Source: Bacteroidales bacterium
Lineage (GTDB): Bacteria > Bacteroidota > Bacteroidia > Bacteroidales > F082
Length of the DNA stretch: 64,000 nt
Assembly: GCA_017531225.1 (NCBI GenBank)
Contig: JAFXLL010000014.1
Coordinates: 45,390-109,389, forward strand
Direction of reading: 5' to 3'
Notes under the pieces: generated by a model
Told to the model about the DNA's origin: nothing
The model's input: only the letters and a program-made list of their open reading frames with translations
Database searches by the model: none
Part shown: one piece after another, positions 1-64,000 of the stretch
How the letters are laid out: each line of letters starts with the position of its first letter
Position numbering within the stretch: the first letter of the stretch is position 1
Made by a program: the position numbers and the translations under genes

Positions 1-978
1 CAGGGAGTCCGGAAGTTGCAGTGGCTTGCAGCGTAATGGGTTCGTTATAGACTAACTGGTCGGGAATTTCGGTAAAGCTAAGGAACTGCGCAGCCAAACC
101 ACCAGGAATATAACGGATAACGAAGTTGTCAAAGCCGCACCAACCACTGTTGAGCATGAAAATCTTGTCCCAAGTGGCAGGGTCGTTTTTATCTCCACTG
201 CCAGGAGTCAATCCTGCATTGATGCCCTGACATTCAGGCACAGATTCCCATTCACCGTTGGGGATGTTTTCATACATCTCATAGAGCGTGACGGCACCAG
301 CACCATTGTTGGCATCCAGGTCGATGGAGATTTTCCAACGTCCCCAAACCGTACCTCCAATAGGAATGTCATAATCGCAAGCCATAGTGTTGCTGGGCAA
401 TACCACACCGTTCAAAAAATCGATTTCGGTATTGCTTCCTGTGAGCATCATGTACACACCACCATCGGGTGAAGTACTGGTGGGGTCGGGGGTAATGGGT
501 TCGTAGATGTTAGGATGGTTGGGTGCTTTCTTGATAGGAGGCAGAACAGAGCCGTCGCCATTGCCATCGTAGCCGATACCAAACAATGTACCCCACCATT
601 GGCGCAACATGTCACATTCAATTTCAATAATGCCTCCATTGGAAAAGTCGAAACCGTATTGACTGATGTCGTGCGTGGCAATGTCGCCAAAGCCCGTACC
701 CGAGGCATGCGAGAATACACCTAACGTTTCGTCGGCAGTTGGTGTTACAGGCGTATCGCCCCAGTAATGACCCATGTAATCCGTATACATGGGTCCCATG
801 TTGCTGCCACCGTTGCCGGCGCTGTGTGCCCTGACGTACCAACCGTCTTGTCCGTTCAACGGAGGATAAGGTTGGCCACTTCCAACTTGATAATTGTTGA
901 AGTCAAATACTTTTTCAACTTGGGCTTGTGCTCCAAAGGCAAAAGCCAACAAAACGAGAATAATAGATAGCTTTTTCA
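1..978 (-). CDS. Secreted surface protein, N-terminal part only (C-terminus lies beyond window start); paralog of the N-terminal ~330 aa of the adjacent PNGase F-like protein
   Basis: Minus-strand frame is open from ATG (978-976) to the window edge; it is absent from the ORF track because there is no stop in the window. My translation starts MKKLSIILVLLAFAFGAQAQ (signal peptide). It shares DGW..., LTPGSGDKND and F.EIPDQLV.NEPITLQATA.SGLP blocks with ORF 995..3535. Confidence 0.75.
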
Positions 979-994
979 TAGATTTATATTTTAA

Positions 995-3535
995 TTATTT
1001 GATAATCAATTTTTTAGTTACCATTCCGCCACCGAGCATCTTCACAACGTAAATACCCGGAGAGAGCGTACTGATGTCAATGGTGCGTTTGCCTTCCACG
1101 GTGAAATACATCACTTCCTGGCCTTGCATGTTGAGCACCAAGACACTGACAGCGCCTTTTTCGTAATCGGTGCTGACGGTCAACTGGTTGACGGCTGGAT
1201 TGGGATAAAGCTGTGCTTCGAAAGGCTGTTCTGGCTTGAAAGCCTGTACCTCGGTCAGCACATTTTCGTCGTTGCTGTAGGAGATCACCTTGCCTGCCAC
1301 TTTCAGGATTGGGTTGTCGGGAGCGGCACATTCAGTGCAGGTAACGCCATCAACACAATCGGGATAGTTCGGGTGGCATTGGTCTATGTAACTTGGATCA
1401 AACTCATAGAATAATTCCGAATGGCCTGCATTAATGTATTCCGTGAGGTCGAAGTCCCACACCATGCCAATGGATCCAGGACACCATCCGCTACGATGAT
1501 AGGTCCATGTGCCGCTTTGTGGCTGACAGCCCGCCGGATTAGGGTTACAGGCACGCCAAAGGTGTTGTTCAAACTTGTTTTGTCCATTGACAAAAATATG
1601 ATGTGTGGCCTCAAGGAACTCGGCGGCATTGCCGGTGTTGAAGCTATTGTTGGTACCGCTGCTCCAGTTATGGCCTGTGGTGGTGATTTTCAACTTGGCA
1701 GCCACGGCTTGTGAGCTATAATGATAATCTATTGTGGGCACGGGCTGTTGATTGGCATAATCGCCGAAGCTAAAGGTGCCAAACCAAATCTCGTTCACAT
1801 CGACATAGAGATAATCAGGCGTTCCCTTGGTGAAGGTAAAGATCAAATTTGGATTGGTGCCGCTGCCGTTCCAAAGCTCCATATAGAGCTCTATTTCCAC
1901 CAGACCTTGAAGCAATGAGGTGTAATCGCTCACATCCACATCGTCGTCGCACTGCACGCCGAAAGGCGTGAGGTAACGGAACAACTCCACCCATTCGCCA
2001 CGATAGTTGCGCACTTTCACACCACCAACGCGGTCGTATGTATCGCAGTGGCCATCGATGCAGTTATAATCGAAATGGGCCATGATATTGTTGAACACAC
2101 CTACGTGTGAGGGGAAGATGTATTCGCCGCGATCGCTATGCTGAGTCGGGGTGCAAACCAAGTCACCGTGCATGGTCACCACATCCAGTTGGTTGTCAAC
2201 CTGATCGGTCACCTCAAAGCTGGTGTTACGAGTCGTTACCTTACCGCCGCTTTGGGTGACGCTGACGGTCAAGTTATGGTTGGTAAAGCCCGATGGGGTA
2301 AAGAAACCGTAATAATAGCCATTGTCAGGATCGTCGGGATAGTCGGTTGTCAACGGGATATCCACACCGTCGACGTTAGCAACAACTTCAGTAAACTTAA
2401 TAACTTCAGGATGGTCAATATAAGCGGAGACAACAATCATCACGGGATGGCTACCATCCAAATAGACCTTGGTTCCGTCATAAGGACGACGAATGATAAC
2501 TTCGGGATCATAAGCATCGGGATCAACCACTTCGAATGTCTTCACCACATCAGGGGCGGGAAGCCAAATGTCATTGCCGGCTTGGGAGGCTTTGAAACGC
2601 ACCACACCTTCAGCGCCAGTCAGCGTAAGGATATTGCCGCTGATGGTAGCCGGACCCTCGATCATCTCAAATGAGACAGGCAAACCTGATGAAGCGGTAG
2701 CTTGCAAGGTGATGGGATCGTTAAACACCAATTGGTTGGGGATGTCTTCCATCTCGATGAGTTGGGCGTTGCCATCGGGTTGTTGGCGCACCAACAGATT
2801 GTCGAAACCGCCAGTGCTGCCTTGTGAATGGAAGAAGAGTGCATCCCATACCTGATAGTCGTTCTTATCACCTGAACCAGGAGTAAGATGCATATTAACG
2901 TTGGTGGCCGCTGCCTGCTGAATCCACTCACCAGTGCAGCCAGGTTTGACGAACACGGTCACCGCGCCTTCACCGTCGTATGCCGTAAAGTCAAACGACA
3001 TCTTGTAACGGTTCCAGCCGCCCTCGTCGAAGGCAAACTCCACCGAGGTGCCGTTGGGCAGATACAGTTTGGCATGGCCGCTGTCACCTTGGCCTTTGCA
3101 GGACAGATACACACCACCGTCCTCGTCGTTCATACCAGGGAGGATGTGTCCGTCGCCATTGCCGTCGAAGCCAACGCCAAAGAAGTTACCCCACCAAGTA
3201 CGGAGCATGTCCATCTCTAGGTCCATGATGCCGCCTTGCTGGAAGTTGAAGTTGAAATTGGCAGAAGCTTTGCGGGTGGCTGTGCGACCTACGCCGGAAC
3301 CCCCATAAGGATACCACACGGCGATGCTCTCGTCAGGCGACATGTCGGAACCATTCACATAATCCACATCAAAGTCTTGCGAAGAAGCCGCTGTTTGGTA
3401 ATGTGTCATCCAACCATCCTGACCGTTGAGGTTTTGTGAACCTGTCGTCAGATTATTGAAATCATAAAGGTATTCCACTTGGGCTGTTGCCACCAATGAA
3501 ATCGCCAAACAAAGGATTAATAGGATTTTTTTCAT
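995..3535 (-). CDS. PNGase F-like (peptide-N-glycosidase F family) domain protein with T9SS C-terminal sorting domain
   Basis: 846 aa with a signal peptide. Blocks CDTYDRVGGVKVRNYRGEWVELFRYLTPFG, TKGTPDYLY and AAEFLEATHHIFVNGQNKFEQHLWRACNPNPAGCQPQSGTWTYHRSGWCPG align by eye with Elizabethkingia PNGase F (CDEWDRYANVYVKNKTTGEWYEIGRFITPYW ... DRAGWCPG). The C-terminus LYPNPAVNQLTV...GIYVVKM...KKLIIK is a typical Por/T9SS CTD. Confidence 0.85.
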   Translation of the reverse strand: MKKILLILCLAISLVATAQVEYLYDFNNLTTGSQNLNGQDGWMTHYQTAASSQDFDVDYVNGSDMSPDESIAVWYPYGGSGVGRTATRKASANFNFNFQQGGIMDLEMDMLRTWWGNFFGVGFDGNGDGHILPGMNDEDGGVYLSCKGQGDSGHAKLYLPNGTSVEFAFDEGGWNRYKMSFDFTAYDGEGAVTVFVKPGCTGEWIQQAAATNVNMHLTPGSGDKNDYQVWDALFFHSQGSTGGFDNLLVRQQPDGNAQLIEMEDIPNQLVFNDPITLQATASSGLPVSFEMIEGPATISGNILTLTGAEGVVRFKASQAGNDIWLPAPDVVKTFEVVDPDAYDPEVIIRRPYDGTKVYLDGSHPVMIVVSAYIDHPEVIKFTEVVANVDGVDIPLTTDYPDDPDNGYYYGFFTPSGFTNHNLTVSVTQSGGKVTTRNTSFEVTDQVDNQLDVVTMHGDLVCTPTQHSDRGEYIFPSHVGVFNNIMAHFDYNCIDGHCDTYDRVGGVKVRNYRGEWVELFRYLTPFGVQCDDDVDVSDYTSLLQGLVEIELYMELWNGSGTNPNLIFTFTKGTPDYLYVDVNEIWFGTFSFGDYANQQPVPTIDYHYSSQAVAAKLKITTTGHNWSSGTNNSFNTGNAAEFLEATHHIFVNGQNKFEQHLWRACNPNPAGCQPQSGTWTYHRSGWCPGSIGMVWDFDLTEYINAGHSELFYEFDPSYIDQCHPNYPDCVDGVTCTECAAPDNPILKVAGKVISYSNDENVLTEVQAFKPEQPFEAQLYPNPAVNQLTVSTDYEKGAVSVLVLNMQGQEVMYFTVEGKRTIDISTLSPGIYVVKMLGGGMVTKKLIIK

Positions 3536-3536
3536 A

Positions 3537-5249
3537 TCAATAATTTGTCATCCACCACACAGGAGTTTGCCTGGTGTCGCCATGCAACATTCTGGCTAAC
3601 TGTGTGACGTAGTTATCATAGTTATATTCGATCTCGGTTTGAGGATATTCCATCCTGTAGGAAGTCAGCTTGGTGTGATTGGTGGTGGTAGGTGTCATCT
3701 TGGTACGACGAGCCAGAGCCCAAGCTTCCCAAGGTTGACGGAAGAGATTCAGCCAACGCTGCTGATAGATCATCTTCAGGTAAAACTCCTGGCTGCCGTC
3801 ATAATCGGGATTCATCCAAATGGCATAATTCATCACATTGGCTGCCATGTTGTTACAGTACGACCAAATATCCAAATCGCCGATGAAGCTGGTGTATTGT
3901 GGATAAAAATAGGTCCAACGGCTTGTATTTCCTGGCATATGAGTCCAGAAGAGGAACGACTGGTAGACACCCTGACGAATGGATTCATCGGGATTCAAAG
4001 GAGGTGTGATACCACCAATGTTTCTGACTTCGATTTCTGCTTTCATGAACAGGACATCGGCATAGGTGACGAAGATTTGTGGGACGTATTTTTCATCACG
4101 GGTCAGGTAATAGTTGAAAGAAGAGAACAGGCACGATGGTCCTTTGAAGGTATAGTTGCCGTCACGCGACTGAGCGTAAGGTGAGCCGCCTTCAACAGGT
4201 GTTTCAGCGGTACGTATCTGTGGATAGGCCCTCCAAGCGCCATCGGGGAAACTGTCAGTCTTATGGTTCGTATCGAAGAACAGGAAAGTGCGATAGTCGT
4301 AGATGCCGCTGCCATCCATGTCGTCAGTGGAAGAGAGACAACTCCACACGGTTTCACCCATGCGAAGGTTCTTGTGTTCACGGAACGACCAGTTATTATC
4401 CCAGTTGGTTCCCAATACGCTGGGCCACAAGCAGATGCCACCACCTAAAGCCATACCGCCAGAAGAACTCATTGCGGTATAAATGAAGTTGTAAGCGTCC
4501 ACCAAAATAGGCGTAGCGAAATTAGGATCCTTGTCGTACATGCGCAAGCCGTGACGCAGGATGAGCGAGTTGGCGAATTCGGCCCAAAGGGTGTAATTAT
4601 TGCTGAGCAACACATCGTATGGTAACTTGTAATACTCGTTGCCCGATGGCGTAGTTAACGAATCGGCATGTAAGACATTACGCGACCAAACCAATTCTTC
4701 CAACAATGATTTGTAGATGCTCTCCTGAGTATCCCATTCGGGTTTCATGGTCTCTTGGGTCGTGCCTTCTTGCCAAATCAAACTGGCTTGAGAGTAAGGA
4801 ATGTCTCCAAAGATATCAGATACTTTAAAAGTCTGATAGGCTTTCAAAACATTCAGTTGGGCACGCACTTTATCGCAAATAGCGTCATCATCCACTTCTT
4901 TGCCTTGTTCGGTGAAACGCTGTTCCAAAGCCCTGATATTGGTCAGCATATTGTAGTAATCTGACCAAACAGACGCTGTGCCAATCTGTGAGTTACCCCA
5001 AGCATCAGAGATCAAAGCACCGAGTTCCGTTTCAGGGTACCATATCTCGTTTTGCAGGTAAAACTGCTCGTTCATGTTTTGTTGCATAGCTTTCACCACG
5101 CCGTTAAACAAGGCTTCTGTGGTTGTTCCCGTTGGCAGGAACGGGTTTTGGTTCATCTCCTCGAAGTTTTTGGTGCATGATGAAACCGACAGCAAAATCG
5201 TCATTGCGAGGATGAACGACGAAGCAATCCATATATTATTCTTTCTCAT
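3537..5249 (-). CDS. SusD/RagB-family nutrient-binding outer-membrane lipoprotein
   Basis: 570 aa. Lipoprotein signal (LLSVSSC). Sits immediately downstream of a SusC-like gene, with length and composition typical of SusD-like proteins. There is a 1-nt gap to the next gene. Confidence 0.88.
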   Translation of the reverse strand: MRKNNIWIASSFILAMTILLSVSSCTKNFEEMNQNPFLPTGTTTEALFNGVVKAMQQNMNEQFYLQNEIWYPETELGALISDAWGNSQIGTASVWSDYYNMLTNIRALEQRFTEQGKEVDDDAICDKVRAQLNVLKAYQTFKVSDIFGDIPYSQASLIWQEGTTQETMKPEWDTQESIYKSLLEELVWSRNVLHADSLTTPSGNEYYKLPYDVLLSNNYTLWAEFANSLILRHGLRMYDKDPNFATPILVDAYNFIYTAMSSSGGMALGGGICLWPSVLGTNWDNNWSFREHKNLRMGETVWSCLSSTDDMDGSGIYDYRTFLFFDTNHKTDSFPDGAWRAYPQIRTAETPVEGGSPYAQSRDGNYTFKGPSCLFSSFNYYLTRDEKYVPQIFVTYADVLFMKAEIEVRNIGGITPPLNPDESIRQGVYQSFLFWTHMPGNTSRWTYFYPQYTSFIGDLDIWSYCNNMAANVMNYAIWMNPDYDGSQEFYLKMIYQQRWLNLFRQPWEAWALARRTKMTPTTTNHTKLTSYRMEYPQTEIEYNYDNYVTQLARMLHGDTRQTPVWWMTNY

Positions 5250-5260
5250 AGCTCAAAACT

Positions 5261-8200
5261 TTATAGATTAATCTTTAAAGATAACATGACCGACCGAGTT
5301 CCTGGATAGGAGGCATATTCCAGACCTTGGGCGTTGCCCGATCCGAGGGTTCCCTCGGGATTGATGTTGTCGGGTAAGGTTTTGTAGAAGTAGAATAGGT
5401 CGCGACCCACCAGCGAGAGGGAGATCTGCTTGAAAAATTTTTGCTTGTCAAGCAATTTACGTGGGAAGTCGTAGGTCAAAGAGATTTCACGCATCTTAAT
5501 CCAAGTGTTGTTGACAATACCTGGGGTGGTGAGGATGTTACCCCAGCCACCGTAGTTGGGCATGTATTTGTAAAGATAATGCACCACGTTTTCGTTTTCA
5601 TGAGCTTCGCCAGTCTCGGTGTTGATGCAATAGCCGGGCAAAACCACGCCATAATTGCCAAGGAACTCTCCGTTTTCGTAATACGGCAGGCCGTTGCCCT
5701 CACGTTCATAGAGCGTCGCGGGACTTTGACCTGTTTGCATGCCAACCACGTAGGAAGCGCAATAGATTTGGCCTCCTAACTTGGCATCCACTAAGGCGTA
5801 GAGCGACCAGTTTTTGTATGAAGCCCTCAGGTTGATACCGCCAGTAACTACAGGAGCGCAGTTACCTACAGGCACACGGTTGGCAGTCTTCAGGTATTCC
5901 GTACCGGTTTCATTGATCAATGGCATGGGATTACCTTTGGCATCGTAGAATGGACCCACTACTGTACCGTCGGCCATAGTGTATTCATACACGTAGTCCC
6001 AACCGTAGATAGTGCCGTATTCGTCGCCTTCTTCTACCGCGATAGCGGGACCGTTAGAGCCCCAGATTTCGGATAGCATATACATGTTGGCGCCAGCCAA
6101 ATCCACGATCTTGTTCTTGTTGCGGGCCAGGTTCAATCCCACTTGTACGCCATAGTCTTTTCCGCTGGTAATGTCGTAGGTCATGATGGCCTCGATACCT
6201 TTGTTGGTCACCACACCAGTGTTGATGGTCACGTTTGATGCTCCTGATGACGGAGCCACTGGCGACGATAGGATCTGATCCCACGAATAGATGTCGTAGT
6301 AGGTGAAGTCCATGTTGAAACGGGCACCTAAGCCTAAGTCGAGACCGACCTCAAAGGCACGCTGGCGCTGGGGTTTCAGCTCCAAGGGAGGCACCGTGGT
6401 GGGAAGTGTTGATGATAACTGATGTCCAAATGAACCCGTCGAATAGGTATAGTTGAGTTGATAAGGATCAGTGTCGCTTGCAGTCTGTGCCCAAGAACCT
6501 CTTAACTTCAGGAAACTGACGATACCCCAGTTCCAGTCCTTGAATGCCGAAGTAGGCACAAAACTCAAGGTTGCGGAAGGATAGAAGTAGCTGTTGTTGT
6601 TGATAGGAAGGGTCGACGACCAGTCGTTACGGCCTGTCACATCCAAAAACAGCCAGTCGCTATAGCTTAAGTTGAGGAAAGCATAGAGCGAATTCACTTG
6701 TTTTTCCCATTTCGACTCGCCGAAATTGATTTCCGTGGCCGACGAGTAGTTATAGATGGTATAAAGGTTGGCATAAGCCCAGGTGCCGGAAGTGGTGTTC
6801 AAACCATCGCGGTAGCCATAGTATTGTTCACCACCGAAAGAGATGCGTCCGTTGAACTTGGATCCGAACATCTTTTCCTTGTGAGCCGTGATCAGGAAGT
6901 CCATATCGCGGGTAAGGCTGGTCGATTTGTTCTTTGAATAATAGCCCCCAGTCATACCATTAGCTTCTGTGGGTTTATTCTTGGTGGTGTAGTTGTCGGC
7001 CGTCCAGTCCAAAGCTACCTTAGCAGAGGCGGTGAGCCAGGGTGTGATATCGTAGAACAACCGTACAGAACCGAACATCTTGTCACGATCGAGGGTCGTG
7101 TTGTTATTGTAGAATGACCAGAATAGGCTGCTGCTGATATATTGGTAAGGATAACCGTCAAAATGGTTCATTGTGCCGTCAGGGTTCTCGTAGGAGGCGG
7201 ATTCAATTCCTTTCCAGCTACGAGGCCAGCTGTAGAGCAAGCCTTTATTGAAGTTACTCTGCGATTCACCGATTTCAGGAGAATTCAGACGGAAGTAGTC
7301 CAAATAAGTGAAGGCTACATCGACTTTGATCTTGTCGGATACATTGAGCAATGATCCTACATTAACTGTGGTTTGGCGCAGGTTGCAGTTGTCGATGATG
7401 GCATCGGTTCTCGAGTCGGTGAACGACACGCGGATGCTTCCAAAGTCGCCTGCATTTTGCAGTGCGATGTTGTTGTTCAAAGTGTGACCATATTTGTAGA
7501 GCATACTGAGGTTGTCGGGCTGTGGTGAATAGTCACGCACTACGCCGTCCCACCAAAGCACGCTTTCGCCGTTCATTGCGGGACCCCAGCTTTGGGCAGC
7601 GCCGTAATAACCGAAGGTGGTGTTGGTAGGTTCACCCGCCGGACCGTCGTCGACGCTGTAAATACCTGGGTATTCATACACCTGGTTTCCATTGTCGTCA
7701 ACCATTCCATCAATGGGGGTGAGGGTTGGCGTGTGGAAGGTGATAGGACCTCCGGCGCCGTATTTGTTTTGGACCGAACGATAGAGATAAGGCTGTGTTA
7801 CCTTATAGCCGACGGAATAGGAGATGCCCAAACCACGTTGTTTGCTACCTTTCTTGGTGGTGATGAGCAACACGCCATTACCGCCTCGTGAGCCGTAAAG
7901 AGCTGCCGCAGTAGGGCCCTTGAGAATGTCGATGTTCTCGATGTCTTCTTGGTTGATGTTGTTGAGGGCAGTACCCCAGTCGCGTCCGCCGCTCCATTCG
8001 GTAATGCCGCCTTCGTTGCTCATCGGTACTCCGTCTACCACAATTAGCGGCTGGTTGTCACCGAAGATGCTATTGTTACCACGGATGACGATACGAGAGG
8101 AGCCGCCGTCGACACCAGTAGGATTGATGATTTGCACACCAGCGGAACGACCGCTAAGAGCGCTAATCACGCTACCCGAACCTGATCGCGCAACTAGGTC

Positions 8201-8587
8201 GCCTCCGATTTCTTCAGTGGCATAGCCGAGTTCTCGTTTTTGACGTTTGATGCCCAAGGCAGTCACCACCACGTCATCCAACATTTGTGCGTCTTGTTCA
8301 AGGGTGACGTTGATTTTGTTGCGGCCGTTCACTGGGATCTCTTGGGGGGTAAAGCCCACAAAGCCGAATACCAGGGTTCCTTTGGGATTTACGTTAATGC
8401 TGTAGTTACCGTCAATGTCGGTGACGGTGCCACCACTGACACCTTTTACGGTGACGTTGACACCAGGGAGCCCCAATCCGTCGTCGCTGGAGATCACTTT
8501 ACCTGTAACCATGATGTTCTGGGCTTTCAAACCCAGAGGAATAAACAACATGGCAAGCAAAAAGAATAGTAAATACTTTTTATTCAT
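5261..8587 (-). CDS. SusC/RagA-family TonB-dependent outer-membrane transporter
   Basis: 1108 aa. Signal peptide, then a carboxypeptidase-regulatory-like N-domain (NIMVTGKVISSDDGLGLPGVNVTVKGVSGGTVTDIDGNYSI). Plug region (VVVTALGIKRQKRELGY, DIENIDILKGPTAAALYGSRGGNGVLLITTKKG). C-terminal beta-barrel ending in ...SLKINL. Confidence 0.93.
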   Translation of the reverse strand: MNKKYLLFFLLAMLFIPLGLKAQNIMVTGKVISSDDGLGLPGVNVTVKGVSGGTVTDIDGNYSINVNPKGTLVFGFVGFTPQEIPVNGRNKINVTLEQDAQMLDDVVVTALGIKRQKRELGYATEEIGGDLVARSGSGSVISALSGRSAGVQIINPTGVDGGSSRIVIRGNNSIFGDNQPLIVVDGVPMSNEGGITEWSGGRDWGTALNNINQEDIENIDILKGPTAAALYGSRGGNGVLLITTKKGSKQRGLGISYSVGYKVTQPYLYRSVQNKYGAGGPITFHTPTLTPIDGMVDDNGNQVYEYPGIYSVDDGPAGEPTNTTFGYYGAAQSWGPAMNGESVLWWDGVVRDYSPQPDNLSMLYKYGHTLNNNIALQNAGDFGSIRVSFTDSRTDAIIDNCNLRQTTVNVGSLLNVSDKIKVDVAFTYLDYFRLNSPEIGESQSNFNKGLLYSWPRSWKGIESASYENPDGTMNHFDGYPYQYISSSLFWSFYNNNTTLDRDKMFGSVRLFYDITPWLTASAKVALDWTADNYTTKNKPTEANGMTGGYYSKNKSTSLTRDMDFLITAHKEKMFGSKFNGRISFGGEQYYGYRDGLNTTSGTWAYANLYTIYNYSSATEINFGESKWEKQVNSLYAFLNLSYSDWLFLDVTGRNDWSSTLPINNNSYFYPSATLSFVPTSAFKDWNWGIVSFLKLRGSWAQTASDTDPYQLNYTYSTGSFGHQLSSTLPTTVPPLELKPQRQRAFEVGLDLGLGARFNMDFTYYDIYSWDQILSSPVAPSSGASNVTINTGVVTNKGIEAIMTYDITSGKDYGVQVGLNLARNKNKIVDLAGANMYMLSEIWGSNGPAIAVEEGDEYGTIYGWDYVYEYTMADGTVVGPFYDAKGNPMPLINETGTEYLKTANRVPVGNCAPVVTGGINLRASYKNWSLYALVDAKLGGQIYCASYVVGMQTGQSPATLYEREGNGLPYYENGEFLGNYGVVLPGYCINTETGEAHENENVVHYLYKYMPNYGGWGNILTTPGIVNNTWIKMREISLTYDFPRKLLDKQKFFKQISLSLVGRDLFYFYKTLPDNINPEGTLGSGNAQGLEYASYPGTRSVMLSLKINL

Positions 8588-8639
8588 AAATATATAAAAT
8601 TTATCTTTTTATTAAGATATAATCCACTTTTTTACGGGA

Positions 8640-8647
8640 CAAATATA
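8640..8647 (-). promoter_or_regulatory. Candidate Bacteroidetes -7 promoter box (TATATTTG) for the SusC operon
   Basis: Reverse complement of caaatata matches TAnnTTTG. It lies ~53 nt upstream of the SusC ATG in an AT-rich gap. Confidence 0.4.
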
Positions 8648-8718
8648 AAAAAATGATTCTTAATGATTTATTTCTCCCGAATAAAAAGTATCGCAGATTA
8701 ATCTTGACCTAAGAGGTC

Positions 8719-10251
8719 TTACCTGTATGGATTATACCTTCCGACGGTGGATACGTAAATCTCCACTCGGCGGTTTTTGGCGCGGCCAGATGCGGTGTCG
8801 TTGCCGGCCACGGGATGGTTGTAAGATTCTCCGCTGGTGGTGATGTTGTTAACGCCTTTCTTTTTCAAGTAGTCAGCTACCATTCGGGCACGATTGACGG
8901 CCACAGCCTCGTTTACCTCGGAGGTGCCGGTATTGTCGGCATGGCCGATCACAGTCACTTGACAGGAGCCAATTCCCTTGATTTCTTTAGCCAAGGCATC
9001 AAGTTGCTTGGTATCCTCCTTCGATAGCGTCTTGCTGTCCACATTGGAAAGCGTGTAGGTCTTTACACCTTTGGTGTTGGTGTTTTTCAACATGGAACTG
9101 GTGGAAACGGAATAGTTTGGCGATTCGGTATTTTTAATCAGGCCGCAACCTTGCAGCAGTGCCACCAGCATCAAAATGGTGAGACCATAGGTTATAGTGG
9201 ATTTAGGTCCTTGTAGCGGTGTGCCGCACTCTTCGCAGAAGCGGCTGCCTTCAGTGATTGATGCGCCACAATTGGGGCATACATGTTGTTTCGGTGTTTC
9301 CATAACGGGTTCCTCCTCCTCATCTATGAATATTTCTTTGTTTACGGTTTTTTTGTTTTTCTTATTGAATACAAAGAGTATCAGCGCAATAAGAATGGCT
9401 GCTATGCCGATGACGATAATGTATTTGACCACCGGACTCTTTTCATCATTATCAACCCACTCCTCATAGTCCGCTTCCTCTTCTTCGTCAAGAGTTTCAT
9501 CGTACGAGTCTTCAGTATCTTCATCGTTTTCATAGTCGTCATAGGTTGCTTCGGAAACTTCAGAATCTTCGGCAGATACTTCATCAATGTCTTCAAAACC
9601 AGTGTCTTCAAACGTCTCCCATGCTTCGTTAGATTCCGTCGCTACACTTTCTTCTTCCCAAGTTGATACCTCTTCCAATGGGGTTGTTTCGGTGGATTCG
9701 ATGTCTTGAGAATCATTGGAAGCAGTGTTGGAAGCAGAGGCCACCATTTCGCCGTCCCATGCGTAAGTATAAATGGCTTCCATGCCGTTGCAAGTGTACA
9801 CGATCGTCATTTCCGCACCGCTTGAGGGGGTCTTCGACATCAGGGTCGCAGTCTCAGGTGGGGTTACTTGGTTGCGTCCGGCAGCATCAGTCGCCGGATA
9901 GCCATTCACCGTCACTTTGGCGTATGGTGAATAGTTGAGCCGTGGTCCTTTTTCGGAAAAAACGATACGCACCGAGATATCCTCACCAGGGGCATAGCTC
10001 TTTTGGGGTTCGTTGAATGTGGCCTTGGAGGAATAGACATCCATCTGGGTGCCGTTGGTGACTTTGCGTTCGTATTGGAACACGCCTTTTTTATAGGAAC
10101 AGTCGATACGGACTTTTTGGCCGTTTTCCCAGCGTCCACCGGTGCCGTTCACCTTGGTTCCTATGAGTTTCCAACCATCGGCCCAAGCCATTTGGAGGGC
10201 GCAGCAAAGCATCAGCGCGGTTAAAAGACTTTTTTTCAGATTCAGTTTCAT
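8719..10251 (-). CDS. Mosaic envelope protein: signal peptide, private repeat module, acidic linker, TM, cytoplasmic zinc ribbon, second TM/lipobox-like segment, OmpA peptidoglycan-binding domain
   Basis: 510 aa. Zinc ribbon: CPNCGASITEGSRFCEECG. OmpA motif: VTVIGHADNTGTSEVNEAVAVNRARMVADYLKKKG...GRAKNRRVEIYV. D/E-rich stretch of ~95 aa. Two hydrophobic segments (YIIVIGIAAILIALILFVF; ITYGLTILMLVALLQGCG). Confidence 0.8.
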   Translation of the reverse strand: MKLNLKKSLLTALMLCCALQMAWADGWKLIGTKVNGTGGRWENGQKVRIDCSYKKGVFQYERKVTNGTQMDVYSSKATFNEPQKSYAPGEDISVRIVFSEKGPRLNYSPYAKVTVNGYPATDAAGRNQVTPPETATLMSKTPSSGAEMTIVYTCNGMEAIYTYAWDGEMVASASNTASNDSQDIESTETTPLEEVSTWEEESVATESNEAWETFEDTGFEDIDEVSAEDSEVSEATYDDYENDEDTEDSYDETLDEEEEADYEEWVDNDEKSPVVKYIIVIGIAAILIALILFVFNKKNKKTVNKEIFIDEEEEPVMETPKQHVCPNCGASITEGSRFCEECGTPLQGPKSTITYGLTILMLVALLQGCGLIKNTESPNYSVSTSSMLKNTNTKGVKTYTLSNVDSKTLSKEDTKQLDALAKEIKGIGSCQVTVIGHADNTGTSEVNEAVAVNRARMVADYLKKKGVNNITTSGESYNHPVAGNDTASGRAKNRRVEIYVSTVGRYNPYR

Positions 10252-10268
10252 GGTATATGCTTTCGTTT

Positions 10269-10742
10269 TTAATTTCTTTTGACGCGGGGTTTGGTTTCAT
10301 CCCATGAGCCGTCGGCAGCGGTGCTGTAGCCGTCGAAGGCGATGGTGTCAGGGGCGAGGAAGCCTTGTTCGTCGAAATAAAAGAGCTTGTATTCGGGACG
10401 GGGACCCAGGACCCAGACACGGCAGCGCAGCAGGCCGTCGTCGTAGCGACGATAGACAATGTGGCCGTCAGGAAGTGTATCGAAGCCGCCGTTGGAAAGG
10501 ACGTAGGTATTGGGTGTGTAATCTTCCAAGGCGGCAAGGCTGTCGGGATTTCGGATTTTGAGGCCCCTTGTAACGAAGGCGCCGCCGTCCATGCCCGTGC
10601 GGGCGGTTTCGTCCTCGTAGGCCTCGTCAGGCGTGAGCCAGGGGTCGTTATCGACAGGCGGCTTGGGATGCCAAAGGCCACAAGCCGTGAGCAAGCCAAG
10701 ACCGATGATCGGCAGCATAATGGATATTTTGAGTTTGTTCAT
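10269..10742 (-). CDS. Small lipoprotein, function unknown (GC-rich gene)
   Basis: 157 aa with lipobox LLTAC. It has a 3-nt gap to the upstream gene and a 17-nt gap to the downstream gene. GC is clearly higher than in the flanking genes. The C-terminal YKLFYFDEQGFLAPDTIAFDGYSTAADGSW resembles cell-wall/choline-binding-type aromatic repeats. Confidence 0.7.
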   Translation of the reverse strand: MNKLKISIMLPIIGLGLLTACGLWHPKPPVDNDPWLTPDEAYEDETARTGMDGGAFVTRGLKIRNPDSLAALEDYTPNTYVLSNGGFDTLPDGHIVYRRYDDGLLRCRVWVLGPRPEYKLFYFDEQGFLAPDTIAFDGYSTAADGSWDETKPRVKRN

Positions 10743-10745
10743 TAT

Positions 10746-13700
10746 TTATTCCTCCCATGCATAATTATAAGTGGTGCTTATTTTAGACATACTTCCATAA
10801 ACCTTGATGTATTCTGTTATGAAAAAGCCCACCGCGCCGGGTGTTCCTGGTTTAGATGGGGCGGAACCTTTGGCTACACCCACAACCTTTTTGTTGCTAT
10901 AGGAAGGTTTATCATCCCAATCACCTTCGTATTCGACACAGCCGTCCCATTGGCCTGTTGAAAACACAATGTCACCGTAAGACATGCCTTCTTTACCGCC
11001 TTTGATCTTTGGTTTCTCATTGGTCACCTTCAGGGTGATTTCCTCTCCGGGCATATACACGGATTTGGGCTTTTCGAAGTTGATTTCGCGGTCGCTGATC
11101 ATACCGTCTCTCTCAACATGGGCTGTGTAGTGTCCATTGCTACCCTGAATAGTGATGCCTTTAGCCGAGCCGGTGATCATACCTTGTTCGGTAGAAACTC
11201 CAGTATGGATCAGTTTCCAGTGGCCGCCGGTGACGGGTTTTTCCTTGACGGGCTTGGCTTTTTTGCCGCCGTCCACCCATTCGTAATGATAGGTAATTTT
11301 CAACTCAACGGTGTTGCCGGTGCTGCTGCGCACTGTTTCAATGATTAGGAAGGTGTTTCCAGTCCAGCCATATCCCTTGGTGGGAGCGATCCTGGTTCTA
11401 CAATCTTCACCAGCCGTACCAGTCGTGCCTGGTCCTGTATAGGTAGCACCCTCCTGTTCCCACCCAAAGGAACCTTGATAGCTCGGAACGTCGGTACAGC
11501 CGTAATCAAAGTTAGCCACTGAATGCCCGTGAATTACATTTTTAGCATTTGGTTCATCGGTAGGGGTAATCTTTGTGGCACCATATTGGATTTTTAAACG
11601 GATATTTTCCCCTGGGGTATAAATCTTTTTTGGTCGCTCCGTCTTTATTGTACGCTCGTGGGTGACTTTTATAAGAGGTTTCTTCCAATATTTTTCATAC
11701 CCGCACTCACCATGTACGAGATATACACCATCTTTCCCTTCTATGTAGTTGTTGTAAGTCAGGTTTTTATCGACCCCTTGGGCTGATATTTTACTGTCAT
11801 CCACTTCGGTTTTCACGAGCTGCCAATATCCGCCTTCAGGAACGTTTTCTGTTTCCAATTCTGGTTCCGGTTCCTCTTCGCCTACCCATTCGTAATTATA
11901 CACGAAGGTGACGGTGGCCATCAGGTCGGAGCCTTGTCGTTCTTTGATGGAGTAGGTTTGCGTCAGCGTGAACGATTTGGGGCCGTTCTTTTCCGGATGA
12001 CGGGCTTCGAAGGTAGTGGTACTGCCGCGGGGCCAGTTCACCTTGCCTACCGATGAGCGGCCGTTGTCTATCTTGTCTTTTTTCGACTGCGCGCAGGCGG
12101 CTTGGTCGGAGCTGGTGTTTTTCGCCTCAAATACAAACGGATCACTGACTTTCGTCAGGTAGGGATCATCGGCGATTTCCCAATGGGCTTTGTATTGCTG
12201 TGTGGGAATCCAGAACTTTGGAGGCTCCGTGTAAGTGAGTGTTCCTTCGATGAAAATGTCTTGCACATAGACGCGTCCGTTTTCCTTCGTTTTTTCCTCG
12301 GTGGCGCCCATGCCGGTGAATTCAAGGCTGCGGCCCGTTTTGGCTTCCTGCAGATCGATGCTGCGGTAGTCGCTGCTCACCTCGTCGTCGTTGCTTTGGT
12401 CAACATCGATGGAAGTGTTTTTCATCGTCATCCTACTGCTCACTTGTTTCCAGTAGTTGGTTTCGGGTTCCTTGGTCTGCACCACTTCTTCTTCGGGCTG
12501 GTCGCCTTTGGCGCCCCATTGTGCAGGTTCACCTATGGGCGACACGTAGGTGGTTTGTTCATCGGGCTTGTAGTACCATTGCAGTGAAAGCGTGAAGCTA
12601 TTGCCCTTTTTGCTGCAATCAGGTATTGTCCATGTTGCCTTTTTGCCGAAATTCTTGGGTTCGATTTCGCGGGTGTATTCTTCTCCGTTTTTGTCCTTAT
12701 AGGTCACCACAACGCCGGTGATGAGTTTTTCCTTGGTTAGCGCACGGGCTGGTTTGGGCACGATAAAGGTGATTTTGTCGTCTTTCACTTTGCGGATTTC
12801 TGGGGCCTCAGGTTTAAATAGGGCTACCGCGTAGTAATCGCACAAGGGGCCCTTGGATTGTGACGTAGTGACGACACCTAAATAATATCCGTTGTTTTTT
12901 TTCTTATTCAAAACCAAGTTCCCATTAACGTCTTTTCCGTTATAATCAGTCTTGGGGTTTCCCTCATAATAGAGAGTAGGTTTTACATTGGTCAAATGAT
13001 GCATTATGACATACTCTTGAAACTTGTAATCGGACATATAGAACGACACGTAGGGATTGTCACCTTTATGTTTTTTGTCCTTCGGCTTGCACACGACAAA
13101 TATGTGTGCAATACTGGAAGGGAGCCCTTTTCCTATCTCCAAATGGAAAGTGTTTACCGTGTAGTCCTGGGGTTTCGACAACTTGTCTATTTTTTCAATC
13201 GGGTTGGTAGGTTTTAAAAGTATATTTTTTGTAGCCACGTCCTCAGGGCATTTATAGTGTGTTTGACTATCTATGATTACCGGCAAGTATTTTTCTCCAA
13301 AATACCTCCATCCTTTGTTGAATTGCTCGCCATCAATACCCAAGGAGAACTTTATCCAGCCGATCCATCCACCGTCTGTAGAGTATTCAGCTTCTTTGCC
13401 AAGCTTGGACATGTGAGGCCCATGCAGAGAATAGCTATCCATGAAAGGCTTCATGGTCACAGACTCTTTCCCAACACCTTCCCGAATACCTTCTATGGCA
13501 TCACCATAAGTGTATTCTTCAGGCAAAGGGGAGAATATAGATCGTTCCTTTATCCTTTCAGGTCTAAGTTTCGTGATATGTGTATTGAAAGGGTAGCCGA
13601 ATATATGCTTTTCGTCACGGTCGGTTATCAATTTGCCTTCGGCATTCGTGGAAGTCGGGTCTTGTTCCGTAATGATGCCGTCTTTATACCACTTTTTGGC

Positions 13701-15014
13701 AGCATCCCTTTCCAGGACGGTGGCCGTTGCTTCGGCTGCTGCCGAACCCATTTTGGTAAGGGTGTAATAACTTTGCTGTCTGACGTGGAACAATTCATGG
13801 ACAAGGGTAACTTGAGTGTGGTCAGAGCTCTCTTTGTCTATTTTTGCTTTGGAATAATTGAGGACAACACAATGTCCATCAACCCAAAGCGATGCTGCAG
13901 CACCGTATGTCTCCGATTTTACTGAAGGTTCTTCCAACAAAAAGAAGGGTATTTCCTTATTCAGTTTGTGAAGTCCAATACTGTCCAAATATCGGTTTGC
14001 CCGAATGATTTGGTTTTTGATGGTCTCTATGCTTTTCGGGAGTTGGGCCGCAGGATCGGCGTTCAATTCTTTCATGACAGCATCGTCTTTAATCAATTTT
14101 TTTAAGATGCTATTATAGCCGATTTTCTCCTTGATTGCCCGAACCTGTTTTCCTGGAAACCAGTCTTCCCAAAAATAGGGTTTGATATGCTCCTTCTCAA
14201 GTTCTTTTTGGACACGGTCTTCAAAATCTTTTTTGGCCTGCTTTTCCAACTTGGCATATTGCTTCTGATACTTTTCTCTCCGTTTTGCAAATTCAGTATA
14301 GCCATCAGGATTCTCTGTATCCCGAAACCGGAAATGCAACACAAAATTTCCACTTTTATCGGAAACAGGAAGCACAAAAGCCGTATTATCAAAATAATAA
14401 TAATCAATAATAGTGTGAAATTCTGAAGCAACTATCTTGGCCAAAAACTTCCAATAGGGCTTCACTTGATGATTAATCAAGTATAACGGATCTCCCACAC
14501 AATTGATTACGATTGAAACAAAAGAGTTCTGATTGCTCTTGAAAGAGAGTTTTCCGTCGGCTAACTGTGTGTTGTATCGGTAAGCTCCCATTTTCTTTCC
14601 GTTTTTGGCAACACGGTACACGCATATATTCTCTTGCAGGTTTTCAGGAATGCCCATCTTGTTCAGGTCTATCACCACATCGTAGTCGCCAGGGAGAAAT
14701 TCGCCTGGTTTCATGCCTGCATCGAGGTCAAAGACCATAAAAGGTGTTAGATCTTCTGTTTCCAACAGTTCTACTACCTTGTCATAAGTCTTGTCGTCTA
14801 CGGGTGTCAGCTTGAACTCCCGGTTCTTATCCAAGGCGTTCTTGGGCGCGCTGATGGTGATGCCTTCGACAGGCTCTATCTTGAAAGGCTTGCTGTGCCC
14901 GACAACGATTTGTTCTTTCTTGCTGTTGGATGAGGTTTCGCTCAGAATCAAATAGCCTGCGGCTCCGAGGATGACGGTCGCGATGAGGATCCATTTGAGG
15001 AGGTTCTTGTTCAT
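10746..15014 (-). CDS. Giant N-terminally membrane-anchored protein with HELFHxRQQ zincin-like motif and three C-terminal private repeat modules
   Basis: ORF-track ORF is 10746..15062. I prefer the internal start MNKNLLKWILIATVILGAAGYLILSE (ATG at 15014), which matches the paralog N-terminus and removes the overlap with the upstream gene. HELFH lies at 13785-13799, with a conserved Glu 18 residues after the second His. Confidence 0.8.
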   Translation of the reverse strand: MNKNLLKWILIATVILGAAGYLILSETSSNSKKEQIVVGHSKPFKIEPVEGITISAPKNALDKNREFKLTPVDDKTYDKVVELLETEDLTPFMVFDLDAGMKPGEFLPGDYDVVIDLNKMGIPENLQENICVYRVAKNGKKMGAYRYNTQLADGKLSFKSNQNSFVSIVINCVGDPLYLINHQVKPYWKFLAKIVASEFHTIIDYYYFDNTAFVLPVSDKSGNFVLHFRFRDTENPDGYTEFAKRREKYQKQYAKLEKQAKKDFEDRVQKELEKEHIKPYFWEDWFPGKQVRAIKEKIGYNSILKKLIKDDAVMKELNADPAAQLPKSIETIKNQIIRANRYLDSIGLHKLNKEIPFFLLEEPSVKSETYGAAASLWVDGHCVVLNYSKAKIDKESSDHTQVTLVHELFHVRQQSYYTLTKMGSAAAEATATVLERDAAKKWYKDGIITEQDPTSTNAEGKLITDRDEKHIFGYPFNTHITKLRPERIKERSIFSPLPEEYTYGDAIEGIREGVGKESVTMKPFMDSYSLHGPHMSKLGKEAEYSTDGGWIGWIKFSLGIDGEQFNKGWRYFGEKYLPVIIDSQTHYKCPEDVATKNILLKPTNPIEKIDKLSKPQDYTVNTFHLEIGKGLPSSIAHIFVVCKPKDKKHKGDNPYVSFYMSDYKFQEYVIMHHLTNVKPTLYYEGNPKTDYNGKDVNGNLVLNKKKNNGYYLGVVTTSQSKGPLCDYYAVALFKPEAPEIRKVKDDKITFIVPKPARALTKEKLITGVVVTYKDKNGEEYTREIEPKNFGKKATWTIPDCSKKGNSFTLSLQWYYKPDEQTTYVSPIGEPAQWGAKGDQPEEEVVQTKEPETNYWKQVSSRMTMKNTSIDVDQSNDDEVSSDYRSIDLQEAKTGRSLEFTGMGATEEKTKENGRVYVQDIFIEGTLTYTEPPKFWIPTQQYKAHWEIADDPYLTKVSDPFVFEAKNTSSDQAACAQSKKDKIDNGRSSVGKVNWPRGSTTTFEARHPEKNGPKSFTLTQTYSIKERQGSDLMATVTFVYNYEWVGEEEPEPELETENVPEGGYWQLVKTEVDDSKISAQGVDKNLTYNNYIEGKDGVYLVHGECGYEKYWKKPLIKVTHERTIKTERPKKIYTPGENIRLKIQYGATKITPTDEPNAKNVIHGHSVANFDYGCTDVPSYQGSFGWEQEGATYTGPGTTGTAGEDCRTRIAPTKGYGWTGNTFLIIETVRSSTGNTVELKITYHYEWVDGGKKAKPVKEKPVTGGHWKLIHTGVSTEQGMITGSAKGITIQGSNGHYTAHVERDGMISDREINFEKPKSVYMPGEEITLKVTNEKPKIKGGKEGMSYGDIVFSTGQWDGCVEYEGDWDDKPSYSNKKVVGVAKGSAPSKPGTPGAVGFFITEYIKVYGSMSKISTTYNYAWEE

Positions 15015-15034
15015 GATGTTTATCGGTTGAGTTG

Positions 15035-18000
15035 TTACTTTTCTGTTTTGGGAGACACCCATTCGTAGGTATAAACTTTTTGGAAATAACAGTTTTCTGA
15101 GATGATGACTCGCTGTATGATTTTGAAACCATCTGGATAGAATAGGTCATGATCGGGAATGGAGAAAGCGCTTCCTTCATGACTCCTCTTGCGTTCATCA
15201 AATTCATAATGATTGAGGGCCCTTAACCGTTTTGGGAATTCAGTTTCAAAATCCAACTTTTCTAGACTAAAGCTTCCCGTTCCCCATAGATACGGCGTTG
15301 AATTGTCGCCCACACCCCTGTTTTTTGTAGTTATGGTCGCTTCGCTTTCTGTCATGGAGGGCCCTGGTTCATTTTCCTTATAGTATTGTTTTGGAGTCTC
15401 GAAGGTGTAGTCGCGGTCAACGGTATAAATCACCCCTCTGCCCACTTCACGATTGATACCGTCACTCCCTTTTTCGGTAATTCCCCCCACGATGTCCATG
15501 TGCAGATGACACTGTCCTGCACCACCACTAATGACATGGTTGGACCCGTTTTTATCCTTATAGGTCGTATGTGAGTCATCCGCTTCGGTCTTGACCAGTT
15601 GCCAATACCCGCCTTCTGGAGCGGTTTCCTCTTCCTTCTCTTCTTTTTCAGGCTCGCCCTCTACCCATTCATAGTAATAGGTGATGTAAGCGACAGCGTT
15701 AAGGCCGGAGCCTCCGCTGATGGTGTATTTCTGCTCGATGGTGAACTCTTTGGGGTCGTTTTTCCCTGGTTTGTTGGTCTTGTAGACGGTCTTCACCTGA
15801 TGGAGCCACTTGGCATCAGCGGTCTTGGAGTTCATTTCCGTCACCTTGTCTTTGCCCTTTTGGCAAGCTTTGGGTTCGGAGGTGGTGTTTTCCACGGAGA
15901 AGGTGAAGGGGTGATTCATCTTGTCAACGAAGGGATCTTGCTCGGTGTACCACTCGCAAGTATAGTTGGTGTTGGCGGGCCATTGCTTGGGCGGCTCGGT
16001 GAAGCTGACGTAGCCGTCTAAGCAAGTCTCCGGTTTGAAGAGGGTCTTACCGTTCTCTTTGACTTTCCTGGAGGCCATGCCCGTGAATTCAGCTTCGTTT
16101 GCACCGCTCGCGAACTTCATCGTGATGCCGCGCACATCATGAGTGGCGAAACCATCGCTGTCGAGTTCGCTTTCATCTATTTTCTGCCCTTCCACCTTGC
16201 CGGTGGCACTCACCTGCTTCCAGTAGCCTTCCTTCTCGTCAATCTTGACGGGTTCTTCTTTCTTTTTCTCCTCGACTTTCATCGCACCATGCACGACAGG
16301 CTTGGATTCGGGGGAAATGTAGGTGGTCTCCGCATCTGGCTTGAAGTACCAGTGTAGGGTTATTTTAAAGTCCTTTTCTTGGATTCCCGGCAGATTGTTG
16401 ATGCTGTATTTCTTGCCGAAATACTTGGGTTCAATGTCATAGGTCTTGGTGCTCCCGTCGGCAAACTTGAGGGTCGCCACAGCTCCGCTCAGCAATTTTT
16501 CCTTCATGATTTTGGTTGGAGCCTTGGGCATGATGAAACCGAGTGCGTCTTTTTTGGCTGTGAGTTTTTTGGGCGCATCGGGTGCGTAGAGGGCAACGAT
16601 GAAATAGTCGTTGTTCTCTCCCTGTGACATGGTCGTTGCTATGGCTGCAAGTGGGAATGTGCTGTGTTTCGTACAATATAGGTTTGGCTTCAGCGGAACC
16701 AAGTGGTCACTTGCATCTACCGTTCCCGAAAAATCATAGGGGTAAAGATAAAACTTCAAATAGGGATTCCAAGCCTGTTGGCCTTTTCTGTTTGAAGGGC
16801 TTACAAACACATTGGCGGGCTCGGTGTGGAAACCTTTGCCGGGTGTCCTTTCCGATTTCAAGTCTATTCTAAAGGTGTTGATAGTATAGTCTTTCGGCTT
16901 CTCGAGTTTTTCCAATTTCGAGATGGGATGGTCTTTGGAGAGCTCTATGATGGTTGTGGCCGCGTCCTTCGGAGTGGTTCCCGCCATTTGGCTATTGTAA
17001 ATCCTGTTCAGGTTGGTTTCTCCAAAATAGAACCAACCGTCGTCAAATTGTTGGTCATCGATGTCAAGAGACTTTTTTATCCAACCTTTCCAACCTGAAG
17101 TGTGGGGTCCGAACAGAGAATAATTGGCGGCAAAGAAGTACATGGTCATGAATTCCTTGTTGGACCGTTTCCGGATGCCCTCAATGGCATAAGACAAGGA
17201 ATAAGCGGCATCGACAGCGTCGCCTGACGGAACGAGCGACATGGCTTTTTCCAGTGGGTATGCAAAGACATAATTCTGGTCACGGTCAGTGCATATTTTC
17301 CTTGCGCCTTGCACAGTGGAGGCATCTGTCTTGAAGACTTTGTTTTTGTACCACTGAATGGCGGCATCGTCTTCCAATGTCGCAGCCGTCGATTCCGCTG
17401 GTGCGGAATTCATCGCGACAAGCGCATAATAACTTTGCTGCCGGGCATGAAAAAGCTCATGAACGATGGTACACTGGAACTTTTCCCATAGTTCGTCGGT
17501 TTGACTGTGTTTATAATTCAGCAAAAGGAAGGCATTCCCGCAGAAATAATACTTTTGCGCCACCCCACAGATTTTGTCGCCTATAACGGAACCATTCACT
17601 AAGTAGATTGGCATTTCGTAGTTAAACGGATGAAGCCCTATGCTGTTCAGGTATTCATTAGCCCTGATAACCTGTTCCTTAATTTTCTGGATACTTGGCG
17701 GGAGGCTGCCTGCTGGGTCAGTATTCAAACGGGTCAAAACCGTGTCTTTTTTGATTAAGTTCTCGAGGATTTCTTCCTTGGAGATGCTTTCCCTGATGGC
17801 TTCGACTTGTTTTTTGGAGAATAGTTTTTGCCAGAAGGAGTATCCCTTTTGCTGATCCTTCACCTCCTGATCCACTTTTGCCTCATATTTGGCATTCGCC
17901 AGTTTTTCCAACTCCTCCAAACGATCAAAAGCCGCTTTCTCGTTGTCTATGAAAGCTTGGTAGCCATCGGGGCGTTCGGTGTCGGAAAAACGGAAATGAA

Positions 18001-18688
18001 GGACAAAATCACCACTGGTGTCTTGGATTGGAACAGCCAAAGAAGTGGAGTTACCGGAAAAGAACTTTCTTATGGAAGTGGTGCCATTAGAGGCTGGTGC
18101 ATACTCAAAAATGCGTCTCCCAACTTGAATAGCCATGGTAATTCCGCCCAAGGTCGCAAGTGCTCCGATGATAATGGAATTTTGATTGCTCTTGAATGAG
18201 AGTTTTCCATGGTCAAGATGCGTTTTGTATCGGAGAAATTCAAATGATTTGTCAGAGTCCACGGCACGATACACGACAAATTGGTCTTGGAGCTCTCTGG
18301 GTATGCCCATCTTATCCAAGTCCCACACGACATCGACATCTCCCGGCAAATGCTCATCGGATTGTAGTCCAGCATCGAATTCGAAGACAAAAAGCGGCTT
18401 GATGTACGTGTTGTCGTAAGCCTTTGTCACCTTTTCGTAGGTTTTGTCATCCACCGCCGTGAGCTTAAACTCCCTGTCCTTATCCAAGGCGTTCTTGGGC
18501 GCACTGATGGTGATGCCTTCAACGGGCACAATCTTGAAAGGCTTGCTGTGGCCTACTACGATTTGCTCTTTTTTGCCTTTAGGGCGCGAACTCTTCTTGC
18601 CTGAGGGCATTTCGCTAAGAATCAAATAAGCGGCGGCACCGAGGATGACAACCGCGATGAGAATCCATTTGAGGAGATTTCGGTTCAT
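15035..18688 (-). CDS. Giant N-terminally membrane-anchored protein with HELFHxRQQ zincin-like motif and two C-terminal private repeat modules (paralog of 10746..15014)
   Basis: 1217 aa. N-terminus is MNRNLLKWILIAVVILGAAAYLILSE. HELFH lies at 17447-17461. It is collinear with its paralog through the N-terminal ~700 aa. Confidence 0.8.
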   Translation of the reverse strand: MNRNLLKWILIAVVILGAAAYLILSEMPSGKKSSRPKGKKEQIVVGHSKPFKIVPVEGITISAPKNALDKDREFKLTAVDDKTYEKVTKAYDNTYIKPLFVFEFDAGLQSDEHLPGDVDVVWDLDKMGIPRELQDQFVVYRAVDSDKSFEFLRYKTHLDHGKLSFKSNQNSIIIGALATLGGITMAIQVGRRIFEYAPASNGTTSIRKFFSGNSTSLAVPIQDTSGDFVLHFRFSDTERPDGYQAFIDNEKAAFDRLEELEKLANAKYEAKVDQEVKDQQKGYSFWQKLFSKKQVEAIRESISKEEILENLIKKDTVLTRLNTDPAGSLPPSIQKIKEQVIRANEYLNSIGLHPFNYEMPIYLVNGSVIGDKICGVAQKYYFCGNAFLLLNYKHSQTDELWEKFQCTIVHELFHARQQSYYALVAMNSAPAESTAATLEDDAAIQWYKNKVFKTDASTVQGARKICTDRDQNYVFAYPLEKAMSLVPSGDAVDAAYSLSYAIEGIRKRSNKEFMTMYFFAANYSLFGPHTSGWKGWIKKSLDIDDQQFDDGWFYFGETNLNRIYNSQMAGTTPKDAATTIIELSKDHPISKLEKLEKPKDYTINTFRIDLKSERTPGKGFHTEPANVFVSPSNRKGQQAWNPYLKFYLYPYDFSGTVDASDHLVPLKPNLYCTKHSTFPLAAIATTMSQGENNDYFIVALYAPDAPKKLTAKKDALGFIMPKAPTKIMKEKLLSGAVATLKFADGSTKTYDIEPKYFGKKYSINNLPGIQEKDFKITLHWYFKPDAETTYISPESKPVVHGAMKVEEKKKEEPVKIDEKEGYWKQVSATGKVEGQKIDESELDSDGFATHDVRGITMKFASGANEAEFTGMASRKVKENGKTLFKPETCLDGYVSFTEPPKQWPANTNYTCEWYTEQDPFVDKMNHPFTFSVENTTSEPKACQKGKDKVTEMNSKTADAKWLHQVKTVYKTNKPGKNDPKEFTIEQKYTISGGSGLNAVAYITYYYEWVEGEPEKEEKEEETAPEGGYWQLVKTEADDSHTTYKDKNGSNHVISGGAGQCHLHMDIVGGITEKGSDGINREVGRGVIYTVDRDYTFETPKQYYKENEPGPSMTESEATITTKNRGVGDNSTPYLWGTGSFSLEKLDFETEFPKRLRALNHYEFDERKRSHEGSAFSIPDHDLFYPDGFKIIQRVIISENCYFQKVYTYEWVSPKTEK

Positions 18689-18695
18689 AAGACCA

Positions 18696-19037
18696 TTATT
18701 TCGTTAACAACGCAATTAAAATAAAGATGGCAAGAATGATGGCAAAAGCGATCAACTTGCCCTTGCTGATGAATGTGATTTGCGGTTTTCCGATTTCAAT
18801 TTTTGGTTTGAATTGCTTCCAATCAATGCCATTGGTTGGTTTTTCATCGGCAGCATCAACAAACTCATGCAGGGTTTGCTTTTTCGGTTGTTTTGGTTGC
18901 TGAGGTTGTTGAGGTTGTTTGTACTCTTGTTGGGGTTTAGGTTGTTGTGTTGGTACAGCAACTTGGGCTCCACAATTGGTGCAAAAACGTACGCCCTCTT
19001 GTAACGGGGCTCCGCATTGATTACAAAACTTAGGCAT
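18696..19037 (-). CDS. Small zinc-ribbon protein with P/Q-rich linker and C-terminal transmembrane anchor
   Basis: I use the internal start MPKFCNQCGAPLQEGVRFCTNCGAQV (ATG at 19037). The 216-aa track ORF would extend through the promoter region. The C-terminal LIAFAIILAIFILIALL is a TM segment. There is a 7-nt gap to the next gene. Confidence 0.7.
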   Translation of the reverse strand: MPKFCNQCGAPLQEGVRFCTNCGAQVAVPTQQPKPQQEYKQPQQPQQPKQPKKQTLHEFVDAADEKPTNGIDWKQFKPKIEIGKPQITFISKGKLIAFAIILAIFILIALLTK

Positions 19038-19051
19038 GGCAAATAAATTTT

Positions 19052-19059
19052 TAGTTTTG
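19052..19059 (+). promoter_or_regulatory. Candidate -7 box (TAGTTTTG) for the Kelch/AraC regulator gene
   Basis: Matches TAnnTTTG on the plus strand, back-to-back with the minus-strand box. It lies ~140 nt upstream of the ATG at 19200. Confidence 0.3.
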
Positions 19060-19061
19060 TG

Positions 19062-19069
19062 CAAATTTA
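19062..19069 (-). promoter_or_regulatory. Candidate -7 box (TAAATTTG) for the five-gene operon
   Basis: Reverse complement of caaattta matches TAnnTTTG, ~25 nt upstream of the ATG at 19037. Confidence 0.45.
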
Positions 19070-19100
19070 AGGATGCCGCCGCTAACTTGTTATTTTCCAA

Positions 19101-19155
19101 AGGTGACGATTTCAATAAATTTAGGTGACAATTTCTAAAAAAAGGTGACAATTTC
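19101..19155. promoter_or_regulatory. Three direct repeats AGGTGAC(G/A)ATTTC; candidate operator array
   Basis: Copies at 19101-19113, 19123-19135 and 19143-19155 (start spacing 22 and 20 nt). They lie between the divergent operon and the AraC-type regulator gene. A fourth GTGACA half-site sits at 19195-19200. Confidence 0.55.
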
Positions 19156-19199
19156 CCCAAAAAGCAATTACGGAGGGTTAAAACACCTATCTTTGTGAC

Positions 19200-20843
19200 A
19201 TGAAACGACACTTGCTTTCTTTTGTTTGGCTCCTGTTGCTGTGTTCCTGCCAACAGCAACCCGAAACGCTTTTTGTGGGTGACATTCCCTTTGTTCCAAT
19301 GGAAACGGAATCGTTGCCTGAAATGAACACGCCTCGCGCGGGCCATGCCTTAGTGTGGGCCGATGACCATATCTTAGTCGTGGGAGGACATACCACAGGA
19401 TTTGTGCCCACCCCAACGGCAGAGTATTATAAAAACGGAAAATGGCATCAGATACTCACGCTCTATCTGCACGACACCCCCTTTGCCCTTGTGCTGAAAG
19501 ACGGTGATGTATTGATAGGCGGTGGTTATGAAAAGGATTTCGGGGTAGGGCAGACTTGGGGAGTGGAATGTTATCATCCCGCCACACACAGCTTTGCGCC
19601 AAAATCCATCATGGACCGAAAACGGGCACATGCCAGTGCTTTGGAGTTGGAGCATGGCGAGATTGTGATCAGCGGAAACTGGTACACCACCGATGTCACC
19701 GAAATCTATATTGATTCCGTGGAAGCCCAATGGATTGACACGGCAGCGGACAATCGCAGCTACCCCTTTCTCCTACCTGTCACCAACGACAACGTATGGA
19801 TTATTGGTGGCACTTACGGGAGTTATGGAATGAGCACCCAAAATGTTGTTGACCAGACCAAAGGAGAGCCTTTTTCGGTGGATTTGTTGGCAGCATGGCT
19901 TCCCCAAACTCCAACGGACCGCAACGTACAGGCCGATGCCTATCGCTTAGCGGAACACACCTTCCTGATACCCGCTATAAACGCCGAAAGACAATGGGCT
20001 CCCATGCTTGTTGACAGCACAGGCTTCTCGCTGTTGTCCATGGAACAAGCGTTGCCAAAAGAGGGACCCTGGGGTTCCATCCAATATACGGGCTCGTTTT
20101 GGACGGATCCCGAAACAGGAACCGCATGGCTCATGGGTTTGGATGGGCAGCGTGTTTATTTGGCTGAAATCGCCTATCAACCAGCGCTTCAAGGCGGAAA
20201 GGCAAAGCTTTCCATGCATTACACACGGCCTTTGGAAGACCTACCAAGCGATCCCTATGAATTGCTGCTTCCCGACGGTAGTTTTGTGATCGTTGGTGGC
20301 AGGAATTGCTCCAATTTCATAAGCAGTGCTACGGTGTATGCCTTTTATCCCAATACACAACCCCAACAAAACAGGGTTTTGTTTGCCATGATCATAGGCT
20401 TGATGGTCTTAATCGGTTTGTGTTTGGCCATTGTAGTTAAAAAGAGAAAACATCAGAAAGAGACAACTCCCAAGGTCAAAGAGGAAGATCTGCCGATACA
20501 GGAAAAGACAGACTTGGGAGAAAAACTCAAGGCATTGATGGAAGAAAAGCAGCTCTTCCGGAACAAGGATTTGCGAATTGCCGACGTGGCCGCTGCCCTG
20601 GGAACCAACATCACCTACCTTTCGGCTTGCCTGAACGGTGAGTTGAACACGACCTTCCCCGCCTTTGTGACCGGTTACCGTATCCGTTATGCCCAAGAAT
20701 TGATGCGCAAAGTGCCCACGATGCGTCTTTCGCAGGTGGCAAAGGAGGCGGGTTTCACCAATGAAAAGACTTTTTTACGCACCTTCAAGACCTCGTGTGG
20801 AGTTACCCCTTCGGAATGGAAGCAGGAACACGGCGGTGATTAG
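19200..20843 (+). CDS. Transmembrane one-component regulator: lipoprotein signal, Kelch-like beta-propeller, TM helix, C-terminal AraC-type HTH
   Basis: 547 aa with lipobox LLLLCSC. Repeated hhh(V/I)GG motifs (HILVVGGH, VLIGGGY, IVISGNWY, VWIIGGTY, FVIVGGRN). TM segment VLFAMIIGLMVLIGLCLAIVV. AraC HTH: IADVAAALGTNITYLSACL...AGFTNEKTFLRTFKTSCGVTPSEW. Confidence 0.8.
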   Translation: MKRHLLSFVWLLLLCSCQQQPETLFVGDIPFVPMETESLPEMNTPRAGHALVWADDHILVVGGHTTGFVPTPTAEYYKNGKWHQILTLYLHDTPFALVLKDGDVLIGGGYEKDFGVGQTWGVECYHPATHSFAPKSIMDRKRAHASALELEHGEIVISGNWYTTDVTEIYIDSVEAQWIDTAADNRSYPFLLPVTNDNVWIIGGTYGSYGMSTQNVVDQTKGEPFSVDLLAAWLPQTPTDRNVQADAYRLAEHTFLIPAINAERQWAPMLVDSTGFSLLSMEQALPKEGPWGSIQYTGSFWTDPETGTAWLMGLDGQRVYLAEIAYQPALQGGKAKLSMHYTRPLEDLPSDPYELLLPDGSFVIVGGRNCSNFISSATVYAFYPNTQPQQNRVLFAMIIGLMVLIGLCLAIVVKKRKHQKETTPKVKEEDLPIQEKTDLGEKLKALMEEKQLFRNKDLRIADVAAALGTNITYLSACLNGELNTTFPAFVTGYRIRYAQELMRKVPTMRLSQVAKEAGFTNEKTFLRTFKTSCGVTPSEWKQEHGGD

Positions 20844-20909
20844 TCAGGTTCTATTTTCACCTGATATAAAAGTGCAATGATGATTAAGTATCTTTTCATG
20901 GCTACAAAG

Positions 20910-21653
20910 TTATTGTTTATTTGGTGCCCAAGCTACAAAAGGCGGGTTAGGATAGTCTTTTTTGTCGTATTCCAAAGGTTTCCCATCGCTGATTTTTAGA
21001 ACTTTTCCGCCGGCGGCGGTAAGTATGGCATCAGCGGCGGCGGTGTCCCATTCTTTGGTCTTACTGTAGCAGACGTATACATCGGCGGTGCCTTCAGCTA
21101 AACGGGCAAATTTCAAGCTGCTGCCCTGGGTGTCGATCACCAAATCGGGATGTTCTGGCCGCAACACCTTATCAATATATTCATCTACTTCGGGAGTTCT
21201 ATGGGAACGACTGACTAAAACGGTGAAAGGTGAGAGTTGAGAGTTGAAAGGTGAGAGGTTTGCTTGTAATAATTTGCCGTTTTCTGCTGCCCATAACTTA
21301 TCCAGCACTGGTGCATAGATGACGCCGATAACAGGTCGTTTGTTCTCAATCAAGGCGATATTTACTGTGAATTCATCATTGCGTTTCACGAATTCGGCGG
21401 TGCCATCCAAGGGATCCACCAACCAATAACGCCCAAACTGGGAACGATCAGACGGCAAGTCCTCCTCGCTGACAAAAGGGATCCCCGTCGGCTTCAAACA
21501 CTCCTTAATTATATTACTCGCCCGAAGGTCAGCTTGGGTCACTGGCGACTGGTCATCTTTCGTGTAAACCTCAAAAGGATGGGCATAAATTTCCATAATG
21601 GCTCGACCCGCCTTGCGAGCCGCTTCAATAGCCGTTAAAACCAATTTGTTCAT
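20910..21653 (-). CDS. cysQ: Inositol-monophosphatase-family protein, probably 3'(2'),5'-bisphosphate nucleotidase
   Basis: I use the internal start MNKLVLTAIEAARKAG (ATG at 21653); the longer track ORF would overlap topA. Motifs present: FVSEE, WLVDPLDGT, WDTAAADAIL. Confidence 0.72.
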   Translation of the reverse strand: MNKLVLTAIEAARKAGRAIMEIYAHPFEVYTKDDQSPVTQADLRASNIIKECLKPTGIPFVSEEDLPSDRSQFGRYWLVDPLDGTAEFVKRNDEFTVNIALIENKRPVIGVIYAPVLDKLWAAENGKLLQANLSPFNSQLSPFTVLVSRSHRTPEVDEYIDKVLRPEHPDLVIDTQGSSLKFARLAEGTADVYVCYSKTKEWDTAAADAILTAAGGKVLKISDGKPLEYDKKDYPNPPFVAWAPNKQ

Positions 21654-21706
21654 AACGCAAAAATAAAAAAATTCAAAAAAATTCACGCCATACGATTTTA
21701 TTCTAC

Positions 21707-21714
21707 TAATTTTG
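21707..21714 (+). promoter_or_regulatory. Candidate -7 box (TAATTTTG) for topA
   Basis: Matches TAnnTTTG, 49 nt upstream of the topA ATG. Confidence 0.4.
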
Positions 21715-21762
21715 CGGCCGAATTTGGGAGGAAAGCCCTCCTTGTTGAAATGAAGAAACGAT

Positions 21763-24105
21763 ATGACAAAAAACTTAGTGATCGTCGAGTCTCCAGCAAA
21801 AGCCAAGACTATTGAAGGATTTTTAGGAAAGGAATATACCGTTAAGTCAAGCTACGGACACGTCCGCGATCTGAACAAAAACACACTCAGTGTTAACATA
21901 GAAAAGGATTTTGAGCCTGAATATGAAATTAGTGACGACAAAAAAGCATTAGTCGCCGAGCTGAAAAAACTCTCTAACCAAGCCCAAACCATTTGGCTCG
22001 CATCCGATGAGGACCGCGAAGGAGAATCCATTTCATGGCATCTTTATGAGGCTTTGGATCTGAAAAATAAAGACACGAAACGTATTGTATTTCACGAGAT
22101 TACTAAGACGGCTATCCTTAACGCCATTGAGAATCCTCGTACCATCGACATGGACTTGGTGGCTGCTCAGCAGGCCCGTCGCGTGCTCGACCGTTTGGTC
22201 GGTTACGAACTGTCGCCGTTGCTTTGGAAGAAGGTGAAGCCATCACTTTCCGCTGGCCGTGTGCAATCCGTTGCCGTGCGTCTGATCGTGGAACGTGAGG
22301 AAGAAATCAAGAACTTCCAGCAAACCAGCTCCTATCGTGTGACGGCCCAGTTCTCGTTCATCCAAAACGGACAGGAACATACTATTGCCGCTGAGATGCC
22401 CACCCGTTTCGATACCGAAAAAGAAGCTCGCGCTTTTGTAGAATCGTGCATCGACGCTAACTATAAAGTGGAAAACATTGAAAAGAAACCGGCTTCAAGA
22501 TATCCGGCACCTCCTTTCACCACCTCCACCTTACAACAGGAAGCCGCCCGTAAGTTGGGATTTTCGGTAGCCAATACCATGCGTCTCGCCCAACAGCTCT
22601 ACGAATCAGGTAAAATCACCTATATGCGTACCGACTCTGTGAACCTCTCTTCGCTTGCTCTCGGCATGGCCAAGAAGGAAATCACCGAAAACTACGGTGC
22701 CGAATACGTCAAAACACGTCAATACCAGACTAAGACCAAGGGTGCTCAGGAAGCTCACGAAGCTATCCGTCCCACCTACTTGGACCAACATACTATTAAA
22801 GGTACCGCCGATGAGCGCCGTCTCTACGAACTCATCTGGAAACGTACCATCGCATCGCAAATGGCTGACGCTCAGCTTGAACGTACCAACGTCAATATCG
22901 GTATCTCATCGTCCGACAAGAAATTTACGGCTACCGGTGAGGTTATCCTCTTCGATGGATTCCTGAAGGTCTATATGGAGAGCTACGATGACGATCGCGC
23001 CGAGGACAAAATGAGCGTGTTGCCCCCAATCGAAGTCGGCATGAACCTCGACCTCGAGAAGATGGAAGCTCAGCAGCGCTATACCCGTCACCCATTGCGT
23101 TACACCGAGGCTAGCTTGGTAAAGAAGATGGAAGAACTTGGCATCGGCCGTCCTTCAACCTACGCACCGACCATCTCCACCATCCAGAAACGCGAATACG
23201 TTACCCGTGGCGACATCCCGGGTGTCACCCAGACTTTCAACGTGATCACTTTGAAAAACAACAAGATCACCGAGAAGACGGGTAAGGAAAACTATGGCGC
23301 CGAAAAAGGCAAGCTGTTGCCAACCGACATTGGCGTGTTGGTCAACCGTTTCCTCCTGCAATATTTCGAGAATATCATCGACTATAACTTCACCGCCAAC
23401 GTGGAGAAGGAATTCGACCAGATTTCCGAAGGCCAACGCGCTTGGAATAAGATGATCAAGGACTTCTACGGCGTGTTCCATAAGCAAGTGGTGAGCACTA
23501 CCGAGAATTCAGGCAAGTTCAGCGGCGAGAAGCTGTTGGGCGTGGATCCCGCAACAGGCAAGAACGTCTACGTGAAGGTGGGTCGTTTCGGTCCGGTGGC
23601 TCAGATTGGCGACACCGAGTCGGAGGAAAAGCCCCGTTTCGCAGGCCTCCGCAAGGATCAGAGCATCGATAGCATCACTTTGGAAGAGGTGCTGAAACTG
23701 TTCGAGTTCCCACGTATCTTGGGACAGTTCGAAGACAAGGAAGTGAGCGTTTCTGTGGGTCGTTTCGGTCCATACGTGAAGCACAACAATACGTTCTACA
23801 GCTTGGCCAAGACTGACAATCCGGCTACGATCGACATTGAGCGTGCCATTGAGATTATCGGTGAGAAACGCCAGAAGGATGTTGAAAACACCATTTTGAC
23901 TTTTGAAAATGATCCCGAAATGAAGGTGCTGAACGGCCGCTTCGGTCCCTACGTTTCTTATAAGAAGAAGAATTACCGCATCGCCAAGGATGTGGATCCC
24001 AAGTCGTTGACATACGATGACTGCCTGAAGTTGGTGGAAGCCGACCCCAAGGCTGCACCGAAGAAAGCGGCTCCCAAACGGAAAACGACAACCAAGAAAA
24101 AATAA
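21763..24105 (+). CDS. topA: DNA topoisomerase I
   Basis: 780 aa. Toprim N-terminus is MTKNLVIVESPAKAKTIEGFLG...SSYGHVRDL. Also present: DEDREGE, an active-site region around ITYMRTDS, and a lysine-rich C-terminal tail. Confidence 0.95.
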   Translation: MTKNLVIVESPAKAKTIEGFLGKEYTVKSSYGHVRDLNKNTLSVNIEKDFEPEYEISDDKKALVAELKKLSNQAQTIWLASDEDREGESISWHLYEALDLKNKDTKRIVFHEITKTAILNAIENPRTIDMDLVAAQQARRVLDRLVGYELSPLLWKKVKPSLSAGRVQSVAVRLIVEREEEIKNFQQTSSYRVTAQFSFIQNGQEHTIAAEMPTRFDTEKEARAFVESCIDANYKVENIEKKPASRYPAPPFTTSTLQQEAARKLGFSVANTMRLAQQLYESGKITYMRTDSVNLSSLALGMAKKEITENYGAEYVKTRQYQTKTKGAQEAHEAIRPTYLDQHTIKGTADERRLYELIWKRTIASQMADAQLERTNVNIGISSSDKKFTATGEVILFDGFLKVYMESYDDDRAEDKMSVLPPIEVGMNLDLEKMEAQQRYTRHPLRYTEASLVKKMEELGIGRPSTYAPTISTIQKREYVTRGDIPGVTQTFNVITLKNNKITEKTGKENYGAEKGKLLPTDIGVLVNRFLLQYFENIIDYNFTANVEKEFDQISEGQRAWNKMIKDFYGVFHKQVVSTTENSGKFSGEKLLGVDPATGKNVYVKVGRFGPVAQIGDTESEEKPRFAGLRKDQSIDSITLEEVLKLFEFPRILGQFEDKEVSVSVGRFGPYVKHNNTFYSLAKTDNPATIDIERAIEIIGEKRQKDVENTILTFENDPEMKVLNGRFGPYVSYKKKNYRIAKDVDPKSLTYDDCLKLVEADPKAAPKKAAPKRKTTTKKK

Positions 24106-24125
24106 TCATTTAAAAACTAAATAAC

Positions 24126-25160
24126 ATGGAGAAAAAAGACCTTCTGAAAGACGTTGTCGAACACATCGACATTAAGAAGTACGACTCAACCGAATTGATC
24201 AACGCTATGCGCAAGATGTCGTTCACCTCACGTGATACGGCCCGCGCCGCTGACATCCTCTGCCAGATGATTGCCGAGAAGGATTGCACCAACATCCTCA
24301 CCATCGCTGGTTCAACTTCAGCTGCCGGCTGCATGCAGGTGTACGTGGAGATGGTCAAGAACAAGATGGTTGACGCCGTGGTCAGCACCGGTGCCAGCAT
24401 CATCGACATGGACCTCTTCGAAGCCCTCGGTTACAAGCATTACATTGGCACCAAGGAAAACGTCATCCCCGACACCAAGCTGCGTGAACTCTACATCGAC
24501 CGTATCTATGATACCTTCATTGATGAGGAAGAGCTGCAGGCCTGCGACCAAGCTACTTGCGACGTGGCCGACACCCTCGAGTGCCGTCCTTACAGCAGCC
24601 GTGAGTTCCTCTATGAAGTGGGCAAATGGCTGGCCAACGGTCACGGTGTGAAGAAAGAAAGCCTTATCCAGACCTGCTACGAATGCGGCGTGCCGATTTT
24701 CTGCCCCGCCTTCAGCGACAGCTCAGCTGGTTTCGGTATCGGTAAGCACCAGTGGCTCCGCAAGAAAGCTGGTAAGCCTTACGTCAGCATCGATTCAGTG
24801 GCCGACTTCCTCGAACTCACTGAGATCAAGATGAACAGCCCCGAGAGCGGCCTCTTCATGGTCGGTGGCGGTACTCCTAAGAACTTCGCTCAGGACACCG
24901 TGGTTTGCGCTGAGATCCTCGGTCACGAGGTGCCCATGCACAAATATGCCATCCAGATCACTGTGGCCGACGTACGTGACGGCGCTTGCTCATCCTCAAC
25001 ACTGCTTGAAGCTGGTAGCTGGGGTAAGGTGAGCGAAGAGCTGCAACAGATGGTCTATGCCGAAGGTACTACCGTCATCCCCGCTATCGTCAGCTATGCC
25101 TACCACAACGCTCCTTGGCAAAAGCGTGAGTACAAGAACTGGCAGAAGCTCTACAAATAA
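24126..25160 (+). CDS. Deoxyhypusine synthase-like family protein
   Basis: 344 aa. The layout (ILTIAGSTSAAGCM..., VDAVVSTGASIIDMDLFEALG, MVGGGTPKNFAQD) matches DHS-like proteins as I recall them. Its stop overlaps the next start (TAATG). Confidence 0.75.
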   Translation: MEKKDLLKDVVEHIDIKKYDSTELINAMRKMSFTSRDTARAADILCQMIAEKDCTNILTIAGSTSAAGCMQVYVEMVKNKMVDAVVSTGASIIDMDLFEALGYKHYIGTKENVIPDTKLRELYIDRIYDTFIDEEELQACDQATCDVADTLECRPYSSREFLYEVGKWLANGHGVKKESLIQTCYECGVPIFCPAFSDSSAGFGIGKHQWLRKKAGKPYVSIDSVADFLELTEIKMNSPESGLFMVGGGTPKNFAQDTVVCAEILGHEVPMHKYAIQITVADVRDGACSSSTLLEAGSWGKVSEELQQMVYAEGTTVIPAIVSYAYHNAPWQKREYKNWQKLYK

Positions 25161-26335
25161 TGGACATCAGCATGTTCCTTGAGCCGGTGTCGGACAAGTG
25201 CTTCACCGCCAACGTCCGTCCCGGTAAAAACACCTTCGGGGAAACCCTCACCATCTTCCGCGATGAGGAGGATTTCCCCGCCCTTGAGGGCTTTCAACTG
25301 GCGCTGGTTGGCGTCAAGGAAGAACGCGGCGCTGTCGACAACCACGGCTGCGCCGACGGTGCCGATTACATCAGAAAGGCATTTTACAAACTTTTCAACC
25401 ACTGGGAAGACCTCAAAATCGTTGATCTCGGCAATATCAAGACAGGAAAAGAGATCAGCGACACCTATTATGCGCTCAATCAGGTGCTCACTGAGCTGCT
25501 GAAAGAGCATATCCTGCCTATCATCATCGGGGGTAGTCAGGACATGACATACACCATGTATCAGGTGTATGAACCCACCGGTAAATTGATCAATATCGCC
25601 ACGGTAGACCCGATTTTCGACCTGGGCAACGACAACGAAAGGCTTAACTCCCATTCTTATTTAAGCCACATCATACTGCATCAGCCAAACTTCCTTTTCA
25701 ACTTCACTAATATCGGCTATCAGTCGTATTATGTTGACAATGAAAGCATTGACTTGATGAAGCAGTTGTTGTTCGACACCTATCGCTTAGGTATTCTGAA
25801 ACAACATATCGAGTTAACCGAGCCACTGATCCGCAATGCCAACATCGTGAGTTTCGACATGGGTGCCATCCGTGCCGCCGACGCTCCAGGCGTGAAAAAC
25901 GCCTCGCCCAACGGCTTCAACGGTGACGATGCTTGCCAGATGACTCGCTATGCCGGCTTGAACTTCAAGCTTTCATCCATCGGTTTCTTCGAATACAACC
26001 CGCATTACGACATCAACTCACGCACTGCCAACCTGATTGCTGAGATGATTTGGTATTTCATTGAAGGCTTCAGCAGCCGTCAGGATGACATCCCGACCCA
26101 AGACAGTGAGGACTTTAAGCGCTATAACGTTCAGATTGGCGATGGCGAAGAAAACGTCATTTTCCTTTGCCATAAAGTCACTGGAAAATGGTGGATCGAC
26201 ATGTCGTTTATGCATGCCGACGACCCTCGTTATGAGCGGCATCACTACATTCCATGTTCCGTGGAGGATTACGAGCAAGCCATGCGCAATGAGCTGCCCG
26301 ACAAATGGTGGCAGTTCTATCAGAAACTGATGTAA
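25160..26335 (+). CDS. Arginase/agmatinase/formimidoylglutamase (ureohydrolase) family protein
   Basis: 391 aa. Motifs IIIGGSQDMTY and IVSFDMGAIRAADAPG resemble the metal-binding motifs of the ureohydrolase fold. The gene is translationally coupled to the DHS-like gene. Confidence 0.7.
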   Translation: MDISMFLEPVSDKCFTANVRPGKNTFGETLTIFRDEEDFPALEGFQLALVGVKEERGAVDNHGCADGADYIRKAFYKLFNHWEDLKIVDLGNIKTGKEISDTYYALNQVLTELLKEHILPIIIGGSQDMTYTMYQVYEPTGKLINIATVDPIFDLGNDNERLNSHSYLSHIILHQPNFLFNFTNIGYQSYYVDNESIDLMKQLLFDTYRLGILKQHIELTEPLIRNANIVSFDMGAIRAADAPGVKNASPNGFNGDDACQMTRYAGLNFKLSSIGFFEYNPHYDINSRTANLIAEMIWYFIEGFSSRQDDIPTQDSEDFKRYNVQIGDGEENVIFLCHKVTGKWWIDMSFMHADDPRYERHHYIPCSVEDYEQAMRNELPDKWWQFYQKLM

Positions 26336-26346
26336 TCCATCCAATT

Positions 26347-26931
26347 ATGGTGGAAGTCGAGAAAATCATATTAGGCATCGACCCAGGCACTATGGTGATG
26401 GGTTTTGGCTTGGTGCAACAAAAATGCAAGGAGCTGAGTATCATTCGTATGGATGTCATCAAGCTCAACAAACTGCCCAACCAAGCTATGAAGCTGAAGA
26501 TGATTTTCGAAAAAATGTTGGAGCTCATCGACGAATATCACCCTGATGAATTGGCCATTGAGGCACCGTTTTTCGGCAAAAATGTCCAGTCTATGTTGAA
26601 GTTAGGAAGGGCTCAGGGCGTGGCTATGGCTGCCGCTTTGTATCGCGACATTCCCATCTTCGAGTATGCCCCACGTACCATCAAGCAAACCATCACAGGC
26701 AACGGTAGCGCCTCGAAAGAACAGGTTTCAAAGATGCTTCAAGCCATGTTGCATTTTGGCGAGATGCCGAAGTATTTCGATGCCACTGACGCTCTGGCTG
26801 CTGCCGTCTGTCATTACCTCGACCGAGGCAAGGACGTCAACTACACTAAGCCGAAACATAGCCGCAAATCGGCCAGTTCGCAATGGGCCCAGTTTGTGCA
26901 ACAGAACCCCGACAGGCTGTCAAAGCCGTGA
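26347..26931 (+). CDS. ruvC: Crossover junction endodeoxyribonuclease RuvC
   Basis: Start is MVEVEKIILGIDPGTMVMGFGLV (ATG at 26347, inside track ORF 26305..). Also present: ELAIEAPFFGKNVQSMLKLGRAQGVAM and DATDALAAAVCH. Confidence 0.9.
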   Translation: MVEVEKIILGIDPGTMVMGFGLVQQKCKELSIIRMDVIKLNKLPNQAMKLKMIFEKMLELIDEYHPDELAIEAPFFGKNVQSMLKLGRAQGVAMAAALYRDIPIFEYAPRTIKQTITGNGSASKEQVSKMLQAMLHFGEMPKYFDATDALAAAVCHYLDRGKDVNYTKPKHSRKSASSQWAQFVQQNPDRLSKP

Positions 26932-28527
26932 GGCCATGCCTAACACGGTGAGTGCCATCAGTTTTTCCAACATTACATTGCTTTGGAATAGCGTTTCCAC
27001 ATCACGTCTCAGCTCGGATTTGTCGCTGAGCAGGTCGATGTGATTTTTATAATAGGTATCGAAAAACTCCCGCATTCTTGGGTCGGTGTCGTACCAGTAC
27101 TCGTATGGGTTCATCGAAGATTTTGGGTTGACACGTGACGGGACCAAGCCTGCTTTGAATAGCATTTTTCGGCCGATTTTCTGTCCTTTATGGAAAGCCT
27201 TTGAGGCCAAAGCCACTGTCTTTTGAGTCGTGGTAGTTGGCACACGTTTGCGGCTGGTAGGTACGCTTAATGCCTCTGGATAGTAGCGCTCCACCCATTT
27301 CCAATAAAGGTTGTGGTTTCGCCGCATGGCGATGGGCAGCGAATAGCAGAAATTCATGAAATCGACATCCGTGAAGGGTGAGAGAGCGAAGGTGTATTGT
27401 TTTCGGATGAACCATGACGACATAGCTCCCATGAATCCACGGGTGTAAAGGCTGTAGAGATCTTGATTTTCAAAGCCTTCTGGATTGGGATCATATTGCA
27501 AGGGCAACCGATGCGAAAGCCTCACCGCTTCTGGATCTACGGCAATGGAAGGGGTCTTCACGAATGTGCCAATGGCTATGTCACCCAATTGGCCGGTTTG
27601 CTCTGTGCCAAACTGGTTGAAATCCAGTTTTGCCAACAACCGCGCTCCGCCCGTGATGCCACTGTAAAGATAGGTTCCGAAATGTCCTTTCAGTAACTCG
27701 TCGATGTCAAAGATGAACTCATGATTGTCCAATGGCTCAAAGATTATTTCATTACCAAACAGTTTCGAAGCTTGTTTGGAAAGCAGCTCTTCCTCGCTGC
27801 CTGTCTGGCTGTAGCTGATGTTGGTGATGGGACCGTAGCCCATGGCCTTGGCCACGCAGTTGACCATCCTTGAGTCCATGCCGGCACTCATATCCACCAG
27901 ATGCTGGGTGTAGCCATATTCCAAATCCTTGTCGAAACAGCGTTTCACTGCTTGACGGAACAACACGTCAATGCGCTCGATAGCTTCATCTTCGGTAATG
28001 TCCAACAAGTTGGAATCAAACAGGTGATAACGTTGTTCGGTCCATTGTCCTTGCTCCAGATATAAAGCCTTGCCTGCTCTCAGCCGCTTGATTTCATGGG
28101 CAAAAGTGGCCTCGTCAATGAGATACCCGAAGGTGAGCATCCAATGGGCGGCTTTCTCATCCAAATGGATAGGAATCTGCTGATGATGGAGAAAGTCCAA
28201 CAGCATGTTGAAGTTTGAAGAGAACGCTTGAAGGGTTTCGGAGAGGTAATAAAACACGGCGGAATCGCCAGTTTGATTCGTGAAGACTACAGCTTTTTGA
28301 GCGTGTTTGTCGTAATACAACCCCGTGAAAGGCCCTCTAAATTCAGTAAAAAAATCAAAGGTTCGGTATTGGTCACGAAGCCCATGCTGGTTGAGGATCA
28401 AGCCATCTACCACGATGGCATAATCCTCGTTGTTCACGTTTAGATGGTCATGTTCAAAACGGCATTTTCCCGATTCCGTGATCGAAAAACTACCGTCTTT
28501 TCTGAAATAGGCCAGCCAGTCGTTCAT
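26920..28527 (-). CDS. Asparagine synthase-related (PP-loop ATP pyrophosphatase-like) protein
   Basis: 535 aa. An SGGxDS-like motif is present (DMSAGMDSRMV). Size and layout resemble AsnB-related proteins, but there is no N-terminal Cys2. Confidence 0.55.
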   Translation of the reverse strand: MNDWLAYFRKDGSFSITESGKCRFEHDHLNVNNEDYAIVVDGLILNQHGLRDQYRTFDFFTEFRGPFTGLYYDKHAQKAVVFTNQTGDSAVFYYLSETLQAFSSNFNMLLDFLHHQQIPIHLDEKAAHWMLTFGYLIDEATFAHEIKRLRAGKALYLEQGQWTEQRYHLFDSNLLDITEDEAIERIDVLFRQAVKRCFDKDLEYGYTQHLVDMSAGMDSRMVNCVAKAMGYGPITNISYSQTGSEEELLSKQASKLFGNEIIFEPLDNHEFIFDIDELLKGHFGTYLYSGITGGARLLAKLDFNQFGTEQTGQLGDIAIGTFVKTPSIAVDPEAVRLSHRLPLQYDPNPEGFENQDLYSLYTRGFMGAMSSWFIRKQYTFALSPFTDVDFMNFCYSLPIAMRRNHNLYWKWVERYYPEALSVPTSRKRVPTTTTQKTVALASKAFHKGQKIGRKMLFKAGLVPSRVNPKSSMNPYEYWYDTDPRMREFFDTYYKNHIDLLSDKSELRRDVETLFQSNVMLEKLMALTVLGMASRL

Positions 28528-28538
28528 GGTGTGATGGT

Positions 28539-29897
28539 TTATCCGAACAGTTCCGTTGCCAAGTCATAAACTGTGGCCACTGGGATCACTTCGATATGGA
28601 AACGCTTGGTATCCAATCCTTTGGCGTTATATTTTGAAATGAAGATCTTTTCAAATCCTAATTTGTCGGCTTCGGCAATGCGTGCCTCGATGCGGGTGAC
28701 GGCGCGTATTTCGCCCGACAGACCTACTTCAGCTGCAAAGGTTGTACGGTTGTCGATAGGGATGTCGGCATTGGATGACAGCACTGCGGCGACCACCGAA
28801 AGGTCTAAGGCGGGATCGTCGCTGCGGATGCCTCCAGCGATATTCAAAAATACGTCCTTCATGCCCAATTTGAAGCCCGCACGTTTCTCTAATACTGCCA
28901 ACAGCATGTTCATCCGTCGAGTGTCGAAACCTGTAGCTGAGCGTTGCGGTGTGCCGTAGGCGGCGGTGCTCACCAAAGCCTGGGTCTCAATGAGCATAGG
29001 ACGTTGTCCCTCCATAGTGGCGGCGATGGCGATACCACTCACCTCCTCGTCGCGCTGCGACAAAAGGAACTCGCTGGGGTTGTTGACCTCGCGCAGGCCA
29101 GTGGCGTTCATCTCGAAGATGCCTAATTCCGAAGCGGATCCGAAGCGGTTTTTGATGGTCCGTAGGATGCGGAAACCGTAATGCCTGTCGCCCTCGAACT
29201 GCAAGACGGTATCGACAATGTGTTCCAAAATCTTAGGACCTGCGATGCTGCCGTCCTTGGTGATATGGCCGATGAGGAACACGGGTACTTGGTACGACTT
29301 GGCGATCTTGTTCATCTCAGCGGCGGTTTCACGGATCTGTGAGATGGTGCCTGCGGTGGCATCCACGTAAGGCGAGCTCAGCGTCTGAATGGAGTCGACG
29401 ATGACGATATCGGGCTGTACATCCTTGAAATGTTTCAGGATTTCCTTGGTGTCGGTCTCAGTAAGGATGAGGCAGTTCTCGTTTTTGATGCCCACACGGT
29501 CGGCGCGCATCTTGATCTGGGTCTGGCTCTCCTCACCGGAGATGTATAGCACTTTCTTGTTGAGTTGTAAGGCTGTCTGCAGCAGCAAAGTGGACTTGCC
29601 GATGCCTGGCTCACCGCCAACCAGCACCAACGAACCCAATACCAAACCTCCGCCGAGCACACGGTTAAACTCCGCGTAAGGCAGCACGATACGCTGTTCT
29701 TCTGCGTTGGTTATCTCTTTGATCGGAAGCGGTATAACATCTGTATTCTGCCTCCTGTCTTCTTGCTTCTTACTTTTTACTTCTTTTTCTTCTACACAGG
29801 TATTCCATTCGCCACAGGCCGGACATTTTCCGAACCATTTCGGCGATTCATTACCGCATGATTTGCAAAAGAACACGCTTTTTTCCTTGGTTGCCAT
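28539..29897 (-). CDS. radA: DNA repair protein RadA
   Basis: 452 aa. Zinc finger FFCKSCGNESPKWFGKCPACGEWNT. Walker A GGEPGIGKST. KNRFG motif. Lon-like C-terminal domain. Confidence 0.93.
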   Translation of the reverse strand: MATKEKSVFFCKSCGNESPKWFGKCPACGEWNTCVEEKEVKSKKQEDRRQNTDVIPLPIKEITNAEEQRIVLPYAEFNRVLGGGLVLGSLVLVGGEPGIGKSTLLLQTALQLNKKVLYISGEESQTQIKMRADRVGIKNENCLILTETDTKEILKHFKDVQPDIVIVDSIQTLSSPYVDATAGTISQIRETAAEMNKIAKSYQVPVFLIGHITKDGSIAGPKILEHIVDTVLQFEGDRHYGFRILRTIKNRFGSASELGIFEMNATGLREVNNPSEFLLSQRDEEVSGIAIAATMEGQRPMLIETQALVSTAAYGTPQRSATGFDTRRMNMLLAVLEKRAGFKLGMKDVFLNIAGGIRSDDPALDLSVVAAVLSSNADIPIDNRTTFAAEVGLSGEIRAVTRIEARIAEADKLGFEKIFISKYNAKGLDTKRFHIEVIPVATVYDLATELFG

Positions 29898-30422
29898 TTA
29901 CGAGAATTCTTTTTTCTTAGTTGTTGATGAGAATAGATAAAGAATCAAAAGAATCAGGAACACGGACACAGGAACGCTGATCAGGATGCGCAAGAAAGCT
30001 TGTCCCACAAGGTGGAAACTGAAACCTTCAAACATAAACAGCGTGAAATTGTGAACCGCGACCATGCAGATCGTGTAGCGCACAAACCAAGGGAACCCCA
30101 ATTGGTTGACATTGGGCTCTTTAATGTTCTCGAACTTTTGGGTGCCTGAAACGAGTTTGATGATACCGGGTCGTAAGAAGGCCATCATGGTAGTGGCACC
30201 GGCATGCATGCCTAAGGTGCCCATGAATAAGTCGATCACCAACCCGATGCCGAAACCCGAGATCAACAGTTGCCAGTTTGGAATGTTGATAGGCAGCAAC
30301 ATCACGAAGATGAGGTAAATATAGGGATGCACATAACCGCCGAGGCGGATATGGTTGACAATCAGTACTTGAGCAACCACCAACACCACAAACCGTAGGA
30401 TATTTAGCAAACTTCTGTTCAT
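29898..30422 (-). CDS. mreD: Rod shape-determining protein MreD
   Basis: 174 aa polytopic membrane protein directly downstream of mreC, overlapping it by 4 nt. Confidence 0.8.
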   Translation of the reverse strand: MNRSLLNILRFVVLVVAQVLIVNHIRLGGYVHPYIYLIFVMLLPINIPNWQLLISGFGIGLVIDLFMGTLGMHAGATTMMAFLRPGIIKLVSGTQKFENIKEPNVNQLGFPWFVRYTICMVAVHNFTLFMFEGFSFHLVGQAFLRILISVPVSVFLILLILYLFSSTTKKKEFS

Positions 30423-31240
30423 AGCTTTGGTTGGTTTTGGATGAGTGAATCAATTTCCGCCTTGCTGGTATGGTGAATCACATACACGTTTTTCAAGGAG
30501 GAGAAGTCGGTGGCAAATCTAATCTTAGCCTTGTTAAGTGTGCCGCTGGGCGAGGGGATGAGTTCCATCACGGTGCCGGCCATCAGGTTTTCAGGGAAGA
30601 TGTAGGAATAGGAGCTGGTGACGATGGTGTCGCCCTTTTGAAGCCTCAAATGGGTCGGGATGTCGTCGACCATGCCGTAACGGTAGTTGGTGGTTTCCCA
30701 GCGTAAGTTGGCCAACTGTTCACTGTCCTTGAAACGCACGCTGATGGTGGTATAGCTGTGCAGCAGGCTCATCACCGAGGCGTAATGTTGACTGACGTCT
30801 GACACGATGCCTACGATGCCGCTGCTGGAGATGACGCCCATATCTTTCTTAATGCCATCGGCTTCGCCTTTGTTGATCAGGATATAGTTGTTGGGACGGT
30901 TCACCGTGTTATTGACCACTCGGGCGGGGATGAACTCGTAAACGGTGTCGGCGTTGATCACCCCAATATAACTTTTGGTGGTATCAGTGGTGACAGCCAA
31001 CTGTCGGCGTAACAGGGCATTCTCTTCGGCTAACTCCCGATTGATTTTGCCCAAGCGGAAGTAATCACCTATTCCCGTGCCGGTCTCATAGATTCTGCCC
31101 ACGAGCTCATTGGTCGTGTTGATCCGCTTCTGGCGATGGTAGTTCTGTGTCATCGTCATGAACACGATGCACAGTACTTCGAGCACCAAAAAGAGCAGCA
31201 CGAAATGATGTTTTTGTATGAATCGTAAGAGGTTGTACAT
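30419..31240 (-). CDS. mreC: Rod shape-determining protein MreC
   Basis: 273 aa. N-terminal TM, coiled-coil region (ELAEENALLRRQL), and a beta-rich C-terminal domain. Positioned between mreB and mreD. Confidence 0.85.
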   Translation of the reverse strand: MYNLLRFIQKHHFVLLFLVLEVLCIVFMTMTQNYHRQKRINTTNELVGRIYETGTGIGDYFRLGKINRELAEENALLRRQLAVTTDTTKSYIGVINADTVYEFIPARVVNNTVNRPNNYILINKGEADGIKKDMGVISSSGIVGIVSDVSQHYASVMSLLHSYTTISVRFKDSEQLANLRWETTNYRYGMVDDIPTHLRLQKGDTIVTSSYSYIFPENLMAGTVMELIPSPSGTLNKAKIRFATDFSSLKNVYVIHHTSKAEIDSLIQNQPKL

Positions 31241-31243
31241 TCC

Positions 31244-32266
31244 TTACTTGATGAGGAAGGTGAAGCGGTCGAAGTTCTTCAGGGCGATGCCGGTGCCTCT
31301 TGCCACGGCGCGGAGCGGGTCCTCAGCCACATGGATAGGCAGCTTGGTCTTGGCAGCCAGACGCTTGTCGAGGCCACGGAGCAAAGCACCACCACCGGTG
31401 AGGTAGATACCCGTGCGGAAGATATCGGCAGCCAGCTCAGGAGGTGTGAGTTCCAATGCGTTGAGCACGGCGGTCTCGATCTTCATGATGCTCTTATCGA
31501 GGCAGTGGGCGATCTCGGAGTAGCTCACCTTGATCTCCTTCGGGATACCGCTCAGCATGTCGCGGCCTTGCACGGCGAAGTCCTCAGGCGGGTTGTCGAG
31601 CTGAGGAATGGCAGCACCCACCTCAATCTTGATACGCTCGGCGGAACGCTCACCCACGATGATGTTATGCTGTTTACGCATATATTCCTCGATGTCGGCA
31701 TTGAAGTCGTCACCGGCGATACGGATGGACTTGTTGTTGACGATACCGCCCAAGGCGATGACAGCGATTTCGGAAGTACCACCTCCGATGTCGATGATCA
31801 TGTTGCCAGTAGGTTCAAGCACGTCGATGCCGATACCGATGGCGGCGGCCATAGGCTCGTGGATCAGACGTACTTCCTTAGCGCCAGCTTGTTCAGCGGA
31901 ATCCTTCACGGCGCGTTCCTCCACCTCGGTGATACCCGAAGGGATGCAGATCACCATCTTCAGGCTGGGTGGGAAGAAAGTGTTCTTGAAGTTGATCATC
32001 TTGATCATCTCGCGCATCATGTGCTCTGCGGCTTGGAAATCGGCGATCACACCGTCTCTCAACGGGCGGATAGTCTTAATGTTCTCATGGGTTTTGCCGT
32101 GCATCATCATGGCTTTCTTACCGACAGCGATGATTTTCTTCGTGTCGCGTTGGATGGCCACGATGGAGGGCTCGTCAACGACTACCTTGTCGTTGTATAT
32201 GATGACGGTATTGGCCGTGCCTAAGTCAATAGCGATTTCTTTGTTAAGGAATGAAAAAGCACCCAT
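31244..32266 (-). CDS. mreB: Rod shape-determining protein MreB
   Basis: 340 aa actin-like ATPase. Motifs: IAIDLGTANTVI, DIGGGTSEIAVI, GIYLTGGGALLRGLD. Confidence 0.95.
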   Translation of the reverse strand: MGAFSFLNKEIAIDLGTANTVIIYNDKVVVDEPSIVAIQRDTKKIIAVGKKAMMMHGKTHENIKTIRPLRDGVIADFQAAEHMMREMIKMINFKNTFFPPSLKMVICIPSGITEVEERAVKDSAEQAGAKEVRLIHEPMAAAIGIGIDVLEPTGNMIIDIGGGTSEIAVIALGGIVNNKSIRIAGDDFNADIEEYMRKQHNIIVGERSAERIKIEVGAAIPQLDNPPEDFAVQGRDMLSGIPKEIKVSYSEIAHCLDKSIMKIETAVLNALELTPPELAADIFRTGIYLTGGGALLRGLDKRLAAKTKLPIHVAEDPLRAVARGTGIALKNFDRFTFLIK

Positions 32267-32304
32267 TTTTTAGATAAAAGTTAAAAGTTATGAGATAAAA
32301 ATTA

Positions 32305-33783
32305 TCAATGTTTGAAATGGCGGAAGCCAGTGAATACCATGCTGATTCCACATTGGTCGCAGCAATCTATAGAGTCTTGGTCGCGGACTGAGCCACCTGG
32401 CTGCACGATAGCGGTGATGCCGGCTTCGTGGGCGAGTTTCACGCAGTCGTCGAAGGGGAAGAAAGCATCGGAAGCCAACACGGCTCCGTGAAGATCGAAA
32501 CCGAACAACTTGGCCTTTTCAATGGCTTGGCGTAAAGAGTCGACTCTTGAAGTTTGGCCGATGCCAGAAGCGCAAAGCTGTCCGTCTTTAGCCAAGGTGA
32601 TGGCGTTGGATTTGCAATGCTTGACCACCTTGTTGGCGAAGACCATGTCTTCGATTTCCTTTGGTGAAGGTGTGGCTTTGGTGACCACCTTGAAGTCCTC
32701 AGGACTCTCTGTGTGGAGGTCGCGGTCTTCCATCAAGAAGCCGTTCAAAGCGGTTCTCACCATCACTTTTTCGTATAAATCCTGCTTTAACCTCAGGACG
32801 ACCCTGTTTTTCTTGGAAAAGAGCAGGTCGAGCACACCGGGTTCGTAGCCAGGGGCGACGATGACCTCAATGAAGAGCTTGTTGATCTCCTCGGCAGCGG
32901 CCATGTCGATAGGACGGTTGCATACCAACACACCACCGAAAGCAGAAACGGGATCACCGGCCAAAGCGGCCAAATAAGCCTCTTTCACTGTGGAACGGCA
33001 GGCGATGCCGCAGGGGTTGTTGTGTTTGAGGACAGCAAATGTGGGCTCGTTGAATTCACGGATCAGGTTCAGCCCAGCGTCGAGGTCAAGCAAGTTGTTG
33101 TAAGACAACTCTTTGCCATGCAGTTTCTCGAACAAGGCATCCAAATCGCCGTTGAACCAGCCTTTCTGGTGGGGGTTCTCACCATAACGCAAGGCCATGG
33201 CGGGAGCAAACCAGTTGTGAATGGCGGTGTCGTAATGCGAGCTCTCAGCGAAGGCATAGCAGGCAAAACGACGGCGGTCTTCCAACGAAGTCTCACAGTT
33301 TTGCGTCTCCAACAGGTGGATCAACTCATCGTAGTATCTCCTTGAAGGCACGATGAGCACGTCGTTGAAGTTTTTGGCTCCGGCACGGATCAGCGAGATG
33401 CCGCCGATGTCGATCTTCTCGATGATAGCACTCTCGTCAGTCGTGCTGGCCACGGTCTCCTCGAAAGGATAGAGGTCCACAATTACTAAGTCAAAAGCGG
33501 GGATTTCATACTGAGCCATCTCGCGCTGGTCTGATTCCAACTGGGTTCTGCCTAGGATGCCGCCAAATACTTTGGGATGCAAAGTCTTCACTCGGCCGCC
33601 CAAAATGGAGGGATAGCTGGTCAGTGACTCCACGGTCTTCACGGCGGGATCGAGATTGCGGATGTAGTCGTATGTTCCGCCGGTGGAATAAATCTGCACG
33701 CCTTGCGCCTTCAACAAAGCAACAACGGTATCTATTCCGTTTTTATAAAAAACTGATATTAAGGCAGTTCTGATTTTTTTCAA
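32305..33783 (-). CDS. purH: Bifunctional AICAR transformylase / IMP cyclohydrolase PurH (start uncertain)
   Basis: The track ORF runs 32305..33873. The conserved PurH core begins at KKIRTALISVFYKNGI, and a TTG at 33783 gives the usual MKKIRTALISV-type N-terminus. The upstream 30 codons look non-homologous and hydrophobic. Other motifs: YPSILGGRVKTLHP, LRYGENPHQ, ends ...GFRHFKH. Confidence 0.88.
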   Translation of the reverse strand: MKKIRTALISVFYKNGIDTVVALLKAQGVQIYSTGGTYDYIRNLDPAVKTVESLTSYPSILGGRVKTLHPKVFGGILGRTQLESDQREMAQYEIPAFDLVIVDLYPFEETVASTTDESAIIEKIDIGGISLIRAGAKNFNDVLIVPSRRYYDELIHLLETQNCETSLEDRRRFACYAFAESSHYDTAIHNWFAPAMALRYGENPHQKGWFNGDLDALFEKLHGKELSYNNLLDLDAGLNLIREFNEPTFAVLKHNNPCGIACRSTVKEAYLAALAGDPVSAFGGVLVCNRPIDMAAAEEINKLFIEVIVAPGYEPGVLDLLFSKKNRVVLRLKQDLYEKVMVRTALNGFLMEDRDLHTESPEDFKVVTKATPSPKEIEDMVFANKVVKHCKSNAITLAKDGQLCASGIGQTSRVDSLRQAIEKAKLFGFDLHGAVLASDAFFPFDDCVKLAHEAGITAIVQPGGSVRDQDSIDCCDQCGISMVFTGFRHFKH

Positions 33784-33927
33784 GATTAAAAATTTTTGGA
33801 AAAATGATATTGCAAGATTATTAAAAATAGAGACACCATGCAAGTTTGACATCCAAAAAAAAATTTTTTTCATAGTTTCTTTGGAAATTCAAATATTTCT
33901 TATTTTTACAAATTCAAAATTACGATA

Positions 33928-35709
33928 ATGGAGACAAAGTGGATTTTAAATAAAACGGTTGACAACCAACAGGTTGCAGAGATCGTTAAGGCTCTCAACA
34001 TTGATGAGAACCTTGCCACTTTGCTCGTCCAGCGTGGCATTACCAACTATAACGAGGCCAAGATCTTCTTCCGCCCCTCTCTTACACAGCTTCACGATCC
34101 GTTCCTGATGAAGGATATGGACCGTGCTGTCGACCGTGTGGTGAAAGCCATCGACAATGGCGAGAAGATCCTAATTTATGGCGACTACGATGTGGATGGT
34201 ACCACTGCCGTGGCTTTGGTCTACACCTATCTGAAGAAATTCTTCAAGAAAAAGAAGATTGAGTTCTATATCCCTGACCGTTACGACGAGGGTTATGGCA
34301 TCTCCTTCAAAGGCATCGACTATGCCGCTGACAACGACTTCAAGTTGGTCATTGCCTTGGACTGCGGTATCAAGGCTGTGGAGCGTATTCAATATGCCAA
34401 CGAAAAAGGCGTGGACTTCATTATCTGCGACCATCACCGTGCTGGCGATGAGTTGCCTGCTGCGGTGGCTGTGCTCGACCCGAAACGTCCCGACTGCGAA
34501 TATCCTTACAAGGAGTTGTCGGGCTGCGGCGTAGGTTTCAAACTCATCACGGCCATCTCCATGAGGCTCAACCTCCCCATCGATGAGGTTTATGAACTGC
34601 TCGACTTGTTGGCGGTGAGCATTGCTGCCGACATCGTTCCAATCACTGGTGAAAACCGTGTGTTGGCCTATTATGGCTTGAAACAGCTCAACAAAAAGCC
34701 TCGTCCAGGCATCGAAGCCATCCTGCAACATGCCAACGTCTATCGCCGCGAGGGCGACCCCGACCGCGTGGATGGCGAAACCACCAACGTGCTCACTCGT
34801 GAACTCACCATCAGTGACTTGGTCTTTTTGATCGGCCCTCGCATCAATGCTGCTGGACGTATCGACAAGGCTTCCGACTCAGTCCGTCTGCTGCTGGCTG
34901 AACAACGCGAACACGCCCTCAAACTTGCTGCCAACATCAATGAACTCAACGATACCCGTCGTGAGCTTGATAACGGCATTACCGAAGAGGCGCTCAACAT
35001 GATTGCCGACGACGAGGAGCTTCGCAACGCTCGCAGTACGGTCATCTTCAACGAGAACTGGCACAAGGGCGTCATCGGTATCGTGGCTTCACGCCTCACC
35101 GATTATTATTATCGCCCCACCATCGTCCTGACTCGCGCCAACGACCTTATCACAGGTTCGGCTCGCTCCATCAAGAATTTTGACATCTATGACGCCATCG
35201 ACCATTGCTCCGATTTGTTAGAACACTTTGGTGGCCATAAATATGCTGCTGGTCTCTCCATGAAACCCGAGAATGTGGAAGAGTTCCGCCAACGTTTTGA
35301 GACGTATATCCGCGAACACCTCACCCTTGAGGATCTGGTGCCCGAGTTGGAAGTCGACCTTAAGATCCAGTTCCGCGACATCACGGCGAAGTTCATGCGC
35401 ATCCTCAACCAGTTTGCACCATTCGGTCCGGGTAACACCGCTCCAGTGTTCTGGTCTGACAACATCGTCGATGCCGGCGGCTCACGTCCTGTAGGTGGTC
35501 ATAAGCACCTGAAACTCACCATGAGACAGCTTGGCGATGAGGAACATACCGTATTATCAGGTATCGCTTTCCAGAAAGGCGACCTCTTCGCACGCATCCA
35601 TAGCGGCGAGCCTTTCAGCATCTGTTACCACCTGGAGTACAACTACTGGCAGGGCAAGACCACGCTGCAACTCAATGTCAAGGACATTAAGTTCAAAGAG
35701 AATATTTAA
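33928..35709 (+). CDS. recJ: Single-stranded-DNA-specific exonuclease RecJ
   Basis: 593 aa. DHH family motifs: ILIYGDYDVDGTTA, LDCG, ICDHH, GGHKYAAG. Confidence 0.92.
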   Translation: METKWILNKTVDNQQVAEIVKALNIDENLATLLVQRGITNYNEAKIFFRPSLTQLHDPFLMKDMDRAVDRVVKAIDNGEKILIYGDYDVDGTTAVALVYTYLKKFFKKKKIEFYIPDRYDEGYGISFKGIDYAADNDFKLVIALDCGIKAVERIQYANEKGVDFIICDHHRAGDELPAAVAVLDPKRPDCEYPYKELSGCGVGFKLITAISMRLNLPIDEVYELLDLLAVSIAADIVPITGENRVLAYYGLKQLNKKPRPGIEAILQHANVYRREGDPDRVDGETTNVLTRELTISDLVFLIGPRINAAGRIDKASDSVRLLLAEQREHALKLAANINELNDTRRELDNGITEEALNMIADDEELRNARSTVIFNENWHKGVIGIVASRLTDYYYRPTIVLTRANDLITGSARSIKNFDIYDAIDHCSDLLEHFGGHKYAAGLSMKPENVEEFRQRFETYIREHLTLEDLVPELEVDLKIQFRDITAKFMRILNQFAPFGPGNTAPVFWSDNIVDAGGSRPVGGHKHLKLTMRQLGDEEHTVLSGIAFQKGDLFARIHSGEPFSICYHLEYNYWQGKTTLQLNVKDIKFKENI

Positions 35710-36392
35710 AGGAATTTTATCAGGCCACTGACAATGAAATAGAGGCCGAATAGTACCAATCCCACACCGATCACGTTGTTCATGATGCGGATGCGTTTGG
35801 CGTTGAAGAATTGCTTCAGGAACGAGGCGCCTTTAGCCTTCAATATGTCGCAACCCAAGCAGGTTGCCAACACGATGCCGAAGAAAATCATGAGTTTCAG
35901 CTTGTTGCCTCCCATGGATCCTGCTGTGACCGCTACGGTGCTGAACCAGAAGATCCAGACAAAAGGATTCAGGATGTTCAAAACAAAGCCTTTGCCAACG
36001 AAAACAAACCACTTTGGCGTGTCGTCATCTTTCTTGAAGCGTTCTTTGTTCTCGTCAATGATTTCATCTGTTCGCTCCTTGATGCCTTTGAAGTTGTCTT
36101 CTTTCACCTTTCGGGTATAAGTGAATATGCCGAAAAGAATCAGGATGATGCCCGCTCCAAGGCTGAAAAAGAACATTTCCTTATCTCCTTCAGCCACCAC
36201 TTGGATGGAGGTCAGCACACACAAAGAAACCATCAGTAAGTCATTGAGGAAGACCCCAAATGAGAACCATGCCGCCGATCGGAACCCTCGGTGTATACTG
36301 GTCTGTATCAAGGTGATGAACGCCGGTCCAAATCCGAATACGATGGACAGGGTCAAACCTAAAACGATGGCATCAAATATGAATCGTATCAT
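35706..36392 (-). CDS. LysE-type translocator-like membrane protein
   Basis: 228 aa polytopic protein. The N-terminus (GLTLSIVFGFGPAFITLIQTSIHRGFRSA) resembles the LysE/RhtB family, with a charged central loop. This is a low-specificity call. Confidence 0.55.
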   Translation of the reverse strand: MIRFIFDAIVLGLTLSIVFGFGPAFITLIQTSIHRGFRSAAWFSFGVFLNDLLMVSLCVLTSIQVVAEGDKEMFFFSLGAGIILILFGIFTYTRKVKEDNFKGIKERTDEIIDENKERFKKDDDTPKWFVFVGKGFVLNILNPFVWIFWFSTVAVTAGSMGGNKLKLMIFFGIVLATCLGCDILKAKGASFLKQFFNAKRIRIMNNVIGVGLVLFGLYFIVSGLIKFL

Positions 36393-36403
36393 GCTTTATC
36401 TTC

Positions 36404-37981
36404 TTACTTCTGACTTTTTAAATATTCTTCCCACATCTCGTAACGCTTTCCTTTCAGCACGCGAGGGAACTTGGTGGCGCCGCCCCATTTGCCAATTTTT
36501 TCCTCCATGAATTTGTAAAACACCTGGGTGGGCAACACGTCGATAAACAGTTCCTTGATGGCTTCGGTACGTTCCACGGCGTAGTCGTCGTTGAGTTTGC
36601 AGAGGTATTCGTCAATCTTCTTGATAGCCACTTGAGGGTCGATCTTTTCGTCACAGCCCAAATACCAGTGGTGCGCATACATCGTGTCGTGCTTGATGCC
36701 CGCCACGGTGAACTCGGTGATGTTGACGCCTAAATCATCGGCTAACATCTCCACGGCCTGTGTCATGTTGTCCTGCGAGAGGTGTTCTCCGGTGATGCTT
36801 AGGAACTGCTTGGTACGTCCTGTGATTGCGATGTTGACTTCTCTTGGACGATCGCCATAGAGCGGACCTTCCGGTGGGATGAACTTGATGGTGTCGCCAA
36901 TGAGGTAACGCCAAGTTCCAGCACAGGTGGAGAGCAACAGGGCATAGTCGATGTTTGTCTCCACTTCGCTTAAGGTTAATGTCTTGGGATGTTCCACGAT
37001 ATTGCCATTCTCGTCGAAGTTTTCCTCGTTGAAAGGCACAAACTCGAAATAGATGCCGTTGTCGACCAGCAGCTGCATCACGCGTTTCTTCAAGTCGACC
37101 TGGTAGGCGATATAACCTTCGGAGGCGAGGTAGCTTTCAATATAGATCACCTTTTTGCCAAACAGGCGCTCGAAGCTCTTCTCATAAGGCGCGAAGGCTA
37201 CGCCGCTATGGACGTAAACCATCAAATTAGGCCAAAGGTCGTGGATGGTCTTCAGGTTATATTCCTTGATGATGCGTTCTAATAGGATCTGCACCCAAGC
37301 AGGCACTCCCACGATGACGCCGATGTCCCATGTGGGAGCGGCTTTCACCATCTCGTCAAGCTTCTCCGACCAATCCTTAATCTTGGAGATGCGCTGTCCG
37401 GGCTTATAGAAGAACTCAAACCACTTAGGGATACGTCCCGCAGAGATGCCCGAAAGATCGCCGGCATAATAGCCTCCTTCGCGGCTATACGACAGGTCGG
37501 TGCTACCGCCAATCATCAGCACGCCACGGTTGTAGAACTCCTTGGGAAAGTCGTAACGCACCGCTGACACGAGCTGACGGATGCTTGCCTTGGTGATCTT
37601 CGAATTGAGCTCCTTGGTAATCGGGATGTATTTGCTGGAGGCCTCGGAGGTACCGCTACTCAATGCAAAATACTTGATCTTGCCTGGCCAAGCCACATTG
37701 GACTCGCCGTTGAGGGAGCGATACCACCACTCGTCATGCATCTTGTTGTAGTCGAACACCGGAACGTTCTGACGGAATGCCTCGGTGACGTTTTTCGACA
37801 ACAAAATATCAGTAAAGTGGTAATGTCTGCCAAATTCGGTGAATTGTGCCTTGCGGAGCAGTTTCTTCAGCTCGCGTTCCTGGGCTTTCACGGGCCTGAT
37901 GGTCTTCTGCTTGATCTGCACGGGAATGTTTTTCAGTTCCGCGGCAGTCTTGACTATAGTTCCAAATAAGGGAGAAGCCAT
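36404..37981 (-). CDS. GH3 (auxin-responsive promoter) family adenylate-forming enzyme homolog
   Basis: 525 aa. KYFALSSGTSEASSKYIPIT and the overall layout are typical of bacterial GH3-family proteins. Confidence 0.78.
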   Translation of the reverse strand: MASPLFGTIVKTAAELKNIPVQIKQKTIRPVKAQERELKKLLRKAQFTEFGRHYHFTDILLSKNVTEAFRQNVPVFDYNKMHDEWWYRSLNGESNVAWPGKIKYFALSSGTSEASSKYIPITKELNSKITKASIRQLVSAVRYDFPKEFYNRGVLMIGGSTDLSYSREGGYYAGDLSGISAGRIPKWFEFFYKPGQRISKIKDWSEKLDEMVKAAPTWDIGVIVGVPAWVQILLERIIKEYNLKTIHDLWPNLMVYVHSGVAFAPYEKSFERLFGKKVIYIESYLASEGYIAYQVDLKKRVMQLLVDNGIYFEFVPFNEENFDENGNIVEHPKTLTLSEVETNIDYALLLSTCAGTWRYLIGDTIKFIPPEGPLYGDRPREVNIAITGRTKQFLSITGEHLSQDNMTQAVEMLADDLGVNITEFTVAGIKHDTMYAHHWYLGCDEKIDPQVAIKKIDEYLCKLNDDYAVERTEAIKELFIDVLPTQVFYKFMEEKIGKWGGATKFPRVLKGKRYEMWEEYLKSQK

Positions 37982-38005
37982 AATTCCAATTCAATTTTAA
38001 TGGTG

Positions 38006-38013
38006 CAAAAATA
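38006..38013 (-). promoter_or_regulatory. Candidate -7 box (TATTTTTG) for the GH3-family gene
   Basis: Reverse complement of caaaaata, 25 nt upstream of the ATG at 37981. Confidence 0.4.
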
Positions 38014-38023
38014 AGAAAATTAT

Positions 38024-38031
38024 TACTTTTG
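38024..38031 (+). promoter_or_regulatory. Candidate -7 box (TACTTTTG) for the OM beta-barrel gene
   Basis: Matches TAnnTTTG, 21 nt upstream of the GTG start at 38052. It is divergent from the box at 38006. Confidence 0.4.
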
Positions 38032-38051
38032 CACAAGATAATTAACACGCT

Positions 38052-38681
38052 GTGAAACGTTGCCTTTTAATTCTGTTGATGATCATCGTCCTTGCCTTGC
38101 CTGGGTTCGCCCAGAAGTTAGGCGGAGGCTTGATTTTAGGTCCTACCTTATCGACGATGAGTCTCAGTAAGGTCGACAGCACTCGTTTCCGCCCTAATCT
38201 ATGCTTTGGCGCCCGCATCGCTTTGATACCGCAACACTCAGTATTCGGTTTTGAGCTTGACGTCATCTATTCGCGACAGGGCACAGGAGCAAAAGCGTTT
38301 GTTTCCGAAAGCGGGGAAAAACACACGTGGTTTGAGAGGTCATCCTACATCAATATTCCGTTACTTCTGAACATTTATTTCAGAAAGTGGAATGAAGACG
38401 ATGAGGATGAAAGCAAGTTGATTAGGTTTCGGGTGGGACCTCAAATCGGTTTTTGTCTTCAGGGCGATGAGGTGATCTCAACCAAATATCCCAATAAAAC
38501 CGTGCAGCAAATCATTCCTTGGAAAGAAGGTACATTCAATAGGATCGATTATGGCATTACAGCCGCTATCAGCTACTGGTACGTGGAGGTACGATACACC
38601 TATGGCCTCTCCAACGTGTTCAAGGAAGAGGGAAAATCAACCAACCACGTGATCAGTATCACGTGGTCGGACATTTGGTAA
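38052..38681 (+). CDS. Outer-membrane beta-barrel (PorT/OmpA-like barrel) family protein
   Basis: 209 aa with a GTG start and a signal peptide. Alternating-hydrophobicity strands are visible, and the C-terminus is aromatic (ITWSDIW). Confidence 0.7.
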   Translation: MKRCLLILLMIIVLALPGFAQKLGGGLILGPTLSTMSLSKVDSTRFRPNLCFGARIALIPQHSVFGFELDVIYSRQGTGAKAFVSESGEKHTWFERSSYINIPLLLNIYFRKWNEDDEDESKLIRFRVGPQIGFCLQGDEVISTKYPNKTVQQIIPWKEGTFNRIDYGITAAISYWYVEVRYTYGLSNVFKEEGKSTNHVISITWSDIW

Positions 38682-38692
38682 AATACTGATTC

Positions 38693-38881
38693 TTAAGGCT
38701 GCTGAGGCATCAACAAAGCACAGATGAGGTAGGCTAAGATACCACAACCTCCAGCCAGGGCGAAAATGACCCAAATGATTCTCATGATCGTGGGATCCAT
38801 GTCGAAATATTCAGCGATGCCACCGCACACACCGCACAGTTTTTTGTCGTTTGAACGGTAAAGTTTCTTTTGTTCTGCCAT
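38693..38881 (-). CDS. PspC-domain membrane protein
   Basis: 62 aa. KKLYRSNDKKLCGVCGGIAEYFDMDPTIMRIIWVIFAL is the PspC domain signature, followed by a TM segment. Confidence 0.8.
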   Translation of the reverse strand: MAEQKKLYRSNDKKLCGVCGGIAEYFDMDPTIMRIIWVIFALAGGCGILAYLICALLMPQQP

Positions 38882-38888
38882 TTTTTCG

Positions 38889-38896
38889 TAATTTTG
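38889..38896 (+). promoter_or_regulatory. Candidate -7 box (TAATTTTG) for the EF-G paralog
   Basis: Matches TAnnTTTG, 40 nt upstream of the ATG at 38937. Confidence 0.4.
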
Positions 38897-38936
38897 TCGC
38901 CCAAAAATACATCAAAAATTATTCCAACACACCATT

Positions 38937-41006
38937 ATGAGTCAAAATATTTCAAAACTCCGCAATATTGGCATCGCGGCGCACATCGACGCCGGCAAAA
39001 CTACGGTCTCGGAACGCATCCTTTTCTTCACGGGTGTCAACCGTAAAGTGGGTGAGACCCACGACGGTCAGGCCACCATGGACTTTATGAAACAGGAGCA
39101 AGAGCGTGGCATCACCATCGCTTCAGCAGCCATCACCGCACATTGGAATGACCATCAAATCAACTTGATCGATACTCCCGGTCACGTCGACTTCACCGTC
39201 GAGGTGGAACGTTCGCTGCGTGTCATTGACGGCATGGTCGCTGTGTTTTGCGCCGTAGGCGGTGTGGAACCCCAGTCGGAAACCGTTTGGAACCAGGCAG
39301 ATAAATACCGTGTGCCTCGTATCGCTTTTGTCAATAAGATGGACCGCACCGGTGCCGACTTCAACGAAGTGGTCAGCCAAATGCAGAAGTATTTGGGCGC
39401 TAATGCCGTGCCGTTACACCTGCCTATCGGATCAGAGTCGACGTTTGAAGGTATGGTCGACTTGGTGCAGATGAACTCGGTTCGATTCATCGACAAGAAA
39501 CGCATTGTAGGTCCCATTCCGGAAAACCTCATGGAACAAGCCCAGGCGGCCCGTCACAACCTCATCGAAAAAGTTGCAGACCTAGATGATAACATAGCCG
39601 AGCTGTACCTCGAAGACAAGGAGATCCCGACCGATATGCTCATGGCAGCTATCCGTCAAGCCACCATCAAGCTGATGATGGTGCCAGTGCTTTGCGGCGC
39701 CGCTTATAAGAATAAAGGTATCCAGCTGCTGCTCGATGCCGTCGTCGATTACCTGCCTTCACCGAAGGATTTGGGTGCCATCATCGCTCACGATCCTTAC
39801 AACGAGGAGAAGACCTGTCAGCGTAACCCCTCTGAAAATGAACCTTTTGCCGCTTTGGCTTTCAAGCTCATCAACGATCCATACGTAGGTCAGCAGACCT
39901 TCATCCGTATCTTCAGCGGTAAGCTGGTGAACGGCATGAGCGTGTATAACACCAACAAGACCAAGAGCGAGCGTGTAGGCCGTATCTTCCGCATCAAGGC
40001 CAAGGAGCGTGAAGAGATTGCCGAGGCTGGTCCAGGTGAAATCGTGGCTCTCGTGGGCATGAAATACACCCGCACCGGCGACACCCTTTGCGACGAAAAA
40101 GCCCCGCTGATGCTCGAAAATATCCATATCCCTCCGGCGGTCATCGAGATGAAGGTGAACCTCGAGGATAAGAAGAACCGCAGTAAGCTTTCCGAGGCTT
40201 TGGCCAAGCTCTGCAATGAAGATCCTTCGTTCCGCGCGCATTTCGATGAAGAAACGGAAGAGACCATCATCGCAGGCATGGGTGAACTGCATCTAGAGAT
40301 CATCGTTGACCGTATCAATACAGAGTTCAAGGTGCCGGTCTCGGTAGGTGCTCCTTCGGTGTCGTTCCGTGAGACCATCACTGCCCCATTCGAGTGCAAC
40401 TACAAATTCTCGAAACAGACAGGTGGTAAGGGCCAGTACGCCCACACCGTCATCCGTTTTGAGCCGAATCCAGGCAAGGGCTTCGAGTTTGTCGACATTA
40501 CCAAGGGCGGCGTCATTCCTAAGGAATACATCCCATCAGTGGAAAAAGGTCTGGCTGCAGCCATGAACAAGGGTCCATTCGCCGGCTATCCCGTGGTGGA
40601 TGTGAAATGCGTCCTTGTGGATGGTAGCTCACACCCCGTGGATTCAAGCGATATGGCTTTCCAGCTCTGCGCCCAGATGTGTTTCAAGCAGGCCTTCATG
40701 AAAGCCAGCCCTGTGTTGCTTGAGCCTATGATGAAGGTGGAGATCAACACTCCTGACGATTACATTGGCAACGTGACAGGCGACGTCAACAAACGTCGTG
40801 GCCGCATTGAGAACATGCGTCGTTTCCGCAAAGGCTCACAAAAGTTGGATGCCTTCATCCCGCTCATGGAGATGTTTGGCTACGCCACGGCCTTGCGCAA
40901 CCTCACTTCTGGCCGCGCCAACTACTCGATGGAGTTCTTCCAGTACACGCCTACCCCGAAGGATAAGCAGGAAGAGATCGTGAAGGAACGGAATTCCAAT
41001 AATTAA
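38937..41006 (+). CDS. Elongation factor G-family GTPase (stand-alone paralog)
   Basis: 689 aa. G motifs: AHIDAGKTT, DTPGHVDF, NKMD. EF-G domains II-V are recognisable. The gene is not flanked by rpsG/tuf. Confidence 0.9.
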   Translation: MSQNISKLRNIGIAAHIDAGKTTVSERILFFTGVNRKVGETHDGQATMDFMKQEQERGITIASAAITAHWNDHQINLIDTPGHVDFTVEVERSLRVIDGMVAVFCAVGGVEPQSETVWNQADKYRVPRIAFVNKMDRTGADFNEVVSQMQKYLGANAVPLHLPIGSESTFEGMVDLVQMNSVRFIDKKRIVGPIPENLMEQAQAARHNLIEKVADLDDNIAELYLEDKEIPTDMLMAAIRQATIKLMMVPVLCGAAYKNKGIQLLLDAVVDYLPSPKDLGAIIAHDPYNEEKTCQRNPSENEPFAALAFKLINDPYVGQQTFIRIFSGKLVNGMSVYNTNKTKSERVGRIFRIKAKEREEIAEAGPGEIVALVGMKYTRTGDTLCDEKAPLMLENIHIPPAVIEMKVNLEDKKNRSKLSEALAKLCNEDPSFRAHFDEETEETIIAGMGELHLEIIVDRINTEFKVPVSVGAPSVSFRETITAPFECNYKFSKQTGGKGQYAHTVIRFEPNPGKGFEFVDITKGGVIPKEYIPSVEKGLAAAMNKGPFAGYPVVDVKCVLVDGSSHPVDSSDMAFQLCAQMCFKQAFMKASPVLLEPMMKVEINTPDDYIGNVTGDVNKRRGRIENMRRFRKGSQKLDAFIPLMEMFGYATALRNLTSGRANYSMEFFQYTPTPKDKQEEIVKERNSNN

Positions 41007-41115
41007 AAATACATCTAGTTATTTGAAAAAAATAACAAAAACGATTTGGGATAAAAAAAAACACCTATATTTGCAAGGAAGTTTTATTTGCAGGGTAAAA
41101 TCTGTTGAACTTACA

Positions 41116-41577
41116 TTAACGAGCTGGATTATTCCGGCTCGTTTTGTATTTGAAGCGACACTCATCCAAACTGTAATGGAATTTTCCGTCATTACAGATT
41201 TGAACATTGATGGCAAAGAAGCACAATTCATTGTCAACTAACAATTTGCATTTATAATTACAGTAGGCGATAACATTCTCTGGGTCATCGAGCTTCCGTT
41301 CTCCCCAATTAGTGTGAATGGCGTATTTAAGCATCTCGTCCAAAACTAATATAGCAGCGGCTTTCTTGGGATACATTGCTGCTCCATATGAAGTCTTTTT
41401 GTTTCCCAAGCGCTTAAATGAAATCTCAATTCCCATGTCGAGATTCACCACCTTTTCACCAATAAAATGGTTTTTATAGTATGCCCGACACCACACTCTT
41501 AATTCCTTTTTACTCATTCCAGTGAAACCAGAGGTACTTGTTTCAGGGATGACGATCTGTTGTTTCTTTCCAGCCAT
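41116..41577 (-). CDS. Hypothetical protein (153 aa), no recognisable family
   Basis: Start is MAGKKQQIVIPE (ATG at 41577), with a TATATTTG box 12 nt upstream. It is an isolated gene in an AT-rich region. Confidence 0.55.
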   Translation of the reverse strand: MAGKKQQIVIPETSTSGFTGMSKKELRVWCRAYYKNHFIGEKVVNLDMGIEISFKRLGNKKTSYGAAMYPKKAAAILVLDEMLKYAIHTNWGERKLDDPENVIAYCNYKCKLLVDNELCFFAINVQICNDGKFHYSLDECRFKYKTSRNNPAR

Positions 41578-41588
41578 AATTTTTGTTG

Positions 41589-41596
41589 CAAATATA
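41589..41596 (-). promoter_or_regulatory. Candidate -7 box (TATATTTG) for the 153-aa gene
   Basis: Reverse complement of caaatata, just upstream of the ATG at 41577. Confidence 0.4.
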
Positions 41597-41662
41597 CAAC
41601 TAATTTGAAGCGTTGTCAATAAAAATAATGTAAAAAACCATTAATTAAATATATAGAAATAG

Positions 41663-41690
41663 AAAAAATCCGTCCATCGGGCGGCTTTTT
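41663..41690. terminator. Short GC hairpin flanked by A-run and T-run (bidirectional terminator-like)
   Basis: aaaaaat-CCGTCC-atc-GGGCGG-cttttt. The 6-bp stem includes one G-U pair. No CDS ends next to it. Confidence 0.35.
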
Positions 41691-41855
41691 GAATTTTTGG
41701 AGCTTTTTTTAAAAAATTTGATTGATAAATCGAAAATTCCGATATTTGCCAATTCAAACATGTTTTACCAACCTTGATGGAATGAAATAATAAACAGATT
41801 TTAAACGACATATAATGACATAAAAGCGTTTTCGCTTTTCTTGGATGATTCGAAA

Positions 41856-41946
41856 CCTAGACAATTTTGAATTATGCACACCGAGAAAGCGGGAATGCTC
41901 ACGGGAAACCGTGAGCTTTCTTGTTGGTGTGCATAGGTAGTCTAGG
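41856..41946. other. 91-nt nested imperfect hairpin; candidate structured RNA or leader element
   Basis: Pairings: CCTAGAC (41856-62) with GTCTAGG (41940-46). TGCACACC (41875-82) with GGTGTGCA (41926-33). GAGAAAGC with GCTTTCTT. Apical GCTCACGG-GAAA-CCGTGAGC (41897-41916). Confidence 0.3.
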
Positions 41947-42034
41947 ACCTCGAATCTCAACATGAAGTTCGCGGTTCTTTTTTTATGTCGTTTGTTCAAT
42001 AACTGGAAATACAAAACAAGAAAATACTAATCTT

Positions 42035-42943
42035 ATGAAAAAACACATTCTTTTCTTTATTCTGCTGATGGCGTTTTCAACGATGGCCATGGCTCAAGAG
42101 ACCAAAAAAGTGGGTGTGCTTCCTACCGTGAATCGCAAGGGCAACGTAAATGAAGGCGTTTGTTTGATCCTGCAAAGCCAATTGGCTTACGCTGTTACCC
42201 AGAAACCTGGTTATGAGGGTTATGACCGAGTGGATATGGGCAAAATCATAGATGAATTGGATTTCCAACGCACGGGTTTGGTGAGTGATGACCAAATCAA
42301 GGAACTGGGTAAGCTGAACGGGGTAGACTACCTCCTTATTGCCGAGGTTGCCAACTACGACATCAATCATGTTGTCATTACAGCCAAGATTCTCAATGCG
42401 GAGACGGCACGCTTGGAAAGTACGGTTCCAGGTGAAATAGCAAGCACCAACCCGAAGGAAATGCGGGAATCGTGTATGAATGTTGCGAATATGCTTTTGG
42501 GAGGGACTGTTGTAACGACAACGAAGACAGGGGTGCTTACTAAAGGACAAGATTTTTATTATCTTGATGGACAAAGAATTACAGATGAACGATATGTAGA
42601 AATAATCCAAAGCTGCCCTGAGGCGTGGTTGGAATATGAAAGAGGAGGAAAGCTAAGAAAAACAGGTAGGTTATTATTATTTGGAGGTCCTGTGGTATGT
42701 GCTGTATTAGGCATTATTCCAGGTGTTTTATTGGAAAGTGTTCCTGCGGGTATTGGAATGGGAGCTTTTTATGGCGGTATTCCTTGTATTATTGCTTCCA
42801 TACCCTGTTTTATTTCAGGCAAGCACAAAAAAGACAACGCTTACAAAACCTATAACCAATATTGTTCTCAACAATCATCTGTATCATTGAGTTTTGGCCC
42901 CGCCACTCAAGGCATAGGTGTTGGCTGTTCCATTAATTTTTAA
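42035..42943 (+). CDS. Secreted/membrane protein with CsgG/LpoB-like N-terminal domain and C-terminal hydrophobic segments (hypothetical)
   Basis: 302 aa with a signal peptide. KKVGVLPTVNRKG...DELDFQRTGLVSDDQIKELGKLNGVDYLLIAEV resembles the CsgG/LpoB-type fold signature. There are two or three TM-like segments near the C-terminus. Confidence 0.6.
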   Translation: MKKHILFFILLMAFSTMAMAQETKKVGVLPTVNRKGNVNEGVCLILQSQLAYAVTQKPGYEGYDRVDMGKIIDELDFQRTGLVSDDQIKELGKLNGVDYLLIAEVANYDINHVVITAKILNAETARLESTVPGEIASTNPKEMRESCMNVANMLLGGTVVTTTKTGVLTKGQDFYYLDGQRITDERYVEIIQSCPEAWLEYERGGKLRKTGRLLLFGGPVVCAVLGIIPGVLLESVPAGIGMGAFYGGIPCIIASIPCFISGKHKKDNAYKTYNQYCSQQSSVSLSFGPATQGIGVGCSINF

Positions 42944-42970
42944 TTCTAAATAAAAGTTAACCAAATTGTT

Positions 42971-43945
42971 ATGAAAAAATACCTCATTATCAATACGGTT
43001 ATTCTTATCGCTCTTATGTTGGTTTCCTGTGGTAGTAAGAAATCGACAGTTTATCCGAAGGAATGGGCAAAATACGACAATGAATACCATTATTTTGACA
43101 TCAAAAGCGGAACCAATAATCAAAACATAGAGCAAGCACAATTCGAAAAAATGCTCTTGGACTGGGCTTTAGAGGGTCTTAAGAAACAGGTTCAGACTAA
43201 AGCAGGAGATGTAGAGATTGAAAAGAATCTTATCAAAACCGAAAGCTATACCAATACGGCAAAACAAGACACTTACGTGATTGCATACATTAATAAACGA
43301 GAAGCTTGTCAGTATTACGAAAAGGAATTACAACGCATTCAAAACAAGGTTGAGAAAGCCTTTCAGATAGCCAATGATTATGAGCAACAAGGTTTCAAGC
43401 CGAAGGCGATCACTGTGTTAAAACAGGCTTTAGCGGATTTGGATTTATCGGAAGAAATCTTCTTTTGGTTCAATGTTTATGAGATGCCTACAACGCAAGT
43501 GCAACAGCATCGCAATAATGTTCAACAAGCCGAACATAATTTGAAAACCAAGATTACCGAATTGGAGCAGAGTACTTTCTATTGTGTGCTTTGTACGGCC
43601 GACTTTTTTGGCAAGCCGTATTCCAAGTTGGAAACGGACATCAAAAACGAACTTTCAACATGGGGTTGTCGTTTTACAGATAATGCCGTTGCTGCCGATT
43701 ATGTGATAGATGTTAAGGCTTCAGTACGTGAACACCAAAAGGCTGAAGTTGAGGGTAAAGATTTTTATACTTCATACGTGGATGTTGCGCTTACCATCGA
43801 TAACAATGTTGTAAATCAACGTATTTACAATGATGAGATCTCAATAAAAGGCATACATACAGTAAACTATGAAGATGCCGCCCGAGACGGGTATAAGAAA
43901 ACCGTTAGTGAGATTTGTAAGATATTGAGAAATGAGATTTTTTAA
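42971..43945 (+). CDS. Lipoprotein, function unknown
   Basis: 324 aa with lipobox LMLVSCG. Follows the previous gene after 27 nt. Confidence 0.65.
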   Translation: MKKYLIINTVILIALMLVSCGSKKSTVYPKEWAKYDNEYHYFDIKSGTNNQNIEQAQFEKMLLDWALEGLKKQVQTKAGDVEIEKNLIKTESYTNTAKQDTYVIAYINKREACQYYEKELQRIQNKVEKAFQIANDYEQQGFKPKAITVLKQALADLDLSEEIFFWFNVYEMPTTQVQQHRNNVQQAEHNLKTKITELEQSTFYCVLCTADFFGKPYSKLETDIKNELSTWGCRFTDNAVAADYVIDVKASVREHQKAEVEGKDFYTSYVDVALTIDNNVVNQRIYNDEISIKGIHTVNYEDAARDGYKKTVSEICKILRNEIF

Positions 43946-44628
43946 TAACAGGGTTTATTTAACCATTGGCAAAAATCCTTGGTTTTCTTGAACTCCTCCA
44001 ATACCCAATCCACCAGATCAGGGCTGTAGAGGTGTTTGTCATCAACCTCTTTCACTAACAGCCAGTCGCGTTGCTTGAAATATTCAGCATAAGGATGGTC
44101 CTTGGGATAACCGTTGGGCACCCGTTTCAGGGCACTGTGGGTATCCAATGAAAAACCACGAGCTTTCTTGATGGCTTTCTCTAACGGCTCGCCGTTGTAA
44201 AGGATCTCTTCGCGGACGCTCTTCAGGGTCTCGGGATAGGGCATATACATCCCTGTGCAGAGCATGTTACCGCTGAAATAGTCCTCCGACTCACGAGGCT
44301 GTACTTGGAAATAGTATCCGCTGAGCATCGATTTCTTGCCGCCTTTGCAGACGAACACCCCGAAATGGGTCTTGTAAGGCCGTTTATCTGACGAAAAACG
44401 GGTATCGCGATAGAAACGATAGGTGCAGTCTTTCAGCGTCAGTCCCTGCATGTCGGGGTCGAACTGAGCAACTCCAGCGATGATTTGCTCGGCAATGGCG
44501 TTGAACTTAGCTTGAGCGCTTTGGTATTCCTGTTTGTGCTCGTGGAACCATTCGCGGTTGTTATTGTGGAGCACATTGGTGAGAAAAGTGATGATTTCTT
44601 CCATTTTTATCTGTTTTTGACTGGACAA
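43942..44628 (-). CDS. DUF2461 (TIGR02453) family protein
   Basis: 228 aa. Motifs NNNREWFHEHKQEY and YRDTRFSSDKRPYKTHFG are characteristic of the family as I recall it. Confidence 0.75.
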   Translation of the reverse strand: MSSQKQIKMEEIITFLTNVLHNNNREWFHEHKQEYQSAQAKFNAIAEQIIAGVAQFDPDMQGLTLKDCTYRFYRDTRFSSDKRPYKTHFGVFVCKGGKKSMLSGYYFQVQPRESEDYFSGNMLCTGMYMPYPETLKSVREEILYNGEPLEKAIKKARGFSLDTHSALKRVPNGYPKDHPYAEYFKQRDWLLVKEVDDKHLYSPDLVDWVLEEFKKTKDFCQWLNKPCY

Positions 44629-44774
44629 AAATAGTGTTTTTTTCGTTTTGTGACGAAAAACGACATGGACAAAAGCGGTTTTTAATAGTTTTTAAATCGT
44701 TGATTATCAATGTTTATATATAGGGACACCTTGAAACCACAGGGACATCAACCCTCTTGAAGCCGAACTCCCTC

Positions 44775-44803
44775 TTGACAAGCTTTTTTTCTACCTAATT
44801 TTG
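44775..44803 (+). promoter_or_regulatory. Promoter cassette TTGACA-N15-TAATTTTG (copy 1)
   Basis: CTCTTGACAAgctttttttctacCTAATTTTGC, ending 17 nt before the ATG at 44821. Geometry and core sequence match the cassette at 48619-48647. Confidence 0.55.
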
Positions 44804-44820
44804 CTTCAAACAATTGAACA

Positions 44821-46173
44821 ATGAAACATTATTTTCTGTTATCGATTCTGTTTTGCATTGCCTTGGTAGGTTGCAGCAGCCAAGCCAAACGCTTGGAACA
44901 GGCCCAAACGCTCTATGAAAAAGGAACACTTCTGCGTGAACAACGTCTTTCAGAAGAAGCCGCCAAGTGTTTTCTGCAAGGACTTGCCGCATTGCAAGGC
45001 TGTGAAAACAACGACCAAACCCTGCTATTGAAAGGTCTGTTGAAAGACAATCTTGGTGCCATGTACAACAAGCACGAACTCTTTGAGGAAGCCCTCAACA
45101 TGCATAGCGAAGCCATCGCCTGTTTCCGCCAAATCAACGACTCTACCCACCTGATGACCGCCATGCGCAATTGCGGTCGTGTAGCTAACTCGCTGGAGCA
45201 GTTCACCCAAGCCAAACGCTATTACGACACGGCTTTCAACATAGCCACCTTAGTTCATGATCAGGCCATGGTGAATGACCTTTATTTGGAAATGGCCCGC
45301 GACTGCTATCTGCCCATGGGCAATTACGATAAGGCCATCGAATGCATTAATCAAGCTATGAAAGGCGGTTTGGAAGGCAACGATCTCGATATCGCCCACT
45401 TGACCTTGGGAGCGATTTATTACTACATCAATAATTACGCTTTGGCGAAACAACACCTCAACGCAGCCTTGCGAAGCGAAAGAGTAGGGGTGAAGATGTC
45501 GGTCTATCAAACACTTCACGCTATCGCCTACAACGAGGATGACTTGGAAAATGCCATTGATTATCAGGATCTTTTCACAGAGTATATGTTGAAGGTGCAA
45601 AAAGAGCATAGCAGCGAAAACATGCAACGACTTAAGGCGGAATATGAGTTGAAGACACAAAAAAGCGAGATGGAGAGCCAACATCGCAATAAAAGCCTGA
45701 AACTGTACCTGATCATCGCCATTTCAGTGATTGCGTTTTTAATTATCCTATTGATTATCAGAAAGAAAGTAAACGAAAACAAAATCAAGTCACTTGAAAA
45801 GGAATTGCGGATGCAAAACAAGGTGATGTTGAGCAACAAAGTATTTGTGACGGCCAAAAGCCTTGGTGAACAGGTCTCAGCAGCCACCATGAAATTCCAG
45901 TTGAGCGAAGAGGATTGGGACGACTTCGTCAGCCTTACCGACTTGGTGTACGATGGATTCTCGCAACGGTTGCGTTCACGCTATCCCAAACTTGGTCCAT
46001 GGGACGTGCGCATTTGCTGTCTTGCCAAGAACGGTTTCTCCAATGTGGTGATTTCCATTTTGTTGGACACCCAAACCGAATCGTATTACAAACGCAAGGT
46101 TCGAATCAAGCAACAGAAAATGGATCTTCCGAACGACAACCGTAGTCTGGAGGAGATCATCAACGAAATATAA
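44821..46173 (+). CDS. Transmembrane regulator: lipoprotein signal, TPR-like periplasmic domain, TM, coiled coil, LuxR/GerE-like C-terminal HTH
   Basis: 450 aa with lipobox ALVGCSS. TPR-like helical repeats. TM segment LYLIIAISVIAFLIILLII. The C-terminal WDVRICCLAKNGFSNVVISILLDTQTESYYKRKVRIKQ fits the LuxR-type HTH pattern. It is a paralog of 51508..52971. Confidence 0.7.
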   Translation: MKHYFLLSILFCIALVGCSSQAKRLEQAQTLYEKGTLLREQRLSEEAAKCFLQGLAALQGCENNDQTLLLKGLLKDNLGAMYNKHELFEEALNMHSEAIACFRQINDSTHLMTAMRNCGRVANSLEQFTQAKRYYDTAFNIATLVHDQAMVNDLYLEMARDCYLPMGNYDKAIECINQAMKGGLEGNDLDIAHLTLGAIYYYINNYALAKQHLNAALRSERVGVKMSVYQTLHAIAYNEDDLENAIDYQDLFTEYMLKVQKEHSSENMQRLKAEYELKTQKSEMESQHRNKSLKLYLIIAISVIAFLIILLIIRKKVNENKIKSLEKELRMQNKVMLSNKVFVTAKSLGEQVSAATMKFQLSEEDWDDFVSLTDLVYDGFSQRLRSRYPKLGPWDVRICCLAKNGFSNVVISILLDTQTESYYKRKVRIKQQKMDLPNDNRSLEEIINEI

Positions 46174-46200
46174 ATCATTAACAATCAAATTATTATTACA

Positions 46201-48504
46201 ATGAAAAAGTTATTGTTTACCATCATCATCCTTGCGTCCGCACTATGGGGCGGAGCACAAGTCCCTTGCTGGGACGGAACGGTTGCCGAAGCCTATGCTG
46301 GCGGCGACGGCACCTTGGAAAACCCTTATCAAATTGCCACTCCTGAGCAGTTGGCTTTGCTGGCGGAGCAAACCAACAACGGTACTGGTGGCAATGCCTA
46401 TTACCTTCTCACGGAAGATCTGTGTTTGAATGGATTGGAAGAGTATGAGTGGATACCCATCGGAGATCCTGAAAATCCGTTTACTGGAGTGTTTAACGGC
46501 AATGAGCATAGTATTAGTGACATGTATATGACTCAACAGACCTATTCGGGGCTGTTCGGATTTACTCAAGGGGCGACGATCAAGGATATTCGCATAGAAG
46601 AAGCGAATATACCCCATACAATGTATATGTATTCCTGTATTGGATTGGTTGTTGGCAAGGCGTTGAATACCAATGTTTTCAATTGTTCTGCCAGTGGTTT
46701 TGTGGGTGATTGCGATGAAGCTTGCGGTGGCATAGTGGGGCTGTTTGCAGCAGACGCTGCTGACGAGACGTTTATCATCAAGGATTGTGTCAACTACGCC
46801 GAAATCACAAGCCAAGCCATTCGTGGAGGTGGTGTCGTAGGCCAAACAACGATTACAAATGGTCAAGCACTTGTCGAAAACTGTGCGAATTATGGAAACC
46901 TGAATGTTTACGGGATCAATGGCGGTATCTTTGGAGAAGGTTCCATTCACATTAAAAATTGTTGCAATTACGGTGCAATCATTACTACTTATGATGGACC
47001 GACTGCAGCAGGAGGAATTGCGGGTCAAACGACAAATACATCGGTAATCGAGGATTGCATTAACCGTGAATCAGGCGAAATCAAAGCCAATTTGGCTGGT
47101 GGTATTGTTGGCAATGCCGGTGAAGCCATCATATCCAGATGTGGGAACAAGGCACCGATCAAAGGCAGGGGTAGGCAATATTCTGTTGGTGGGATGACAG
47201 CTCTGGTTGGGGGTATTACGTCAAGCGGAGGGCGCATCTCAAACTGTTACAATAGCGGTGAAGTTAGTATTGACATGAGTAATGAAGCCAAAGGTTACCA
47301 GATAGGCGGCATTTCTGGCAGTTTGAGTGAGCCTGGGTATATCCGCAATGTATATAATACTGGAGCAGTCATCAAACCTACTCCTAGTGCTATGGCGGGT
47401 ATTGTTTTACCCGCTCTTGTAGGAACAACAGAGGTCAATCATTGTTATTGGTATGGCGATTTCGTAGTTCCGCCCACATTTCAAAATAATGTTGCGCTTC
47501 CGACATCGGGTCCTTTTGGACCAGGCACTACCAGCACAAGCTGGACATTGGAGGAAGCCCAATACGGCACCACGGACCTTCTTGAAGCCTTGAACAGAGG
47601 CTCGATGGGCGAATGTCTTTGGGTGGAAGACGTGGACGGCATCAATGGAGGCCTGCCGATTCCAACCGCAGGTGAAGTCGTTTATCCATTGTACGGTAAC
47701 GAATGGTATTATGAAATCGTGAATAGCGACGGAAGCATCACCTATCAGCATCTGGAGTTTGCCGCCAACGATACTACCATCCACCACAAGGACGTGGTCA
47801 TCATCATCAAGACCAATACGCTTTACGACAAAGGGATTAAGTACCAAGAAGTTACGCACGAATACATCTATCAGGAAGGCAATGTGGTGTATTGGTACAA
47901 TAAGAGCGAAGACGACTTCACTGTGCTTTATGACTTTGGTGCCGTGGCTGGTGATGAATGGGAAATTAATGTTGGAGATGAAACCGTTTTGATGCACGTT
48001 GATAGCGTTGCCTTTGTTGACCATGATGGTGAAACCTATCGTAAGATGATGGTCGTCAGCGATCAGGACGGTGTGTTTAGTGGCGATATCCTTTGTGGGA
48101 TAGGCCACACCACCAGCTTCTTCCCTGAGAGCCTGTTGAACAAAAACTACCGTGTGGAAAGCATCCGCTGCTATTGGAACGATGAGGAGCTCATCCAACA
48201 ATGGAGCGACGCAGACTGCGACGAGGTATATGAACAATACCATACCGGCTTAAACGAATCCATCTATGATCAATTGTTGATAGTTTATCCCAATCCCACC
48301 GATGGCATGATCTACATCGTAGAGACGTGCCATGGCGCGTCTCTACAAGGACAAAACGAATACCGTATCACCAATATGATGGGTCAAACCCTAATGACTG
48401 GCAGAATTAATAGCGAAAACCAGCAAATCGATGTCCGTTCATTGCAGGAAGGCGTGTATTTTATTACGATTGGTGGAGTTTCAAGTCTGTTTGTGAAGCA
48501 ATAA
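46201..48504 (+). CDS. T9SS cargo protein with GLUG-motif beta-helix-like region, conserved pre-CTD domain and T9SS C-terminal sorting domain
   Basis: 767 aa with a signal peptide. N-terminal block: CWDGTVAEAYAGGDGTLENPYQIATPEQLALLAEQTNNG. Repeated GG(I/V)xG motifs. CTD: VYPNPTDGMIYIV...GVYFITIGGVSSLFVKQ. Confidence 0.8.
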   Translation: MKKLLFTIIILASALWGGAQVPCWDGTVAEAYAGGDGTLENPYQIATPEQLALLAEQTNNGTGGNAYYLLTEDLCLNGLEEYEWIPIGDPENPFTGVFNGNEHSISDMYMTQQTYSGLFGFTQGATIKDIRIEEANIPHTMYMYSCIGLVVGKALNTNVFNCSASGFVGDCDEACGGIVGLFAADAADETFIIKDCVNYAEITSQAIRGGGVVGQTTITNGQALVENCANYGNLNVYGINGGIFGEGSIHIKNCCNYGAIITTYDGPTAAGGIAGQTTNTSVIEDCINRESGEIKANLAGGIVGNAGEAIISRCGNKAPIKGRGRQYSVGGMTALVGGITSSGGRISNCYNSGEVSIDMSNEAKGYQIGGISGSLSEPGYIRNVYNTGAVIKPTPSAMAGIVLPALVGTTEVNHCYWYGDFVVPPTFQNNVALPTSGPFGPGTTSTSWTLEEAQYGTTDLLEALNRGSMGECLWVEDVDGINGGLPIPTAGEVVYPLYGNEWYYEIVNSDGSITYQHLEFAANDTTIHHKDVVIIIKTNTLYDKGIKYQEVTHEYIYQEGNVVYWYNKSEDDFTVLYDFGAVAGDEWEINVGDETVLMHVDSVAFVDHDGETYRKMMVVSDQDGVFSGDILCGIGHTTSFFPESLLNKNYRVESIRCYWNDEELIQQWSDADCDEVYEQYHTGLNESIYDQLLIVYPNPTDGMIYIVETCHGASLQGQNEYRITNMMGQTLMTGRINSENQQIDVRSLQEGVYFITIGGVSSLFVKQ

Positions 48505-48508
48505 AAAT

Positions 48509-48568
48509 AAGGACAAAAAATCTTGTTGAGAATCAATATTTCGTTGGTTCTCAACAAGAAACGTCCTT
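48509..48568 (+). terminator. Long perfect hairpin downstream of the 767-aa gene (terminator or operon boundary element)
   Basis: TCTTGTTGAGAA (48521-32) pairs with TTCTCAACAAGA (48548-59). Outer AAGGAC pairs with GTCCTT. No clear T-tract follows. Confidence 0.5.
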
Positions 48569-48618
48569 GACATTTCGATAAAAACAAGGACAATTTTCGG
48601 TTGTTCGACCGAACCCCC

Positions 48619-48647
48619 TTGACAAACGGATTTTCTGTCTAATTTTG
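48619..48647 (+). promoter_or_regulatory. Promoter cassette TTGACA-N15-TAATTTTG (copy 2)
   Basis: CCCTTGACAAacggattttctgtCTAATTTTGC, ending 17 nt before the ATG at 48665. Confidence 0.55.
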
Positions 48648-48664
48648 CATAAAACGATTAGACA

Positions 48665-51523
48665 ATGAAAATCTCTATGAAAAAGTTAGTATCAATCACC
48701 CTTCTTTGTATCGGCTTCATTACCAACCTAACGGCACATAGTTATTGGAAACAAATCGGAACGCAAGGCCCCAGCATCGTTCGCTTGCAGGATGAAAGCC
48801 AAACAAAGGAAATCGTGTTGGGTTACGAAACGCGTTTCTTTGACGAAGGCAGCGGCTTGTTTTACATCGTCACAGGCGCCAACACCGTTGAGGTGTCACG
48901 TATAAAAACAGAAAACCTCGAACCGTATTCTTATGAAGGCGATATCATCATCCCTGAAACTGTTGATTTTGAAGGCAGAACATATACGATTACTGGAATA
49001 GGTGAACGAGCATTTAACGCTTGTCAACTGTTGACTTCGGTGGTTGTTCCATCTACGGTGACTTACATTGATTACCGGGCATTCTACTATTGTCCTTCTT
49101 TGCAGTCCGTGGTTTTATCGGATAATATTGCCGAAATGGGTAGCGAAGTATTTCGGTACTGCGAGCAACTGACTTCGGTAAACATTCCACAAGCCATGAC
49201 TTATTTGCCTGATTATCTGTTTGGCGAGTGTTCGTCGCTGTCAGCAATGGAAATCCCCGAGACGATAACTCATATTGGAGATTATGCTTTTGCAAATACG
49301 GCTTTGACTTCAGCAGTGATTCCGAATTCAGTCAAAACAATTGGAAATGGAGCGTTCAGTAATTGTAAGGATTTGGAAATGGTTCAGCTCCCCGATTCTC
49401 TGGAATGCATCAACGGTTATTTGTTTAATGGTTGCGAGAAGCTACGCTCCGTCAACATTCCAACTACCGTGAGGACCATCGAAGCCTGTGCTTTTACAAA
49501 TTGTATCATCGAGGGAGATTTGACACTCCATGACGGATTGGTTAAAATTGGAGGAAGTGCATTTGAAAGTTGTCATCATATTACAAAAGCGACCATTCCC
49601 AACACGGTGACTTCGATAGAAAGATGTGCCTTTATGGATTGTAGCAATTTGATTTCCGTGGCGTTGCCAGACAGACTTGATACCATTGCCTTAGCTTTGT
49701 TCAGCTCTTGTCACAGTCTTTCCTCCATATCGATTCCGGAAAGCGTCGTTTCCATTGGCGAGGACGCTTTCTATCGGTGCGACAGTTTAAAACAAGTATC
49801 CGTTTCTCGCCATGTGAGCGACATCGGCAATGCAGCCTTTGCTGAGTGCTGCAGCTTGAAATCCATCGACGTGGACCATGACAACGCTTATTACAAGTCG
49901 GTGAACGGGGTGTTGTTCAATGCTTCAAAGACCCTGCTAATGCAATATCCCGCTGGCAAGGAGGATGAATCGTATCAAGTGCCTGGCTCGGTGACTGTTT
50001 TGGATAGAAGTTCTTTTGCCGGTGCAGCGCACCTGCAACATGTGGATGTCCCCAACTCGGTATCAGTAATCGGACAACATGCTTTTTATCGATGCAGCGG
50101 GTTACGTTCTTTTGTCGTCCCCAATAATGTAACAGCAATACACCCGTGGACTTTTGCTGAGTGCCTTGAATTGCAAACAGTTACGATGGGATCGTCTGTA
50201 GAAATCATTGACGAGGATGCATTTTATCGCTGTCAGCAACTTTCATTGGTTGTGTTGGGTAGTTCCGTTCGGTCAATAGGACAAGGCGCTTTTAGCACCT
50301 ATTCTGCGCTCAATCCTGAGGAACCGGCAAAGCTTACCTTGGTGTGTTGCCGAACGACGCCCGTGTCATACTACGAGTACGCCACTCCCTATCAAGAAGC
50401 ATTGATTGTGCCTTGTGGATTAGAATCGGACTATGCCGCTGTGTGGCCCTATTGGAATGGTGATATCATAGGCGACTGCAATTCCTACCAAATCGATGTT
50501 GCAGGCAACATAGCTGGAAATCAAATCAACTTATCCACCACTTCGGCCAAGTTGGGCGACGAAGTCCAATATTCAGTCGCTCTTGAATCGGGTTATATGC
50601 TGGAATCCATAGAAGTGTTTAAATATGATAATGAAACGATTAAGATTCCAGTAAAAGATAACAAATTCGTGATGCCCAACTTCGATGTAGTGGTGAAAGC
50701 GCATTTCTTGCCGCTTTCGTTGGAAGACCCCGGTGCGGAATGGTATTACGAAATCCTGAACGAAAATGGCAGTGTCACCTATCAATATTTGATGCAGGCA
50801 GGCGACACCCTTGTGAACGGCGAAGAGCCTTATATCATCATCCGTATCAACACGCTTTACGACAAGGATGAGCATATCGAGAAAACCCATGAATACATCT
50901 TTGAAAGAAACAATGTAGTTTACTGGTGGAACAAGACCCTAGGTGAATTCACCGTGCTTTACGATTTCGGTGCTAAAGCCGGCGACGAATGGGAAATCAA
51001 GGTAGGCACAACAAGCCTCGTGATGCACGTAGATGCCGTGGAGCAGTATGAATACGAGGACCATGTCTTCAAAATGCTGCACGTGAGCGATGCATCCGAT
51101 TTATTCAGTGGCACCATCGTCAGTGGCATTGGCCATCTTACGAGTTTCTTCCCTGAACGGCTGATGAATAGCAGTAAGGATTACCGCATAGAAGGCATCC
51201 GCTGCTTCTGGAAAGACGAACAGCTGTTGTTCAAATACGGTGATAAGGATTGCGACGAGGTGTACGAGGAATACCATTATGACATTGACGAACCCACTAC
51301 AACACATGGATTCCTGATTTATCCCAACCCCACTGACGGCATGATTACCGTTTCGGGACACCAATCTGTGACATACCGCATCACCAATGTCAAGGGTCAA
51401 ACCGTGATGTCGGGGACCATTGTCGGCACAACCCTTAATTTGTCGGCGTTACCCGCCGGAATGTATTTTATCACCATCGGTAATAAGACCCAAAAACTCA
51501 TTGTCACATGTCTCGCCCGCTAA
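48665..51523 (+). CDS. BspA-type leucine-rich-repeat surface protein with conserved pre-CTD domain and T9SS C-terminal sorting domain
   Basis: 952 aa. There are many ~23-aa repeats of the form IP.(S/T)VT.IG..AF..C..L.S(V/I). CTD: IYPNPTDGMITVSG...GMYFITIGNKTQKLIV. The start could also be the ATG at 48677. Confidence 0.85.
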   Translation: MKISMKKLVSITLLCIGFITNLTAHSYWKQIGTQGPSIVRLQDESQTKEIVLGYETRFFDEGSGLFYIVTGANTVEVSRIKTENLEPYSYEGDIIIPETVDFEGRTYTITGIGERAFNACQLLTSVVVPSTVTYIDYRAFYYCPSLQSVVLSDNIAEMGSEVFRYCEQLTSVNIPQAMTYLPDYLFGECSSLSAMEIPETITHIGDYAFANTALTSAVIPNSVKTIGNGAFSNCKDLEMVQLPDSLECINGYLFNGCEKLRSVNIPTTVRTIEACAFTNCIIEGDLTLHDGLVKIGGSAFESCHHITKATIPNTVTSIERCAFMDCSNLISVALPDRLDTIALALFSSCHSLSSISIPESVVSIGEDAFYRCDSLKQVSVSRHVSDIGNAAFAECCSLKSIDVDHDNAYYKSVNGVLFNASKTLLMQYPAGKEDESYQVPGSVTVLDRSSFAGAAHLQHVDVPNSVSVIGQHAFYRCSGLRSFVVPNNVTAIHPWTFAECLELQTVTMGSSVEIIDEDAFYRCQQLSLVVLGSSVRSIGQGAFSTYSALNPEEPAKLTLVCCRTTPVSYYEYATPYQEALIVPCGLESDYAAVWPYWNGDIIGDCNSYQIDVAGNIAGNQINLSTTSAKLGDEVQYSVALESGYMLESIEVFKYDNETIKIPVKDNKFVMPNFDVVVKAHFLPLSLEDPGAEWYYEILNENGSVTYQYLMQAGDTLVNGEEPYIIIRINTLYDKDEHIEKTHEYIFERNNVVYWWNKTLGEFTVLYDFGAKAGDEWEIKVGTTSLVMHVDAVEQYEYEDHVFKMLHVSDASDLFSGTIVSGIGHLTSFFPERLMNSSKDYRIEGIRCFWKDEQLLFKYGDKDCDEVYEEYHYDIDEPTTTHGFLIYPNPTDGMITVSGHQSVTYRITNVKGQTVMSGTIVGTTLNLSALPAGMYFITIGNKTQKLIVTCLAR

Positions 51524-52971
51524 TACTAATATTGTGTTGCCTCGTATGGGCCTCGTGCAACACCCAGACCAAACGAGAGGATGAGGCCAAGACCCTCTTT
51601 ATGGAAGGCGTGCGTCTGCGTGAGCAACGCCTTTCAGAGGAAGCCGCCGAGTGCTTCCTAAAAGGATTGGAACAATTACGTGGTTGTGAAAAGACCGAAA
51701 AGGTTCTTCTGTTGGAAGGCCAGCTTTGCGACAACCTCGGCGCCATGTACCTCAAACACGGACTTTTTGAGGATGCCTTTGTCCAGCATCAGCAAGCGTT
51801 GATTTGCTTTCGCCAAATTGCCGACTCCATGGGCATGATGAACGCCTACCGCAACAGTGGCCGCGCAGTGTGCGCCCAAGAACAATACACCCAAGGCAAA
51901 CAATACTACGATTCGGCTTTCCTCATCGCCTCAATGATGAATGATCAAGCCATGTTGAGCGACCTTTACATGGAAATGGGTCGCGACTATTATTTGCATA
52001 CAGGCAACTTGGCCAAGGGCATCGAAAATGTCAACATGGCTCTAGAGGGAGGTCTCAACGACAACGACACCGACATCGCCCACATGACATTGGGCATCCT
52101 CTTTTATTATACGAAAGACATCGAACAAGCCAAATCCCACTTGAACGAAGCCTTGCGCAGCGACCGTCCAGGCCTGAAAATGTCGGTCTATCAAACGCTT
52201 TTCGCCATTGCCTGTGTCGAAAAAGACTACCGACAAGCCATCCAATACCATAAACTATACGCAGCCAATTTGTTGGAAACAGAAACAGAGCATTCCAGCG
52301 AAGCCATGCAACGCATCAAGGCGGAATATGAGCTGAAGGCACAAAAAAACGAACTGGAAAGTATACACCGCAACCAAGCGTTGAGGCTTTATCTGATCAT
52401 TTCCTTGGTGGTTATTGCTTTGCTTGTTATCATCCTGATTGTGAGAAAGAAAATCAGCGACCACAGGTTGGAGATGGAGCAATTTGGGAGACAAGTGGAG
52501 CGTGACCAAAACCGCATCCACGAGTTGGTGAGCGATATGGAGACCTTGATCCGCACCAATGACGAGTTACGACGCAACCAGCAGACCCTCTCGCAGAAAG
52601 AGTTGATGATGACGCAAAAGATCATGGCCCGCAACAAGGTGATGGCAACGGCTCAGGCGCTCAGTGAGCAGATCAGTCCGGACACCCTTAATTTTGAGCT
52701 TAGTGACAACGATTGGACCGATTTTGTCAATCTCACCGACTTGATCTTCGATGGTTTCTCGCAACGGCTGCTCCAGCTTTATCCCAAGCTTGGCAAGTGG
52801 GATGTTCGCATCTGTTGCCTCTCCAAAAACGGCTTCTCCAATCAGGTGATTTCAATCTTATTAGATACCCAAACCGATTCTTACTACAAACGTAAAACCC
52901 GAATCAAGCAAATGAAAATGAACCTCGGCGACGATAACCGAAGCTTCGAGGAAATTGTTAACGCTGTGTGA
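51508..52971 (+). CDS. Transmembrane TPR / LuxR-like HTH regulator (paralog of 44821..46173)
   Basis: 487 aa with lipobox VWASC. It is collinear with its paralog, including LREQRLSEEAA.CFL.GL, the TM segment, and YPKLG.WDVRICCL.KNGFSN.VISILLDTQT.SYYKRK.RIKQ. The start overlaps the LRR gene by 16 nt. Confidence 0.7.
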   Translation: MSRPLILILCCLVWASCNTQTKREDEAKTLFMEGVRLREQRLSEEAAECFLKGLEQLRGCEKTEKVLLLEGQLCDNLGAMYLKHGLFEDAFVQHQQALICFRQIADSMGMMNAYRNSGRAVCAQEQYTQGKQYYDSAFLIASMMNDQAMLSDLYMEMGRDYYLHTGNLAKGIENVNMALEGGLNDNDTDIAHMTLGILFYYTKDIEQAKSHLNEALRSDRPGLKMSVYQTLFAIACVEKDYRQAIQYHKLYAANLLETETEHSSEAMQRIKAEYELKAQKNELESIHRNQALRLYLIISLVVIALLVIILIVRKKISDHRLEMEQFGRQVERDQNRIHELVSDMETLIRTNDELRRNQQTLSQKELMMTQKIMARNKVMATAQALSEQISPDTLNFELSDNDWTDFVNLTDLIFDGFSQRLLQLYPKLGKWDVRICCLSKNGFSNQVISILLDTQTDSYYKRKTRIKQMKMNLGDDNRSFEEIVNAV

Positions 52972-52990
52972 ATAATTAAAAATCAACGAT

Positions 52991-55900
52991 ATGAAAAAAC
53001 TCTTATTTACTACATTTTTCTTGATGGCTTTCACTCTCAGTGGCATGACCCAAAGTTTCGCTCCCCAAGGCGCGGAATGGTATTTCCAGGTTGAATACAA
53101 CAGTGTTCCGATCACTCAGCCATCGTTCGGTTACCTTGCGTATGCTGTGACTGGTGAAGCTGAAATTCAAGGGCACGTTTGTAGCGTTATTAATAATCAG
53201 TATTACGTTTATGAGGAGAATAACGTTGTTTACTGGTACAATCAGCTAAATGACGCGTTCACCGTATTGTATGATTTCAACGCTGAAACAGGCGACACCT
53301 GGTATTGCGACGTCGCTGAATGTACCTGTCTTGTCACTGTGACAGGTGTTGGTAGTGTTATCTGGAACGGCCATACTTATCGCACCCAATATGTGGAAGC
53401 TTGGGGCGACGGGAGTATGCCTTTCTTTGATGGCAGAATTTTTGAAGGTATAGGATATGAAAAAGGCCTTTTCCCTGACGAAATGGCTTGTTATGACTGT
53501 GTTGACTGCGATTACATCAGCTATATGAGATGCTATCTCGAAGACGGAGAGATGCTTTACCATGAAGGCGATTACGATTGTGATTATATCCCTGGAGTTA
53601 CAGGTAATTGTTGGGACGGCACTATTGCTGATTCATACGCTGGTGGCAACGGAACCGAAGAAAATCCATACCGGATTTCCAACGGCAAACAGTTGGCATT
53701 GCTCGCTTACGAAACAAACAACGGCACGAGTGGCGATGCCTATTATAAGCTTACAGCCAACATCAACCTTGAAAAATGCAGTGGAGGTTATAACGTTTGG
53801 ACTTCCATTGGAACCCCGGAGCATCCTTTTACCGGCCATTTCGATGGGAATGAAAACTATGTATTGAATTTATACCAATGTCAAAACACAGCTTATAAGG
53901 GTTTGTTTGGTTATACGGATGGTGCTAAAATCAGTAATGTAGAGATGGCTTTATGTGAAATTGGGTTTGAATCGGAATATGCAGGTGCGTTGGTTGGATA
54001 CGCTAATCAAACCGACATTTGTAATTGCCATGTTGGCGATCAAAGCCATGTTTATTCCAAGTATGGAATTGTGGGCGGAATTGTGGGTTCGTTGGTCAAT
54101 GGAATCATCCATATCAGTTCCAATCATGCACAAGTGCAGACAAAAATCCAATCCGATGAAAACGCTTCCGTTGCCGCAGGTGGAATTGTTGGTAATTTGA
54201 TGAATGGAGTTATCTCAGATTCTTATAATCTAGGCAGTGTTACTGGTTTATTAGAGGAAACAGGAAAATCGGTTTTGAATATTGGTGGCATTGTAGGTGC
54301 TTCCACAGGAAGTGTCCACAATGTTTATAACGCAGCTTCTGTCAGTAGTGCATCCGACCAGAACTGCGGTGAAATTGTCGGCTACGACACGGAATCAAGC
54401 CATTTCTTGAATTGCTATTGGAAGCAAAACAACAGCGGTCTACCAGCTTGTGGAAATCCTGATTTACCAACATTACCATGCTCGACATCATTTATTAAAG
54501 ACACTTCAACATTAAATTGGGGTATTCTCAATGAGCCTCAGTACGGTACTTCTGTTTTGATTGATGCGTTGAATATGGGCTCATCAAACGATTGTATCTG
54601 GCGTATGGAATACCATTATCCACAACCAACCTATCAAGCACCAATAGGTTTCGCACCACAAGGAGCAGAGTGGTACTTTAATAGAAGTTCATTCATGGGT
54701 AGCCCTATTTCTTATTATCACATGGAAGTCCTGGGCGACACCGTCATCCAAGGGCACCATTGCAGCATCATCACACCGCAGTTTTTGGGCGGTAACGGCA
54801 ACGAGCAGTTTGTTTATGAGCAAGATCGCAAGGTTTATTGGTTTAACCAGACACTGCAAGCGTTCACTACGCTTTATGACTTCAACGCCGAAGCGGGCGA
54901 CTCATGGATTTGCGAGATTGATTCTTGTGCTTATCAGGTCACAGTCACGGAAATCACCAATTTCACTTGGGAGGATACCGATTTTAGGGTCCAACGGGTC
55001 ACCTACGATGGAGAATTGGGTTATTATGGCGGAGGTACCATCATCGATGGCATTGGTGAAATCAGCGGCTTGTTCCCATATCCTTATGCTTGTAGCTATT
55101 CCATTTATGATGGTCCCTATCCCGATTACCTGCGCTGCTATTTGGTTAACGGAGAAATGCTTTACCATTCAGGTGTTTATGATTGTGAGGAGATGGGATA
55201 TTGCTGGGATGGCACCGTGGCCGAAACATACGCTGGTGGCGACGGAACTGAAGATAATCCATATCAGATTGCGACATCAGAGCAATTGGCTTTGCTTGCC
55301 CAGCAAACCAACGACGGTACTGGTGGCGATGCTTATTATGTGCTTACCCAAAACGTGAGCCTGAAAAATTGTTCAGGAGGAAACATCCAGTGGATCCCCA
55401 TCGGCAATCATATCCATGATAAGAACGATAATATCCACTATTTTACAGGGCATTTCGATGGTGTCGGACATACTATTTATGGCTTGTATCAGAATATTGA
55501 CAATGGATTGGATTATTTTGGAGGTCTTTTCGGTTGTACCGACGGTGCAGAGATCAAGAATATTCGCATGCATCAATGCTCTATCAATGGAATCGGCGGA
55601 AATATCGGTAGCGTGGTCGGATTTGCAAGCCGCACCGACGTGTTGAACTGCACCGCATACGACAGTTATATCAGGACAACAGGAAGCTATACCTATGCAG
55701 GTGGCATCGTGGGGTATGCAGGCACGCCGATCGGGGTATCCCAAATCGACGAACCTGTTTTTCGAATTTCAAATTGTAAAATTGAAACTGTGATTGTTGA
55801 AAGCTCATTATATGCCGGCGGCATCGTTGGATGTGTCAATGACGAATCGGATAATGCGCAATATCATATTTCGAACTGCAGCTCCGACAATTCGCAGTAT

Positions 55901-57283
55901 TTCCATGTAAAAGGTATGAGGGTTGGTGGAATCGTCGGTGGAATGAATTATTGCACCGTTGAAGGATGCGTCAACAATTCTATAGTATATGGTACCGGAA
56001 CAGGATATGGCGGCTCTTTGTGTGTTGGTGGTATCGTAGGAAGCAATTTATCTGGCGGCGTGATTTCCAATTCGTACAATCGCGGCAGTGTCGTCACCGA
56101 CTATGGTTACGCAGGAGGAATTGTCGGATTTTCGATGGGCGATGTCCACAATGTGTATAATACAGGCGAAATTACCGCAGAAGAATCGGGTTCATATTTG
56201 GGAAATATCGTTGGATTCATTCAAGCAGCTGGGCCTCACAGCTGCTATTGGCTTGAAAACGGACTTCCTGGAGAAGGTTATCCAGGTGCGCCTAATACGA
56301 TAATGACAGGCTCGACATCGTTCCATCAAGGTGCTACACCAAAGACTTGGGTTCTCGACGAAGCACAGTACGGCACTACCGATTTGCTCGAAGCACTGAA
56401 TCTCGGCCCGCACGACAATTACCTCTGGCTCGAAGATGGCAATAATACCAACGACGGCTTCCCTGTTTTCGTTTATATTGAGCCAACCAATCTGGTTTCC
56501 GGTTCCGAGTGGTACTACGAAATCCTGAACGATGACGGCAGCATCACCTATCAGTATTTGCAACACAGCGGTGACACCACGATCAATGACGAACCGGTTC
56601 AAATCATCGTGAAGATCAATACGCTTTACGACAAAGGCAAACATGTAGAGAAGAGTCACGAATACATCTATGAAAGAGACGATAAGGTCTATTGGTGGAA
56701 TAAGACTCTGGAAGAGTTCACCGTGCTTTACGATTACAACGCCCAAGTTGGTGACGAATGGGAGATCAATGTGGGTTTGGAAAGCTTGTTGATGCATGTG
56801 GATGCTGTGGAACTGTACGAATACGAAGGACGTCAGTACAAGATGCTTCAAGTGAGCGATGCAGAAAACCTTTTCAGCGGTACGATAGTTCGCGGTATCG
56901 GCCATTTGACAAGTTTCTTCCCTGAAAGACTTCTCAGTAAAGGCTACCGTGTGGAAGGTATTCGCTGCTTCTGGCAAGACGGTGAATTGGTTTTCAAATA
57001 TGGCGAGAAGGAATGTGACGAGGTCTATGAAGAATTCCATGATTACAGCGTGGATGACCTCAATGGATCGGAAGAATTCAGCATCTTCCCCAATCCTACC
57101 GATGGCATGATCACCATTTCAGGTAGACAAACTGGCGAATACCGCATCACCAATCTTATGGGTCAAACCCTGATGACGGGTCAGATCGAGAGCGAAAACC
57201 AACAAATCAATATATCGGCATTATCCGATGGGATGTTTTTCATTACCTTTGCCGGATCAACCCGGAAATTCATAAAGCATTAA
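52991..57283 (+). CDS. Giant modular T9SS cargo protein (domain X, GLUG region, domain X, GLUG region, domain X, CTD)
   Basis: 1430 aa with a signal peptide. Two CWDGT(I/V)A..YAGG.GTE.NPY.I....QLALLA..TN.GT.GDAYY modules start at 53608 and 55200. Three GAEWY(F/Y)-type domains start at ~53069, ~54662 and ~56507. CTD: IFPNPTDGMITISG...GMFFITFAGSTRKFIKH. Confidence 0.82.
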   Translation: MKKLLFTTFFLMAFTLSGMTQSFAPQGAEWYFQVEYNSVPITQPSFGYLAYAVTGEAEIQGHVCSVINNQYYVYEENNVVYWYNQLNDAFTVLYDFNAETGDTWYCDVAECTCLVTVTGVGSVIWNGHTYRTQYVEAWGDGSMPFFDGRIFEGIGYEKGLFPDEMACYDCVDCDYISYMRCYLEDGEMLYHEGDYDCDYIPGVTGNCWDGTIADSYAGGNGTEENPYRISNGKQLALLAYETNNGTSGDAYYKLTANINLEKCSGGYNVWTSIGTPEHPFTGHFDGNENYVLNLYQCQNTAYKGLFGYTDGAKISNVEMALCEIGFESEYAGALVGYANQTDICNCHVGDQSHVYSKYGIVGGIVGSLVNGIIHISSNHAQVQTKIQSDENASVAAGGIVGNLMNGVISDSYNLGSVTGLLEETGKSVLNIGGIVGASTGSVHNVYNAASVSSASDQNCGEIVGYDTESSHFLNCYWKQNNSGLPACGNPDLPTLPCSTSFIKDTSTLNWGILNEPQYGTSVLIDALNMGSSNDCIWRMEYHYPQPTYQAPIGFAPQGAEWYFNRSSFMGSPISYYHMEVLGDTVIQGHHCSIITPQFLGGNGNEQFVYEQDRKVYWFNQTLQAFTTLYDFNAEAGDSWICEIDSCAYQVTVTEITNFTWEDTDFRVQRVTYDGELGYYGGGTIIDGIGEISGLFPYPYACSYSIYDGPYPDYLRCYLVNGEMLYHSGVYDCEEMGYCWDGTVAETYAGGDGTEDNPYQIATSEQLALLAQQTNDGTGGDAYYVLTQNVSLKNCSGGNIQWIPIGNHIHDKNDNIHYFTGHFDGVGHTIYGLYQNIDNGLDYFGGLFGCTDGAEIKNIRMHQCSINGIGGNIGSVVGFASRTDVLNCTAYDSYIRTTGSYTYAGGIVGYAGTPIGVSQIDEPVFRISNCKIETVIVESSLYAGGIVGCVNDESDNAQYHISNCSSDNSQYFHVKGMRVGGIVGGMNYCTVEGCVNNSIVYGTGTGYGGSLCVGGIVGSNLSGGVISNSYNRGSVVTDYGYAGGIVGFSMGDVHNVYNTGEITAEESGSYLGNIVGFIQAAGPHSCYWLENGLPGEGYPGAPNTIMTGSTSFHQGATPKTWVLDEAQYGTTDLLEALNLGPHDNYLWLEDGNNTNDGFPVFVYIEPTNLVSGSEWYYEILNDDGSITYQYLQHSGDTTINDEPVQIIVKINTLYDKGKHVEKSHEYIYERDDKVYWWNKTLEEFTVLYDYNAQVGDEWEINVGLESLLMHVDAVELYEYEGRQYKMLQVSDAENLFSGTIVRGIGHLTSFFPERLLSKGYRVEGIRCFWQDGELVFKYGEKECDEVYEEFHDYSVDDLNGSEEFSIFPNPTDGMITISGRQTGEYRITNLMGQTLMTGQIESENQQINISALSDGMFFITFAGSTRKFIKH

Positions 57284-57293
57284 GCAACTAAAT

Positions 57294-57668
57294 ATGAAAA
57301 AACTTCTTTTAATTGCGCTCACCATGATGGTTTTGGTGGCGATATCCGCCTGCAAAGGTGATGCTTACGGCGATGTCTTTGTAAACAGAAAACCAGTGAC
57401 ATTTCACGTGAGTGCTGATAACGGCAATCCCATCTCGAACGTTGAGGTCAAAGCCGAAGAACTGGATAGTTTCGACAATGACCCCATCATCAACCGAACA
57501 AGAAGTGTTTTTACGGATTTCAATGGGATAGCCACCATTACTGATGCCGCTTTCGACCATGAGTCCCGAACGAACAGATTCACTTTCGTTGCCGATGATT
57601 ACGTGGTTTTCGACACTACCTTCGCATCATGGACTGATACGGTAGATATTGTGCTTTTTAAGCGATAA
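57294..57668 (+). CDS. Small lipoprotein, function unknown
   Basis: 124 aa with lipobox AISACKG. It lies 10 nt after the giant cargo gene, so it is probably the last gene of that operon. Confidence 0.65.
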   Translation: MKKLLLIALTMMVLVAISACKGDAYGDVFVNRKPVTFHVSADNGNPISNVEVKAEELDSFDNDPIINRTRSVFTDFNGIATITDAAFDHESRTNRFTFVADDYVVFDTTFASWTDTVDIVLFKR

Positions 57669-57838
57669 GAATCATGTGGTGATGGCTTGAAGCTCTTTTC
57701 CCAAGGCGTGTAAAGCATTCACAATCTTTTCGCTTTGTGGTTTACGTGGTTTGCTTTTGCCACAAATATAATGTCCAAGTTGACGTTGGTTGATTCTTTA
57801 CTATTCTTAATCAAAGAAAACGAAAATTTTTTTAAAAA

Positions 57839-58237
57839 CTATTCTTTTATAAGCATCATGGCACATCGGTCAATGATGTCGTTGGCCAAGGCGAAACCAT
57901 CGTCACAAATACTTTTTCTGGAATTACCATCATAATCCATGGAAAGGTGCATGGTGTTATAGCTGTTATTCACCAAAGCTAATAACTTCTTGTCTCTTTT
58001 CCTTACCGCATCATAATAATCATTGATATCAACTCTTGTGCGGCGGTCTTTTCTGACCTCGAACACGGCATCCAACGCCAATAGTACTGAATGCCAAAGA
58101 TAATGGCCTGCGGCTCTCACATACTTGTCGTCTTCATATTGTTTTAACTCCGAGTTGTAACGTCCGTTTTCTCGCAATATTTTTTCGGCATTGTCAACAT
58201 ATCGCCTCGATTCTTCTATCAGTTTCTCTTTTTTCAT
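57839..58237 (-). CDS. Hypothetical all-helical protein (132 aa)
   Basis: Intact ORF with a TATTTTTG box 30 nt upstream. A degraded second copy lies at 59646..59748. It may be a DUF5618/HEPN-like family member, but I cannot verify this. Confidence 0.6.
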   Translation of the reverse strand: MKKEKLIEESRRYVDNAEKILRENGRYNSELKQYEDDKYVRAAGHYLWHSVLLALDAVFEVRKDRRTRVDINDYYDAVRKRDKKLLALVNNSYNTMHLSMDYDGNSRKSICDDGFALANDIIDRCAMMLIKE

Positions 58238-58266
58238 AATGCTATCGTATTAATAAATTCACGGTG

Positions 58267-58274
58267 CAAAAATA
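58267..58274 (-). promoter_or_regulatory. Candidate -7 box (TATTTTTG) for the 132-aa gene
   Basis: Reverse complement of caaaaata. The same motif (gcaaaaata) is retained in the duplicated segment near 59775. Confidence 0.4.
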
Positions 58275-58378
58275 ATATTAATTCAAAAAAAGTCAATAGT
58301 TAAGTTGTTGAAATTTTGGAATTATTAAGAAAAAATTATTGTAATTTTGCCCAAGTAAAACAAAAGAAACAATCCGCC

Positions 58379-59017
58379 ATGAAAAAATTAGTTTTTTTAT
58401 TGATAGCCTTTGTCTCGGTCATCTTCCTGATAGGGTGCAAAGAGCCAGAGGTTATTGACTTGGGTACCATTCCCGAAAAATATCTTGCCACCGTGCCTTA
58501 CGAGGATGGACAGACCTTCTATCTTCAGCACGAGAGCGACCGAAACATTATCCCTTTCAAAGTCAGCCGCCATCGCATTCTGAGTCAAGGCAACGATGCT
58601 TGGGGGTTCGAGTATTACGGGAAATACAAACCGGCTCCTTCTGTTTATTTCGACTATGAAGTTGATGTCACCACCTGTAAACCCGACTACCCGATATTTG
58701 ACATTAAACTCCAGTTCTCCAATGCTTATATGGCTGACAGCATGTATTATCACCAGCCTATTCAGCAAAAAACCGCTCAACTGAACTGCCATAACTTGTA
58801 CACCCTGTTCCCGCTGATCGGCGAACCTACGGACCAGATTACCGTGCTCGATTCTATCGAAGTCAACGGTCACACCTATTTCGATGTGTTTGAATTTGTC
58901 GAAGAGGGAAGCTCACAAGACATTGACATCAAGTCGTTTTATTACAATTACGAAAAAGGCGTCATCGCCATCTTCATGTCGAACGGTGAAAAATATTTGC
59001 TTTATGAAGAGAAATAG
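58379..59017 (+). CDS. Lipoprotein, function unknown
   Basis: Start is MKKLVFLLIAFVSVIFLIGCKEPE (ATG at 58379, inside track ORF 58316..). Lipobox LIGC. Confidence 0.65.
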   Translation: MKKLVFLLIAFVSVIFLIGCKEPEVIDLGTIPEKYLATVPYEDGQTFYLQHESDRNIIPFKVSRHRILSQGNDAWGFEYYGKYKPAPSVYFDYEVDVTTCKPDYPIFDIKLQFSNAYMADSMYYHQPIQQKTAQLNCHNLYTLFPLIGEPTDQITVLDSIEVNGHTYFDVFEFVEEGSSQDIDIKSFYYNYEKGVIAIFMSNGEKYLLYEEK

Positions 59018-59630
59018 CATTTGGATGGCCTTCATGTTGTTGTTGGCCTTTACCTCGTGTGTGAAAACAGAATATCATTATGTAGACAACGACCTTAAGG
59101 TCTGGTTTGTAGACCAAGACAAAGCCGATTTCATGGTGCGTGACCAGAATGACATCGCCCAAGTTTTCCATGTCGACGACACTGTGGTGGATATGATTCC
59201 CAGTGGTTCCTATTTTCTATGCTTCGAGACCGACGACGACTTTTGCGAAAACATTCACCAAAACGGTCGTGTCTCCTACTTTGTTGGCGACGCCCTCAGG
59301 CTGAGTATCACCAACTATTACGAAACAAGTTCGCATTTTTCCTTGTATTTCTACGACGTGTGTTTCACGATAGAAGTGGCGGATGACCAGTTCTCATGCT
59401 CGGAATGTTTGGACGACAGGGCACTTGGCGGGACAGTGCCTTGCACCATGGAGATGCTTGATTTCCATGAGGTCAACGGCAAGACTTATCAAGACGTCAT
59501 GCACTTCAAGATTACCGATTTTGATGCCATTTCCTCTCGAAACACCTTCCCATCAGAGCTGTATTACGCCAAGCATTATGGTCCCATTGAGTATGAATTA
59601 GGCGGAAAAGTCCGTTGTTTAAGGGAATAA
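59004..59630 (+). CDS. Lipoprotein, function unknown
   Basis: Start is MKRNSIWMAFMLLLAFTSCVK (ATG at 59004, inside track ORF 58884..). Lipobox FTSC. Overlaps the previous gene by 14 nt. Confidence 0.65.
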   Translation: MKRNSIWMAFMLLLAFTSCVKTEYHYVDNDLKVWFVDQDKADFMVRDQNDIAQVFHVDDTVVDMIPSGSYFLCFETDDDFCENIHQNGRVSYFVGDALRLSITNYYETSSHFSLYFYDVCFTIEVADDQFSCSECLDDRALGGTVPCTMEMLDFHEVNGKTYQDVMHFKITDFDAISSRNTFPSELYYAKHYGPIEYELGGKVRCLRE

Positions 59631-59645
59631 TACGTTCTTCGCTTT

Positions 59646-59748
59646 TTAGGAAGCCAACAGCTTCTCACATCGGTCAATGATGTCATTAGCGAGACGGAAA
59701 CCATCATCGCAGGTGTTTCCGTGCTTCTTCTATGGGATTTTTCTTCAT
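59646..59748 (-). pseudogene. Internally deleted remnant of a paralog of the 132-aa gene at 57839..58237
   Basis: The minus strand reads ATG AAG AAA AAT CCC ATA GAA GAA GCA CGG AAA CAC CTG CGA TGA (MKKNPIEEARKHLR*). In another frame it then reads CDDGFRLANDIIDRCEKLLAS*, which matches the intact gene's C-terminus (CDDGFALANDIIDRCAMMLIKE). About 300 nt of the middle is missing. Confidence 0.6.
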
Positions 59749-59827
59749 AGTATAATGTATTTTATTAATTCGCTGCAAAAATACTATTAATTCAAAAAAA
59801 GTCAATAGATAAGTTGTTGAATTTTTG
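59749..59827. repeat. Duplicated intergenic segment (second copy of 58238..58317)
   Basis: Shares a 23-nt identical run, attaattcaaaaaaagtcaatag (58277-58299). After one mismatch, a further 12 nt (taagttgttgaa) are identical. Flanking similarity is also visible. Confidence 0.6.
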
Positions 59828-59852
59828 AAATCATCAGGTGAAAATCGATGAA

Positions 59853-60761
59853 TTAACTATTCCGATACTGATTCGGTGTCATCCCTGTGTGTTTCTTGAA
59901 ATACTTGAAAAAGAAAGAAGAATTTGGAAAATTCAATTCGTCGGCGATTTCCTTGATACCGCAGTCGCTGTGCTTCAGCAATTGCTTGGCCTCCAAGATA
60001 ACGTATTGGTCAATCCAATAAGGTGCCGACTCACCGCTGGTTTCCTTCACGATTTTGGAGAGGTACTTTGGCGTGATGCAAAGCTTGTCAGCATAAAACC
60101 CTACGTTTCGTTCCCTGATGTGGTACCGCGTGACCAAGTCCAAGAATCGTTCAAAAACGATTTTGTGTCGGGTTGAGACGGGCTGTTCCGCTTCGCTATG
60201 GTTAAGCATGCGTTGGTTGAGGAAACTGCCAAACAAGAAGAACACTGAGGAGATTAAGTGGCTGATACCTTCACGGGCGTAGGCATAGTTGGAATGGATA
60301 GCCGCATTGATGAGTTGGATGTGCTGCTGTACCAAGGCGAGTTCGTCGGGCTGCAAAGTAATGCACGGATTGTCGAGGATCAACATGGCTTCGTTGAGCA
60401 TCTTGGTGATGTCGGAACGGAAATTCGACAAAAACTGCTCAGTGACCGCGATTATGGTCAACTCGGGAGCATCCTCGGTCTCGTTGGGCTCAATGCGGAT
60501 GATGTTTTGAGGCAAGTTGAGCACCATCATGCCTTCGTGGATCTCGTATTCCTTCAAGTTCATACTGCCCTTGAAACTGCCTTTCTTGCAGAATGCCACC
60601 ATATAAGCGTTGATGCGGCAAGGATAGCGCAACAGGTTGTAATTGGCCTCGTTGGTGCGGTCAGCCATGATGAAGTCATCGTCGATATTAATGATATCAT
60701 CGGTCAAGAATAGCTCCTTGACCTTGGCAATGCTGAAACTGTTCAGTTTTTTCGTCTCCAT
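59853..60761 (-). CDS. AraC-family transcriptional regulator
   Basis: 302 aa. The C-terminal double HTH is FYADKLCITPKYLSKIVKETSG...IKEIADELNFPNSSFFFKYFKKHTGMTPNQYR. It is divergent from the efflux operon. Confidence 0.88.
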   Translation of the reverse strand: METKKLNSFSIAKVKELFLTDDIINIDDDFIMADRTNEANYNLLRYPCRINAYMVAFCKKGSFKGSMNLKEYEIHEGMMVLNLPQNIIRIEPNETEDAPELTIIAVTEQFLSNFRSDITKMLNEAMLILDNPCITLQPDELALVQQHIQLINAAIHSNYAYAREGISHLISSVFFLFGSFLNQRMLNHSEAEQPVSTRHKIVFERFLDLVTRYHIRERNVGFYADKLCITPKYLSKIVKETSGESAPYWIDQYVILEAKQLLKHSDCGIKEIADELNFPNSSFFFKYFKKHTGMTPNQYRNS

Positions 60762-60918
60762 TCGTTCAAAATTTCGGCAAAAGTAGATTGTTTTGATGGA
60801 TTATTGATTACAAATTATCGAAAATTCGACTTTTTGACAGTTTTAGGGGTAATTTGGATTCCTTTTGGTCGAAAATGATGTCTTTACTTTGCGCCATCGA
60901 ACAAAATGGAATAGAATA

Positions 60919-62436
60919 ATGAATAAAGTATTGAAAAACACAATGTTACTATTGGCTCTCAGCCTGATTTCGCTGACTGCTGAAGCACAAAGAGTGCTGA
61001 CCTTGGATGAGTGTCACCAGTTGGCCTTGGAAAACAACAAGAAACTGAAAGTGGCTGAAGAAGAGGTGAACAAAGCCCGCTATGAGTTGTATTCCTCATA
61101 CGCCAACTATCTTCCCAAGGTATCAGCAACAGGCACTTATATGCATAACAGCAAGAGCTTGCAGCTGTTGAGCAATGAAAACATTGACAAACTCAACCAC
61201 ATTGGCACCATGGCGCAAAACCAGATAGACGCCTATCGTGAGGAGCTGCTGGCCATCTATCAAAATGATCCCTTTGCGGTTGTATCTTGGGCATTGTTGC
61301 AACATGATCCCCTGATTAATAAACTTGTCACCGACTTGATGGGACTTAACGTAGAGGAAGCCCTCAACCAAATCGGCGAAGAAGTGTCAGATGCTTTCAA
61401 AATTGACACGAAGAACATCTACGCAGGCATAGTCTCCATACAACAGCCGATTTTTGCCGGTGGCAAGATTGTGGCCTACAACCAGATTACCAAGGACCTG
61501 AAAGGATTAGCCGAATCAAAGCTGGAAATGCAGCAGCAAGAGGTGGCGGTGACCACAGAACAGGCTTATTGGCAGATTGTCAGCATCGCCAACAAGCTGA
61601 AACTGGCCGAGAGCTATACCGAATCACTTCGTATCCTTAATGCCGATGTGGAGAAAATGGTTGCCGCAGGTGTAGCCACCCATTCTGACCAGTTGGCCGT
61701 AAAGGTGAAACTCAACGAAGCGGAGACTGCCTTGCTGAAAGCGCAAAACGGTTTGGCACTCTCAAAAATGCTGCTTTGTCAGATTTGTGGATTGCCGCTT
61801 GACACAGACATCGTCCTGGCCGACGAAGAGCTCGACGATGTACTGCTTATCAGCAAAAAACCTTCGTATTCGGAAAGCGAAATCGAAATTAACCGTCCTG
61901 AACTGAGATGCCTAAGCCTGGCCAACGACATCTACGCCAAAAAGGTATGGATCACCCGTGCCGATTATCTGCCTACCATCGGAGCGTTTGGCAATTATGT
62001 GGTCAGCAACCCGTCGTGTTTCAACGGCTTCCAGAACGAGTTCGGCGGCATGTGGAACTTCGGCGTGATGGCCAAGATACCGATCTTCCACTGGGGAGAA
62101 GGTTACAACAAGATACGCATGGCCAAAGCCGAAGCGAAAATACAGCAATATACCTACGACGACACCAAGGAGATGATCATGTTGCAGGTCCGCCAATGTG
62201 AGACCAAGCTCAGCGAAGCCAACTCGCGATTGAAACAGACGCAAGAAAAACTCAACGATGCCGACGAAAACCTTCGAATGGCCAACGCCGGCTTCCGAGA
62301 GGGTGTTGTGGCATCGTCGGTGCTTGACCTTGCCCAAACCGCATGGCTGCAAGCCCATTCCGAGTATATCGACGCCAAAATCGATTGTATTATGGCTGAC
62401 GTAAATTTACGCAAGGCCGCCGGTGTTTTGAAATAA
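60919..62436 (+). CDS. TolC-family outer-membrane efflux protein
   Basis: Start is MNKVLKNTMLLLALSLISLTAEAQ (ATG at 60919, inside track ORF 60865..). Two-repeat alpha/beta architecture is visible. Typical block: LTLDECHQLALENNKKLKVAEEEV. Confidence 0.88.
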   Translation: MNKVLKNTMLLLALSLISLTAEAQRVLTLDECHQLALENNKKLKVAEEEVNKARYELYSSYANYLPKVSATGTYMHNSKSLQLLSNENIDKLNHIGTMAQNQIDAYREELLAIYQNDPFAVVSWALLQHDPLINKLVTDLMGLNVEEALNQIGEEVSDAFKIDTKNIYAGIVSIQQPIFAGGKIVAYNQITKDLKGLAESKLEMQQQEVAVTTEQAYWQIVSIANKLKLAESYTESLRILNADVEKMVAAGVATHSDQLAVKVKLNEAETALLKAQNGLALSKMLLCQICGLPLDTDIVLADEELDDVLLISKKPSYSESEIEINRPELRCLSLANDIYAKKVWITRADYLPTIGAFGNYVVSNPSCFNGFQNEFGGMWNFGVMAKIPIFHWGEGYNKIRMAKAEAKIQQYTYDDTKEMIMLQVRQCETKLSEANSRLKQTQEKLNDADENLRMANAGFREGVVASSVLDLAQTAWLQAHSEYIDAKIDCIMADVNLRKAAGVLK

Positions 62437-62453
62437 TTAAAAAACAAACAAAT

Positions 62454-63458
62454 ATGGCTACAACATTAAGAGAACAAAGAATTAACACCTACCTGGCTTT
62501 GGGAGTGCTGGGTGGTGTGATAGCGGTGGTGTGCATCATTGGCATACTTACCTTCCACAAAGAAACGGAATACCTTCAAGGACAGGCGGAAGTGACGGAG
62601 TACCGCGTGTCGAGCAAAGTCCCGGGACGTATTTTGGAATACAAGGTCCATGAAGGACAGATGGTGAGGAAGGGAGACACCCTTGCCATCCTTGAAGCTC
62701 CCGAAGTGGAAGCCAAACGGGCTCAAGCGGAGGCTGTAGAGCAGGCAGCCATCGCCTTGAGCGACAAAGCCCAACACGGCGCCAGGTCGCAGCAGATAGA
62801 AGGCGCCTACGAGATGTGGCAAAAGGCAAAAGTCGGCGTGGAGATCGCCGAGAAGTCGTTCAATCGTGTCAGCAACCTTTACCAAGAAGGCGTCGTAAGC
62901 GAGCAGAAATACGACGAGGTAAAGGCACAGCGTGATGCCGCCATCGCTACCGAAAAAGCCGCCAAATCCCAGTATAACTTAGCGCTGGCCGGTGCTCAGC
63001 AAGAGGATAAGGAGATGGCCGCTGCCAAGGTCTTGCAGGCACAAGGCGTGGTGGCTGAAGTCAACTCCTATATCCATGAGACCGTTCTGACGGCTTATTC
63101 CGACGGTGAGGTGGCTGAGATTTTCCCACATGTCGGTGAACTGGTCGGCACAGGCGCCCCCATCATGAACATCGCACAGATGGATCAGCAATGGGTGAGC
63201 TTCAACGTGCGCGAGGATTGTTTGAAGGACTTCAGCATCGGCACGGAATTCGACGGCTACGTCCCCGCGATTGACAGGACTATCCGGATGAAGGTCAGTT
63301 ACATGAAGGATCTCGGTGATTATGCTGCTTGGAAAGCCACCAAGGAGACGGGACAATATGACTTGAAGACCTTCGAAGTACGTGCAACCCCGCTATCAAT
63401 ATCAAGAGACCTTCGTCCTGGCATGAGCGTGGTGGTGAAAAGGGAACATAGAAGATGA
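62454..63458 (+). CDS. HlyD-family membrane-fusion (periplasmic adaptor) protein
   Basis: 334 aa. N-terminal TM, lipoyl-like motif (VSSKVPGRILEYKVHEGQMVRKGDTLAILE), and a coiled-coil hairpin. Confidence 0.88.
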   Translation: MATTLREQRINTYLALGVLGGVIAVVCIIGILTFHKETEYLQGQAEVTEYRVSSKVPGRILEYKVHEGQMVRKGDTLAILEAPEVEAKRAQAEAVEQAAIALSDKAQHGARSQQIEGAYEMWQKAKVGVEIAEKSFNRVSNLYQEGVVSEQKYDEVKAQRDAAIATEKAAKSQYNLALAGAQQEDKEMAAAKVLQAQGVVAEVNSYIHETVLTAYSDGEVAEIFPHVGELVGTGAPIMNIAQMDQQWVSFNVREDCLKDFSIGTEFDGYVPAIDRTIRMKVSYMKDLGDYAAWKATKETGQYDLKTFEVRATPLSISRDLRPGMSVVVKREHRR

Positions 63459-64000
63459 ACCCGAACAAAGAACATAAAAGTGCTTTAATGCGTTTGATGC
63501 GCCGTGAGGTGCTCAGGATGTTCTCGCAGCCAGTGTACGTCTTTTGCATGGTTGTTGCACCCTTGGTGGGTTATCTTTTCTTCACGACCTTGATGGGCCA
63601 GGGGTTACCCATGGACATCCCCATCGGGGTGGTCGACGAGGATAATACCGCCATCACACGTCAAGTGCTGCGCAACTTGGATGCCTTCCAGCAGTCGGAA
63701 ATCGTGGCGCAATACCCTAACTTCGGCGAGGCACGAGAAGCCATGCAACAGGGCAAAATTTACGCTTTCTACTACATTCCTAAAGGCACCACAGAGTTGG
63801 CGCTGTCAAGCAAACAGCCCAAGGTTTCATTCTATACCAATGCCGCCTATCTGGTGCCGGCTTCATTGGAATATCGCGACATGAAAATGATGGCGGAACT
63901 GGCCTCAGGAGCCATCGCCCGAGAGACTCTGTATGCAAAAGGCTATGCCGACGAGCAGGTGATGGGCATACTTCAACCCATCAAGATGGAGATGCACGCC
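63455..64000 (+). CDS. ABC-2-type transporter permease (N-terminal part; continues beyond window end)
   Basis: The ATG at 63455 overlaps the HlyD stop (ATGA). My translation is MNPNKEHKSALMRLMRREVLRMFSQPVYVFCMVVAPLVGYLFF.... The frame stays open to the window edge. This gene order is typical of a TolC/HlyD/ABC-2 operon. Confidence 0.75.
   Translation, partial: MNPNKEHKSALMRLMRREVLRMFSQPVYVFCMVVAPLVGYLFFTTLMGQGLPMDIPIGVVDEDNTAITRQVLRNLDAFQQSEIVAQYPNFGEAREAMQQGKIYAFYYIPKGTTELALSSKQPKVSFYTNAAYLVPASLEYRDMKMMAELASGAIARETLYAKGYADEQVMGILQPIKMEMHA

Follow-up and report, generated by a model that had tools for sequence, protein, structure and literature searches.

The 64,000-nucleotide stretch of DNA analysed here (the window) carries five consecutive ORFs on its minus strand: gene 1 (18696..19037, 113 aa), gene 2 (15035..18688, 1217 aa), gene 3 (10746..15014, 1422 aa), gene 4 (10269..10742, 157 aa) and gene 5 (8719..10251, 510 aa). 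The ORF positions agree with the initial annotation of this region, including the spacings of 7, 20, 3 and 17 nt (3–20 nt). Gene 3 has a further candidate ATG upstream, at 15062, and we favour the start at 15014 because its orthologues all begin with MN(K/R)N(L/I)LKW. The arrangement resembles one transcription unit, and genes 1–5 are probably co-transcribed. The earlier proposal of a single co-inherited operon-like cluster is strengthened by the recurrence of the five-gene set in at least nine further Bacteroidales loci, among which the number and order of operon genes differ and tandem paralogues occur. Where flanks were examined, the far side of the divergent regulator gene described below is cysQ/topA in L003, L029, L030 and L031, as it is in the window. 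The locus occupies a constant chromosomal site outside defence islands and mobile elements, and its inheritance appears to be vertical. Directly downstream of the operon lie a SusC/SusD pair and a gene for a PNGase F-like type IX secretion cargo.

The regulator gene (19200..20843, plus strand) encodes a 547-aa protein with, in order, a lipoprotein-like signal, a Kelch-type beta-propeller (~40–385), a TM segment (395–413) and an AraC-type DNA-binding domain (464–542). Both HTH_18 (55.7 bits) and Kelch_6 (33.6 bits) exceed the Pfam cut-offs; the propeller is predicted to be periplasmic and the AraC-type domain cytoplasmic. Its homologues number more than 858. The assignment of this regulator as dedicated to the operon stands, as it is divergent to a homologous operon in nine of the nine loci with enough flanking sequence (L003, L004, L005, L008, L009, L011, L029, L030 and L031). 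It is a ToxR-like one-component membrane regulator. The hybrid two-component systems of Bacteroides likewise unite a periplasmic sensor propeller with a cytoplasmic AraC output in a single membrane protein governing a neighbouring locus. In contrast to these, the regulator has no histidine kinase, ATPase or receiver domain by Pfam, and its propeller is of the Kelch type.

Three direct repeats of the form (A/G)AAT(T/C)GTCACC, with a period of 20–22 nt, make up a putative operator at 19101..19161 (minus strand), upstream of the operon promoter and adjoining the regulator gene. The pattern AWWTYGTCACC has three matches in the 64 kb, every one of them in this control region, compared to 0.5 expected, and three matches were reached in 0 of 100 shuffles. 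A Bacteroidota-type −7 promoter box, TAAATTTG, lies at 19062..19069 (minus strand), 25 nt ahead of the start codon of gene 1. When the window is aligned with six related loci (seven in all), the cores of the three TTGTCACC repeats and the TA..TTTG columns are invariant, despite the first downstream gene being variously gene 1, gene 5, a giant (see below) or an OmpA gene. The repeats and the promoter box had both been picked out in the initial annotation, and both hold; TAnnTTTG by itself, however, shows no enrichment in the window (52 matches against 39 expected), and two more minus-strand matches lie inside gene 3. These features suggest that the regulator binds the operator repeats.

Genes 2 and 3 encode paralogous giant proteins (42% identity), each with an N-terminal hydrophobic anchor at residues 5–23. 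In gene 2 this is followed by a beta domain (~46–180), a hydrophobic segment (172–190) that is missing in gene 3, a helical HExxH domain (202–575; window 16964–18085), Ig-like beta-sandwiches (~579–810) and two C-terminal modules (module A, 820–1010; module 2, 1026–1212); gene 3 ends in three modules (850–1047, 1055–1250 and 1258–1422). AlphaFold2 models of gene 2 have a pLDDT of 83 for residues 31–1217 and of 92 for the HExxH domain (residues 202–575). The zincin-like signature reported earlier, HELFH(A/V)RQQ, is present in both proteins, with HELFH at residue 410 of gene 2 (window 17447–17461) and residue 406 of gene 3 (window 13785–13799). HExxH occurs in 119 of 120 full-length representatives, and H410, E411, H414 and E432 (gene 2 numbering) are invariant in 81 sequences, the last being a glutamate on the next helix, 18 residues beyond HExxH. 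Foldseek searches with the HExxH domain returned only zincin/gluzincin peptidases as the top PDB and viral matches (ACE M2, M4 PlM4P, vibriolysin, M61, M1, M3 and M34), with probabilities up to 0.99; because these matches are weak (TM-score 0.35–0.43, E of 0.05 or worse), they support assignment only to the gluzincin fold class. We therefore describe genes 2 and 3 as predicted gluzincin-like zinc metallopeptidases, and the invariance of HExxH and the downstream glutamate across three phyla suggests that catalysis or metal binding has been kept; both proteins may be catalytically active.

The nearest structural families are the gluzincins of MEROPS clan MA(E) (thermolysin/vibriolysin M4, ACE M2, M1, M3, M61 and anthrax lethal factor M34), which share with the giants a HExxH helix, a glutamate on the next helix 18 residues on and a mixed beta/helical catalytic domain. 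The context of the giants is unique in comparison, with its membrane anchor, N-terminal beta domain, Ig-like spacers and swappable modules. Membership of PF13699 (DUF4157), raised in the initial annotation, found no backing, as genes 2 and 3 have no Pfam match at E ≤ 0.01; nor did the giants, searched also with a family profile, match any sequence of a solved structure. The closest annotated families are Pfam DUF5700, with weak local similarity in the HExxH region of a Clostridiales giant homologue (22.4 bits; curated cut-off 25), and the NCBIfam MXAN_6640 HExxH family (gene 3, 18.8 bits; curated cut-off 140), both annotated merely as 'putative zinc peptidases' and neither with a known function. 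With ~400 clusters among 1.84 billion representatives, the giants form a family that is rare by cluster count, uncharacterised, and yet widespread across three phyla (Bacteroidota, Firmicutes and Acidobacteriota). The N-terminal beta domain is its best-conserved part across phyla. Between loci, giants are 30–47% identical whereas TopA is 84–92% identical, and their divergence greatly outpaces that of the adjacent TopA, of the regulator and of gene 4.

The giant body is probably extracytoplasmic. Some family members have a lipoprotein signal and no second hydrophobic segment, some Firmicute members carry a dockerin upstream of the body, and in gene 5 a related module follows a cleavable signal peptide. 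Ig-like sandwiches in tandem are, moreover, typical of extracytoplasmic proteins. Alternatively, the N-terminal anchor of genes 2 and 3, with AAA at residues 18–20, may be a signal peptide that is cleaved off.

The C-terminal modules are cassettes shuffled among divergent cores. In L003, from the same species as the window, the cores are near-identical and the gene 3 modules from ~residue 1050 are replaced; modules 97–99% identical are carried by cores only 26–50% identical, and different modules sit on a core whose identity to that of gene 3 is 100%. Each module type is highly conserved rather than hypervariable, and the cassette junction motifs (Y.YEW ... GG.W.LV) are conserved; Firmicute and acidobacterial members do not have these modules. 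A module HMM matches those of genes 2 and 3 with E = 1e-11 to 1e-46, values that are partly circular because both genes' modules were in the training set. The gene 5 module, which was outside it, matches modestly (E = 5.5e-5 over half of the model, plus a closing YTYAW motif). Thus the module claimed to be private to three proteins is indeed shared, strongly by genes 2 and 3 and modestly by gene 5, but as a shuffled cassette rather than as something fixed and private. Polymorphic toxin systems (CDI, Rhs and the like) similarly combine a conserved N-terminal body with C-terminal cassettes exchanged at conserved junction motifs. However, the modules contain no recognisable toxin domain and the operon no secretion-system signal, and the next gene downstream, gene 4, encodes a nearly invariant lipoprotein, whereas an immunity gene would be expected to change along with the variable C-termini. 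The 'effector-presenting' role suggested earlier thus finds no support. The rapid divergence of the giants and their cassette shuffling are nonetheless harder to square with housekeeping maintenance of the wall than with a role in conflict, and so count against the preferred explanation given below.

The remaining genes connect the giants to the membrane and the wall. Gene 1 has a Zn_Ribbon_1 domain (PF13240, residues 4–25, E = 7e-9 in Pfam), predicted to be cytoplasmic, a P/Q-rich linker and a C-terminal TM segment (93–111). Gene 1 is tied to genes 2 and 3 because giant bodies are either fused to such a cytoplasmic zinc ribbon or adjoin zinc-ribbon/TM genes: a ribbon, linker and TM of the gene 1 type are fused N-terminally to the giant in 40 of 120 representatives and also in L001, L004, L014, L015 and L021, and in unfused cases the zinc-ribbon gene lies directly upstream of the giant. 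In Acidobacteria, FHA takes the place of the zinc ribbon. The core of zinc ribbon or FHA, TM and extracytoplasmic gluzincin body hence spans three phyla and is not peculiar to the window operon. Gene 5 has a signal peptide (AWA|D), a module akin to those of the giants (25–170), an acidic linker (171–272) in which D/E make up as many as 13 of 20 residues, a TM segment (277–295), a zinc ribbon predicted to be cytoplasmic (325–346; Zn_Ribbon_1, E = 1e-8 in Pfam), a second hydrophobic segment with a vestigial lipobox (353–371) and an OmpA peptidoglycan-binding domain (404–494, E = 6e-14 in Pfam); in L005, L009 and L031 the protein is divided among separate genes. Gene 4 is a lipoprotein (lipobox LLTAC) and the best-conserved protein of the locus, with 83–98% identity across loci where the giants have 30–47%. 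The homologue search gave only 11 clusters, nine of them at least 77% identical, and its last 37 residues resemble a choline-binding-type wall-binding repeat, matching an Oribacterium zinc-ribbon/TM protein (pairwise E = 1e-7). These Pfam matches and TM/signal predictions confirm the domain layouts and envelope features proposed gene by gene.

The locus is a real, conserved and regulated envelope system. As the initial annotation had suspected, its combination of genes matched no described joint system in Pfam, NCBIfam, PADLOC, PDB sequences or the literature searched. We consider it most likely, with about an even chance for the explanation as a whole, that the locus is an envelope operon specific to a clade of uncultured rumen/gut Bacteroidales, turned on by its own transmembrane one-component regulator and encoding a membrane-to-wall proteolytic complex. 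The envelope parts and the peptidase signature of the complex proposed earlier are present, and its activity and assembly are an inference. The Kelch-type propeller would sense some periplasmic cue, and the membrane-tethered AraC domain would bind the three helically phased TTGTCACC repeats a short way upstream of the operon promoter. Genes 2 and 3 would be the catalytic parts, anchored in the inner membrane, with very long periplasmic bodies running from the N-terminal beta domain through the HExxH...E catalytic domain and Ig-like spacers to exchangeable C-terminal beta modules, which would determine target or location. In the membrane the giants would couple to small proteins, namely gene 1 and the central part of gene 5, whose zinc ribbons face the cytoplasm and would provide cytoplasmic control or positioning; the gene 5 OmpA domain would fasten the assembly to peptidoglycan, and gene 4, almost invariant, would be a fixed partner. 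Proteolysis would occur at the membrane–cell wall interface, on envelope or wall-associated proteins or peptides. We know of no gluzincin among the peptidoglycan peptidases, and a wall peptide would therefore be a substrate without precedent.

The exchange of modules on near-identical same-species cores, the near-identical modules on divergent cores, the rate at which the giants outpace TopA, the regulator and gene 4, and the tandem paralogues and variable gene number and order would also fit a role in conflict or defence. The giants would then be periplasmic surveillance proteases whose swappable modules recognise foreign proteins on their way in, such as type VI effectors, bacteriocins or the ejection or tail proteins of phages, with the zinc ribbons relaying or receiving a transmembrane signal. 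This seems unlikely given the fixed, apparently vertically inherited site away from defence islands and mobile elements, the conservation of individual module types and the lack of these modules in Firmicute and acidobacterial members; PADLOC found nothing at the locus except generic OmpA/MotB similarity. A signalling protease with FtsH/BlaR1-like topology is quite improbable. Here only the N-terminal beta domain would be outside, between two spans, and the HExxH domain and zinc ribbon or FHA would act on a cytoplasmic target. The catalytic domain would indeed be cytoplasmic if segment 172–190 of gene 2 truly crosses the membrane; a hydrophobic segment of ~19 residues follows the beta domain strongly in 109 of 204 members, the conservation of that domain is as expected of a sensor, and the cytoplasmic adaptor domains suggest signalling. 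However, gene 3 and 31 of 204 members have the segment only weakly or not at all, and two have it doubled, so with a true span homologous domains would switch compartments. It also shows no positive-inside charge bias, and AlphaFold2 makes its first half in gene 2 the last strand of the beta domain and not a helix; the members with a lipoprotein signal, the gene 5 module and the Ig-like sandwiches again favour an outside location.

The SusC/SusD and PNGase-like genes next to the operon raise a role in nutrient acquisition, in which the giants would work together with that adjacent locus and break down proteins or glycoproteins from the diet or the host, and some Firmicute members are, from their dockerins, cellulosome-associated. 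Yet the SusC adjacency is kept only in the same species (L003) and not in L005, L009 or L031, SusC has its own TAnnTTTG box and is separated from gene 5 by a gap of 131 nt, and polysaccharide utilisation loci have no inner-membrane anchoring, OmpA or zinc-ribbon partners, making this very improbable. Least probable of these readings is a non-catalytic tether or adhesin, with the giants as spacers joining membrane, wall and outer membrane and HExxH a relic: the long beta-sandwich array and wall-binding partners would suit it, but not a HExxH and downstream glutamate invariant across three phyla.

The preferred membrane-to-wall complex has a parallel in layout in Staphylococcus aureus TcaA, which has a predicted intracellular zinc finger, a single TM and a mostly extracellular remainder, and has been studied in connection with cell-wall remodelling (PMC10328498; PMC10611510). 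The likeness to the zinc-ribbon/TM/giant arrangement, namely a small cytoplasmic zinc ribbon, one TM, a large outside domain and a cell-wall link, is one of layout alone. Wall-binding domains recur on the zinc-ribbon/TM partners of the giants, as OmpA in the window, three SLH domains in L012 and a choline-binding repeat in L015, with SLH or choline-binding repeats on the Firmicute partner proteins. We know of no HExxH peptidase motif in TcaA. In L001, the giants are flanked by PBP4-type and VanY-type peptidases.

The five minus-strand reading frames of the operon, gene 1 (18696..19037), gene 2 (15035..18688), gene 3 (10746..15014), gene 4 (10269..10742) and gene 5 (8719..10251), were confirmed where the initial annotation had placed them, with gaps of 7, 20, 3 and 17 nt, and the layouts it had claimed for their products were borne out. 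In the 113-aa product of gene 1, a Zn_Ribbon_1 domain (E = 7e-9) is joined through a P/Q-rich linker to a C-terminal TM segment. Genes 2 and 3, which we call the giants, encode proteins of 1217 and 1422 aa that are 42% identical to each other and both carry the N-terminal hydrophobic anchor and HELFH(A/V)RQQ motif described. Gene 4, claimed as a lipoprotein, has a lipobox, and gene 5 has the proposed order of signal peptide, module, very acidic linker, TM segment, zinc ribbon, second hydrophobic segment and OmpA domain (PF00691, residues 404-494, 52.6 bits against a cut-off of 27.2). The zinc ribbons of genes 1 and 5 contain CxxC...CxxC motifs and score 35.6 and 34.9 bits against PF13240 (cut-off 25). 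Public annotation of the window products goes no further than hypothetical, 'zinc ribbon domain-containing', 'OmpA family' and 'helix-turn-helix domain-containing'.

The longest reading frame for gene 1 (18696-19346, 216 aa) overlaps the start of the divergent regulator gene, and the product in the NCBI annotation has 134 aa; the 113-aa form, which starts MPKFC, is the commonest by contigs (46) in the protein collection. In gene 5, the second hydrophobic segment (residues 353-371, window 9139-9195) ends in a lipobox-like LLQGC, and in three of the other genomic and metagenomic loci that we compared (numbered L0xx; here L005, L009 and L031) the OmpA part is encoded on its own. Gene 5 thus has the appearance of a module-TM-zinc-ribbon gene fused to an OmpA lipoprotein gene. 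The type IX sorting domain Por_Secre_tail, present in other proteins of the window, was absent from genes 2-5 in a Pfam search, an Rfam search of positions 8000-22000 gave no match, and a PHROGs search returned zinc-ribbon, OmpA and AraC similarities only.

A word-based search among 5.8 billion proteins found only 83 relatives of the giants, none of them named, and HMMER, run exhaustively with a profile over 1.84 billion representatives, recovered 400 clusters, 296 of them at E <= 1e-30, with a conserved core at profile positions ~2-800. The Bacteroidales carriers are uncultured, and the isolates are Firmicute relatives only (Oribacterium sp. C9 and NK2B42, and Lachnospiraceae JC7). Genes 2 and 3 matched no PDB chain, either as single sequences or as an 81-sequence profile, and no Pfam family at E <= 0.01. 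DUF4157 (PF13699), which had been suggested as a check, was found neither in these two proteins nor, at E <= 0.1, in 17 family members. The single NCBIfam match was a weak one of gene 3 to MXAN_6640; membership of that family (NF045524, MXAN_6640_HExxH) was rejected at 18.8 bits against a cut-off of 140, and membership of DUF5700 (PF18958) was rejected with one distant homologue only, at 22.4 bits against a cut-off of 25. In the literature, nothing specific was found on DUF5700 or on combinations of zinc ribbon, FHA and metallopeptidase.

In gene 2 the HELFH motif is at residue 410, in gene 3 at 406, and HExxH was found in 119 of the 120 full-length giant representatives. Residues H410, E411, H414 and E432 are invariant in the 81-sequence alignment, and E432, 18 residues past H414 and on the predicted helix that follows (helices 200-220 and 227-247 of the model), would be the third zinc ligand, as in gluzincins. 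From this alignment AlphaFold2 modelled gene 2 with confidence (pLDDT 83): the N-terminal beta domain is followed by a helical HExxH domain, then by several Ig-like sandwiches and two larger beta modules. Foldseek of the whole 1187-residue model against the PDB returned only FN3/Ig noise, and the catalytic domain was therefore modelled alone (pLDDT 92). Its best matches were all zinc peptidases: ACE (M2), M4 PlM4P, vibriolysin, M61, M1, M3 and lethal factor M34. The top three had probabilities of 0.95-0.99 but were weak, with E values of 0.046 or worse, TM <= 0.43 and RMSD of 6-9 A. The giants share with clan MA(E) the HExxH and a downstream Glu, and may have a thermolysin-like fold. Together, the motif and the matches of the modelled catalytic domain suggest a gluzincin signature and fold class outside any described family, and we consider the predicted zinc peptidase chemistry likely.

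Across genome and metagenome loci, the giants come in two arrangements. In L001/L006, L004, L014, L015, L021 and 40 of 120 representatives, one or two zinc ribbons are fused to the N-terminus of the giant; in the window, L008, L011, L012, L013 and L017, one to three separate zinc-ribbon/TM genes precede it. The fusions are good evidence that gene 1 would work with genes 2 and 3, and its physical association with the giants is fairly likely. In Acidobacteria, the cytoplasmic module of the giants is an FHA domain instead of a zinc ribbon: it is N-terminal (E = 2e-16) in ~1050-aa reading frames of the Holophagaceae, Vicinamibacteria and Thermoanaerobaculales (L022-L027, e.g. L026 9599-12757). Acidobacterial neighbourhoods contain solo giant genes and no conserved partners. 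In the Cryptobacteroides-like locus L008, a DUF2207 membrane protein is encoded directly downstream of the giant (12952-14601), and in L008 and L011 a gene for a two-TM protein separates the zinc-ribbon gene from the giant. Both may encode accessory components peculiar to these lineages.

Partner zinc-ribbon proteins also carry wall-binding domains: that of gene 5 is OmpA, the partner in a Clostridiales locus has three SLH domains, and the one in Oribacterium has a choline-binding repeat. A tentative likeness to this Oribacterium repeat was seen in the final 37 residues of gene 4 (pairwise E = 1e-7), and PBP4-type and VanY-type peptidases flank the giants in L001. Taken together, the wall-binding partners, the repeat likeness of gene 4 and the peptidases of L001 point to the membrane-wall interface, although we hold a role there only as a tentative reading. 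The nearest layout among characterised proteins is that of S. aureus TcaA, which has a predicted intracellular zinc finger, one TM segment and a mostly extracellular body and has been studied in cell-wall remodelling (PMC10328498, PMC10611510); the likeness is one of layout alone. Beyond TcaA, we found no characterised function for the N-terminal zinc ribbon-then-TM layout that recurs in the giant family and its neighbours.

The divergent gene (19200..20843 on the plus strand, 547 aa) has the Kelch repeat, TM segment and AraC-type HTH_18 that had been claimed for it. It scored 55.7 bits for HTH_18 (cut-off 33.6) and 35.4 for HTH_AraC (cut-off 26.6), identifying the C-terminal double helix-turn-helix domain of AraC/XylS regulators, and 33.6 bits for Kelch_6 (cut-off 25.3), while Kelch_1 fell below threshold (18.4 against 20.1). 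Hybrid two-component systems of Bacteroides have a kinase and a receiver between the sensor and the AraC output; as this regulator showed no HisKA, HATPase or Response_reg match, it is not such a system. The Kelch-TM-AraC protein has more than 858 homologues. In all the loci inspected (L003, L004, L005, L008, L009, L011, L029, L030 and L031), a regulator 36% to 91% identical to that of the window is divergent to a homologous operon, and cysQ and topA lie on its other side, as in the window, in L003, L029, L030 and L031, where this flank was examined. A small gene encoding LPD13 (PF18825, a large polyvalent-protein-associated domain) lies beside the regulator or the operon in L029 (11624-12181) and L030 (4336-4944) and is absent from the window.

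The three direct repeats reported in the control region, here 162 bp of intergenic sequence, proved real; their motif was found three times in 64 kb against 0.5 expected, and nowhere else. The TAnnTTTG box claimed upstream of gene 1 is TAAATTTG, 25 nt before the gene 1 start; TAnnTTTG as such is not enriched in the window. Three TTGTCACC repeats, with 20-22 nt spacing, and the TA..TTTG box are kept in seven loci in which the remaining intergenic sequence diverges and the first downstream gene differs, and distant loci carry a related AATTGTTAGTT element. AraC-family activators typically bind promoter-adjacent direct-repeat half-sites about two helical turns apart. We infer that the regulator binds the TTGTCACC repeats, and consider the regulator-operator link highly probable. 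If true, the Kelch-TM-AraC protein and its three TTGTCACC repeats would form a clean, testable regulator-operator pair and a minimal kinase-less alternative to the hybrid two-component sensors of Bacteroides.

Several comparisons point to exchange of the C-terminal beta modules of the giants. In L003, from the same species (TopA 97%, regulator 91%, gene 2 97% and gene 4 98% identical), gene 3 is 94-100% identical over most of its first ~1050 residues, with short patches at 50-88%, and the modules past ~1050 are replaced (14-50% identity). Elsewhere in the family, homologues P0046, P0057, P0010 and P0024 combine modules 97-99% identical to those of gene 3 with cores only 26-50% identical, and P0023 has a core 100% identical to that of gene 3 with different modules. 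From these identities, the modules are cassettes exchanged at conserved junction motifs (Y.YEW ... GG.W.LV). The N-terminus of gene 5 is recognised by a module HMM built on the giants (E = 5.5e-5). At E <= 5, Pfam gave no match to any of the modules, to gene 4, or to the N-terminal beta domain and Ig-like region of the giants. In L029, L030 and L031, identities are 84-92% for TopA, 55-72% for the regulator, 30-47% for the giants and 91-94% for gene 4, and a homologue search with gene 4 found no distant relatives.

We propose, with roughly even credence, that the whole package is a regulated envelope complex of predicted extracytoplasmic gluzincin-like peptidases at the membrane-wall interface. 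In this proposal, membrane-anchored giants would act at that interface and be coupled to zinc ribbons in the cytoplasm; gene 5 would tie them to peptidoglycan, gene 4 would be their fixed lipoprotein partner, and the Kelch-AraC sensor would induce the operon via the three repeats. The location of the giant body bears on a rival in which the giants are cytoplasmic signal-transducing proteases. Gene 2 has a TM-like hydrophobic segment between its N-terminal beta and catalytic domains (residues 172-190, window 18119-18175), and a true membrane crossing here would place the catalytic domain in the cytoplasm. Of 204 family members, 109 have the segment in strong form; however, it is absent or weak in 31 (gene 3 among them), doubled in 2, and free of positive-inside bias, and its first half is a beta strand in the AlphaFold2 model. 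Furthermore, in several members lipoprotein signal peptides replace the N-terminal anchor, some of these also being without the segment, three members have a dockerin upstream of the body, and gene 5 carries its related module behind a cleavable signal peptide. On these grounds a crossing that puts the catalytic domain in the cytoplasm is unlikely and the cytoplasmic protease improbable; the segment may be a re-entrant anchor, a buried strand or a real span.

Shuffled cassettes would also suit a role in conflict or defence, yet among PADLOC defence models only the OmpA domain gave a weak match, to ZorB/MotB (E = 8e-7), the other five proteins having none, and we regard such a role as unlikely. 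Less probable again is polymorphic, periplasm-spanning proteolytic surveillance, in which membrane-anchored gluzincins would use their exchangeable cassettes to capture foreign proteins that enter the periplasm, such as those of phage, type VI effectors or bacteriocins; an OmpA partner would position them on the wall, zinc ribbons (FHA domains in other phyla) would wire them to the cytoplasm, and the Kelch-AraC regulator would induce them. Polymorphic toxin systems share a variable C-terminus with the giants, but the giants' C-termini match no family, and instead of a co-varying downstream immunity gene there is gene 4, 83-98% identical whatever the modules; the locus does not fit a polymorphic toxin system. 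That the giants serve nutrient proteolysis is quite improbable, and that they are a non-catalytic tether very improbable. An origin in a mobile element or prophage was rejected, the locus adjoining cysQ/topA across divergent genomes and its GC content being unremarkable.

Every recognisable domain of the locus falls in a known superfamily, and we place the locus among known kinds, a predicted zincin peptidase and a one-component membrane regulator. The libraries and paper collection searched gave no description of the giant family, its obligate zinc-ribbon/FHA pairing, the wall-binding partners, the cassettes, or the kinase-less Kelch-AraC regulator and its operator. If the envelope proposal holds, it would define a phylum-spanning, unstudied family of envelope zinc peptidases coupled to cytoplasmic zinc-ribbon/FHA modules and wall-binding partners, and the cassette shuffling would indicate that specificity is under selection in Bacteroidales abundant in the rumen and gut.

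Elsewhere in the window, on the minus strand, positions 995-8587 hold a SusC/SusD pair and, after it, an 846-aa protein carrying both a PNGase F C-terminal domain and a type IX sorting tail, a candidate N-glycan utilisation locus with its own TATATTTG box at 8640-8647. A gap of 131 nt separates gene 5 from susC, and we rejected the operon as part of this locus, since the adjacency is not conserved. Past topA, genes like deoxyhypusine synthase and of the arginase/agmatinase family occur in the window (24126-26335), L029, L030 and L031 and are probably a polyamine (homospermidine-type) pair. A cluster on the plus strand (46201-57283) encodes large type IX cargo proteins, two of them with GLUG motifs (767 and 1430 aa) and one a BspA-type leucine-rich-repeat protein of 952 aa.

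Follow-up and report, generated by a model that had tools for sequence, protein, structure and literature searches.

Tandem direct repeats between a regulator gene and a divergent gene cluster

The intergenic region between a gene for an AraC-type regulator and a divergently oriented gene cluster carries three direct repeats, raising the question of which protein recognizes them and with what effect on the two flanking promoters. Within the window, here the whole 64,000-nt stretch of DNA that was analysed, AGGTGACGATTTC occupies 19101-19113 of the plus strand and AGGTGACAATTTC occurs twice, at 19123-19135 and 19143-19155, giving starts (19101, 19123 and 19143) that are 22 and 20 nt apart. A repeat search extended each copy to 19 nt, and TRF called 19099-19164 with a period of 20 and 3.2 copies. 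With up to one mismatch allowed, the 13-mer was matched three times against 0.15 expected over both strands of the 64 kb, all within 55 nt, and none of 100 shuffled controls attained three matches. The preferred reading, to which a probability of about 0.7 is assigned, is that 19101-19163 comprises three operators in tandem, upstream activating sites to which the AraC-type domain of the neighbouring regulator would bind. The features of the locus are as follows, with bit scores referring to the matrix of orthologous units described below and promoter distances to predicted starts.

8719..19037 (-), divergent five-gene cluster, presumed target operon
8719-10251 (-), Zn-ribbon/OmpA-domain protein
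10269-10742 (-), 157-aa lipoprotein
10746-15062 (-), 1438-aa paralogue of the 1217-aa protein
15035-18688 (-), 1217-aa protein with an N-terminal TM segment and a HELFH motif
18696-19037 (-), Zn-ribbon membrane protein
19062..19069 (-), -7 box of the operon promoter, TAAATTTG in minus-strand reading; predicted start near 19057
19101..19122 (+), unit 1, AGGTGACGATTTCAATAAATTT, nearest the operon promoter; 26.4 bits; predicted at -44 to -65 relative to the minus-strand start and at -99 to -78 relative to the regulator start
19123..19142 (+), unit 2, AGGTGACAATTTCTAAAAAA; 31.3 bits, the best score to the matrix
19143..19163 (+), unit 3, AGGTGACAATTTCCCCAAAAA, nearest the regulator promoter; 27.4 bits; predicted at -57 to -37 relative to the regulator start
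19188..19195 (+), -7 box of the regulator promoter, TATCTTTG, 4 nt from the ATG; predicted start at the A of 19200
19200..20843 (+), regulator gene, 547 aa

The genes of the divergent cluster are separated by gaps or overlaps of at most 28 nt and presumably form an operon. Searches of its giant proteins against Pfam, NCBIfam, PADLOC and PDB sequences gave only a weak hint of an HExxH family. A/T tracts can also be read inside the repeat units, roughly 8-12 bp apart.

The adjacent gene encodes a membrane-anchored Kelch-AraC protein

The regulator consists of a lipoprotein-type signal, a Kelch beta-propeller, one TM helix (about residues 389-419), a disordered linker and a C-terminal AraC-type domain (about residues 439-544), in that order. 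The AraC-type domain is complete and has two HTH motifs: Pfam HTH_18 was matched at 6.3e-15 over profile positions 2-79 of 80 and HTH_AraC at 1.1e-8, the AF2 model of residues 439-544 contains seven helices (pLDDT 82-93), and the PDB sequence matches were to AraC-type domains, including those of ToxT and an HTCS. The propeller was identified by Kelch_6 (33.6 bits, above the 25.3 cut-off) and by Foldseek, for which the best PDB matches were Kelch propellers and galactose oxidase (E about 1e-8, TM about 0.5 by target), on a model of moderate confidence (mean pLDDT 71). HisKA, HATPase and Response_reg gave no match in the regulator at E<=0.01, and a recognizable cytoplasmic dimerization domain is absent from it. 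In the AF2 model only about 20-30 residues separate the TM helix from the DNA-binding domain.

Among orthologues, Cys17 of the lipoprotein-type signal is invariant and the DNA-binding domain, recognition helices included, is almost so. Because the recognition helices barely vary, no signal of protein-DNA covariation is present within the orthologue group, and comparison with paralogues was used in its place. Genomic matches to the Kelch/AraC regulator family number at least 111, a single genome carrying several paralogues, and no relevant account of a Kelch-AraC or membrane-bound AraC regulator came up in the literature searched.

The array is conserved at orthologous loci

All 20 orthologous loci recovered, in which the regulator is 55-95% identical, bear three to five units; they represent 15 distinct intergenic regions from related rumen Bacteroidales genomes. 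The orthologous unit is 21-22 bp long and bipartite, with aGGTGACAAwTyC followed by an A-tract one helical turn downstream (consensus aGGTGACAAwTyCnAnAAA). In a weight matrix built from 53 such units, information is high at positions 2-9, 11 and 13, then at 15 and 17-19; positions 2-9 (GGTGACAA) together with 15 and 17-19 (A.AAA) reach 1.4-2.0 bits, three core positions having been fixed at 2.0 bits by the filter used for unit selection, and positions 14 and 20-22 are nearly uninformative. Applied to the whole 64-kb window, the matrix returned no further site of 12 bits or more beyond the three units.

The units lie on the same strand throughout and follow one another at intervals of 22, 22 and so on, with a last interval of 19-21 (overall range 19-23). 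The spacer DNA around them has diverged, and invariant alignment columns occur only in the unit cores and in two -7 boxes. Individual units also keep their place, a variant of unit 1, GACGATTTCAATAAAT, filling the matching slot in loci L001, L201, L206 and L207 and in the second array of L204. The two sub-elements one helical turn apart within ~17-21 bp, and the direct repeats with a ~21 bp period, match those expected of AraC/XylS-family sites. The three repeats are a genuine, conserved cis-regulatory array of a known kind.

The preliminary description of this DNA had reported three 13-nt direct repeats with the above spacing, placed them beside an AraC-type regulator gene and proposed a search of orthologous loci as a check. 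The repeats are borne out by the sequence, the shuffles and TRF, the neighbouring gene has the complete two-HTH AraC domain, and motif, period, orientation and distance to the -7 box are kept in the 20 loci.

The genes across from the regulator are more variable. Homologues of the cluster genes flank the array in L001, L002, L006, L011, L125, L201, L204 and L206-L209, T9SS proteins are found there in L005, L007 and L009, and lipoproteins in L004, L012 and L010. The link between the array and the giant-protein operon is frequent, not universal. Conserved chromosomal neighbours include inositol monophosphatase, topoisomerase, deoxyhypusine synthase, arginase and RuvC.

The array lies upstream of both predicted promoters

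On the operon side, C8, A9, A10, A11, T14 and A15 of the -7 box do not vary across the orthologue alignment, and the predicted start gives a 20-nt leader to the ATG at 19037. The box is 32 nt from unit 1 in the window and 32 or 21 nt in every orthologue, two classes that differ by one helical turn. On the regulator side, a -7 box (TAnnTTTG) occupies exactly positions -12 to -5, counted from the A of the start codon, in 16 of 16 loci, and also in L206-L209, within the invariant block AAAA..CCTA..TTTG....CATG. Given this position and the published Bacteroidetes spacing of 4-5 nt between -7 box and start (PMC6847099), the regulator mRNA is predicted to be leaderless, which places the array upstream of the regulator promoter and not in a leader; any autoregulation would consequently act from upstream (-37 to -99) and not by occupancy of the leader. 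The plus-strand box TAGTTTTG at 19053-19060 was considered as a leadered promoter for the regulator and rejected, being present only in the window and L001 and further disfavoured by a G at -10 (criterion in PMC6847099). A sigma-70-type promoter scan was also discarded as irrelevant for Bacteroidetes; its sole plus-strand match reuses repeat cores.

These positions alter part of the preliminary description. Its candidate minus-strand -7 box at 19062-19069 is present, with its defining bases invariant, and its proposal of AraC operators is strengthened by a conserved AraC-like layout with precedent (PMC3878776). The accompanying placement of the array in the regulator leader did not hold, as a conserved -7 box lies 4 nt before the ATG. 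The further GTGACA that it listed at 19195-19200 is present in the window and not conserved, orthologues having GTGGCA, GCCGCA, GTAGCA, GCGGCA, GTCGCA or GCGCCA at these positions. It is not a fourth repeat, since it consists of the last G of the -7 box, four spacer bases and the A of the ATG.

With starts predicted from box geometry at both promoters, the nearest unit edge falls at about -44 for the operon (-33 in other loci) and about -37 for the regulator gene. Among orthologues the start of the last unit falls at -34, -55/-56 or -76/-78 relative to the regulator ATG, in one-unit steps. No obvious -33 TTTG element was found at either promoter.

This geometry bears on the sign of regulation. 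The same protein could use the same sites mainly as a repressor operator, by occlusion or looping, at one or both promoters. AraC-family proteins are capable of repression, looping by AraC is established, and the sign of regulation is unreadable from sequence. In one locus, L008, the regulator promoter would be overlapped from about -34 to -14 by the last unit, a position more typical of repression or class-II overlap. In the other 19 of 20 loci, however, the units are wholly upstream of both predicted core promoters: towards the operon the nearest edge is at -33 or -44, and towards the regulator gene it is no closer than about -36. The lack of an obvious -33 TTTG is usual for activator-dependent promoters, and across loci the units keep a constant helical phase with the -7 box, which suggests that RNA polymerase is contacted. 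A mainly repressive role is accordingly considered unlikely, activation being the more probable effect.

Paralogues and natural rearrangements associate the array with the regulator and the operon promoter

Paralogous regulators, 30-42% identical, lack the motif of the window: an array of this type was found at none of 68 paralogue loci, and comparable sites are absent from about 1.46 Mb of paralogue and unrelated loci. Two paralogues (L027 and L054) have a different three-unit array, CTCGTTTTGAAAGTCG, repeating every 20-21 nt; it lies about 34 nt upstream of the -7 box that serves the operon containing that paralogue. The HTH recognition helices of these two paralogues are also unlike those of the regulator in the window. 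In a search of 80 genome loci for three-copy periodic arrays, most paralogues had none close to the regulator gene. The idea that each paralogue has its own array is thus partly supported, clearly for L027 and L054 and possibly for L015.

Two orthologous loci are naturally rearranged. In L204, a second full array lies 21 nt from the -7 box of an OmpA/giant-protein operon with no regulator gene adjoining. In L206, a hipBA insertion parts the regulator from the array, which stays at the operon promoter, 1.75 kb from the regulator gene. Both cases show that array and operon promoter travel together, and autoregulation appears dispensable at least in L206, as the regulator promoter there has no adjacent array.

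The separation of array and regulator gene in L206, and the L204 arrays that lie away from it, would also fit a genuine transcription factor array bound by another regulator encoded elsewhere, with the Kelch-AraC gene as a conserved neighbour only. Against this, the array and the orthologue group occur together in 20 of 20 loci despite varying divergent genes, whereas none of the 68 paralogue loci has the array, and a paralogue group pairs a different array with different recognition helices. The unit length, bipartite layout and 21-22 bp period moreover suit an AraC-type domain. Control by a regulator encoded elsewhere is therefore judged improbable, and the array is predicted, from sequence comparison, to be bound by the Kelch-TM-AraC protein itself.

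Far less probable is a structural element that works without a protein of its own, in which phased A/T tracts bend the DNA or act in an UP-like manner on the flanking promoters. Each unit does combine AATTT or ATTT with a run of A5-7, the tract centres being about 8-12 bp apart, and AT-rich motifs upstream of the -7 box are typical of Bacteroidetes promoters (PMC6847099). The most conserved part of the unit is nonetheless the GGTGAC core, at 1.6-2.0 bits with three 2.0-bit positions fixed by the selection filter, which plays no part in A-tract bending; the motif is confined to one orthologue group, and a different paralogue has a motif that is not an A-tract. DNA curvature could contribute to part of the unit conservation, but would leave the sequence specificity unexplained.

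A metagenome-wide scan for three copies of GGTGACRA-N11-15 returned, among the matches listed, only one true orthologue (L125), the rest being mostly unrelated tandem repeats on soil, marine and freshwater contigs, and was dropped as a definition of the regulon or a test of exclusivity. Although ~20 bp tandem repeats with a GGTGACAA-like core do occur in unrelated metagenome contigs among these matches, a neutral recent tandem duplication, mobile-element end or set of plasmid iterons of no regulatory role is effectively refuted by the conservation data, in that the array is kept across 15 distinct intergenic regions with position-specific unit variants, the surrounding chromosomal neighbourhood is conserved, with housekeeping genes in synteny unlike a plasmid or phage iteron, no rep or transposase gene lies beside it, and the array region has no Rfam match and no RNA structure signal (folding z-score -0.23).

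Proposed mechanism and significance

In the preferred reading, of three tandem operators for the adjacent regulator, each 21-22 bp unit would be one bipartite site, its GGTGACAA block and the A-rich block about one turn downstream fitting a single two-HTH domain that touches two successive major grooves. With a two-turn period, all bound domains would share one face of the helix. The protein itself would be anchored in the inner membrane, with the periplasmic Kelch propeller as presumed sensor of a signal and, on the cytoplasmic side, the DNA-binding domain attached by a flexible linker about 20-30 residues long, and avidity could come from cooperative occupancy of several phased sites without a cytoplasmic dimerization domain. 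The main target would be the minus-strand sigma-A promoter (-7 box 19069 to 19062, nearest unit start about -44) of the Zn-ribbon/HExxH giant-protein/lipoprotein/OmpA operon. The same array, ending at about -37 of the leaderless regulator promoter, probably also serves positive autoregulation.

A broader proposal, advanced tentatively and at somewhat less than even odds, is that the regulator represents a large undescribed rumen Bacteroidales family of lipid-anchored, single-pass Kelch-propeller/AraC one-component regulators that assemble on arrays and control mosaic modules. If so, Kelch/AraC regulators would read a periplasmic signal and assemble on three to five helically phased sites, the number and register of units would set the response of divergent promoters, and the regulators would typically be made from leaderless mRNAs; the orthologue group described here would regulate giant HExxH membrane proteins encoded by a mosaic envelope module that is exchanged horizontally.

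The analysis offers a precise operator (consensus, 21-22 bp period and fixed register to the -7 box) for an uncharacterized regulator family in uncultured rumen Bacteroidales, and names the likely core of the regulon, an envelope operon that encodes giant HExxH proteins of uncharacterized function. The locus would illustrate, in compact and natural form, how an AraC-type factor tethered to the membrane acts on arrays of several phased sites. With the motif, complete MAGs could be scanned for the regulon and, once the signal is known, inducible expression tools could be built for Bacteroidales. Established concepts are not overturned, AraC-type direct-repeat operators in divergent control regions being textbook; most likely this is a well-supported, fairly ordinary gene switch attached to an uncharacterized regulator architecture.

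Comparison with known systems

The divergent araC-araBAD control region of E. coli, with the I1-I2 direct-repeat half-sites of AraC, is a close textbook parallel in layout. In both, the regulator gene is divergent from the target operon (a presumed one here) and its promoter shares the control region, and a two-HTH domain is matched by ~17-21 bp sites in direct repeats ~21 bp apart; the sites adjoin the core promoter in E. coli and would do so here at the predicted starts. Here, however, three to five equivalent units replace the half-site pair, no distal looping site was seen, the promoters belong to the Bacteroidetes -7 class and the regulator is expected to be translated from a leaderless mRNA. 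The window regulator also differs from AraC in being membrane-anchored, with a periplasmic Kelch propeller and neither a cupin nor a cytoplasmic dimerization domain. Tandem or multiple sites are known for other AraC relatives (RhaS/RhaR, XylS, MelR and ToxT). At the marbox, a monomeric AraC-type domain of MarA, SoxS or Rob binds an asymmetric 20-bp site; one domain per bipartite ~20 bp site is likewise proposed here, with a 4-8 bp specific element and an A-rich element about one turn apart. The consensus differs from that of the marbox, and marboxes are single whereas the present units form tandem arrays.

ToxR, TcpP and CadC are bitopic inner-membrane transcription factors with a periplasmic sensor that bind promoter DNA directly, and ToxR uses tandem direct repeats, the copy number of which varies at ctx. 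The window regulator is likewise predicted from its sequence to be a membrane-tethered factor with a periplasmic sensor. It is not ToxR-like, as its domains come in reverse order, with a C-terminal AraC-type DNA-binding domain instead of an N-terminal OmpR-type winged helix, giving the opposite topology, and with a cleavable lipoprotein-type signal in front.

Within the same phylum, the AraC-type HTCS regulators of Bacteroides have predicted operators that are direct repeats averaging 21 bp apart (PMC3878776, Ravcheev et al. 2013). As in the HTCS described there, the sensor, on the periplasmic side, is connected across the membrane to an AraC-type domain in the cytoplasm, the direct repeats are ~21 bp apart and the regulator gene adjoins its target locus, here a presumed one. 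The window regulator differs in having no detected histidine-kinase or receiver domain, a Kelch propeller instead of a COG3292 or periplasmic-binding-protein type sensor, three to five sites instead of two, and presumed targets that are uncharacterized envelope proteins and no classical PUL; it is not an HTCS, though it would work in a similar way. SusR-like regulators share the membrane location, periplasmic sensor, cytoplasmic DNA-binding domain and predicted direct repeats (PMC3878776), but the DNA-binding domain of SusR is unrelated to known families (PMC3878776), whereas that of the window regulator is AraC-type.

A tandem repeat array between the operon and the regulator gene

Three direct repeats lie between the presumed minus-strand operon and the regulator gene, with cores read from the window as follows:

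19101–19113, unit 1 core, AGGTGACGATTTC, nearest the operon promoter
19123–19135, unit 2 core, AGGTGACAATTTC
19143–19155, unit 3 core, AGGTGACAATTTC, nearest the regulator gene

On extension, the repeat finder returned 19-nt copies whose starts are separated by 22 and 20 nt, and TRF reported a single array at 19099–19164 (period 20, 3.2 copies). With at most one mismatch allowed, the 13-mer matched the window three times against 0.15 expected, all three matches falling inside 55 nt, and three matches were obtained in none of 100 shuffles. The repeats reported in the preliminary description, with their spacing, are therefore correct and far above chance. The array region gave no match to a known RNA family and no RNA structure signal.

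Architecture of the regulator and content of the presumed operon

The gene to the right of the array (19200–20843, +) encodes a 547-aa protein with the following features:

N-terminus, lipoprotein-type signal with an invariant Cys17
Kelch repeats (Kelch_6, 33.6 bits)
Residues ~389–419, single predicted transmembrane helix, followed by KKRK
Linker between the transmembrane helix and the AraC domain, low confidence
Complete AraC-type domain (Pfam HTH_18, 6e-15, profile positions 2–79 of 80)

The AF2 model places seven helices at residues 439–544 (pLDDT 82–93). The N-terminal part resembles Kelch propellers and galactose oxidase (Foldseek), and the C-terminal domain resembles AraC-type domains in the PDB, among them those of ToxT and of a hybrid two-component protein from Bacteroides. 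Domain searches found no kinase or receiver domain in the protein. This domain order points to a membrane-tethered one-component regulator, with its AraC domain in the cytoplasm and a putative propeller in the periplasm. No account of a Kelch-TM-AraC regulator turned up in full-text literature searches.

To the left of the array are five tightly packed minus-strand genes, presumed to form an operon, in a rumen Bacteroidales genome that carries SusC/SusD genes and T9SS-tail proteins nearby:

Minus strand, gene 1, Zn-ribbon membrane protein
15035–18688, minus strand, gene 2, 1217-aa protein carrying a HELFH (HExxH) motif and, at its N-terminus, a transmembrane segment
10746–15062, minus strand, gene 3, 1438-aa paralogue of the 1217-aa protein
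Minus strand, gene 4, 157-aa lipoprotein
Minus strand, gene 5, Zn-ribbon/OmpA protein

The two giant proteins are ~42% identical to each other, and neither matches a Pfam family. A weak NCBIfam match relates the 1438-aa protein to an MXAN_6640-type HExxH metalloprotease domain, and both may be metalloproteases anchored in the membrane. Several Zn-ribbon membrane proteins and an OmpA-domain protein are encoded alongside them. Homologues of this operon are divergent from the regulator in 12 loci, and elsewhere the position is taken by other exported proteins (T9SS-tail proteins or lipoproteins). The 157-aa lipoprotein gene shows 90–96% DNA identity (segment 10269–10748) at loci where the regulator genes are 64–72% identical, and a 1-kb segment of the 1438-aa gene (11844–12822) is 95% identical to orthologous locus L201, which suggests mosaic evolution of part of the operon or recent exchange among rumen Bacteroidales.

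Conservation of the repeat unit among orthologues

Close homologues of the regulator number in the hundreds. When one genome per species was scanned, at least 111 relatives were found, 12 of which are orthologues at 65–91% identity and the remainder paralogues at ~30–42%; the best genome match, L001, is an uncultured Bacteroidales MAG (91% protein identity). Further orthologous loci (L125, L201–L205 and L206–L209) were added from homologue look-ups and one metagenome contig, giving 20 loci that represent 15 distinct intergenic regions, with regulators 55–95% identical. Conservation of the repeats in orthologous intergenic regions, the check proposed in the preliminary description, was borne out: the motif recurs in all 20 loci as 3–5 tandem same-strand copies (one unit only in L003, which is cut by the contig end), spaced by 22 nt save for a last interval of 19–21 nt.

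A matrix of 53 units gave the consensus aGGTGACAAwTyCnAnAAA, three core positions of which were set by the unit selection filter. Information is high at positions 2–9, 11 and 13, then at 15 and 17–19, and near nil at 14 and 20–22. These two blocks argue for a bipartite unit of ~20 bp with blocks about one helical turn apart, the kind of site expected for a single two-HTH AraC-type domain, as in the MarA, Rob and AraC complexes. When eight diverged orthologous intergenic regions were aligned, invariant columns were confined to the unit cores, a minus-strand CAAAnnTA box and a block at the regulator start, AAAA..CCTAnnTTTGnnnnCATG.

Promoter register and a predicted leaderless regulator mRNA

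Sigma-A promoters of Bacteroidetes carry a -7 element, TAnnTTTG, that spans -12 to -5 and is followed after 4–5 nt by the start site (PMC6847099; PMC7366714). Two such boxes flank the array:

19188–19195, plus strand, regulator -7 box, TATCTTTG, followed by TGAC and ATG
19069–19062, minus strand, conserved operon -7 box, TAAATTTG

Since the regulator box lies 4 nt before the ATG, an arrangement common to every orthologue, the mRNA is predicted to start at the A of the start codon and to be leaderless. Few Bacteroidetes mRNAs are leaderless: in B. thetaiotaomicron, 5' UTRs shorter than 10 nt make up ~3.7% of the total (PMC7366714), and in Flavobacterium psychrophilum 5.5% of mRNAs lack a leader. 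Among paralogous Kelch-AraC genes (L016–L077), TAnnTTTG, 3–6 nt and ATG occur in succession at 26 of 65 (window counterpart 19188–19202); the arrangement looks like a trait of the family. It also explains the GTGACA at 19195–19200, listed in the preliminary description as a further copy. The hexamer is present but is made up of the last G of the box, the 4-nt spacer and the first base of the ATG; the spacer varies between orthologues (GTGGCA, GCCGCA, GTAGCA and others). Given the predicted start, the array would occupy -99 to -37, upstream of the regulator promoter and not, as had been proposed, within the regulator leader.

The operon start is predicted near 19057. The leader would then span 20 nt before the Zn-ribbon ATG (19037), and unit 1 would lie at -44 to -65. 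Between the operon box and the first unit, orthologues show just two distances, 21 or 32 nt, one helical turn apart. Relative to the ATG, the start of the last unit falls into three classes that differ by one unit per step: -34 in one locus, -55/-56 in nine and -76/-78 in six; L207 (~-57) and L208 (-55) also belong to the middle class. Such a quantised register appears to be the signature of face-of-helix constraints between a bound protein and RNA polymerase. A -33 TTTG element is not apparent at either promoter, which is consistent with activator dependence; that the array represses rather than activates is unlikely, though it is the best-placed of the alternatives.

Natural rearrangements and specificity of the array

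Two related loci separate the array from its usual neighbours. In L204, a 12.4-kb contig of a related genome, a patatin/Omp85 gene separates the OmpA/giant-protein operon from the regulator, and arrays occur at 3368–3430, 5902–5965 and 12229–12330. One full array adjoins the regulator and the patatin/Omp85 gene; the other stands upstream of the displaced operon, 21 nt from its -7 box, with no regulator gene adjoining. The third is degenerate (GGTTACA/GGTAACA cores) and precedes a further operon for exported products, with genes for a 110-aa exported protein and a 540-aa lipoprotein. The L204 arrays hint at a multi-promoter regulon or a second related regulator. In L206, a hipBA toxin–antitoxin module has been inserted between the array (8185–8246), which stays with the Zn-ribbon operon promoter, and the regulator gene (8351–10001), which is left with its -7 box and ATG alone, 28 nt beyond the end of hipA. 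These rearrangements argue that the array belongs primarily to the minus-strand promoter module, any effect on the regulator promoter appearing secondary and dispensable.

With the 53-unit matrix, no further site of at least 12 bits was found in the 64-kb window, and no such array in ~1.46 Mb of paralogue and unrelated loci; the motif is absent at paralogue loci. At paralogue loci L027 and L054, the Kelch-AraC paralogue is the last gene of an operon, after a small ORF and a lipoprotein gene. Some 34 nt upstream of the -7 box of this operon stand three direct-repeat units of another sequence, CTCGTTTTGAAAGTCG (L027, 3825–3882; L054, 3742–3794), which recur every 20–21 nt. This array is kept between the two MAGs despite differing flanks, and the HTH recognition helices of the paralogues differ from those of the window regulator. 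Because the DNA-binding domain is almost invariant among orthologues, this comparison is the sole evidence of covariation type. Binding of the array by a different protein is judged improbable, marginally more so than repression.

Other repeats were observed beside paralogues and beyond them. Just 3' of a paralogous regulator gene, L015 has three CCAACCATTGACAA units (7894–7951, 21–22 nt period) with inverted copies, TTGTCAAAGGTTGG, nearby. Among the matches listed, the unrelated environmental metagenome contigs L109, L130 and L152 have longer tandem arrays with GGTGACAAT-like cores (19–23 nt period), and no Kelch-AraC gene was found on them. Many paralogous regulators (for example L033, L034, L036, L040, L046 and L077) directly follow a gene for a protein with the C-terminal residues ...IRPVTD, ...IRPVSD or ...VRLVHN, the examples also including L204:10205–11827; we take these ends to resemble the C-termini of Fibrobacter-type paralogous (FISUMP) lipoprotein domains.

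A model for regulation from the array

The proposal that the array comprises sites for the AraC-type regulator is supported by conservation, register and linkage, and the repeats form a genuine, well-conserved cis-regulatory array. Curvature of the DNA alone, suggested by A/T tract centres roughly 8–12 bp apart, is a very improbable explanation, and neutral or mobile repeats, contradicted by conservation and synteny, can be set aside.

In the favoured reading, the three phased units would be bound by the AraC domains of membrane-tethered regulator molecules, which would activate the operon promoter from -44 in a class-I-like manner, or from -33 in a class-II-like manner in the 21-nt class, and probably also the regulator's own leaderless promoter from -37. 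Because the regulator has no cytoplasmic dimerisation domain, cooperativity would be supplied by several adjacent sites; ToxR likewise works on tandem repeats. Inferred in this model are contact between regulator and array, activation as the sign of its effect, the positions of the start sites and the signal in the periplasm.

Comparison with known systems

The locus offers a ready-to-test operator and a defined, apparently large, membrane-anchored regulator family in rumen Bacteroidales. Its arrangement works like the AraC I1–I2 direct repeats of the divergent araC–araBAD region. It also resembles the predicted operators of Bacteroides AraC-type HTCS regulators, whose direct repeats have a mean spacing of 21 bp (PMC3878776), although the regulator, lacking kinase and receiver, is not an HTCS. 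Nor does the regulator resemble ToxR in sequence or topology, and the repeats are not iterons. A specialist will find nothing surprising in AraC-type direct repeats within a divergent control region, a familiar operator logic; what is new here is the uncharacterised sensor architecture, the larger number of units than usual and the leaderless regulator gene.
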